A stretch of DNA of 63,249 nt, counting the filler, from Collodictyon triciliatum (lineage: Eukaryota), in the NCBI GenBank assembly GCA_043381765.1. It is 5 parts of 5 records of this genome, joined end to end, with 100 filler letters (N's around TTAATTAATTAA, not from the genome) between each part and the next. Parts side by side here need not be neighbours in the genome. Positions count along the whole stretch, not along the records: positions 16,347 to 32,598 come from JBHJMP010001564.1; 4 more parts are not named here. One strand, written 5' to 3'. Positions within the stretch are counted from its first letter, which is position 1; every line of letters starts with the position of its first letter. The notes under the pieces are model-generated. The model saw nothing but the letters and a program-made list of their open reading frames with translations. It ran no database searches and was not told the origin of the DNA. The translations under genes were made by a program, and so were the position numbers. Positions 1-63,249 of the stretch are shown piece after piece.

Positions 1-74
1 GTGATAGGATGGAGAAAGAGGGAGAAAAGAAGATAGAGGTAAGATAGCAACTTATTGAGAAAAGGAAACGCAAC

Positions 75-1995
75 CTGGACTTTGACGCCACCCATTCCTG
101 TGTTCTTAATATCTCGAACTCGAATGCAAACAATCGTCACTGTTCGTAGCTCTGTGCCCCATCCAGCTTGATTGGCATCGAGACGGAACAACACGGGGCT
201 TACAAGAAAACTTCTTAGGCTGGCCTCGATTCTGGTTTTTTCATCCTCTCTGCATATAGAATAAATTATCGTAACTGTGTCAGCATGCATGAATATTTAA
301 ATTTATCTTACAGTGATTATCTCTCATATACTAGAAAAAAATAAGAGATATGTATAAAACGAAGTAAAAAAAATATAGAAACAGGAACATTAATTCAAGA
401 AAAAAAAAACACTATGGAATCAAATAAATCATAGAAGCAGGAATTACTATAATTAGAGAGACAAAATTCAAAAAGAAAAAGAAGAGAGTGCATCAACAAA
501 AAGCTACGGAATTCTCTGCAGTAGATCAGCTTGGATGGTTTCCGATGGATTAAGAGATAGTTGTATATTTTCAAGTTCATATGTGTCTTTTCTCAATCTC
601 AGTGCATCACAATTATCTATGATATTCATTTTAAAAATGTAAAATTGAAAGAAAAATATGAAATTTTAGGTGAGAAAAATAAATATCGAATGGGCAAAGC
701 CTAATGGTTATTATTGCAAACGACAATAAAATTCCTAATTTTTTCGGGCAATTATGAAAATATAATAAGTAAGCCATAAAATCCATTACTTTTGACAAGG
801 TTTCGGGCTTCTTGTGTTATTACAATTTTATCTGGTGTCATAATTGTGCAAGCCTGCGACCATGCCTTTCCAGCAAGCATGAATGCACGCCTAAAAAAAA
901 CAACAAAAACCCGAATGTACGTTTGAAAAGTGTGGGTGGTTTATGCTATACTTCTCCAATAGTGCAGTCATAGAATAGGGCATTAATAGGTTATTGGAAA
1001 ATCCGCTCATATGCTGGGTGGGCAAATGTGATTCAATAAATATAGGATTTATGTGTGTTTTTGAGCGACAGCACGGTGAAGTAGTTTTGTACAGACCTGT
1101 CGCGGAGACCCCCGAGGTAATGGATAATAAGTTCACCAATCGCAATGGAGATATTGAAAGGAATTTTCAATTTGGATTCTGATAGCAATTCTTTGATTCT
1201 GACAGCACAGAAGCACGCTCTCTCAAGCATAACCTGCATACTTTTACCGGAGATATCATGAATCCACACGGCTGTTATGTCATTCCCATTCATAGAGAAA
1301 ATGTCCCCGCTCTATGGTTGTAAGCCGCAGTTGGGTTTTGTTTGTCAGTTTGTTAACAAAAACTGCATCAGTGTAACCACATTATTTTTCTTTAGAGTAT
1401 GATTAAAGCTGCAAATTAATGAAAAATGAAATGATAAGCATTAATCAAACTGAAGTTTCTGTTTAATTAGAATAAATTCTCAAAAAAAATTAAATAAATT
1501 AATCGTCAACTAATTTGAAACCCATACGTTTTTGAGAACTACATCTATGACGCCAGCATAAAGAGAATTAACCCGAGCGACAAACTTTTCTTGACTGTTT
1601 GCATCTGGTAATTGAGGCGGTCTCTGCATACTACTACTGCTGCTGCTACTTATCGAGACGGGCACGGGAGAATACTCCTCGAAATCGTCAAAGGACAGGT
1701 GCAAAACTACCCCTGATTTTCTCTCCAAGTCGGGCACTTTGATGGGCTCCTTCTAGATTGCATTTTGAATGATACATAATACGTGCGCAATACATAAATA
1801 ATCAGTACAAATATAATCATGAAATATATTGAATACCTGAATTGCCCTTTTGATGAGAAAGATGGGGCTGTATGCAGATAGCTGTGCGAGCATGGAGGAC
1901 TGATCAACCTTTGCGGTCCACGCCACTGAAAAATACTGACTGCTACAGAACTGAGGCGAAGAGTGCATTCGACTCGATCCGTGCGCGATGTCCAT
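75..1995 (-). CDS. Soluble adenylyl cyclase (ADCY10/sAC)-like class III cyclase, multi-exon, 3' part runs off the window
   Basis: Spliced translation ...EKFVARVNSLYAGVIDVVLKN|SGDIFSMNGNDITAVW...FNISIAIGELIIHYLGGLRDR|RAFMLAGKAWSQAC...IVITQEARNL...SLRSFLVSPVLFRLDANQAGWGTELRTVTIVCIRV follows sAC C1 (GGDILKFAGDALLALW) and the C2 entry motif (YLSELRPVTIVFVNL). GT-AG introns keep the frame. Confidence 0.75.
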
Positions 1996-2050
1996 TCTCC
2001 CCTTTACTAATTATTATTATTATCATAATAATTATTGTTATATTTATCAT

Positions 2051-2175
<125 letters not shown>

Positions 2176-2877
2176 TATAGTGTAGTGGGTCGAAATCTAC
2201 CTGGTGATCACACAAAAAATAGTTTTTTGGTTGTTTCTATTCCAGAAGTAAACCAGTCAGCTTGAAACGCTGTGGAGTTGAGTTGAGTTGAGTTGAGTTG
2301 GGTTGAGGTTGGGTTTTTATAAAAACGGTGTAGAGATGATGGCAGATCACGGGTGGGAAAATGCAAAACCCGTGTACGGCTGCACACCCTTCTGTCTGCT
2401 TGGGCAGCGCTAAAGACAAGTAAAAAGGAAAAAGAAAAGGAAAAAAGAAAAAGAAAAAGAAAAAGAAAAGGAAAAAGGGAAAAAGAAAAGAAAAAGGGGA
2501 AATAATGATAAAATGAATAATAAAGAATAAAGAAAAGGAAAAATGAAGAAGGAAAATAATAAAAATAGGGGAAAAAATAGCTATTCAAGTAATGTAAGAC
2601 GATCCTATCAGGGTTTGTGAGGGGGTTTTTTTTTTTAATAATCTTTTTCTTTATTTGTATAGAGATGTGAGAGATGTGAAGATTTCTTGACCAAAGCCGA
2701 CAAAACGGAGCACTTTCAACCGCACTCAAACAACACGCGCATTTCTCAAGATAAATTACTAGGGTTGGGAGGAGTGTACCCAGTTACGTTCTCCACTGCA
2801 ACTTCTTGCCGCCTCTTTATCAAACCGGTTCGTGTGGAAATGAATATCATTAACTCAAATATATGTATTTACTGAAA

Positions 2878-3974
2878 CTAACGGCGTAGATATCCCTTCA
2901 CATTCATGGATGAAAAAAAAAGTACTTCGCTCGCGCCAAAAGCGTTTTCTGTTTTCGCCATGGCTGCCCGTCGACCAGATTTCGAATCCGAGCGACTTGC
3001 CCTTGAACAAAGCTGAAAGTACCTTTCTGAATAGCTGTGTGATTGTTTAGTGCAAAAGACAGGTAAAGAAGCCTCAGAAACCCATCTATGATGCTACTTA
3101 CAGAGATTGCGAAACTGAAACGTCATAGCTGATGAGATTCAGGAAGTGCCTTTCAAAGGTATTTATATGCGAGAGATTGAACTCGGTTGTTTGAAAAGCG
3201 GCTGATATGTGCGAATTCGTGAAGTAAACCTAGCATACATGAAGCTGTTTTTAATATACGATTTAAATAACCAGTTCGTGTCTGGCTTTCTCTCTATCGC
3301 GCTTTATTGATTACTATTTAATTCTTTGATTCAAATTACTTCATCATCCCCCCAGGTTTTGCAAGCAACCAAAGTTCCAGCAACAACAAGCGGCTTCCAA
3401 TTGCCTGGTCTCACAGTCACGTTTGTCTTCTTTACAAAACTGGCATGCAAATGTAAGTGCGAGATGAAAGAGAGGCAAAACGAGACATAAATAAAATGAA
3501 TGCCGATTCATGAAGGATTACCGCTCAAGCAGGATTAGTGTGACGATACACACATCGAAGCTCATCCCTGATGGTGTGTTTATGTGTAAATTAAGGGTTA
3601 AGATTGCAGCAAGCTTTTAACATAGAGGCGAAATTCAATATTTAACTATGGATACAAAGTTTTGAAACAAAAAAAACTACAAAAGAAAGCAACAAAGAGA
3701 ATAACAAAACAATAAACCAAACAAGCTAGTAAACAACGAAACGAGGCAAAAAATGATAAATAAATAAATAACCGGCGAATGTGTCAATAAATATATTCGG
3801 TAGAATATACATACCTGCAGTCTCTATAATTGTTTTCATGTATTCAGCGACTTCTTCAATATCTGGTATTGCATTTCTGTTTTGCATTTTTAATTTTCAG
3901 AAATAGAATTAGAAAAAGTAATTCAGAAAAAACCAACAAGTGTTCATTAATAGCCAGTTGTGAGTGTAAATAAT

Positions 3975-4032
<58 letters not shown>

Positions 4033-5277
4033 TTTAAGCAAGAGGTATGAAAGTAAATTCAATCAAGTTAGTTAAATAATACAATCACATACGACTCCGA
4101 GCTTTTTGGAAGACAGCAGAGAAAACAAGTCAAGCGACTTCTGCGAATATATCGATCCATCTCAAATTCGTTCAAAACAACGGGCTTTCTCACTTGAGAG
4201 CTTCAATGGAAACGATTTTAAAAAAGCCAAGATTAAAATATGCTACCGATATTACATAAAAACGATTGCTGAATATCAGAAGCACATAATAAAATACAAA
4301 GTAATATTTGAATTTGTCAACACAATTTCTTTTTTAAAGATATAAAGAAAGAAATAATCAAATAAGCCACCCATGAACTGTCATGGCCTGGATAACAGAA
4401 GCAACGGCGCTAAGTTTTGAGTCTCCAGAATGAGGCGACGGTGATTCATACTGGTCTATGATTCCTGTGGATTGAGTGTCAGCATCAGTTGTTGCTGTTT
4501 TCCTTCATGATTTCAGATTGAATGTTAACGGAGAAAAAAATCTTGTCAAAGAAACATTCCAAGCGAGTATTAAGCATCAAATTAACACGATTATTACTTT
4601 TTTTCCTTTATTCGATTCAAAGAACACGATTATTACTTAACCATGAGTGTGTCTAATGATACACTGCAAGGATAAAAGAAAAGAATATTTGGTGTTAGAT
4701 GGGTGTATACTTATGCTATTTGTTGATGACCGGACGATATTATCTTGTGCGGCCTCATAAGTTTGCCTTAGCCCTTCGGTGGCGAACTCAATCTCATTTC
4801 CAGACGGTCTTTTGTAATTAAGGAGACAATAAAGGAATTAAGGAAATATATAATATTAATATAATATTAATATAATATAATATAATATAGTAAAGCAAAG
4901 TAAAATAATACAATAATATAATTATAAAACTATATAGATAATATCAAACCAAACAAAAAATACCAAAAACCAAAACCAAATGAACCAAAAAAATAACAAA
5001 CGGCGCCAATAAAATACAAAGTCAAAAATCAGTTCATAGGTGTCCACTTATTCTTATTTTTTCTTTTCGTATTAACGTAAGTCGTTTTGTTGTATGCGCT
5101 ACGCACTTATTTTAAATCGTAACAAGAGAAGCAGCATAAAAAAAAAAAGCTCTTTGCAAAGAAGTATGCAAGTTTGAGTGAGGAGAACTCGCAGGGTGTT
5201 TGCAGCACTTACTCAACGGAGCTCATGTTGGACGAGTCGAGCAAAGGCTGCCGATGCGTCCGTGCAAAAAACCTCAT
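2878..5277 (-). CDS. Cyclin Y-like (cyclin N-domain) protein, about 9 exons
   Basis: Spliced: GMSFDVCIVTLILLER|FVKKTNVTVRPGNWKPLVVAGTLVACKTWGDDE|VYFTNSHI...HINTFERHFLNLISYDVSVSQSL|YSERYFQL, matching cyclin Y motifs (IVTLVYLER, NWKRIVLGAILLASKVWDD, ERQFLELLQF, YAKYYFDL). The start (5277 or 5226) and the last exon are uncertain. Confidence 0.8.
3978..4029. repeat. (GT)n microsatellite
   Basis: Dinucleotide run inside a cyclin intron. Confidence 0.95.
4584..4638 (-). mobile_element. Micro retro-insertion copy 1 (23 nt) with 16-bp TSD
   Basis: AACACGATTATTACTT at 4584-4599 and 4623-4638 flanks TTTTTCCTTTATTCGATTCAAAG (reverse complement CTTTGAATCGAATAAAGGAAAAA). Confidence 0.8.
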
Positions 5278-6032
5278 GGCAACTCTGCAGACCGGCTTGA
5301 ATGACAAAAGTGTGAATGGGCGGGTGAGTCCACAGGTGTTTGCGAGCAGGCCACGATCGATGACTCTCACTGCGTATCTGAAGTCCAGAAAGGGTGCCTT
5401 TGAGGCGGATAGGATCCATCCCACACGAAAAAAAAAAAAACATGGAAGCCTTCTTGTTTATTTATCTTCCCATCACTTGGTTAAATCATTTGCTGAATCG
5501 TTGTCTGTGTGAAGAGCTTATAAAGATTCGACCAGGAGTGCGCGCGTTATTCTTATCTAGTATTTGCTTTGTGTTGCAGAGATGACGGGTTTTGTGTCCT
5601 TCTGCTCGTCCCCTTCGCGTTCTTACCTCATGTGCTTCCGTTTGCACATCTTTTTCTTCTTACTCTCGGCCATGAAGGCCGCTTCCAGTCTTAATGATTC
5701 GAGGCTTCGGATATGTAGTTCAATGGGAAGAGAAGGAAGATAAAGATGAAGAAAAGAAATAATAGTAGGGGGTATGCCGTTGGGAGAACATGCAGATAAA
5801 AAAAAAAAGAAATCAAAAAAAAAAATGATAGGACGGACTCGCTTCACAAACAAAAGATAGTTGAGGAGAAGAAATGGTTTAGTCATCCAATTTGGTAAAA
5901 GGAACGGTAAGCAAAGACGAGGTATTTCAGAAGAAAAAAATATGAATGGGAAAACAACAAAGTCGAGCTTCAAGAGTACGGCTGTCAGAAAGAGAAGAAA
6001 TGAAAAAGGCTATGGACTCCACGTTAGAATCA

Positions 6033-7753
<1,721 letters not shown>

Positions 7754-8801
7754 CGTACCAGCTGAAAATAAGACTTCTGGTAATTAGGCACGCGGTTGAT
7801 TAATTCTTCCTTACTTCCAACTCTCCAGTTTTACAAAGACGGAGGGGCGATAAAGACAGATGAAAAGAGACTTTATGATCACACACGATCAGCTTTGCCT
7901 CAAAGATATGGCAGCTTCTTTGTGGCGCTTGTTTGGCATGATTTCAGCATTTGTTTCTTTGGCCACTGCACAAATGCATACCCAGCAAGTCTGCGAGACA
8001 AATAAGACTAATTCCTTACACCTGTTTTTTTTTCTTTTTCAACAGGCAGACACGAATGCCTTCTCTACGGCCCCTGAGATTCTAATACCCGGGACTTCAA
8101 AACACACAGCTTTAAATAAGGGGGGAAAAAAAGTAACAAAAGAAAACAACTATGAGAACGGCTGCGGTTGTGAGAGAACTTCTCACTGTACTCGACTTCC
8201 GGGATAAACCTTCGCAGTGCTTCGATCTCTGCGAATCCGCCCGGCATCGAACGCGCCGCAGTTTGATTGTTTCTGGCGTTGAAGATGCGCCTCTTTGTTT
8301 CTTTTTCCCTGCCGAAACCGTGACACCCGCAACCCGGCCAAATCCAGAAACTTTTGCTGAAAGTTTCGTCTCGAAATACCAAATACGGAATATAAGGTTA
8401 TATGCATTAAGTGGCTCGCAAATGATTATGAGCTGGTTTCTGAAGCCAAAAAAGTATAACATAATATATGTCTTATAAGTTTCGGGCACCCTTTCTTATT
8501 AAATTTGTTAATTCAATTCAAATGCGGAGATGGGCGAGCCTTCGGTACAGATTCACATTGCCCAAAAGAAGTGAGTGAAGCATATTGACAAGGTGTAATT
8601 TCTGGAACAACAATAATGCACGCCGTATCAAACCCTCCATCATGTAAAGGTCAACACGCTGGCGATGTGGATGATTTATTTTCTGTGACCGTTTTATATA
8701 CGTTTAAAGAGAGCCAGAAATTATTTTCAATTAAGGATAATCCTCTACACTCTTGTGTCTTGGGCAAAACCACCAAATACATTGTAAATCATGCGCATAC
8801 A

Positions 8802-9617
8802 NNNNNNNNNNNNNNNNNNNNNNNNNNNNNNNNNNNNNNNNNNNNNNNNNNNNNNNNNNNNNNNNNNNNNNNNNNNNNNNNNNNNNNNNNNNNNNNNNNN
8901 NNNNNNNNNNNNNNNNNNNNNNNNNNNNNNNNNNNNNNNNNNNNNNNNNNNNNNNNNNNNNNNNNNNNNNNNNNNNNNNNNNNNNNNNNNNNNNNNNNNN
9001 NNNNNNNNNNNNNNNNNNNNNNNNNNNNNNNNNNNNNNNNNNNNNNNNNNNNNNNNNNNNNNNNNNNNNNNNNNNNNNNNNNNNNNNNNNNNNNNNNNNN
9101 NNNNNNNNNNNNNNNNNNNNNNNNNNNNNNNNNNNNNNNNNNNNNNNNNNNNNNNNNNNNNNNNNNNNNNNNNNNNNNNNNNNNNNNNNNNNNNNNNNNN
9201 NNNNNNNNNNNNNNNNNNNNNNNNNNNNNNNNNNNNNNNNNNNNNNNNNNNNNNNNNNNNNNNNNNNNNNNNNNNNNNNNNNNNNNNNNNNNNNNNNNNN
9301 NNNNNNNNNNNNNNNNNNNNNNNNNNNNNNNNNNNNNNNNNNNNNNNNNNNNNNNNNNNNNNNNNNNNNNNNNNNNNNNNNNNNNNNNNNNNNNNNNNNN
9401 NNNNNNNNNNNNNNNNNNNNNNNNNNNNNNNNNNNNNNNNNNNNNNNNNNNNNNNNNNNNNNNNNNNNNNNNNNNNNNNNNNNNNNNNNNNNNNNNNNNN
9501 NNNNNNNNNNNNNNNNNNNNNNNNNNNNNNNNNNNNNNNNNNNNNNNNNNNNNNNNNNNNNNNNNNNNNNNNNNNNNNNNNNNNNNNNNNNNNNNNNNNN
9601 NNNNNNNNNNNNNNNNN
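8802..9617. other. Scaffold gap (N run)
   Basis: Continuous Ns with no linker motif. Confidence 0.99.
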
Positions 9618-9654
<37 letters not shown>

Positions 9655-9656
<2 letters not shown>

Positions 9657-10321
9657 ATGCAGGTTGCTTAATATCACCAATAGGGAGATGTAGATAGGCT
9701 CACGCGCGGCAAAAGCTGGTAAAGTCTCCCAATAATGCACACTTTGCAGCAACGGTGATGAATCTATTGAGCACACATTTGTGCAATGTCCCTTCGCTCA
9801 AAACCTGCGCGAAACAGCCGGTGAAATTCTTCGACTGACAGTCAAGACGGCTGCGGCTGTTTGCCCAATCCAGGCGATATTTGGGTCTCTGCGGCAACTG
9901 CATCCAGATGCAAAAACACTCTGGGCAGTGACTTGGCCATTTGCTATGGACTATGTGGATAACACGCATATACTCACGCAAAGCAAGACTCAACAATCAG
10001 CCTCCCATTTCTGATACAGGCTGAATGACATATACGAATATCTTCCTCAACAGCTTCTTCGCCACCTGCACGTTCTCTACTACTCAGACCCTGTGAGAAG
10101 AGACACGTGGAAAGAAGCTGAGAAGGATATTAAACCTCGCTTTGTATCCCTCATGCAAGCACAAGACCCAGGCTACAGGCCAAACCGCAGGATGCCATTG
10201 CTGATTATTGACTACTTCTCCGCTACCCGGCCACCAAGTAGCGTCCATGCAAACGATGGCTAGCGAACCAAAGCCAACATCTTCACCATCCTGCACAAAA
10301 TTTTTAAATGAATAAAAAAAA
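9655..10321 (+). mobile_element. Decayed non-LTR retrotransposon (L1/Tx1-type) ORF2 C-terminus and 3' end
   Basis: CTLCSNGDESIEHTFVQCPFA (C-x2-C-x8-H-x4-C zf-RVT-type knuckle, 9736-9789) is preceded by in-frame stops. After a frameshift comes LWTMWITR (9944-9967, the W-x-hydrophobic-W-x-x-R motif). The segment ends in AATAAA plus an A-run at 10311-10321. Confidence 0.7.
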
Positions 10322-11138
10322 TATCGTTTGTGCGATTGGAAGACTTTGGTGAATCAGACACAAAACTTAAAGTCTTTCTTCATCCAGAAAAGGACTAATG
10401 CTCCAGATTAGAATTCCAGACATGTCTTACGGAAGAACAAACGAACATTGTGCTTCTCAAGAAGAGGGTTGTTTCATTGAATCGTCTTTGTCGTATTTCT
10501 AAAACGCAAACAACGCGTTTCCTTGTGCGTTTGTGATGGACATCACAAACACCAAAGGTTGCTCTTGACAAGTTTCCCCTTTTTTTTGAAAGGTTTGAGA
10601 GCAGGTACCTGGAAACGGAGAGAAAGAAGCCAAAGATTTGTGTGAGCCTCCAGAAAGTCTTTATTATTTTTTTTTCGAAGCTCCACATAGCTGACCACTC
10701 TGATTTTCCCGTCAGTTGATTTGCTGCAAATATAAGTGCTGTGTTTTGTCTTGCTTCTTGCTTGTATATTCGACTAAATGTCGGCACACCCGTTGAATCT
10801 ACTACGGATGGAGATAATAAAGTGTATGGGCTACTCACTCCTTTACAGAGTAGCGTCTCGCACCTGTTTGTGTGCTGATTTGTTATCATCTACAGCAAAC
10901 ACATACTCTAACATACCCAAAGAAAACAAAAACAAAATAGCCACCTCCGCAATGGTTAGTATACTTTTCAACCTCTGAAATTACTCAGAAGCCCTCTCAC
11001 GGCTTCGCCTGGGATTTTTGAGCCCGCCATACTCACCTTGATAGTCACGTTTCTGATTCAGTTTCCTCATTTTTTTATATCTCCTGTACGTTATCTGCCG
11101 CGGTCTGCTAAACCAACGTCGTACATAAATGAAAACAG

Positions 11139-11786
11139 ATGGGAAAGAGTCAGAGCCAGACAGAACTTGGGTCCAAGGATGCGTTGCGCAAGTACAAGGC
11201 TGAGGGAACAAGCGACAGCATCTTTGGGCTCAAGCGCCCTCCGCGCACGAATGAGAGGCTTATTCTTGAAATGAGGCCCCTGAACTTCACCTGCTGCGGC
11301 TTGCCAGATGTTTTTGCGGAGGAGACTGTGACACGAATGCCCGAGGAGTTAGTCAAAGCTGGTGTGGATGCGAGTGGGTGGCAGCAACATATCCTCGCAA
11401 TCAAGAGCGCAATTCAGGAGCACTCGACACCAGCTTGCAAAGAACTGCTTCTTTGCTTGACAATTGTGGGTTTCTGTTACCTGGATGTAAAACTGAAAAA
11501 TATGCATGATGCCCTTCGCCTGGCGGTGGAGAAGATGAATCGTGAGTTACTGGAGCCTCGCGGTTGCTTCGCGAAAACTCAAGGGGGCGAGTACCATTCA
11601 TTGCGTACTCACAAGAGAGTATCATGGCTGTCGGTTGCACTGACCCCATCGGAGTCGGCCATCCTGCGCGAAGAGCCACACATCTACAAATACAATTTCT
11701 TCAATACCGAGTTGAGTCCCATCAATGAAGATGATTGCAACTTCTGCTACTCAACAAAAGTCTGGGGGGCTTCAAAGGTGTTCTAG
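11139..11786 (+). CDS. Intronless Erf4/GOLGA7/CHIC-like protein, putatively N-myristoylated (215 aa)
   Basis: MGKSQS myristoylation-type start. PEEL..GVDASGWQQHI..IKSAI..hydrophobic Cys segment (LLLCLTIVGFCY)..AVEKMNRELLEPRGC follows the Erf4/CHIC pattern. Confidence 0.55.
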   Translation: MGKSQSQTELGSKDALRKYKAEGTSDSIFGLKRPPRTNERLILEMRPLNFTCCGLPDVFAEETVTRMPEELVKAGVDASGWQQHILAIKSAIQEHSTPACKELLLCLTIVGFCYLDVKLKNMHDALRLAVEKMNRELLEPRGCFAKTQGGEYHSLRTHKRVSWLSVALTPSESAILREEPHIYKYNFFNTELSPINEDDCNFCYSTKVWGASKVF

Positions 11787-12092
11787 AATTCTATTTTCTT
11801 CAACCGCGGAGTTGACCTTTCAACATTCCTATCTCCTATGATTCATGTGAGCATCGAACGGAAAACAAAGAAGAATAAAATTGAAATAAAAAGGTCATAT
11901 ATATTTGAGGCTGCACATGTATATGCGCAATGTATTATAGTGTGGGATATCTGTGCCTTTCTTGTATGCCAATTTTATTTATTTATTTATTTGCGAGAAT
12001 GGGAGCGGTTAGCGCACTGCGAACTGGACTTGCATGCAAAAAGGACGACTTTACTTCCTTGTAAAGACCCTTCAAATAATGGCAGAAACATC

Positions 12093-15000
12093 TCAGTCTG
12101 TAATTCCATATGCCTCTTTCATGTCCTCTGTGTAATCATAGTCAAACGTGATCTCCTCATTTTCCTCCAGTTTCCTAGTTTTAATTGATTCAGTACCACA
12201 CATTTACATAGAAAAATTGGAGGAAAAAAAAAAGGAGCAATTAAATGAAATAGTTTTTTTCTAAGTATTTGCATAGATAAGTATGAAAACCTTGATGCGA
12301 ATACTCCTATGAGATACTTGCCGGAAACGAAATATGCTTTTACGTAGCAAGACGGCCGTGATGAATGGTTTGAAAACCGAACCTAGATTCGATCAATTGC
12401 TTAGAAAGTGACAATAAAAAAATCCAAAGAAAAAAAGGGAAGGAAATGGAATGGAAAAATAATAGGAGTCTCACTGAAAGTATGATATGGTTCGTTCAAA
12501 TAACTATTCGATGATATGTTTTATTTACTCATAAACCTCATTTCCTAGGCGATAGGCATCAATGTCATGGTCGCTTGTGAGTCGAAAAATGTACGTCTTT
12601 TTGGTTTTTGCGTAAAAGTTCTCTCTCTTATCTGAGGCTTTGTCGGTAATGTACTGTTTATAATGTATTGAATTAAAACATATATTAAAGGTACTCAAAA
12701 CAGAATGGTGATAATATAAAGGCATGTAGAAATGAGGATAAAAAAGAAATGGTTTATAGACTTCGCCTGTATATTCCATGATAAGGTCATCCTTGGCTGC
12801 TTTCTCGGCCAGAAATATAGCCCAACCAGCCTCAGCAATTTTTGATTTCGACAAATAAACTTTCTTGAACCTAGATATATATATATTCACTAAGGATGTC
12901 GTTCATTTGTTTCAACATAGATAGTGTTGTATTATATTTACATGGTTTGCCGATGTTGGTGATTGCAAATGAAATTGTTAGTTATTACATATAACATATG
13001 GCGGGAAAAATTGGAGGGGAAAATGTGAGAAATATTTTCGTACATATGATTCCGAAGTTTTTGATTCTGACACTGACTATCGTCTGTTTTGCAGCAATCA
13101 CACAAATCTGGGTCGCATTCCATTTCATATGACTTGCACGTACAGCTTTTGCAACCACATTTCCCTTTACATCGACATCCAGTATATCGAAAACGACAAT
13201 TGGGCTCACAACGACAGAATTTTGTGCATAAATGGGATGAGTTTGGGCACATGCAGACAGAAGAATCACAGGGCCCTTCATGAGAGCATGGCAAGTAAGA
13301 GGACCTTAAATTTTCAAAAGATGCGTTTTGTTTCAATAAACGAATCTCTTGTCTGGCTGTAATCTTGGCATTTCTTTTTCTACCCAATGGAATAGGGTTC
13401 ACTTGGAGACTTCTTTCTTGAATGCACGATTTGATCTCTGCCTCAGATTTTGTTCTTATAAACCTTTGCAAACTATTTAGGTCTGACCCAGAGAATATTG
13501 CCAATCCGCGGAGAAGCAATCCCCATTCATCTTCATTCCAACCTTGTTTGATTATTTGTTGTCATAATAATTAAGTATGGAGTATTCTGATCAAAACTAA
13601 ACTTTTTTTTTTTAAAAAAAAAGAAGCCTCAAATAGACTTTTCTTCACATGTAAAATGAATTAGTCCCAGGTATACACAAACGACATTCTTGCAGTAAGT
13701 TTCTAAAAAGAAAAAAAGAAGTTACTTGGTGGCGGCGCCGTATTCGAGGCCTATGTAATGACGATGTCATAAGATTATTATTATTATTTTATCGGATTTG
13801 GTGAATACTTGTTTAAATTTAAGTTGAATGAATGTGTTGTTTGTTTCTTGTGAATTTTGGATTTCTTGATTATGAAGAAATAAAAAGTTCCACCTCATCA
13901 AGCAAGCTGTGGTTTACCAAAGACCAATGCTTTTCTGAAGAAAAATCTGCCAAATATGGGTGGTGTTGACAACAATATGTCATGCAAATGATGCAAAAGT
14001 GTTTCCTAGAAAAGGTTGACCGAATGATGTAAAGGAGGTAAAATTCAACCAACCAACTTCATAAGCAAAAAATCTTCTTCCTCTTCTTCTCTTTTTTTTT
14101 TTTTTTCAATCGAAAGGGTGTGTGCAGGCGATTCAGGGGAATTGAAAATGAATATATAATTTAAAAGGAAACCCCACGGTCCTGCACAAGAATTGAAAGG
14201 AAGAATAAAAAAAAATTTAATAGGAAAAAATTATCAAAATAATGATTCAGTTACCTGACTGTTTTGGAGTACAAGACTGGATGGCTGCATTTTAATTTAG
14301 TTATTAAAAAGAGGATATAATGCAAGGAATAAAACTGTGTGTGTTTGTAAAATGATAGCAAAGAATCGTACTCTGGTATCTTGTCCCTATCAATCAATTC
14401 TTGTTCTTTTTTTCTTATTTCTAGAAGGATTCCATACCTATCGGTTGAGTATTATTATTATCATTATATTTACTTTTATTATTTAGGTGTTTGTAACCTT
14501 GAATTAAAAAATTAAAGAAAAAAGTGTTTAAATTTATATATATCTATGACCTTTCTTGAATTTTTTGCGTAGCTACTCGATAGTTGGCTCCGGATTCAGT
14601 CAGTAAATTTGCAAAGCACTTTACTGTTTTGTACAAATAGATGCATTTATCCATAGTAAAATCCTCGGGATTAGAGAACGACTCTAGAATGATTTTATCT
14701 CTGACAAAGTCTGATTCAAGTACGAAATCAAGAAGTTCTGTAATTATTTCTTTTTTTAAAAAAGGGATCACTTTATAGGGAACCAAAATAAACCAATAAT
14801 GAAAGGAATATAATTCATTTGAGTGGCGAACAATGAGTCAAACGCTAAATTTTTTTAGTTTCCTTGTATAACTGTTTTTCATCTTACTTTCCTCAGATCC
14901 TTTTTTGGATGCTTTGTGCCGTTTGAGTGCATTTCCTTTACACCCTCTATCCGTACTTAATGAGGATGAATCTGAATTCGATTCTTGCTCTTCACCGGAA

Positions 15001-15349
15001 TCAGAGTCTGTGCTATCTTTGGCCTAACATGTGTTTTTTTTTTATATAGGAATGCCCATCTCCATGAAGCAAAATAATGATGACTTAAATGTGTAACTGA
15101 TAAATATTTGTATCAAGCGAACTGATGAATGAATCTTACAGGAACAGACCGGATGACTTTTGTCCATGCCACCCCATCAAGGACTTTTACTGTTTGGTTA
15201 AGATGTAAATGAAGCGTTGATGGAGTTGGCAAGGCATCTGATTCGATGCGCGGTATTTGCAAAGAGATTGAATTCCCGATGGCTTCACGCGCGGAGTAAG
15301 ATCGAGACGCATAAGATACATGTGCAAGACGATTCCCAGCTATTGATTG
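12093..15349 (-). CDS. E(z): Enhancer of zeste-like histone methyltransferase (MCSS/SANT-CXC-SET), divergent; first exon not resolved
   Basis: FCIICMTYCCQHH (MCSS), SANT2-like WNEDEW..RFIRTKS, CXC PCSHEGPCDSSVCMC...CTKFCRC...GCRCKGKC...ECDPDLC, SET GWAIFL...IMEYTGE...YIFRL...DAYRLGN|VRFSNHS...EEITFDYDY, stop TGA at 12093-12095. Confidence 0.88.
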
Positions 15350-15694
15350 CTGTGGCGTGCGATGAAATGAAGCAAAATTTGCAAAACATATATAGAAAAA
15401 AAGTTAAAAAGAACAAGAAAGAGAGAGAGGCAGAGAAAATAATATCAGTAAGAATAATGTAATTGAATGGATAATAATGAAAGCAATCTTATTAATAAAA
15501 AACATTAATATATTCGGGGAAGCCCGGAGCGCTTCATGGATGAACAATCACGCGTGGGATTTATAAGTGACGTTTTCTTTTCTTTTCTTTCTCTTTTTTT
15601 TTTTAGCAGAGCCAACAAAGCCACAACAACAAGGAGAAAGTAATGATGAATGAAACAAGGAATGAATAATAATTAGTTTGAAATATGAACGTAA

Positions 15695-15765
15695 AGAAAA
15701 AGAAAAAGAAAAAGAAAAAGAAAAAGAAAAAGAAAAAGAAAAAGAAAAAGAAAAAGAAAAAGAAA
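15695..15765. repeat. (GAAAAA)n repeat
   Basis: Tandem hexamer. Confidence 0.9.
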
Positions 15766-16158
15766 AGAAGAGGAAAAATATTCGAAAAGACATCAGTAAC
15801 AACAGCATAGCAAGAAAAGCAGACTCGCCTTGCGAAGTAGTTCAGCATGCTCGAGTAAGGCCACAACCCGCTGCTCCCAATCCCCCACAACCTCTACGGA
15901 AGCATCAGAACGCAAACCCGGCGAATCCTCGTCAGCACGTTTCTTCCCCAGCATCCAGACAACAAGCCACGGCTAAATCCCTATACGGCAGAGCCGTCCA
16001 ACACGCATCAACCACACATCCCCCCCCAAAAAAAGCTGAAAAGCTGAAAAGCTGAAAGAAAGAAAAAAGGAATGAAGAGGACACTCCACGCACGAAATGA
16101 CGCAGCGAGGCAAACACACACACACAAACACACGTCAGACGAATCAGCCCATCAGCGC

Positions 16159-16246
16159 CAAAAACAAAAACAAAAACAAAAACAAAAACAAAAACAAAAA
16201 CAAAAACAAAAACAAAAACAAAAACAAAAACAAAAACAAAAACAAA
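16159..16246. repeat. (AAAAAC)n repeat at contig end
   Basis: Tandem hexamer running into Ns. Confidence 0.9.
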
Positions 16247-16346
16247 NNNNNNNNNNNNNNNNNNNNNNNNNNNNNNNNNNNNNNNNNNNNTTAATTAATT
16301 AANNNNNNNNNNNNNNNNNNNNNNNNNNNNNNNNNNNNNNNNNNNN
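16247..16346. other. Artificial contig linker N44-TTAATTAATTAA-N44
   Basis: Identical 100-nt spacer occurs four times and contains stops in all six frames. Confidence 0.97.
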
Positions 16347-16833
16347 AAAAGAAAATAAAATAAAATAAAATAAAAGAAAAGAAAAGAAAAGGAAAGGAAA
16401 GGAAAGGAAAGGAAAGGAAAGGAAAGGAAAGGAAAGGAAATAAAAGAAAAGAAAAGGAAAGGAAATAAAATAAAATAAAAGAAAAGAAAAGAAAAGAAAA
16501 GAAAAGAAAAGAAAAGAAAAGAAAAGAAAAGAAAAGAAAAGAAAAGAAAAGAAAAGAAAAGAAAAGGGAAAATCAACGACGGAGTTTTTGATCTATTATT
16601 TTTTATACAAAGAAAATATTCAGTAAGAATAATTCATGGCACGGTGCGCTCGAGAAGCCGTACAGATGTTTTCTTTTTTTTTTTTTCTTGTTTTTATTTT
16701 TGTTTTTGTTTTTTTTTTCCCCCCCCCCCCCCCCTTCGTCGTCTCCTTTTAACATTTTGTTCGTCTGTTTTTCCTCTCACTCGTGTTTGCAACATTGCCT
16801 CTAGTAATAATTTAAACCATATCCACTCGACAG

Positions 16834-19800
16834 GGTCCCTGAGTTTGTCCAGGAAAAGCGCTTCCACAACTGGTTGCGTGATGCCCGTGATTGGGCTATC
16901 TCTCGAAACCGTTACTGGGGAACACCAATTCCTATCTGGTCTAATGAAGATGGCTCCGAGGTTTGTGATTTATTTCAAAACTCGTCTCTAAGCAATATGC
17001 ATTTCACACTTATATCTTCAAACCCATGGGCCATTTGTAGATTGTTGTTGTTGGGTCCGTGGAAGAACTTGAGAAGCTGACCGGGAAGCGACCGACAGAT
17101 CTGCACAGAGAATTGTATGGCTATAAATAATCATCATGATTGCACGCATGCTATGGACCACTATGATCAGCATTTTACACATCAGACTCACGCAGCCATC
17201 ACTACCTAGCATCGACGACCTTGTCATCCCCTCGTCAAAGAATCCGGGCACTTTTCTCAAGCGCATTCCTGAAGTCTTTGACTGCTGGTTCGAAAGCGGA
17301 AGGTAAATATACCAAAGCGCAGTTTCTTTTCGGCAGTGATGAAACATCTTCATGAAACGCTTATGCCATGGAAGTGTGCCAAGAATTGATGTGTTGCTCC
17401 GTCATTATGTATATTTTTAACGAGTACATCATTTACTCATAGCATGCCCTATGCGTCTATCCACTATCCCTTTGAGAACAAGGAGCGTTTCTCTGCCATC
17501 TACCCTGCCGACTTTATTGCCGAGGGATTGGATCAAGTATGCATATCTAGTCTACATTCTTATTCATTATCGTAACTTAGGGACATCCTGCTTAGTCATC
17601 AACTTTGTTCACACATCATCTGCACTCAATAATGAAGCCAGATTGGGGAAATATAGCTCTTTTTTTTTTCTTTTTTTTTTTGTGGAAACAATTTCTGTGC
17701 CGCAAGAAGAGGCCACGGAGAAACTCGCTCCATGATTACGTCATAGCAACTCATTAAACTCTTGATTTGATAGACTAGAGGATGGTTCTACACTCTCCTT
17801 GTGTTGTCCACTGCCCTCTTTGACCAGCCACCTTTCAAAAACCTTATTGTAAATGGCCTCGTTTTGGCAGCGTAAGGCGCATTCAATTTCGAAAGATTAA
17901 TTCTGAACAACTCATAGCAAAAGATCACGTCCGAAATGGTATTTGTTACAGACATGTCAATCTTTTATTTATGCTAGCGACGGAAAGAAAATGAGCAAAC
18001 GCCTGAAAAACTACCCTGAACCCACTATTGTGATTGACGAGTACGGTGCAGATGCAATCAGGTGTTTACACTCGATATAGTCACGCATTTAGTAAATGAA
18101 TTGGTGAACTTGAGGACGGATATTAAAGCCTCAAAATCGATGGTTGATGATGGATTGTATCACTCATTTGTTTTGTTGACTGATTTTTGCAGACTCTACC
18201 TCATCAACTCTCCAGTGGTGCGGGCCGAGCCTTTGCGTTTCAAAATCGAAGGTGTCCGTGATGTGGTCAAAGACGTATTCCTACCTTGGTTCAACGCGTA
18301 CCGCTTCTTCATTCAGAACGCCCGCATCCTTGGAAAGGTTGCCATTTCCATACCTTCATCTTGAATCCCCCCTTTTTCTTCAAACTTACAACTTATACAG
18401 CGCTTTGAGATTGGCCCATCGCCTGTCGCCAACTCGACACACGCATATGCCATGAACCACTTTAAATCACATACGTTTGACCACCAACCACAGACCACCG
18501 GGAAGCCCTTTGTCCGAGATGAGGCCCTTGCTTACCAGTCGACAAACATCATGGACCGATGGATCATCGCTGCTACACAAAACCTGATTGCCTACGTGCG
18601 AGAAGAGATGGCTGGTAATATCATTTTTTTCTTCGCTTCTGAGATGATGCACCATAGTCCCTGATCAAAATTTCTATAAAGAATAGAAATAAAAGTAAGC
18701 CGGGTTTTTCGTATTAAAAGCATACTATCATTTAATACATTAGCATATCGCCTGTACACTGTCGTCCCGCGCTTGGTGAAATTCATCGATCAGCTCACCA
18801 ATTGGTACGTACGCTTCAACCGCAAGCGTCTCAAGAATGCCTTTGGAGAGGAGGACTGCCGCGCAGCCACATCCTGCTTGTACGAAGTGTTGTACAGCCT
18901 CTGCTTGCTCATGGTCGGTACTCAAGTCTACCGCAATATTGCATCCTTTGTACCATCTTTTACCCGAGTAATTCAGTACCATGCAAACCCCAGGCACCCT
19001 TCACGCCTTTCTTGGTTGAGATGATGTATCAGAACCTCAAGGTCGCGCTGCCCTCCGACCAACAGCAAGAAAGTACTTTCAAGCACGACCCCTTATTGCC
19101 AATACCGTATATTTATCGAACAATCACAGTCCGAAAATAAAATACCCCATTTTCTTACATCACAGGTGTGCATTTTGGCCTCATTCCAGAGGTCAAAAAA
19201 GAGGCCTTGGATACTCGCATCGAAGAAGCCGTGACTAGAATGCAAAATGTCATTATCATCGGCAGAGCTATCCGCGACCGGAAGACACTTCCATTAAAGG
19301 TGCGCCCAAATACGCTGCAACCACCTTTGATCATCATAACGCTATAATGGCAGATGAATTACTTTTTCCATCCAAAATTGCAATTTCCGTTGTTCATCAC
19401 TCGAAAACTAGATCGTCGACTATGCGCTTATTATTACCTTTTGCTTCTTCCTATACTGATATGCCCTAGACCCCTCTGAGAAGTGTCACAGTCGTGCACA
19501 GAGATGCCACCTATTTGACTGACATCAACAACCTTTCAGTGTATATTAAAGAGGTTTATATACCACAGATGACTTCTTATAATATGCTCTGTCTGCATTA
19601 TCTGGAAACACAAACCCACTTATATTCTACTGGTTTTCCATCCTTCGTTTATACCATTGTATTTTTTTTCCTCTCCGTCGACGAGATAATTGGCGGAAGC
19701 TTTTATATTTTCTTTTTTTTTTAAAAAAAAAAATAAAATAATCGCATCTCATGTAGGAACTGAATGTCCGGGATGTCCACACAACTGCTGATGAGAACAA

Positions 19801-21734
19801 GTTCATCTCCCTAACAGCAGAGACAGATAATAAGGTTTGTAAATAAGGATCTCTAACTTGAAATTGCTTGACAATTCATATATCGCTGTCTTTAGAAGAC
19901 AACGAGTCATGCATGATTCATCCTTAATGTAAGGACTGAGAACAGCATGAAAGGTTGTTTTTTTCTGGCTAAATTCTATAACACAACGCAATACATAAAT
20001 CAGGCTCTTGGTAAGCGCCTTGGCAAAGAGCTGAAAGCAGTGTCCCAAGCTGTTGCAGGTGGCTGTTATTTTTTTCATTCAGGATATCACACGGAACCAT
20101 TACATTCATACATATACAGCACCCAATTGACTGGCTCTTTAGCACTCAGCGCAATCTAATTTGTCTCCTTAGCTCTCACTCACGAGCAGATTGTCGAGTT
20201 CCAGACAACAGGAAGCATCGTCGTTTTGAGTCATACGCTCTCGGCATCAGAAATTAAGGTATTCCATCGTTTCAGTGTATTGTGTCTATGGAAGCTTTCC
20301 GGGTACAATTAGTAGGTGAAACTTATGGAACTTTATGTTCGTGGTGGGCACCAAAGACAATCTTCGATCTCACCACATTGTCACCCGACTCAAGTCTGGA
20401 AATAAATTTAGTTGAATCGCAGCTTCAAGTCTTCCGGAGAGAACTCTAAGCTCGAGTCAGGAACTGGTGATGAGGGTTTGCTTCTACTGCTCGACTGTGA
20501 GCAGGACGCAACACTCCGTGCCGAGGGCATCGCTCGTGACATTGCAAACCGAATCCAGAAGCTCAGAAAGAAGGTTTTGCGATTGCGTCTCTGACTTATC
20601 TCACCCGCACTTCCATCTACCTTTCCTACTTTGCTCGAAGAACTCTTTTGTCTGGTGATTGATTTTGCCAGTTCTGTTGCTGTATCAGATGACCCTATTT
20701 CTCCTCATATTTTGTCCTCATGACACCAAGATATCTTATAACGCAACATGCCCATAACGGAGCGCACTCACACAGGCTGGGCTTAATGTGGAGGACACCA
20801 TCGAAGTATACTTTTCGTACAACAAGGCCCAGAAGAAGGACGGCCACGGAAAGCACCAAGGTTAGAAATGCATTTAAGTCTCTGTCGGAAGCGTGCGAAC
20901 GGCTAGGAAACTATCAGGGCTAGACAAAAAGGACATTTTATGCTTACAGACATCTCCATCCTGCCTATCAACCAGGTGACGAAGAGGACTCCCAAGCAGT
21001 CACGTTCGATGAACTTGTCAGCGTTCTGGCCACGCAAGGCAGCTATGTGCGCACTTTGGTCAACAGCCCGTTCCTCCCAGTCGAAAGGGCTCCGGCCTAT
21101 GGGGTGCGCATCATCTCCGAGAACGTTGAGGTACGTGCACTCATGCGTGGATTCTGTGAACAAACTCCATCTCCCCACGTCGATCATTCTTACTTTGTAG
21201 TTTCTGTCATCGTTATGTACACATTTGGTATTCCCCGGTACAAACATCCAACCAAATACATAACGAATTATGAACTGCCGCAGTATGCAGATGTCGAGTT
21301 GAAGCTAGTGATTGTTCGCTCATGCGTCCACTTCAACGAGGAAGCCATGGCAGAGGTTCTTGGTGCGGTGAGTCTGCTGTTACAAAATGCCCAAAATATG
21401 CCCTAATTATTGGTTTTATCATTATCATTATTATCATGTTCACCTGTTCCATTGAATGTATCACACGCTGGCTGGCGGATTCAGGGCGAGGATGCTACTA
21501 GGCTGCTTGTGTCGGTGAAGGTGATGCTGTCAAACATGGATGTGCGGCGCTTGAAGGCGGCTGCGACAGGTCAGACACAGTCTTTTATCGCTTCCCTTTT
21601 GGCCTGACTCTCACTAACATGTGTGCGCCTCCACAACTGCAGCCAACTCAATCTTTGGCTTCACGCTCGATGGGAAGCAGCTGTCTGTGGAGTTTGGGAA
21701 GCACGTTGCATTCGCCCCGTTCACGACAAACTAA
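16834..21734 (+). CDS. IARS1: Cytosolic isoleucyl-tRNA synthetase, 5'-truncated by the contig edge
   Basis: [91 protein letters not shown]; many GT-AG introns; stop TAA at 21732-21734. Confidence 0.96.
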
Positions 21735-21916
21735 GAGAAGGACAAACGGGACTTGCCCTCTGAAGACAACACAGAAACGAGAAGCAACAAAACAGCAATA
21801 AAGATACCAGTGCCCCGGGAATCCTTGCGCCCTCCCTGGAAGAGCGCGTGTTGTTTTTTGAGATGGTCTCTTCGTGCGCGTGTCTAGGTAGTTTGTCCGC
21901 AGAATGAGTGAATGTT

Positions 21917-25035
<3,119 letters not shown>

Positions 25036-25209
25036 TTATGGCAACGTTTATCGCCGCGTTTTCTATGTCTCCGCAGCGTAAATGGAAAAGATCCGTTAGA
25101 TGAGGGCTGGGGACCCCCTTTGGACTGCGCCAATAATAGGCCCAGCGCCCGTGTTTGGTGGGTTGTGTGGGGGAGGCGTTAGATGGCTCGTGGCATCGTT
25201 AGTGCGGCA

Positions 25210-26389
25210 CTAATAGTCTTCGGGGGGCGTGATGAGGCCCAGGGTTACATCCAGCGGGACGTCTTGGCTAAGGGTTACGCCGGTCTCGGTGGTGAGTCCC
25301 AGGGGCACGCTGTAGCCTTTGTCCACAACACCCTTCAGGTTTGGAGGTTCGTTGAAGAACCCGCTGGGCTTTGGGACGTCAGTTGAGGGAGATATAAAGG
25401 TTGTGCATGAGTGATATCAGATAGCGAGATTGTATTCAAATTTATGCGCAATTTAAACATTTCATATAAGTATAATCAATAAAAAGAATATAAAAAAATC
25501 ATGGATGGTTAAAAAAAGAAAAGAAAATGTGTTATTAGACACAACAAACCTTAAGAGACTCAGTATGGATGCTGAGGACCACTTTTTTGCCATTTGACGT
25601 CGGTATGTCGATATCACATCTAGGTGATATCAGCAATGTCTTGGAATTGGTGGAATGTGAGCCGATCACTGTGTCGCTTAGAAAGCTTTTTTTGTGCAGC
25701 TCAAACTTCGCATTCACACACGTTTCCGATGGCGCCACGAGTCTAACCAGATGCGATATTGTCACCCTTAGTGCATATTCATGAATCTGATTCATAAATC
25801 ACATTCGAGATATTAAAAAACCAGCCTTTTTTTTTTTGAGGAGACAACCTACATTTCGATTTCAGAAAACAAAGGAGCCTTCCCATTTATCGGTCTATGG
25901 ATTGGAACTGATAGACGTTCGGACTCAGTAATGATGGTGATGTACATGTTCGCTAGCATGTGGTTTGGTGGTTATGTTGTTTGCATGAGAAATAATTATA
26001 CCAAATATGTATTGTATCCACATTTGAAATGAAGAGGCTCAGATATATTCACCAAATGAGATAATAGAATCTTTTCTTTGAACATATATATTAATATCTC
26101 TAGTTTACTCTGAAAACACCATGTTTAAAACTCACACATCCATGTTGCTGGTAGCCCAGATATCTCTTCAACTATTTTGTTTTGGAGTTTTAAGGTTTTC
26201 ATTAGTATCAGAATAAAATGGCACGTATATGTACTACAAGAATAATTTATTTCTAATTTATGGAGAAGAGAATGAGAAAGAGAGCCAACAGAAGAAACAG
26301 AAGAAACAGAAGAAACAATGAAAAGTGAAAAGGAAACGTACTAAACACGGGTTTGACTTACGCTTGATTTTGATTCCCTTCTTGCCCAT
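25210..26389 (-). CDS. Small C2-domain-like protein (5 exons)
   Basis: Spliced MGKKGIKIK|LEEISGLPATWM|SNMYITIITE...GKAPLFSEIE|MVTIS...AKFELHKKSFLSDTVIGSHSTNSKTLL...|PSGFFNEPPNL...PPEDY*. The strand pattern resembles a C2 fold, apparently without the full set of Ca-binding Asp residues. Confidence 0.55.
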
Positions 26390-26664
26390 TCTGATAGGAA
26401 CTTGAGGTAGTTAAGCAGCGATAGTGGCCGAGCGGTAAATAAGCTTGAACTTCTCGCCAACAGGCTTAGAGCCGATCTCAACTCGAGCACAGCGAAAGGA
26501 GCCTTCTGTGTGTAACAGCAGGAAGGTTTATTGTTCGTATGCCGCCAGGTGTCAGGGAAATCAGACGAATGACAAATAACGCATGTATTTCTTATTTTGG
26601 ATATGCCAACTAAGGGCGCAGACTGAAGGCTAAAAATGTCAAACCACATAAACAAACCACATAA

Positions 26665-26728
26665 CAAAAACAAAAACAAAAACAAAAACAAAAACAAAAA
26701 CAAAAACAAAAACAAAAACAAAAACAAA
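26665..26728. repeat. (AAAAAC)n repeat
   Basis: Tandem hexamer just downstream of the NLR-like gene. Confidence 0.9.
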
Positions 26729-26809
26729 CCACATAATTGCACAAAAAAGGGGTTTTGACCTGTATGAATATAAGAACGATTCATTTATCGAGAAATTGAT
26801 GGAGGGAGC

Positions 26810-29800
26810 TCATTTCAATGTTTCTGACACACCAGCACAACTGTCCAATTCGCTGGCCTTTTCCAGGTCAACATTTACGCCCAAACCATCTCGATAAAAG
26901 CGAGCTAAAGCCGCACACCCCGAAGGGTGGCTAAGGCTGACAGATTTTTCGTACCATAAGCGTGCATTTTCGAGGCTTTTCTCCACACCCGCCCCTTCTT
27001 CAAAGCATTGGCCGAGGTTGAACATCGCTTCCGCATCACTATTTTCTGCGGCCTCCGTGTATAGTCGGACAGCTTCTTGTGCATCCATTTCAATCCCTTT
27101 TCCTTCACGAAGACAGTGAGCGAGATTAACCCTTGCGTCATTATCTCCCCCTTTGACTGCCTCGCGGTACCAATAGACCGCCTGGCTAGCATCCGCATCC
27201 ACACCGGTTCCATTTTCATAGCAGGCACCAAGGTTCACTTGAGCGTCAGTGTGCCCATTTGTAGCTGCTGGAAGGAGCCAATGGATAGCATTTGCACAGT
27301 CAAGAGCTACACCAACCCCATTCAGCAGACACATGGAATACCTGTATTGAGCCACAACATGACCACATTTAGCGGCGTGGAGGTAAAACTCAGCGGCCTT
27401 TTCAAGGAAATTGTCTTGGCCGCTACTCATCCCACAGTATAAATCCGCAAGAGCCACAGAGGCGTCCAAACTACCAGAGTCAGCTGCTCGTTGGTACCAT
27501 CTGATAGACTCTGGTATATTTATTTTCTGAAATTTTTCATCAGAGTAATAATCTCCCAATGCCATCTGGGCGTCAACATCACCAAGCTTTGCAGCAGACA
27601 GGAAGAAAGACAAGGCCAAATCCCTGTCAATGGAAACTCCAAGACCTTTCATATAGACCATACCAAGACGAAACTGAGCCGATGCATCTCCTTTGTTAGC
27701 GGCTTGTTCGTACCAATAGATAGCACGGGAGCATGATTGCTCAATTCCAAATCCAACTTCATAGCAAAACGCTAAGCGAATCTGGGAGGGGGGATAGCCT
27801 TTAGATGCAGATAGCTGGTACCAGAGCGATGCTTTTTCCGGATTCTTATTTACAACAGTTCCCGACTCATAAATTAATCCTATCTCGTGTTGCGACTTCA
27901 GGTCACCTTTGACTGCTTGTATTTCTTTCCAGTGGAGCTCACAGCGACCGTGAATAGCCTCAGCCTCAATGTTCATTTCTTCAATCATTTCTATGTGTTG
28001 TTTGTCTAGATCTCGTAGCCCAGTTATGTTCACCATCTGATTATTGACAAACATTCCTTGTCTCTTTGAGGTCCATTTCATGCACAAATTCAATTTTGAG
28101 GAATCAACGTCTCTGCATAAATCATAGCATTCCACTCTTCCTGATATGTCAACAATTAAAATAGATGCGTTATCATCCAAAACTTTCAACAGCTGTACTT
28201 GTTTGAAAGGCAATTTGTACTTGTTTGAAACATCATCGCTACACACTTCCCAAAATCCCAATTGACCATCACTGTCTAAGGTAAGTAAAACATACGACTC
28301 ATCACAAAGCTTACACAAATTGACTGACAAAAGACGACTCATTTTCAAATGCCCTTTTTTAAGGAGGGCAAAATCTCTGATTCTCCATCTCTGTATTATA
28401 CCATTGGCCTCCACGGAAGTAAGGACGGATTCGTTCCCGAATGACGAAATAAACGGAATGAGAAATATATCCAATATCGGAGAATTTCCACCTTTGTAAG
28501 AGAATATCATATCCTGAGACTCTAAATTCCAAACATACACGAACCCATTGCTGGATCCGGCAATAATCATAGAATCGTCTCCAGGGTCATTTGTATGTGA
28601 TTTTATTGCTACGATTCTAGCATGTCGATCTCCACTGGAGAGTTTCTTTATCTCCAATCCTGATTCCAGCTTAACAATTGCAATATTGGTATGGTCGAGG
28701 CCAAAAGCTATTCCAGTGGCATCTTTAGATAATTTAACCGGAGACGCGCAGTAAACAAAGCCATATTTTCGATTAATCCAAACTTCATCTGTGTTCACGA
28801 CCGTCCAAAGACGAGTAGAGCCATCTTCGCTAGAGGATAATATTAAAGGTAAAGAATTTTGAACCTGAACGATGCAAAGCAGCTTCGGTGCATGAGAATG
28901 TCCAATTAATTTTCTTATCTGCTTTCCATCCGATGCCTGCCATAAACAAATTGTGCAGTCTTGTTCTGAAGTGACAAAGTATTGATGCTCGTCATGGCAG
29001 AATGAAGCGATGCAAACCACTCTTCCCTCGTAAATATTAACATTATTATCATCAGAAAGATATGAGACGGAAGACATCCTTGCAAATCCTCCAATAGATG
29101 AGACCACAATAAAGATTTCACCTTGGAATAAAAATGAGTATATTTGCGTTGGCACGAAATCGTTAAACCTATACTCGTATAGATAATCCGATTGATTCAG
29201 ATTGTAAACACATACGGTATTGTCTTGATAGAGAGCTGTCACCAGATTATCATCCGTTTTGGTACTTACAACGGGCTTTAAGAGTTTGATTGCCACATGT
29301 TTATTTTTTAAACGCTTATGAATGGTCCATGTTTTGACATCCCATACAATAATAGAGCCATCTTCACAGCCGGCGAGGAGATAATGATTTCTGTTTTGAG
29401 TGGGCTGGGATTCTATGAGCAAAATTTTTGAGGTTGTCTGCAAAATTTTCTTTTTCGCAAAAGAGGTCAGCTGGTGGATGCACAGGGTATTTGAGGATTC
29501 GCATGTGACAAACAGACACAGCTCGAAATTATCTGAATTTTCAATAAAATGGTACAACATCGTCTTATCCATGTTAAAGGTATGCTCTGCACAAATCTCA
29601 AGCGAGTTCCATTCGAAAATGCGAACAACAGAATCATATGTAGCTACTATAATTTTACTCAATAACTTCATACTGTCCATATACAGATGGACGAAATATA
29701 TAGGCGATGTAAGTGTAATCACTTCTGTCATGTGAAAGTTATCTGTATTAAGTAAAAACAACGTCCCACCTGATGTACCAACCAAGACTATATCTCTAGA

Positions 29801-32419
29801 GTCTTGAGTAATTCGATGGCACACATAAGTGCATATATCATCTTGCGGTATATCTAAAGACTTTATTAATTTTGTATCAAGTAGAGCCCATATGGTTATC
29901 CTTGATCCTCCAATCATAATGAATGATGTCTGGTCTGCTAGTAACTGCATATAAATGATAATGTCTCTGTGGTAGAACGTGTGAGGAAATCCAAAAGAAG
30001 AGTTTGATAGATTGGCACCAGAAAAATTGCAGTTTTTGATGATAGAGTCGCTAAATTTTGAATTTTCGAAGGTGCTATTACTTAGATCGGAATGATCAAA
30101 AACCGAATTTGAGAGATCGGCACCACAAATACGAATATTAGAGAGATCTATATTTCTAAAATGTTTGCCTGCATAGTTCAAAATTGTAAGGCTGTGAGAG
30201 GCTAATAGAGTTGCGTTGTAAGATTGGTTGTATTTAGCATTTCTGATGTGGGTCCACAAAGCGTGCTCCACGCTTGGATTGTTTTGGGCATGATACGCCA
30301 TCATTTTTAAAAACTCTTTATTTGTAGACATGTCACATTCAGAAAGCAATGATTTCTGCATAGATGAACCATTTGAATACCTTTGATGCTCTATGAGAAT
30401 GTTGGTGCCCTTCAAATATGATAGTAATTGAGGTGATATAACTTCGCCTGTAAGGAGTTTGATTTCAAGTAATGATGCAAAATAATTCATGAATAGAATG
30501 CTTGTAAATGCAAAGTGATGACGACTATGGGCCTCCAGCAAGTTTGTGCGTCGAAGAATTCGAGGTTTGTTTTTTGCAAAAGTAAGGAATCGTTCCCAAT
30601 CGTTGTTAGTGTCATAAATGTTTCTATTTCTTGATTTGTAAAAAGCTACGCGAGTCCTTCTCATCATCATTTGGTGAGCGAATGCAATATAATAGGGAAA
30701 GAAATCATCGGTGGTAATTTCAGATCCAGCTCTGGATTGAGATAGAATCGAATCTGACAAGATTTTTTCAAGATGCTGCTCGAAGGTATTCACAATGTAA
30801 GAACTAAGAATACTATAAGGTTGGATAGTTTTAAGAGGCACTGGACTAAGTTCATGACTAGATTCAAAGACCATCGGAAGCGTGGAGAGAATCATTTTCA
30901 AAAAGAGTGGATTGGAGCAACAATCCTGCAAATCGACAAAGCGGTTGATGCAATGGAGATATTCAGCTGATGATATCCATTTGCTTTGGCTTTCTTCAGT
31001 ATCGATGTGTTTATCGACAAACAGTTCAATTTGTGCGGGTGTAAGAGGTGCAATAAAGACTTCAAGGAAACTGTGTTTCTTCTTGCTTTGATACGATGAA
31101 TGAATTTCGGGTGATTTCATACCAGATGGTACCTCCTCGGGGATCTCGATGTCTTGATAAGGAGAAAAAAGTTGCTGATAAGGTGTTTTCGATCCGTGAA
31201 TGTAGGAGTCGCAAAGAATGACTGTCTTTGCTTTCCATAATTCGAGGTTGTTTTCACGGTATAAGTTTTTATACGTGTCCAAACGATCGTACCCATCCAT
31301 AACGAAAACAAATTGGAAATTCTGTCGCATGAAGTTAATCTCTTCTGTAGTAAAAGAAATCGATTCGACAAAAACTGAAGAGTCGAGAGCATGGGGCCCT
31401 CCATGAAAAAATGAAGATGATAGCCTTTCGATCACAAGATTTTGATACGGATCAGATACCCCTGTCAGTGGAATGAATAATGGTATTGGATACTTCTCAT
31501 CCCATGTTTTCCATAGGTAACGAACAAGGTTAATTCCCAAGGTAGACTTGCCTGACCCAGATGCTCCAAATATGACGATAATAGGAGAGGAATTCTTTTC
31601 CATATTCTCGATGAGGTGGTCATTGATATCAAAGAAATGTGTAGAATGCGGCGTGTTTCTTCCGAGTAAAGGAACATACCGGAGAAATTGATTTTGTGTA
31701 GATTCGCAGTCTAGGAAGTTTTCTTTCATTTTGATTACCTTTTCCATGACTTTTGACTGCAGAATAGCATCAATGCTTTGAGGAGAGTGCGTCGGTAAGT
31801 TTGCAATTTCCATTATCTCAAATTCACCATTAGCATGATTGGAGGGATTATCTTGATCATTTTGTCCCTCGTCGTCATCTGACGCCCACGGAGACCCCGT
31901 CTCCAATGGGGGAGACCCTGGAATTGAGGATAGTGCGGATATTGTGCGGTGAAGGAAGGCTCGAGATTTTGGCATGGCTGCTTCTGGTGAGGAGGCAACT
32001 TGTGAATCCGTTGCAAGTGGTGGTGACAAAGGGTGGATGCTTAGGTCTGTACTCCCATGACGATGAGGGCGGTTGCCATGTTGTGTAATGGGTGTGAGAA
32101 CTCCACTTTGTGATATTGACGACGAGCTTTTTCTTTGAGATGAGTCTTGGTCTATATGATCTCTCGCAACTTTAGTGTTGTTGGACTCAATAGGGCGGGC
32201 AAAGTCTGTGCCACCATCGTTTGGAGCCTCTTTGCATGAGCATTGACCACCACCCAACAGCAAAGGATTAAGTTGGACGTAAACAAGCCCAGTTTGATCG
32301 CGACGGACTCGCCACCCTTGATCGTTGGGTATTGTCGAAGGATTTGAGAAAGGATAGTCAGGTGATAAAATGAAAAGGGTTCCTGGTGGCTCCAGTGACC
32401 AAAGAGCAGTCTCGTCCAT
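26810..32419 (-). CDS. Intronless NLR-like STAND protein: NACHT, pentapeptide repeats, WD40 propeller(s), 10 Sel1-like repeats (~1870 aa)
   Basis: Single uninterrupted ORF (first ATG at 32419). P-loop GASGSGKST, Walker B VFVMDGYD, SNPLFL, SLTILNYAGKHFRNIDLSNIRICGADLSNSVFDHSDLS (pentapeptide), WD repeats (LLAGCEDGSIIVWDV, LSSSEDGSTRLWTV), ten ~36-aa Sel1 repeats (e.g. AQVNLGACYENGTGVDADASQAVYWYREA). Confidence 0.92.
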   Translation of the reverse strand: MDETALWSLEPPGTLFILSPDYPFSNPSTIPNDQGWRVRRDQTGLVYVQLNPLLLGGGQCSCKEAPNDGGTDFARPIESNNTKVARDHIDQDSSQRKSSSSISQSGVLTPITQHGNRPHRHGSTDLSIHPLSPPLATDSQVASSPEAAMPKSRAFLHRTISALSSIPGSPPLETGSPWASDDDEGQNDQDNPSNHANGEFEIMEIANLPTHSPQSIDAILQSKVMEKVIKMKENFLDCESTQNQFLRYVPLLGRNTPHSTHFFDINDHLIENMEKNSSPIIVIFGASGSGKSTLGINLVRYLWKTWDEKYPIPLFIPLTGVSDPYQNLVIERLSSSFFHGGPHALDSSVFVESISFTTEEINFMRQNFQFVFVMDGYDRLDTYKNLYRENNLELWKAKTVILCDSYIHGSKTPYQQLFSPYQDIEIPEEVPSGMKSPEIHSSYQSKKKHSFLEVFIAPLTPAQIELFVDKHIDTEESQSKWISSAEYLHCINRFVDLQDCCSNPLFLKMILSTLPMVFESSHELSPVPLKTIQPYSILSSYIVNTFEQHLEKILSDSILSQSRAGSEITTDDFFPYYIAFAHQMMMRRTRVAFYKSRNRNIYDTNNDWERFLTFAKNKPRILRRTNLLEAHSRHHFAFTSILFMNYFASLLEIKLLTGEVISPQLLSYLKGTNILIEHQRYSNGSSMQKSLLSECDMSTNKEFLKMMAYHAQNNPSVEHALWTHIRNAKYNQSYNATLLASHSLTILNYAGKHFRNIDLSNIRICGADLSNSVFDHSDLSNSTFENSKFSDSIIKNCNFSGANLSNSSFGFPHTFYHRDIIIYMQLLADQTSFIMIGGSRITIWALLDTKLIKSLDIPQDDICTYVCHRITQDSRDIVLVGTSGGTLFLLNTDNFHMTEVITLTSPIYFVHLYMDSMKLLSKIIVATYDSVVRIFEWNSLEICAEHTFNMDKTMLYHFIENSDNFELCLFVTCESSNTLCIHQLTSFAKKKILQTTSKILLIESQPTQNRNHYLLAGCEDGSIIVWDVKTWTIHKRLKNKHVAIKLLKPVVSTKTDDNLVTALYQDNTVCVYNLNQSDYLYEYRFNDFVPTQIYSFLFQGEIFIVVSSIGGFARMSSVSYLSDDNNVNIYEGRVVCIASFCHDEHQYFVTSEQDCTICLWQASDGKQIRKLIGHSHAPKLLCIVQVQNSLPLILSSSEDGSTRLWTVVNTDEVWINRKYGFVYCASPVKLSKDATGIAFGLDHTNIAIVKLESGLEIKKLSSGDRHARIVAIKSHTNDPGDDSMIIAGSSNGFVYVWNLESQDMIFSYKGGNSPILDIFLIPFISSFGNESVLTSVEANGIIQRWRIRDFALLKKGHLKMSRLLSVNLCKLCDESYVLLTLDSDGQLGFWEVCSDDVSNKYKLPFKQVQLLKVLDDNASILIVDISGRVECYDLCRDVDSSKLNLCMKWTSKRQGMFVNNQMVNITGLRDLDKQHIEMIEEMNIEAEAIHGRCELHWKEIQAVKGDLKSQHEIGLIYESGTVVNKNPEKASLWYQLSASKGYPPSQIRLAFCYEVGFGIEQSCSRAIYWYEQAANKGDASAQFRLGMVYMKGLGVSIDRDLALSFFLSAAKLGDVDAQMALGDYYSDEKFQKINIPESIRWYQRAADSGSLDASVALADLYCGMSSGQDNFLEKAAEFYLHAAKCGHVVAQYRYSMCLLNGVGVALDCANAIHWLLPAATNGHTDAQVNLGACYENGTGVDADASQAVYWYREAVKGGDNDARVNLAHCLREGKGIEMDAQEAVRLYTEAAENSDAEAMFNLGQCFEEGAGVEKSLENARLWYEKSVSLSHPSGCAALARFYRDGLGVNVDLEKASELDSCAGVSETLK

Positions 32420-32598
32420 GGTGTTACGCCCTTCTGGCAAATGATCAGGTCACGCTTATAGTAGATATCAAAAGTAACTCATAGCAAGGTCAAAAAGGCC
32501 TTAATTGGTTTTTTGTTTTTTTTGTTTTTTTGGTTTTTTGGTTTTTTGGTTTTTTGTTTTTTTTTGTTTTTTTTGTTTTTTTGTTTTTTTGTTTTTTT

Positions 32599-32698
32599 NN
32601 NNNNNNNNNNNNNNNNNNNNNNNNNNNNNNNNNNNNNNNNNNTTAATTAATTAANNNNNNNNNNNNNNNNNNNNNNNNNNNNNNNNNNNNNNNNNNNN
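32599..32698. other. Artificial contig linker
   Basis: N44-TTAATTAATTAA-N44. Confidence 0.97.
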
Positions 32699-33092
32699 CC
32701 CCCCACTATAAAGGAAAAAATAAAATAAAAGGCGGGAGAAAAAGAAAAAAAAACAAAAACAAAAAAAAAAAAAAAAAAAAAAAAAGACGATGAAAGCAGA
32801 CCCAATGCAGGAAGTGCAGGCGCAAGGAAAAAAAAAAGACCTGCCTCTCTGAAACACACACACACACTCTTACACAAACAGCCAACACCGTCCATGTCAC
32901 AACACACGTGAAATGATATGCAGATGACACTTACGATTCTCGAACGAACGAACGAACCACGCTATCTCCCCTCTCTCCCATCCTCTCACTTCCTCTAATC
33001 CCCTGTACACCGCCATACGCCACCTCGTATCTGACCCAATCCTGTGTGCCGCTGCCATCGCGGCCGCAAACGACTCTCCCGTTCGCCTGTAG

Positions 33093-33846
33093 ATGTGAAG
33101 GACATCAAGTACGTCATCAACTACGACTTCCCCAGGGACCTGGAGAACTACGTCCATCGCATCGGGCGCACAGGCCGAGGCGGCGCCACGGGTGTGGCCT
33201 ACTCGTTCTTCTTCGAGAAGGACTCCCGCCTGGGCCAGGGCCTCGTTGACATCCTGCGCGAAGCCGAGCAGCCGGTGCCGGAATCCCGTGAGTTCCAAAA
33301 CCTCATTCACCCACCCGACAGTGTAAACAACGTACATATGCGTACTGTACTGCATGAGCATTGACAACAACTCACACTCACACATTCATGCATGCATGCA
33401 CACAGTCCTGCGAAGGGTCGAAGAATGCAGACACAGTAAGCGCCTCCCTTTCTCCTCGCCTCGCCTCCTCCTTCCATGACACACTTCGATACATACGTAA
33501 CACATACATATACACATACATATAAACCGCCCTGAACAACCACACCCCAGCAGGCTCGTCCAGCGGAGGGCGGCGATCCTCATACAGCTCGGGTGGCGGC
33601 CGATACGGCGGCTCGTCCTACCAAAATAGAAGCTCCTACTCGGGCTACTCGCACTCGGGACAGTACTCGAATTCTCACTCGCACACCTACGCAGACCCGA
33701 CTGCCCAGTACCCCGACTCCACAGCAGCCTACTACACGCAGCCGTACACCGCCTCGTCCTCTGCCCATGACGCAGCCTTCTACGGGGCAGCCTCCTACGG
33801 GATGCGCACCCGCAACTCGGCCGGGTCCTACTCCGGCCCCAACTAG
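33093..33846 (+). CDS. DEAD-box helicase, DDX5/DBP2-like, C-terminal exons only
   Basis: [40 protein letters not shown] (motif [10 protein letters not shown]), [13 protein letters not shown], then a G/S/Y-rich tail ending TAG at 33844-33846. Confidence 0.85.
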
Positions 33847-34101
33847 CTGTGTAGCCTCCGTCTCCATCCCGTTGTGGGCACACAACCGCCTTAAATCCTT
33901 CTCTATCTCTTATTTTCTTCTTCCTTTTATCTCTCTCTCTTTTTGCTTTTGCTCATGCGATATCAATGAAGCAGCTTCCCCACTCGCTGTCGTTGCCTGG
34001 CTGGTTTTGGGTTATATCCTTTCTTTCTTGTGAGGAATGACAGTTTGCAGCAGTCGTGTTGGCGCGTGTGAGTGTGGGTTGCCGCAAAGAAACGGGCGGG
34101 T

Positions 34102-37100
34102 TTATTCGTCCTGGCCTCCACGGCGGCTCTTGCGCTTGGTATCGAAGCCCAGCTCCGCGTACTTGCGCTTTCGGATTAGCTTGGCTTTTGCCTCCCGCGC
34201 ATCCGCCTCTTTCTCTTTCTTCTTTATGTAGTCTGATGAATTGCGTGGAAAGTGCTCCTGTTAGCGCTAAAACAACAACAAAACCGAAAATATGGGGGAC
34301 GAGATGCGAGAGTGTGGCAGGGTCTACCTTTCCGTGAGGCAGTTTCCTTCTCCTTGCGAGCTTTTAATTTTGCCTTGCGCACAGTGGCGATTTGCTGGAT
34401 TAGGCTTCTCATCTTGATCTCTGTGTTGGGTGGCGATAATCGTCAATGTCAAGTAACGGTGTCTGGGCGCTTCAATCGGGTGATTAGCAGATAAAAACAT
34501 AAGGAGCAAATGGGATGAATGAGAGCATTGCCTCGTGGGTCTGCGATGATGGGCGGGCGGTCTCTTTCTTTGCTGGACAACCTCTTCCGGATCTTTTGCT
34601 TCGATTTGAACGGGAGGTTCTCAGCTAGGCTTGCCGGGATTTTCAAGGGATTGAACTTTCTTTGCAGGCGCTCGATTTTCTGCGTTACACCAATTATCTT
34701 CAGTTTTTCTTTTTGTTTCTTTTTTTCTTCGAAACTTACTCGCAATTTATTATATCATACCATATAATTAATTATTTTTTTTAAAATAAAAAGCGATAAC
34801 ACAACAGGTAACGTGAATGCAACGTAGAGATACGGCATACTCATGTAAAGACACACCTTGTACTGCGATCCCTTTTTCTGCGGGACTTGAATGTTTCGTT
34901 CATACCTCAGTTGCCCGACCAATTTCATTCCTTCCCACGATGTCTGTCGTGATATATAACCAGGTGAATTATGACTTGGAGATGGTTGGCTTTAAGACTC
35001 ATTGTACAGACCTTCGTCTCGTAAAGCATCGAGAAAACAGGATTGTAGAATTTAATCGGGGTTACAGGGACCCACGCGCGCAAAAATACAATATCTATTA
35101 TGGGAAATACCTCGCATAAGCATTTATCAGTCCATCAAATCGTGGTAAATATATTCAAGACTAAAATTTCATAAAGAGGTAATTACCGCTCAATAGAACT
35201 TTATCTTCAAAAGTTGCTCTGAAATTTCCCGGCTTGGACTATACATATGATTATAATAAAACGAGCAAGTGATATCTCAATTTATACTCTATGAGTCGTG
35301 CTTTTTGAAGCGAAGTGAGTTTCCGTTTGTTATAAAAAAAAAAGCTTTACATCGCAAGATTCCCCTCTATAGAAAGTTACATATTTAATACGAACCTCCT
35401 TGATCAATGCCTTTTTAATATGCCCGCGTATGCCACTGACTGTACGGATAGAAGCCCCTTCAAATTTGGCAACTTCCAAAGGACTGTTGAACATATCTAC
35501 GTATTTATATTTCGTTACTCAATCGTTTCATTTAGAATTTTGCAATTATACTTTAATCATTCCTAGTATAAATAAAAAAAAATCGTTCTACTCAAAAATA
35601 CTAAATAAAACAAGAGTGCATAAGCTGTTAGAAACTTGCCTCGGATAAAAGCTGTTTTCTTAAAAATCTTGTACGGATAACCACACAGCTTTAGTTTCTT
35701 GACAATAGTAAATGACTGGTCTAGCTCGAGGACTACCGCCGTGGCACCCACACGGAAGGAGGACTGATAGAATTATATCAGCAGTTATGAGGAGGAAGTT
35801 TTGTGAAGCTGTAGTATCATAGTGCTGATGCTTATGGCTTTATAAACTTACCACGTTTTGAAGTGTCTGAAATGCAATCACACCAGTGCCTGGCGGGGCC
35901 ATGGGGCCTGGTTTCGGAAGGGAAATTAGTCATGTGGAATAAATATCTTCTCGCACAAAACTATCATCGTCTGAATTTAAACAGCACATATATTCACAAG
36001 ACTGGTACCATAAAATGTGGCGAAGCAGTGCATGTGCTCTGGAGTGTACTTCAACATGCGATGTCGTCCATTCACATCCTGAATGGAGTAAGTTGGAATG
36101 GTCTGGAAACGCCGCCAGCCAACTAAATGTAAGTATATTCAGTAATTAAATTGATATAGTGAATACTTTGGGTTTATTTCAAGGCTACACACCAGACATG
36201 ATGAGTGGGTCATTGTTCTTTAAAATCTTTTTGTGCCAGCGGTGCTTCTTGATTCGAACTTGAATCAACCCGAGCGACTCCTCCGTTGGTAAGAGTCCCC
36301 CAAGAACAACGGGGTATCTAGAATCAAAGTGCTGAATGAATTCGCATGGCACTCCTGAAACTTGGACGCGAAGATAGGACCTGACCGTAGTATTCAATCT
36401 TAATCACTATTATTATTGACTAGTGTAGACGAGATGTATGAATTTACATGATATTCGCCTCACTCTCCATAGTAATCAGATTCAAGAAGAAAAAAATACA
36501 GAAATTATTTTTTATTTTTTGAAAGTGTTATTTACCCTGACTCAAACCCAACGATTTGCGCTCGGAGCTCTGGGTCATCATTTTCAAACTCTGCTCGGTT
36601 TATTTTGTTCTGTGTGTTTTTGTTTTCATTTAGAAAAAAAAGGAAGAGACATGGAGAAATTCGATATTGAAAATCTTGCACAAGAAAACAATTGTATATA
36701 TGATTTAAAATTCAAGAAGGATGACACGAAACACAAAACGAAAAAAAAGAAAGAAATATTACTTGAATTTCATACTGTTGTTTTATTTCATCATAGAAAG
36801 TGTCTTTCTCTTGGTCGTAGCTATATATATCAATAATAAAGTATGGTTAGGATGACGCACATAAATAAAAAGAAATCCAGGAAAAAGGAGTGATTTGTAT
36901 TTCACGGCACAGATATTCCATACTCGTTATCAAATTTTTGCTTCATCATCGCTTTCTTCTCAGCATTCTTTTTTCGCTCCTCTTCCATCGATAGGGGCTC
37001 GTCCTTATTATTCTTTTTATTTTTTGAAGACTTTGGATTATCTTCTCCGTTATCATCTTCATCGTTGTCACTACCATCAAATCCGATACTATCATCCCTA

Positions 37101-40100
37101 TACATCCAACAATTAAGTTGATCGAGCGAGGTATGCATAATAAAAATACGCTTCAGATGTTTGATCACTCCAGGGTAAAATCGAAACAAAAAAAAAAACA
37201 ATAAAAATAGCAGCAAAGAACACATGTTGGTTGCATCGAGAAGCCCGAATAAAAAGTACCATTCATCTTTGGAGCTTGTCTTCTTTTTGGATGGTTCTAT
37301 AAGTGCAAGAATATTTTAGGTTAAGACTGGGATGTTCTCAGAAAATAAAAAAGGGATTGTTTTCGACAAATATATTTAAAAGGCGGATGAATAAAAAATA
37401 ATAATCACTGTTCTCTGTGCTGTTCTCCTCCTCCTCCTCCTCCTCATTGTGAAAGAATTTAGATCGGATCGAGTTCAATATCTATTTTTAATCAGGATAA
37501 ATTTGGAGATATTGTGAGTTAGATTTAGAAGAAAAAAAAAGGAAAAAAATAATTTTTTCTTATTTAAATTAATGTTGCTCAAGAACGCTAACCTCATCAA
37601 TGTTGAGGTCCAAAACAGAATCTTTATTGTAGTTCTTTGTGGCATCTACGGAGTCAAAGTGCTCCTTTTTGGCAGCTGGCTTTTTGGGACGAAAGAATTC
37701 AGCCTCGTCATCGCCACCCCCATCATCTCCATCGACCTGATTTGATAGCATAAATATTTATATTGAAACTACATAAACGGGAAATAATTAAATATTCAAA
37801 GATAACAAGGTCATGTTGTCGTTAAATATATGATGCTCACGTTGCCGGAATTTCCCTTCTGGTTCCCTTTCAAGATAATAAAGAATGATAAAAATATTAG
37901 AAAACAGAACAATTCACTAGTATAGACTTGTGGTGCCAGTATATTCTTTATATTAATTTGTGGGACTCACCATAGATATACTTCATCAAGTTGACTTTGG
38001 CGCCATATAGAGTAGATGCTTTTTCAGAGAGATTGTCCTTCCACTTTAAACGACCAGCTAAGGAAACATGAATAGTTTACGAAATAATTTGACCAGTTAC
38101 AGTTTGACATTTCTCTTATGGAAGATTATGATGCTGGTTGGGGGTAGAAATAAAAACCTTCCAGAGGCTCGATTTCGCCATATTCAGAATCTAGTTTTCT
38201 TCAATATGCCATAACGATCAGACGAACAATATGGCATAATAAATGAATTGATGATTCATTTTTGTATAAGCATAATGCGTGGACTTCAAAAGAAAAAAAA
38301 ATACTTGGATGATACATGAAATGGTGATAATTACTGATTCTCATATTTAGTGTCATCTTCATTATCTTCCTCATCACTGCCTTCATCATCTTCCTCAGCG
38401 TCACTTTCTTCATCACCCTCGCCTTGTTCTTCGGCGTCACTGTCATCATCAAATACTAATTCCTCTTCGTCTCTGTCGCTGTCATCTCTGAAAGTAAATA
38501 TCAAATAGAACGATTGATTTGTCAGAAAAGGTAAATTATACGCAATAAAACAGAGGTGTGATATCAATCCAGAATCTGGCAATGCAAATGAATGGATACC
38601 ACCAATAATAGTGTCAATGCTAAATAAAAATAAAACACACACTAAAGGTACGCTTGTGACATATTAAGGTTCCCTGAATACAACCATATAATTACACAAG
38701 CTACATACCTTTGTATACCAGACCCAGAGTCGCCATCATGATCCTCATCATCATCGTCATCTTCCTCGTCATTTTCATCACCATCACTACATATGTATGT
38801 AATATACTTGAACTATATGCATTAGGACGTCTCTCTACACTAATATATGCACACGATTAAATGACCAACTCATCAGCGGCTGAATCGTCGTTGAATAAGG
38901 CTCTTCGGCGTACGCGGCCGTCAGAAACTTCCTTTACTTCTTGGATTCGTGAACTTCCAGTTTTTGGATGAGCCCCCTTGAACACCTGAATTCCCTCGTT
39001 CTCGCTTTCGTCACTTTCGCTTTCAAGGGTATTCATCTGCTGAGAGCCGGATATCACTTTCCCTCCTTTGAAGAACTGGAAACCCGTGCTGAGAGTCAAA
39101 TTTGAAAGGTGTTTTAAAGAAAAGCATGCGAGCATGATGCTTTGGTATCATATGCAGGATTAATCAAGGACATGGGAGTTAATCGGCACTATGCAAATGA
39201 TATTCGGTTACTCTCTCAGCGCAGAGTCCAATGTTTCAGGTGCGTCCTGCAGTCTTCGAACCATTTGCTCACCTTCTGGGGCATCTGTGTAATAGTGTGT
39301 CTTCTCTTTAGCGGGAATGTTGCTTTATTTTTAAATTATTAAATTAAATAATGCTTTCTATGGTTTTCAGGGCAATTAAGACACAATTTCTTTGGGGGAT
39401 GGTAAACAAGTTATAAAGTAATCTTTGCATAATGGAATCTCGAACCAGGATCTAACTCGTCCCTTGGTTTAGAGAACACGACTTGGCTGTCGGGTATATT
39501 GATATACATCGCATCCTTATCATATAAGATATTTCCCAGGTCTAATGATATTAATAATAATATAAAGATAACACTCATAATTTAATTTGTTGGTTCTGCT
39601 ATATTCCATATAAACCATACGAAAAAGGAACACACGATAAATGATGAAAATTGAGAATACAAGACAAAGCACACTGTGATAGTAGTCTGCTTAAATCATC
39701 GATTTTTTTTATAACTAACCGCACATAGGGGCATATATGAGCTTCTCCTTTTCATTTAATGCTCTTTTCTTAAACTCCGAAGGCAAAGGGCATGGGTCAT
39801 CCAGGCGTGTAATCTTTTCTATTGGATAGTCTCCAACGCCTGGGATGTGAACCTGTAGCAAAAATAAAATAACTAAAAATCACTTTCTTTTTTTTTTTAA
39901 GCGAGACATATGAACTTGGAGCACAATTATGCTTACCTTGATGGTGGATTTAAATTGCATTCCTCGACTATATCCGTAAAACAAGATTTTCCTATCAGCC
40001 TTGGGGTTACGTCTGATTTCTTCTGGGTCGCTGATGTCCTCAATTCGATCTAGAATACACGAAAATTGCAGCAAATGCAAATGAATGGATCGCTTTTTCA

Positions 40101-41744
40101 GAGGGAAAGTCTTATTCAGCAAAAGCAATTCATATTCACAACTTAAAATATCAAGGAAAAAACAAACCTGCAAGCATGTAAGTATGCGTTGCCCTCCAGA
40201 TGATAGGGCGGAACTTTAAGACAGATATAAACCGAGCTAGATTTTGTATTTCGTGGCGAGGATACCTGATGTTGAGGTGATAATAAATATATAAATATTT
40301 GGGACTTATTGTACTGAACCTTGTACTATATTTCTTTTGTTCAATTTTATTTTAGATCCATGTAGGAAATAAGAAGATTTCTTGATAGAAAAATTTCTTC
40401 TATTTTAAATATTTTCATCATACTGCCCGTGGATGAGACCGGATAAATAGAATAATTTGGCTCCTTGGTAGATTTCAGTCCAGAATCTTTTTTTGAGCAG
40501 CTTCTTCGTTCTTCTCAATTTTTTATTTTCCTGGTGAAAACAAAACGTGATAATAAGTATTTGTAAGGTCAAAAGTTTGATATTAAAGTAAGAAGTCTAA
40601 TGGATAGTTAATCTCCCTGAAACTCCTTAAGCGATAGCAAATGTTATTATGTCATATGTGGACCTTAAACATGTCAAGGTGAGTCAAAACACCCATCACT
40701 CGAGGAAATCCGTGGGTTTGCAAGATATTTAAAAATTCAAAGGTTTCCTGCAATCAAAGTAAATTACATATTTAAATCGGAGCGTCGTGCATTTTACGTT
40801 GAAAATATATATCTTGTAAGTTGAAAAAGATTGAGTAAGAATCCGACAAACCATTTCGAATCCAAAGCTAGCATCGACCAGTAACAACACTAGATCTGCC
40901 ACTTTTCCGACATCAAGCATGGCGTTGATATCATTTGGGCATTCGATAAAAGTGATACGCCTCCCCTTACCTTACAAATTTAAATAATGTGCTCAATATT
41001 TCAGGAAAACATGGATTCTTAAATTGTTGCTTATTCTCTCAGGGGGAAAAAAAAAACAGAGTATGATGCGCATCTTGTGAAATGAGGGGTTTATCTAAAC
41101 CTGAAACAACTGTTATTGGGCCTTTGATATTTTGAATATTTTGCTTCGTATACTTCTTAACTAACGATCTGATTAACGTGCTTTTACCAACCTAAGCGAA
41201 ACGTGAAATCGAAAAAAAAACAACTTCAGTGTCATATATCTATAAACTAATTCAAAAATCAAATTGATGGTTATCAAATCGAATGAATACAATTTATAAA
41301 TGGAAGTCTCATCGATGGAGCAAAGTATCATGACAATCAATGCTTTAAAGTCATACAGATGAATCATAGACGATGATAATAGACACAAAAACATAACACA
41401 ACACAACACAACACAAACATAAAAGTATGTATTTTATGGAGCACCTTTGGCGGACCGACAATAGCAACCAGAATGGGTGGCGGGACAACGGCAAGTGAAC
41501 CGGAGTCCTTTATGGGCACATGCAGACGCTTCACTTCACGCTCGGCAGAGCGCTGAATCTGCTTGAGAGAGTTGCGACCAGACATCGGGGCAAAGGCCTT
41601 TGGGTTTTTGCCTTTCTGCGGCTGCATGCCGCTTTTCTCCATCTTCTTTTTCTTCTTGCGGTCTGCTTTCCGGCCAGACAGCCGCGGCCGATGCGGAGTG
41701 GGCGCTTGAGCGGCAGACAGGTTCACGTTTTCTGACTTGCCCAT
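34102..41744 (-). CDS. BMS1: Ribosome biogenesis GTPase BMS1
   Basis: [82 protein letters not shown], acidic middle region, [65 protein letters not shown]. Confidence 0.96.
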
Positions 41745-42407
41745 CTTTTCCCAGTGGTTGTGCTTTCGAAAAAGTCCTCGCTGCTTCCTTCCTTCCTTCC
41801 TTCCGGACTTCCTTGCAGCGGAAAAGCGGTGAGCGCGGATTGGGGCTTGAGAGACCACAGCCAACACGCAAACGGAGTGTAATGGAAGGGACAAAAACAA
41901 AATAAAACAAAATAAAACAAAACAAAATAAAATAAAATAAAATAAAATAAAATAAAATAAAATAAAATAAAAATAAAATAAAAATAAATGTAAAAATAAA
42001 ATAAAAAGAACGAAACGAGGACACAGGTGCCTTTAAAAACAAGCACCCTTCTTTCCTTCCTTACTACTTTATATCTATGCAACACGCTACCCAAGGCTCC
42101 TCTCAGCACATCAGTTTGCCACAGCTGATCAGCGCCATCACAATGAGGCTTTTATGTCATCTCATGTGTGGCTGAAACTGGCTCATTGTGGGATTTCCAA
42201 ATGTCGATGTAGTCGTTTCTGGATAATTTGAGCTCGCTTTATTCAGGCGACTTCATCAGAGAGGGAAGAAAGAGTGGGCGACGGAGAAGAGCTTGAAAAG
42301 ATGAACATGCTGGGACAAGAAAAGAAAACAGAACAAGACGAGAAGGTATACTTCACCCTAAACAAAACCAGGAGCGACAATAACACGAACCAAACCCACC
42401 ACACAAT

Positions 42408-43350
42408 TCAGGCATTTCCGGCACCGCCTTTTGCACTGGTCTGCTGGGCCATGTATGGCGCCATGACTTGGTGGCGGTAATCATGGGGCATGGGCGCTTC
42501 CCGGGCAGGATCGTATGGAGTGCGGATGGGGCGCAGCGGAATGCGCGAGTACTTCAAGGGAGTCAGCGGAGACACGCATCGGCCGTCGCTGGCGGGCGCT
42601 GTCGAGCCTCTCTGGAGAATCTCCGTCTTCTGATACTGCGAGTCGACCGAGTCCATGGCCAGCAGCTGCGGCGAGTTGGGATAAGCGACTGGACGAGGAT
42701 ACGAGCCGGACAAATGGGGCGACTACGTGGGGAGGAATCGTTAGGTTATGCAGCGCAGATGACAGATGACAGATGACAGATGACAGATAGCAGATGGCAA
42801 AGGCGGCTTTCTTGCAGAATATGGGCTCACGGGCGTGTGTAAGTGCGGTAGCTTGCTCGAGGTTGTGCGCATCGCCTGGTGGCTTGTCTGCACTCGGATG
42901 CGGGATGAGACTGTGCATATGTCGTCCTCTTCGCGTGGGGTGAAGCCCTGGTAGCCTGTGAATGGCCCGCGGCTGTTGTCCTTCAATGACTCTGTGTGGC
43001 CATGGAGGAAAGTGAGGGAAGATAGATAGATAGATAGAAAAGGAAAAAGAAAAGAAAAAAGAAAAGAAAAAAGAAAAGAAAAAAGAAAAGAAAAAAGAAA
43101 AGAAAAAAGAAAAGAAAAAAGAAAAGAAAAAAGAAAAGAAAAAAGAAAAAGGAAAAAAAATAAAGAACTAGGATTGTGTGTAAGCTAAAGAAAGCTGTCC
43201 TTGTGTGGGTGGACACCGTCCCGATCAACACTAACCGCGATGTGTGAAGCCATGATCGACGATGTTGTTTGACTGCGTGAGTCCGCGCCCGGTTCTCCAG
43301 GTGTCTCTGCCAGTTCCGTTCGGGTGGTTGTAATCGTGGAACTTGGACAT
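42408..43350 (-). CDS. Hypothetical ~200-aa low-complexity protein (3 exons) with ciliary microtubule-inner-protein-like motifs
   Basis: Frame-consistent splicing gives MSKFHDYNHPNGTGRDTW...HR|ESLKDNSRGPFTGYQGFTP...HTP|SPHLSGSYP...GAGNA*. Confidence 0.55.
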
Positions 43351-44046
43351 GTCTGCTTTTTTTGCGCGTATGCTTTCAGCGTCCTCCTTTCGTCTTCTCT
43401 TCCTGTCCTATTTTTCTTTGTTTCTGGATGGGCCGCTTCTATTCGGGTGTTGGTCTGTGATTGTAGAGAAGGATCGCCCGCAGTCGCCTGCAAGTAGTCT
43501 TTGGGTCGGGTTCGGGTGAGGTTTGTCCCAAATGGGTGTTTGTCGGTTTTATCATGCTGTAATAGTCAGAGACAACGGATTCTATTTGTGGATGATATAT
43601 TTTACTTTTAGAGAAGAGGGTTGGAGCCCAGAGGGAAATCATGGCCGAGGGTGGAGCCGATAATCACCACACAAAAGTGGCATCTACAAAAGAGACACCC
43701 GACGCGGTGCGATTAATTCTTCAACTTTATTTATCGCGATCCATCAAGACGATGGCGAGTGCCTTCAAGAATGATGCGCCATAATTCCTTTTTTACAACC
43801 ATATTCAACAAGAGTAAAGAGATTTTGTGGTATTTCAGAAGCATGTATGACTATTATCTGGACGAAAGACCTGAAATCGTGGACGCAGGGCATTCAGCAA
43901 AAATATTGTAAAAAAAAAACAGTAAGTCTTTGGTGAGGCATACCCCAAGCAATAGATTTATATTATAATCATCTTGTCCAAAAACCAAAATTAATGTAGT
44001 GTTAGTGTGACACAAATAGATTGGGGTTTCCTCAAAATATGAAATT

Positions 44047-44128
44047 TGAATTGTATTTGTGTTTTTTTTCTTCCTTTATTCGATTCAAAGTGTAGCGAGG
44101 TTATGCCATACTGAATTGTATTTGTGTT
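44047..44128 (-). mobile_element. Micro retro-insertion copy 2 (48 nt) with 17-bp TSD
   Basis: TGAATTGTATTTGTGTT at 44047-44063 and 44112-44128 flanks an insert whose reverse complement is GTATGGCATAACCTCGCTACACTTTGAATCGAATAAAGGAAGAAAAAA. Confidence 0.82.
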
Positions 44129-44273
44129 ATTGCACCATCTCGAGGAATAGCACGAGGAGAAAATAACGGCATATGATATATATTTATAGGTGAATCATAT
44201 TTTTTTTAAAAAAAATATATACTTGTATACTTCACGGCGTTGTCAGGCACATAATGCGGTATACCCCTTTTTT

Positions 44274-44327
44274 ATTTTAATCTTTAATGTTTTTTTTTCC
44301 TTTATTCGAATTTTAATCTTTAATGTT
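44274..44327 (-). mobile_element. Micro retro-insertion copy 3 (18 nt) with 18-bp TSD
   Basis: ATTTTAATCTTTAATGTT at 44274-44291 and 44310-44327 flanks TTTTTTTCCTTTATTCGA. Confidence 0.78.
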
Positions 44328-44718
44328 ATTCGGTATACTCTCTAAATTAATTTTATTTTGCGAGCATCACACCCCATTATTCAAAACTAATTCGATACAT
44401 AAATATGTATTCACTATAATCAAATTTTGTCAGGTAAAACTTTTTTGCGAGTACATGCATAAATACGCGATGACATATGATATAGACACCGATGCAGTTG
44501 TAATAATTCCCATAAAAATGCTTTTTGCTGTTACTCATGGAAAAATCTAGTGGTTAAATTCCAGTACCTCAACAGGATGAATTCTACTTCAAAGGTTTTT
44601 TTTTCATCCGCCCACAAAATACAATAACTGGAAATTATCCATTTTTTTTTAAAAAAAAAAACATCTTTTTAATTTATTGGACGCACACTTTCGTCTAAAA
44701 ATACGACTTATTTTCGTT

Positions 44719-46932
<2,214 letters not shown>

Positions 46933-47850
46933 TCGTCATGATAATGGGGTGGTTTCCTTTCTTCTTTCAAGTAGACAATGGCAATGTTAATGGCTGGGAT
47001 GGGAGAAAAGGAGGTGCTGAAGCCAAAAGGGTATGAGAAACAGTGTCCTCCTTTTTGAAGAGAAACAGAAAGTATTGGATAACTTCTCTCACAATAACCG
47101 ACCACTGGATGTAATGAAGCATGGTCACCAAATAAATTATCGGAATACTCTTGTGTTCCCTCGCAGATTATCCTCGTCAGAGTGAAAGGAGCTTTACGTT
47201 TTGTGTGTATTGATGACATGGCTTACTTACCAACAATTCACCTCCTTTTCGATCTTGGCTCGGATGGTTGATCAGATCTATCACAACTTCGCCACACTGA
47301 AACTCATAAGCTTTTTCTTTGGATAACGTTCCCGACGTACGGACACGACAAACGATGTGTTCCCAAAGAAAAAACATCGCTTGTGGAAATGATAATCGAA
47401 AATCAATTTTGGTCATGGTTTTCTTGTGTCGGCCCATGAAACTCGTTAAGTGAGCTAGGAACTTCCTTGGAAGAAAAATATCAAAGTGGTCTCTACTCAG
47501 GCTCGTTGCAAAGCCATCACATATGTCGCGTGTACCTGATTTAGTGAGGCTTCGCGCACATTCTGCCCTATGTCGAAGCGCGCCTGTCAGGTGTATCCAA
47601 GAACCGAACAACCATCACCACACTGATGAAACTCATTAGAACATAAAGATTCTAACCGGCATATGTACGAAAAAAGACGCAACAACTTTGTTAGACTGAA
47701 GAATGATAAATAAATGCATATTCTTGAATCGAATACAAGAATAAAACCGATTTATTTACATAGTTAATTTTCATGGCCCAGTAATTTGTGAAAACAAGTT
47801 CATCCTACGTTCTTCTCATTTCTTTACAGGGAAATCACAGCAAACAAATC

Positions 47851-47963
<113 letters not shown>

Positions 47964-48911
47964 GAGGCCAAGGTTGATACAAGGCCTGGCCTATGGTCAA
48001 CCATAAGATGTGCAGAAATTCCCAGACAACCTCGATGAAAGAACATAATCTCAAAAGAAAGTACTTGACATTTGACGAAACATTCAAAGTATTTAATGAT
48101 TCAAATGAACACAGTACACACTTTTGCTTTATATACGCAATACACTGACTAATACAACCGCTTCAACTCTTCAACAAATAGATTGTCTTCAAACGACTTC
48201 TAAGAAGAAAGTGTGGTATTCTGAACGAAAAAAAAAAGCCAAACAATATCACATTTCTGTGCTTTTTTTTTAATTCTACTTGTTGGATTGAAACGGCCGC
48301 ACTGAGATGGGTATGAATGGTCAACCCGATTTCCGCTCGATAGAATTTGTGCGGCCTTGTTGCCTGAGATTTCTGTAAGAGAATGGCACGCATTAGGCCA
48401 GCCCACTGATTTCTTTTTCTTTTTTTTTTTTATTCTTCCACAAAGACTCCAACGATACACCCTCACAAACCAAAGAGAAAATTATTATTGGAAAACACTT
48501 CTAATTACTATTATAAGTACAATTTGCGCAAAATTGATGCATATAACATAAAATTACCACTAATATATATTGTCTTACAAAACGCAGGGTTCTGCTTGTT
48601 TATGTGTTGTTGGTTGAAGATGGCATTCCATACTGCTACATACTGCTACAAACTGCGCCCAAACTTCCTCTACACCGATTCTAAAGCACAAGTATTTTGC
48701 GGATGCGCCGAAACAAACAAATCATACGAATCTCATTTGGTTTCTGTCTTGATGCTATCACCGCACCAGCTCTTCTTCGCCATGATCTCCGATAGCCGTT
48801 AGCCACCCGGTTAAAAACACAAAAAACACAAAAAACACAAAAAACACAAAAAACACAAAAAACACAAAAAACACAAAAAACACAAAAAACACAAAAAACA
48901 CAAAAAACAAA

Positions 48912-49011
48912 NNNNNNNNNNNNNNNNNNNNNNNNNNNNNNNNNNNNNNNNNNNNTTAATTAATTAANNNNNNNNNNNNNNNNNNNNNNNNNNNNNNNNN
49001 NNNNNNNNNNN
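48912..49011. other. Artificial contig linker
   Basis: N44-TTAATTAATTAA-N44, flanked by (AAAAAACAC)n and poly-T. Confidence 0.97.
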
Positions 49012-49073
<62 letters not shown>

Positions 49074-49363
49074 CTTTTTTTCCTCTTTTTTTTTTTTTTT
49101 TTTTTTTATCATTCTTGGCAACACTTTCGATTTCATATAATGCCGTATGTAATTTTCCATGGACTCGTTGGTTAGTTGGAAAATAAGATACGAGATCGTT
49201 CAAATGCTTCCACGGAATGTTTCAATGGAAGCCAAGAAGCGTTTTTTGAAGAAGGCCATAATCAGATAATAATAATAATAATAATAAAAAAAATTAAACT
49301 AAACAAAAACTGTAGCAAAGCGCCGTGCCTATCACTTGATCCGATTGGCTTCAGATCAGGAAT

Positions 49364-59017
<9,654 letters not shown>

Positions 59018-60189
59018 GATATGAATGTGTGTTACGGATTAGAATGACAACGACCTTGTAGCTGAACTCCTTTCTTTGCTCGTTTCCATTGTTATTATTC
59101 TCATTCCCTCTTTGATTTTCTCCCCTTTTTTTTTCTTTTAAGAAAAAAAAAAGGCTTTTGTCTTTGCAATCAAGATTGTCCCTGATTGTCGTGCTTTTGT
59201 CATCCCGACCTTGGACTCTTCACATCTCTCTTGATATTAGTCGTTGAACTTTTACAAAGCAATGTGATGACATCCCCCAAGTGAATATAATCGCTTCTAG
59301 TATCACCACTGTTTCCGTACTCTTTGGTATATGCGCATACGCAAAAAAAAAAAAAGTTTTTAAATTGGCTGTGTGGACGTTATCAGGAAACAACCACAAG
59401 AAATCGACCATTTTCAATGAATGAAGGTTTTATATTGTAGAGAAATATTTCAAGGAGCGTAGATTTCGTGCTGCATGAAAGGATTCTTTGGAGGATTATT
59501 GGGAATTCGAGCAGGACTCTATTGATATCGTCGTCTCTTGGAACTCATGGAAGTTTTACTTTTCAAAACATGAAATATTACTCTCAATCAATCGGCTAAT
59601 CGAATATCATGAGTGTGTTTCTTTTTTCCCCTATTTTTCCCTATCTTTTCTTCTTTCATTAATGACTCTAATTAAATGCAAAGACATGTCACATAGTGTG
59701 GTGGGGTGATTCAGATAATTCTCACGATTCTCTTTCTAAAGTCGACGGGTAATCAGATATCATGTTTCTTGGCTGACTGGCGAAACTGCGCTAATCAACC
59801 GCCACCGCTCTGAAATCTCGGCTGTCGCAAAAATAAGGATGAAGCCAAACAGGTATTGAAAAAGAGTGAAATGATATGCGTTTATTTCTTATCCCTGTAT
59901 ACCAATCAATATCTGTGAAAATGTATCGCAATATGACATTTTGAAGAGGGGCGAAGCGAACTAATGAATCGAAGGAGGTACGATGAGCGTACGCATCCAA
60001 GAGATTCTTTGTGAGGCCGGTTGTAAGCGAAACTGTTTTTGCAATACGCATTCTGCGCTACCGAAGCAAACGATTCAAACACAAGCAAACATACAAACAA
60101 ACAAACAAACAAACAAACAAACAAACAAACAAACAAACAAACAAACAAACAAACAAACAAACAAACAAACAAACAAACAAACAAACAAA

Positions 60190-60289
60190 NNNNNNNNNNN
60201 NNNNNNNNNNNNNNNNNNNNNNNNNNNNNNNNNTTAATTAATTAANNNNNNNNNNNNNNNNNNNNNNNNNNNNNNNNNNNNNNNNNNNN
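60190..60289. other. Artificial contig linker
   Basis: N44-TTAATTAATTAA-N44, preceded by (CAAA)n. Confidence 0.97.
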
Positions 60290-60291
60290 GT

Positions 60292-63046
60292 TCATAAGAT
60301 CCTTGACTAATAAAAAAAAAAAAAAGGCGTTTCTTTTCAGAATTATTGGGTATAAATATGCGATTTACAGTGTATTCTCTATCATTGATGGCCTCAGTTA
60401 CCACACTAATGTTATCATTTTCTCCTTCATTCGCCCCTTCATTCTAATGTTTCAGGTTTTAATTATTAGTGGGTTTCGTTCAAAAAGTTGTGGGAGGCAC
60501 ATATTTCAAGTTACCTTATACTTCATGCTCTTGTAATTTTCCCACTCAGTGGAGAATCTGGAGCTAATAATTGTAATGGTGAAGCCAACCCCCTGTAAAT
60601 ATGAATAAATGAATTAGTAGATCAAGGAATGATACATAGGTGGATAAAATTGGCAGATATCGGATTATTGTTCATTCTTCCTTTAAATTTGTGCAAGATG
60701 ATGGAGGCTTATGCTTTAGTGGTAGTTAAAGGATTATAAGCGCATACTGAAATGAGCGGAATAAGATTTTTATGCTTTTGTTTTTATTTTTATTCTGTTT
60801 TTCAGAGAAAAATAACAGTAATGAATGTGTAAAAATAGTCTCGATACACAATCAAGTTACCGAGAAGGCAAAAGGAAAAGTTACCACAGTCCCCAAGAAA
60901 ATGGCTATTGCAGATAAAATTCGACCGGCCTGTGTGACAGGTATGATGTCTCCTGATTTCAAATGATACAAAATAGATAATTTCATATAATATTAATTTC
61001 TATTGAAGTATCGAACATATACAAGCTCATGCACAAAATGTTAACTATTGATAATATTGGGTTCACAAATGTTTTTTCTTTACTCGATTGAAAGATTGGG
61101 TTCACAAATTTAGCATTACCATAACCAACCGTCGTAATCGTTATAACCAATAACCACAAAGAATTTGAAATGGACTGAATAGAACTTTGTGTATATGTGT
61201 TTGGAAAGTGTTTATATTAATAAAAAAAAACAACTAAAGAAAGAAATACTATTGATGTGAATATTTTGCCCCAGGTTTATGTCTTGAAAGCAATATAAGG
61301 GGTTTCTTAGTACAATGGAACCTTCTTTCATCATTTTGAATCCATATTCCGAGCTCTTCAGACCATTTCCCTCTCTCAGCATAGTACACAATTGTTGCAA
61401 AGAAAGATATGACAAACAGCAAGACAGACATGAGAGCAAAAAGTATATGTCTGCTTAAATGCAATGTTTGCACAATCACCTGAAATAATATTCAATTATA
61501 AATCATAATGATATGAAATGTATTTATTATAATTCAAATAACATATCAGATGAAATGGGTAGGAACCTATATGCGAATATGAACGACATTAAGAGACTTT
61601 GGATTGTAAAATAAACATTACGATTAAGCTAGAAGAGTATTTTCCTAAACGAAATATTCGAAATATCCGTATCAATCGGACGACACGAATGACTTTTAGT
61701 CCAGAGAGTCTCTGATTCAGTTATGGTAGGATTAATGTTATTAGGAATAAAATGACATTTTCTATTAAAGCAAATCTAAAATCAACAGCGGGCACGATCT
61801 AAATTAGATGTTCTCTTATTTTTTGGGAAAATCTTGAATTTGTGTCTGACATGCATATATAAAATTAAGCCACAATTAGTGTTAAAGCTAAAAATCATTA
61901 CCGCTGGAAGCATTAAGCTTATATAAAAGGGTAAGACTGAAACGAAGTCAATTATGGTAAAAGGATCTGTAATATAATTTAAAAAATTAGCAATACAGTT
62001 GCGTGCAGCCATATTTTGAAAGACTTTCAATATATAGACTTAAATTGACTTTGAATAGAATTAAGGAAAAAAATGAATACTTAAATTGAATACTTTTGTA
62101 ATTATTGTATATGATTATATAACCTTTCAAAAATGCTAGTGTACTGTCACAAGTTGCTAGTCTCACCATAAAGTCAAAGGAAAATGCACTTGTAATGACA
62201 ATTTCTATGGTAGACCTATAAGATTCCAGAAAATAAAATGATGTACGTTATGTGTGATTCATATTCTTTAGGTTATGTACCACATTATCAAACATGATCC
62301 AACGACCAAAAAAATTTTCCCATCGAAATGGTATGAAATACATGTGAAATGATCTTTATATCGAGGATATGGATTGGCGATATCTCCCATTAGAGAGAAG
62401 AAAAATTTTTTTGGCTCAAAAATCATGGATGACTTCATTCTATAAAGAATACGAACTAACCAGGGAGGTCCAGGATTATCACTGTAGTATGTTGGAATGG
62501 TTTGGACGCAGAATACCACGATGGACAAGATAATCAAACTCATCATGAATAAGCTCCATACAAAAGCCTGACCATTTTTTGAATGAATATAAACCACTCC
62601 TTAGTTACATGAAAAATATAAAAGAGGAGAGGAATATATCAGGTACGAAATTGATATTTGTCTGGCTTCAGGCAACAAAATTACGCTCTGACCGGTCTTG
62701 ATGATGACGGGTTCGCCATAAAGGCATATGCTTTTTGACGTAACCCCATTTCTTTTACTTCCTCGCATTTTTCCAAGGCCTCTGATTCGTTCGCTTGCTG
62801 AGCTATACGGAAAAATAATTGTTAATTTTCATCGAATGTTGAATATAATAAAGAGAATATAGCGAAATCAATTGATATGGTGAACTCATGACGAAATGTG
62901 TAAAGGATAGGAAAGAGGAGAGGCGCTACTTTATTCGATCATAAGTATATTATGAAATAAAGGCTATATCAATCCTATTAAAACGACTTACCAGGTGGAC
63001 CATTGACGCCGCTATTCGTATTGGCTTGAGACATTTCAATCTCCAT
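60292..63046 (-). CDS. Voltage-gated potassium channel (6TM Kv-like); ends uncertain
   Basis: NPSSSRP|AFVWSLFMMSLIILSIVVFCVQT (S1), IEIVITSAFSFDFMVRL (S2), DPFTIIDFVSVLPFYI (S3), LKVIRVVRLIRIFRIFRLGKYS (S4), FATIVYYAE (S5), SLWLLVITITTVGYG|DIIP (K+ filter), S6 GTVGVGFTITIISSRF. Confidence 0.92.
61056..61109 (-). mobile_element. Micro retro-insertion copy 4 (24 nt, diverged) with 15-bp TSD
   Basis: ATTGGGTTCACAAAT at 61056-61070 and 61095-61109 flanks GTTTTTTCTTTACTCGATTGAAAG, inside a Kv intron. Confidence 0.7.
62038..62089 (+). mobile_element. Micro retro-insertion copy 5 (diverged, opposite orientation)
   Basis: CTTTGAATAGAATTAAGGAAAAAAA (62049-62073) lies between ACTTAAATTGA cores at 62038-62048 and 62079-62089. 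Confidence 0.6.
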
Positions 63047-63249
63047 CTTTGAGTCGGTCCGAGAGATATATCGAGTGAATTCTTGGAGGCTTTCTTTATC
63101 TATTTATCTATTTATCGTTTATTTTATTCTTGTTTTTGTTTTATTTTTATTTTATTTTATTTTATTTTATTTTATTTTATTTTATTTTATTTTATTTTAT
63201 TTTATTTTATTTTATTTTATTTTATTTTATTTTTTGATAATTTTATTTT

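What the first reader, a model, noticed from the sequence alone, without database searches (positions are those of the whole stretch)
26810..32419. Intronless NLR-like receptor with a four-part NACHT-pentapeptide-WD40-Sel1 architecture
Seen: a 5.6-kb intron-free ORF in a genome whose other large genes have an intron every ~100-300 nt. Known: the NACHT + AxxxITILxxAG-pentapeptide + WD40 layout, with NLYxxNxL..W.AK after Walker B, is as I recall the signature of the STAND family expanded in Mortierellomycota fungi, their Mycoavidus endosymbionts and ciliates. That family normally ends shortly after an L-x-W-x-S...I-x-GL motif. Here the motif is present (LCMKWTSKR...NITGL) but is followed by ten Sel1-like repeats, giving two different repeat sensor modules in tandem. 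Inference: a horizontally acquired or retroposed innate-immune or symbiont-sensing NLR with a fused second sensor or integrated domain, possibly an undescribed protist NLR class.
Basis: partly seen in the sequence, partly recalled or inferred. Interest (0 to 1): 0.8.

Follow-up and report, generated by a model that had tools for sequence, protein, structure and literature searches.

The report
Intronless protist NACHT-WD40-Sel1 receptor-like gene
An intron-rich freshwater protist carries one large intron-free gene of a known bacterial and fungal NLR-like family, with an added Sel1 repeat tail and three near-invariant nucleotide-handling residues replaced, so it is an unusual variant rather than a new class.

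Summary
Minus strand 26810-32419 is one open 1869-codon frame (chance about 1e-51; the other five frames have 84-132 stops). It lies on the same contig as an intron-split TIP49 gene.

The domain order is N-terminal S/P-rich region, NACHT, pentapeptide repeats, about 14 WD40 blades, the family's C-terminal cap motif, then ten Sel1 repeats.

It belongs to the published NACHT-PPR-WD40 family of Mortierellomycota and Mycoavidus. I also found that family in Chlamydiae, Gammaproteobacteria and Myxococcota MAGs and in the Diphylleia rotans transcriptome. The best relative is only 28% identical.

The Sel1 tail was not found on any relative examined. However, 21 of 88 relatives with the cap carry tails of 151 residues or more (TPR, HEAT+ankyrin and others), so a second repeat module is a recurring theme.

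New here:
- Composition and codon use match the host, so it is a long-resident gene, not contamination.
- It alone among 158 relatives has lost the Walker-B glutamate, the sensor-1 arginine and the WHD histidine together. Its WD40 array is not homogenised.

I read it as an old, diverged NLR-like scaffold or sensor with an impaired nucleotide switch. Origin (transfer or retroposition) is unresolved, and immune function is untested. It is a new variant of a known kind, of moderate interest.

The parts
26810..32419 (-). Whole intron-free ORF, 1869 aa plus stop (stop codon 26810-26812). The ATG at 32419 sits in an ACACCATGG context.
   Evidence: The window holds a single copy (tblastn).
31733..32419 (-). 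N-terminal region, aa 1-229. It is S/P-rich (31 S, 23 P) with no recognisable domain, and is probably disordered. No effector domain was identified.
   Evidence: No Pfam hit in this part. 0 of 154 relatives match it. Best Atlas score is 0.82, which is chance level. Composition.
30215..31732 (-). NACHT-type NOD module (NBD plus helical and winged-helix domains), aa 230-735.
   Evidence: phmmer best E 2.9e-47; 1846 cluster representatives at E<=1e-3. Pfam NACHT 20.8 bits, below cut-off. AF2 and Foldseek top hits are NOD2 5irn (1.2e-10), NLRC4 4kxf and NLRP3.
31541..31567 (-). Walker A, GASGSGKST (aa 285-293), intact.
   Evidence: In the family, G290 and K291 are present in 157 of 157 and S292 in 138 of 157.
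31283..31312 (-). Walker B, FVFVMDGYDR (aa 370-379). D375 and D378 are kept, but the following glutamate is R379.
   Evidence: The family has E in 153 of 157 and R in 0 of 157.
31226..31267 (-). Family signature NLYRENNLELWKAK (aa 385-398).
   Evidence: N156, N161 and W166 are invariant in A1; W166 is invariant and N161 nearly invariant in A2.
31205..31216 (-). Sensor-1 position, LCDS (aa 402-405). The family arginine is D404.
   Evidence: The family has R in 156 of 158 and D in 0 of 158.
30479..30514 (-). Winged-helix motif FAFTSILFMNYF (aa 636-647). The family histidine is S640.
   Evidence: The family has H in 153 of 157 and S in 0 of 157. MAFFT alignment A2 gives the same column.
29975..30214 (-). 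Linker motif ASHSLTILNYAG (aa 740-751) and pentapeptide-repeat beta-helix (aa ~754-810).
   Evidence: Pfam Pentapeptide 29.4 bits, cut-off 20.2. 140 of 154 relatives match this piece. pLDDT is above 90 in the model.
28094..29974 (-). Divergent WD40 region (aa 816-1442), about 13-14 blades and probably two seven-bladed propellers. There is no repeat homogenisation at DNA level.
   Evidence: Pfam WD40 44.1 bits. The AF2 model is all-beta with 54 strands, at low confidence (pLDDT 63.1, pTM 0.43). TRF finds 0 repeats, against 126-bp arrays in relatives.
28016..28093 (-). Family C-terminal cap motif LNLCMKWTSKRQGMFVNNQMVNITGL (aa 1443-1468).
   Evidence: The cap HMM built from 22 relatives hits here at domain E 9e-4. 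Position.
26813..27895 (-). Ten Sel1-like repeats (aa 1509-1869), with units starting at aa 1509, 1543, 1579, 1615, 1651, 1688, 1724, 1760, 1796 and 1833. A ~40-aa linker (aa 1469-1508, 27896-28015) precedes them.
   Evidence: Pfam Sel1 211.7 bits, 8 stretches. Unit starts. GC is 0.479 against 0.376-0.385 for the NACHT and penta+WD parts.
16347..32598 (.). The contig that carries the ORF, bounded by two artificial 100-bp spacers. It also holds an intron-split TIP49 gene (21917-24605, minus) and a tRNA-ligase piece (18680-19024, plus).
   Evidence: Spacers. Neighbouring genes.

Best explanation
**What it is.** This is a resident nuclear gene of an intron-rich freshwater protist. The protist's SMC2 is closest to that of the CRuMs flagellate Diphylleia rotans, but the two are not the same organism.

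The gene encodes a highly diverged member of the NACHT-pentapeptide-WD40 STAND (NLR-like) family. At some point it read through or fused past the family's C-terminal cap into a ten-unit Sel1 solenoid.

**How canonical members should work (inferred from solved NACHT NLRs).** The repeat region holds the ADP-bound NOD module closed. Ligand binding then allows nucleotide exchange and oligomerisation.

**How this protein differs.** The P-loop is intact, but three residues are replaced: the glutamate after Walker B, the sensor-1 arginine and the winged-helix histidine. By established knowledge these serve hydrolysis and the ADP lock. There is also no recognisable N-terminal effector domain.

**My inference.** It may still bind nucleotide but no longer cycles. 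It would then act as a large protein-binding platform (two WD40 propellers plus a Sel1 solenoid). That could be a non-enzymatic sensor, adaptor or decoy working with other factors, not a self-sufficient switch.

**Shown:** the ORF, the domain order, family membership, host-like composition, the residue losses and the absence of repeat homogenisation.

**Inferred:** the loss of cycling, the scaffold role and any link to immunity or symbionts.
For: - **ORF.** Real and far beyond chance.
- **Linkage.** It shares a contig with the intron-split TIP49 gene.
- **Composition.** ORF GC 0.412 and GC3 0.390, against SMC2 exons at 0.409 and 0.405. RSCU r = 0.74.
- **Independent sequence.** Freshwater metagenome contigs from several studies carry pieces at 97-100% identity.
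- **Family.** 1846 cluster representatives at E<=1e-3, best 2.9e-47. Signature motifs are conserved.
- **Pfam domains.** Pentapeptide, WD40 and Sel1 score above their cut-offs.
- **NACHT fold.** pLDDT 79.6; NOD2, NLRC4 and NLRP3 are the top hits.
- **Residue losses.** E->R379 (0 of 157 share it), R->D404 (0 of 158), H->S640 (0 of 157). 148 of 158 relatives keep all three and none loses all three.
- **WD40 array.** The ORF has 0 DNA tandem repeats. Mycoavidus L003 has 10.8 copies of 126 bp at 88%.
- **Tails.** A tail after the cap recurs in the family (21 of 88 at 151 aa or more; TPR, HEAT+Ank).
- **Expressed canonical paralogue.** A canonical member sits in the Diphylleia rotans transcriptome (P0007).
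Against: - There is no expression evidence. No listed run is on record as RNA. One run guessed to be RNA holds two short contigs.
- Variants in metagenome contigs show no purifying selection: 5 synonymous to 9 non-synonymous, against 21% expected synonymous, p = 0.16. Power is low and the contigs are of low depth.
- The very long branch and the lost residues would also fit a gene drifting out of function.
- The roles of the three residues rest on knowledge of other NACHT proteins, not on a test here.
- The WD40 model is of low confidence (pLDDT 63.1).
- The host genome was not available, so copy number and intron status of paralogues are unknown.
Confidence: 0.6

Rival explanations
1. It is an active innate-immune or symbiont-sensing NLR in which the Sel1 solenoid is an integrated second sensor or decoy. 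On this view it still switches by nucleotide exchange, and the N-terminal region signals through an unrecognised motif.
For: - The NOD-plus-repeat architecture is complete and Walker A is intact.
- Relatives are concentrated in bacteria that live in or on eukaryotes and in their fungal hosts. The literature interprets them as NLRs.
- STAND proteins with Sel1 sensors exist. P0206 combines nSTAND1 with C-terminal Sel1. An NB-plus-Sel1-like fusion is reported in Klebsormidium (PMC7145615, passage read).
Against: - It uniquely lacks the Walker-B Glu, the sensor-1 Arg and the WHD His.
- No effector domain is recognisable.
- The WD40 repeats show no sign of the rapid repeat turnover seen in relatives.
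- The window holds a single copy.
- There are no expression data.
Confidence: 0.2
2. It is a decaying relic: a once-functional transferred or retroposed NLR gene that is drifting, with the frame still open only because decay is recent.
For: - It has the longest or second-longest end branch in both trees (1.83 and 2.21).
- Three near-invariant residues are lost.
- Pfam scores for NACHT and WD40 are weak.
- The 5:9 synonymous to non-synonymous variants do not differ from neutrality.
Against: - 1869 codons without a stop, while the other frames have 84-132 stops.
- At about 25-28% identity to every relative, the divergence is old. Neutral drift over that span would have closed the frame.
- The Sel1 repeats score strongly (211.7 bits).
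- Codon use tracks host genes.
Confidence: 0.12
3. It is bacterial contamination, a mis-assembly, or a recent transfer from a bacterium or giant virus.
For: - The ORF is intron-free.
- The family is dominated by bacteria: 149 relatives in the genome-contig scan, and 63 of the 74 loci kept are Mycoavidus.
- The contig ends 179 bp upstream of the ATG.
Against: - The same uninterrupted contig carries the intron-split TIP49 gene.
- GC, GC3 and RSCU match host exons.
- Host-type A/C-rich microsatellites flank both ends.
- No relative exceeds 28% identity.
- In IMG/VR, 591 stretches matched a pattern and none encodes a relative.
Confidence: 0.03

Closest known systems
NACHT-PPR-WD40 NOD-like receptors of Mortierellomycota and their Mycoavidus cysteinexigens endosymbionts (10.1101/2021.12.02.471044 = PMC11291939, passages read)
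   Same: The NACHT module is homologous (E down to 2.9e-47). The NLYxxNxLxxWxAK and AANAITIL signatures, the pentapeptide linker, the WD40 array and the C-terminal cap motif are shared.
   Different: - A 100*-supported branch separates that clade from the 62-row group holding the window protein.
- Identity is at most 28%.
- The window protein has no long helical N-terminal domain.
- It has lost three near-invariant nucleotide-handling residues.
- Its WD40 repeats are not homogenised.
- It carries a Sel1 tail.
Bacterial members with a second repeat module after the WD40 cap: P0015 = L002 (Gammaproteobacteria MAG) and P0146 = L053 (Myxococcales), both with TPR tails, and P0033 (source unnamed; identical to none of the 19 loci in the tree) with a HEAT+ankyrin tail
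   Same: The domain order is the same: NACHT, pentapeptide, WD40, cap, then an alpha-solenoid repeat tail of about 450-590 aa. They fall in the same 62-row subfamily.
   Different: Their tails are TPR or HEAT/Ank, not Sel1. Local phmmer with the window's Sel1 part hit only 2 of 154 relatives, weakly. The two named ones are bacterial. The six named relatives checked by eye, L002 and L053 among them, keep all three residues.
Diphylleia rotans transcript-derived protein P0007 (EukProt EP00002, 1907 aa)
   Same: It comes from the nearest named relative of the host lineage, has the same NACHT-pentapeptide-WD40 order, and is present in a transcriptome. A sister relation to the window protein is not rejected: the constrained tree is 6.58 lnL units better, p-AU 0.642.
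   Different: - Identity is only 21-22%.
- P0007 keeps the canonical DGYDE, R and H residues.
- It has a ~650-aa N-terminal region.
- It ends soon after the WD40 region, with no Sel1.
- Both are long branches, so the grouping may be an artefact.
Animal NACHT NLRs (NOD2, NLRC4, NLRP3)
   Same: The NBD-HD1-WHD-HD2 fold of the NOD module is shared. The top 50 Foldseek hits listed are all NACHT NLRs, for example 5irn at 1.2e-10 and 4kxf at 1.5e-10.
   Different: Sequence identity is 9-14%. The sensors are LRRs, not pentapeptide, WD40 and Sel1. The animal proteins have CARD or PYD effector domains. The ADP-contacting His and sensor-1 Arg of those proteins (recalled from the structural literature) are absent here.
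Other STAND proteins with Sel1 repeats (P0206 nSTAND1+Sel1; P0157 and P0168 Sel1+NACHT+TIR; Klebsormidium NB plus Sel1-like fusion, PMC7145615)
   Same: A STAND NTPase is combined with a Sel1 solenoid.
   Different: None of the 88 long Sel1 proteins matches the NACHT-pentapeptide family HMM, even at E<=10. In P0157, P0168 and P0180 the Sel1 block is N-terminal. None has pentapeptide plus WD40.

Membership tests
NACHT-PPR-WD40 STAND family (Mortierellomycota/Mycoavidus type) | NACHT NOD module homologous to family members | tested here: met
   phmmer best E 2.9e-47, with 594 representatives at E<=1e-10. 153 of 154 relatives are hit by the NACHT piece. The fold matches NOD2, NLRC4 and NLRP3.
NACHT-PPR-WD40 STAND family (Mortierellomycota/Mycoavidus type) | Signature NLYxxNxLxxWxAK after Walker B, and AANAITIL before the pentapeptide repeats | tested here: met
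   NLYRENNLELWKAK at aa 385-398 and ASHSLTILNYAG at aa 740-751. The key columns are invariant or nearly invariant in A1 and A2.
NACHT-PPR-WD40 STAND family (Mortierellomycota/Mycoavidus type) | Pentapeptide-repeat linker followed by a WD40 array | tested here: met
   Pentapeptide 29.4 bits (cut-off 20.2) and WD40 44.1 bits (cut-off 27). The AF2 model is all-beta with 54 strands, at low confidence.
NACHT-PPR-WD40 STAND family (Mortierellomycota/Mycoavidus type) | C-terminal cap LxWxS...IxGL close to the protein's end | tested here: inconclusive
   The motif is present (cap HMM domain E 9e-4), but 395 residues follow the HMM match. 52 of the 88 relatives with the cap end within 57 aa.
NACHT-PPR-WD40 STAND family (Mortierellomycota/Mycoavidus type) | Near-invariant nucleotide-handling residues (Walker-B DE, sensor-1 R, WHD H) | tested here: not met
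   R379, D404 and S640, each shared by none of the 157-158 relatives. 148 of 158 relatives keep all three. I therefore file it as a divergent, probably switch-impaired member, not a typical one.
Functional NLR (innate-immune STAND receptor) | N-terminal effector or signalling domain | tested here: not met
   aa 1-229 has no Pfam hit, no match in 154 relatives and a best Atlas score of 0.82, which is chance level. An unrecognised short motif cannot be excluded.
Functional NLR (innate-immune STAND receptor) | Nucleotide-dependent switching and oligomerisation; response to non-self | not testable with these tools
   This needs biochemistry and challenge experiments. The sequence argues against normal cycling.
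Sel1-like repeat (SLR) proteins, Pfam PF08238 | Tandem ~36-aa Sel1 units | tested here: met
   211.7 bits (cut-off 30.7), 8 stretches. Ten units by spacing.
Horizontally transferred gene (bacterium to eukaryote) | Nested with support inside a donor clade | tested here: inconclusive
   It falls in the bacteria-dominated 62-row side (support 100), but in an unresolved polytomy on a 2.21 branch. Pairing with the eukaryotic P0007 is not rejected. Most rows are unlabelled.
Horizontally transferred gene (bacterium to eukaryote) | Foreign composition or codon use (recent transfer) | tested here: not met
   GC, GC3 and RSCU match host SMC2 exons.
Retroposed (processed) gene copy | 3' poly(A) remnant and flanking target-site duplication; intron-bearing parent gene | tested here: not met
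   The 3' flank on the gene strand is a (TTTTTG)n microsatellite, not poly(A). No flanking direct repeat was found. The parent gene could not be sought because no genome is held. Old events lose these marks.

The most novel reading that the evidence does not exclude
A deep-branching CRuMs-lineage protist keeps a bacterial-type NACHT-pentapeptide-WD40 gene that entered long ago through exchange between eukaryotes and bacteria that live inside them. The protein has since been turned into a pseudo-NTPase NLR. Its nucleotide switch is disabled, and a dual WD40+Sel1 platform works as a decoy or adaptor. For example, it might trap Sel1-binding or WD40-binding factors of ingested or resident bacteria, alongside canonical paralogues such as the one expressed in Diphylleia. 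That would be the first NLR-like pseudo-enzyme with two unrelated repeat sensors described outside animals, plants and fungi.
Probability: 0.15. Interest if true: 0.65.

Novelty: new variant of a known kind. Interest (0 to 1): 0.42.

Why it matters
NLR-like STAND proteins of protists are barely described. This gene extends the published Mortierellomycota/Mycoavidus NACHT-PPR-WD40 family in two directions. One is a CRuMs-related protist. The other, through the relatives found here, is a set of Chlamydiae, Gammaproteobacteria and Myxococcota genomes. That widens the network in which eukaryotes and bacteria share this family.

It also gives a natural example of an NLR-type protein that keeps its full scaffold while losing the residues of the nucleotide switch and gaining a second repeat module. 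Such a case is useful for asking which parts of the NLR architecture are needed for non-catalytic roles.

It does not open a long-standing question. Domain shuffling at the C-terminus of this family turns out to be common.

Tried and rejected
- **Whole-genome search for paralogues.** No genome is held for this window, so copy number and intron status genome-wide could not be tested.
- **Metagenome scan for orthologues carrying the WD40-to-Sel1 junction.** Whether the four-part architecture exists in environmental relatives is untested.
- **RNA evidence.** No RNA holder is listed. One run guessed to be RNA holds two contigs of 228 and 248 nt in the Sel1 part. Parts of the ORF without metagenome cover mean nothing.
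- **Profile search of PDB with A1.** WD40 columns swamped the result, so it said nothing about NACHT. An AF2 model plus Foldseek replaced it.
- **Pfam on full-length relatives to read their tails.** The lists were filled with WD40 families, so the tails were scanned alone.
- **PADLOC and NCBIfam.** Only weak P-loop, pentapeptide and Sel1-type hits, all below cut-offs.
- **Viral origin.** In IMG/VR, 591 stretches matched a pattern and none encodes a relative.
- **Terminal inverted repeats.** The 87-nt inverted match flanking the ORF is an A/C-rich microsatellite of the kind found at every contig end, so it is not taken as a mobile-element end.
- **Selection from natural variants.** 5 synonymous to 9 non-synonymous, p = 0.16, inconclusive.
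None of the named relatives is a ciliate, and one literature search with one paper checked (irrelevant) found nothing.
- **Literature on Diphylleia and NACHT.** One search gave one irrelevant paper.
- **Supplementary files.** These were closed. The xenologue tables of 10.1101/2021.12.02.471044 might list further taxa or intron data.
Full report
**1. The observation**

The minus strand between 26810 and 32419 is one open frame of 1869 codons from its first ATG. From the base composition of the coding strand, a stop is expected every ~16.5 codons. The chance of 1869 open codons is about 10^-50.7, and the other five frames carry 84-132 stops.

The rest of the window is eukaryotic and intron-rich.
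- Only 15 ORFs of 150 aa or more are listed in 63,249 bases, several of them N-run artefacts. No tRNA gene is found.
- An SMC2 gene is recovered as 22 tblastn pieces between 49364 and 59011.
- A TIP49/RuvB-like gene is split into at least four pieces between 21917 and 24605.

**2. Physical context**

The window is not one continuous sequence. Four identical 100-bp spacers ([44N]TTAATTAATTAA[44N]) lie at 16247, 32599, 48912 and 60190, each inside an A/C-rich microsatellite.

The ORF's contig is 16347-32598. It contains the intron-split TIP49 gene on the same strand and a tRNA-ligase piece. The ORF is therefore physically linked to ordinary host genes on its 3' side.

Only 179 bp lie between its ATG and the contig end, so linkage to the helicase gene beyond the spacer is not shown.

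Several lines support a resident gene:
- ORF GC is 0.412 and GC3 0.390, close to SMC2 exons at 0.409 and 0.405. RSCU correlates at r = 0.74.
- Contigs from freshwater metagenomes of several studies carry pieces of the ORF at 97-100% identity.
- In IMG/VR, 591 stretches matched a pattern and none encodes a relative.

Contamination, mis-assembly and recent transfer are thus unlikely.

**3. The host**

Among the 23 full-length SMC2 proteins returned, the EukProt Diphylleia rotans protein stands out. It gives 1619 summed bits in 22 pieces at 60.7% identity, against at most 997 bits for the others. The host is therefore related to that CRuMs flagellate but is not the same organism. This rests on one gene.

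**4. Anatomy**

- **Pfam.** Sel1 scores 211.7 bits (8 stretches), WD40 44.1 bits and Pentapeptide 29.4 bits, all above their cut-offs. NACHT reaches only 20.8 bits against a 26.7 cut-off.
- **NACHT via relatives and fold.** All 19 bacterial relatives aligned with the window piece (A2) match Pfam NACHT and Pentapeptide at E <= 0.001, as does the window piece itself. An AF2 model of aa 230-810 built on that alignment (pLDDT 79.6, pTM 0.80) finds NOD2, NLRC4 and NLRP3 as its best PDB matches (E about 1e-10). Every listed hit among the first 50 is a NACHT NLR.
- **WD40 region.** It models as all-beta with 54 strands, about 13-14 blades, at low confidence (pLDDT 63.1).
- **Sel1 region.** Ten Sel1 units start every ~36 residues from aa 1509 to 1833.
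- **N-terminus.** The first 229 residues are S/P-rich and match nothing.

**5. The family**

A full HMMER scan with aa 230-830 finds 1846 cluster representatives at E<=1e-3 and 594 at E<=1e-10. The best is 28% identical.

Named relatives are:
- Mortierella, Modicella, Linnemannia and Entomortierella proteins;
- a Mycoavidus cysteinexigens 'NACHT domain-containing protein';
- a Diphylleia rotans transcript product.

In prokaryote genomes, 149 relatives were confirmed. Of the 74 loci kept, 63 are Mycoavidus MAGs. The other 11 come from a Chlamydiae MAG (the best match), three Gammaproteobacteria MAGs (six copies on one 112-kb contig) and two Myxococcota genomes.

[quoted passage not shown] See also PMC9815663 (passage read). 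The ciliate part is not.

**6. The tail**

A cap-motif HMM finds the motif in 88 of 154 relatives. Of these, 52 end within 57 aa, 15 within 61-131 aa, and 21 have tails of 151 aa or more.

Four such tails were scanned alone:
- TPR: P0015, identical to the Gammaproteobacteria locus L002;
- TPR: P0146, identical to the Myxococcales locus L053;
- HEAT plus ankyrin: P0033;
- an unrecognised duplicated domain: P0047.

A second repeat module after the WD40 array is thus a recurring feature of one subfamily.

A Sel1 tail was not found:
- Only 2 of the 154 relatives examined (of the 1846 representatives) give weak matches to the window's Sel1 part, and one of them is labelled a TPR protein.
- Among 88 long Sel1 proteins, none has the NACHT + pentapeptide + WD40 combination, and none matches the family HMM even at E<=10.

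STAND-plus-Sel1 combinations of other kinds do exist (P0206, P0157, P0168; Klebsormidium NB-SLR, PMC7145615).

**7. What is peculiar to this protein**

Aligned to 158 relatives, Walker A is intact. Three near-invariant residues are replaced by residues that no relative has:
- the glutamate after Walker B (E in 153 of 157) is R379;
- the sensor-1 arginine (R in 156 of 158) is D404;
- the winged-helix histidine (H in 153 of 157) is S640.

148 relatives keep all three, 8 lack one, 2 lack two and none lacks all three.

By established knowledge of NACHT and other STAND NTPases (recalled, not tested here), these residues serve hydrolysis, gamma-phosphate sensing and the ADP lock.

The WD40 arrays of bacterial relatives are 126-bp DNA tandem repeats: 10.8 copies at 88% in Mycoavidus and 66-80% in the Chlamydiae MAG. 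The window ORF has no tandem repeat at all.

The protein also has one of the longest branches in both trees.

**8. Origin**

In FastTree (159 rows) and IQ-TREE (69 rows), a fully supported branch separates the Mortierellomycota/Mycoavidus clade from a 62-row group. That group holds the window protein, the Chlamydiae, Gammaproteobacteria and Myxococcota sequences, the Diphylleia protein and all the tailed members.

Inside that group the window protein is unresolved. Forcing it together with the Diphylleia protein gives a tree 6.58 log-likelihood units better than the free search, with p-AU 0.642. Both are long branches, so this shows only that a shared eukaryotic origin is not excluded.

There is no poly(A) remnant, no target-site duplication and no foreign composition. 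The event, whether transfer or retroposition, is old, and its direction is open.

**9. Reading**

The best-supported account is a long-resident, highly diverged member of the NACHT-PPR-WD40 family. It acquired a Sel1 solenoid past the family's cap and lost the residues of the nucleotide switch.

I infer a non-cycling, protein-binding platform (a sensor, adaptor or decoy), not a self-sufficient NLR switch (confidence 0.6).

The rivals are:
- an active dual-sensor immune NLR (0.2);
- a decaying relic (0.12). The open frame and the strong Sel1 repeats argue against it. The variant data are uninformative (5 synonymous to 9 non-synonymous, p = 0.16);
- contamination or recent transfer (0.03).

**10. 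Verdict**

This is a new variant of a known kind.

It adds three things:
- a CRuMs-related protist, plus several bacterial phyla, to the range of a published family;
- a Sel1 version of the family's C-terminal add-ons;
- a natural switch-impaired form.

Interest is moderate.

Noticed in passing
window 16247-16346, 32599-32698, 48912-49011, 60190-60289; also 8802-9617: Four identical 100-bp spacers ([44N]TTAATTAATTAA[44N], a six-frame stop linker) join separate contigs. Every break sits in an A/C-rich microsatellite. There is also an 816-N gap. Gene order across the spacers is not evidence of linkage.
   Followed up: yes
window 49364-59011 (+): An SMC2 gene recovered in at least 22 tblastn pieces. 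It is much closer to the EukProt Diphylleia rotans SMC2 (1619 summed bits, 60.7% identity) than to 22 other full-length SMC2 proteins (at most 997 bits). This places the host near that CRuMs flagellate.
   Followed up: partly
window 21917-24605 (-), 18680-19024 (+), 33035-33364 (+): An intron-split TIP49/RuvB-like gene (Pfam TIP49 pieces at profile positions 59-109, 184-238 and 281-320, plus TIP49_C), a tRNA-ligase anticodon-binding piece, and a Helicase_C piece of a DEAD-box-like gene.
   Followed up: partly
window 12938-13561 (-), 46390-46935 (-), 40729-40971 (-): By eye only: a cysteine-rich exon resembling the CXC region of EZH2-type methyltransferases, a leucine-rich-repeat exon, and a BMS1-like GTPase piece. 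Pfam gave no hit at E<=0.001 for the first and third; the LRR exon was not scanned.
   Followed up: partly
window 26650-26736 and 32501-32587: The ORF is flanked by A-rich microsatellites in inverted orientation (87 nt, 74% complementary). The same kind of repeat ends every contig, so it is probably a genome-wide feature and not a pair of mobile-element ends.
   Followed up: partly
L002, L011, L016, L047, L062, L073 (one 112,366-bp Gammaproteobacteria MAG contig): Six paralogues of the NACHT-pentapeptide-WD40 family lie in tandem between about 21.8 and 92.5 kb of one contig. They form one clade with support 100*.
   Followed up: no
P0003, P0005, P0006, P0047 (unlabelled metagenomic relatives): Their C-termini end in CaaX-like tetrapeptides (CVIM, CLIM, CLVM, CVVQ). 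From recalled knowledge of Legionella effectors, this would fit prenylation by a eukaryotic host.
   Followed up: no
L003 7734-9095; L001 7630-9082: The WD40 arrays of bacterial relatives are 126-bp DNA tandem repeats: 10.8 copies at 88% in Mycoavidus and 66-80% in the Chlamydiae MAG. They are therefore homogenised or recently expanded repeat arrays.
   Followed up: partly
P0008 (best hit, 1610 aa): It seems to hold two NACHT-pentapeptide modules in tandem (family HMM at 111-623, phmmer at 654-1158). It groups with Mycoavidus P0053.
   Followed up: no
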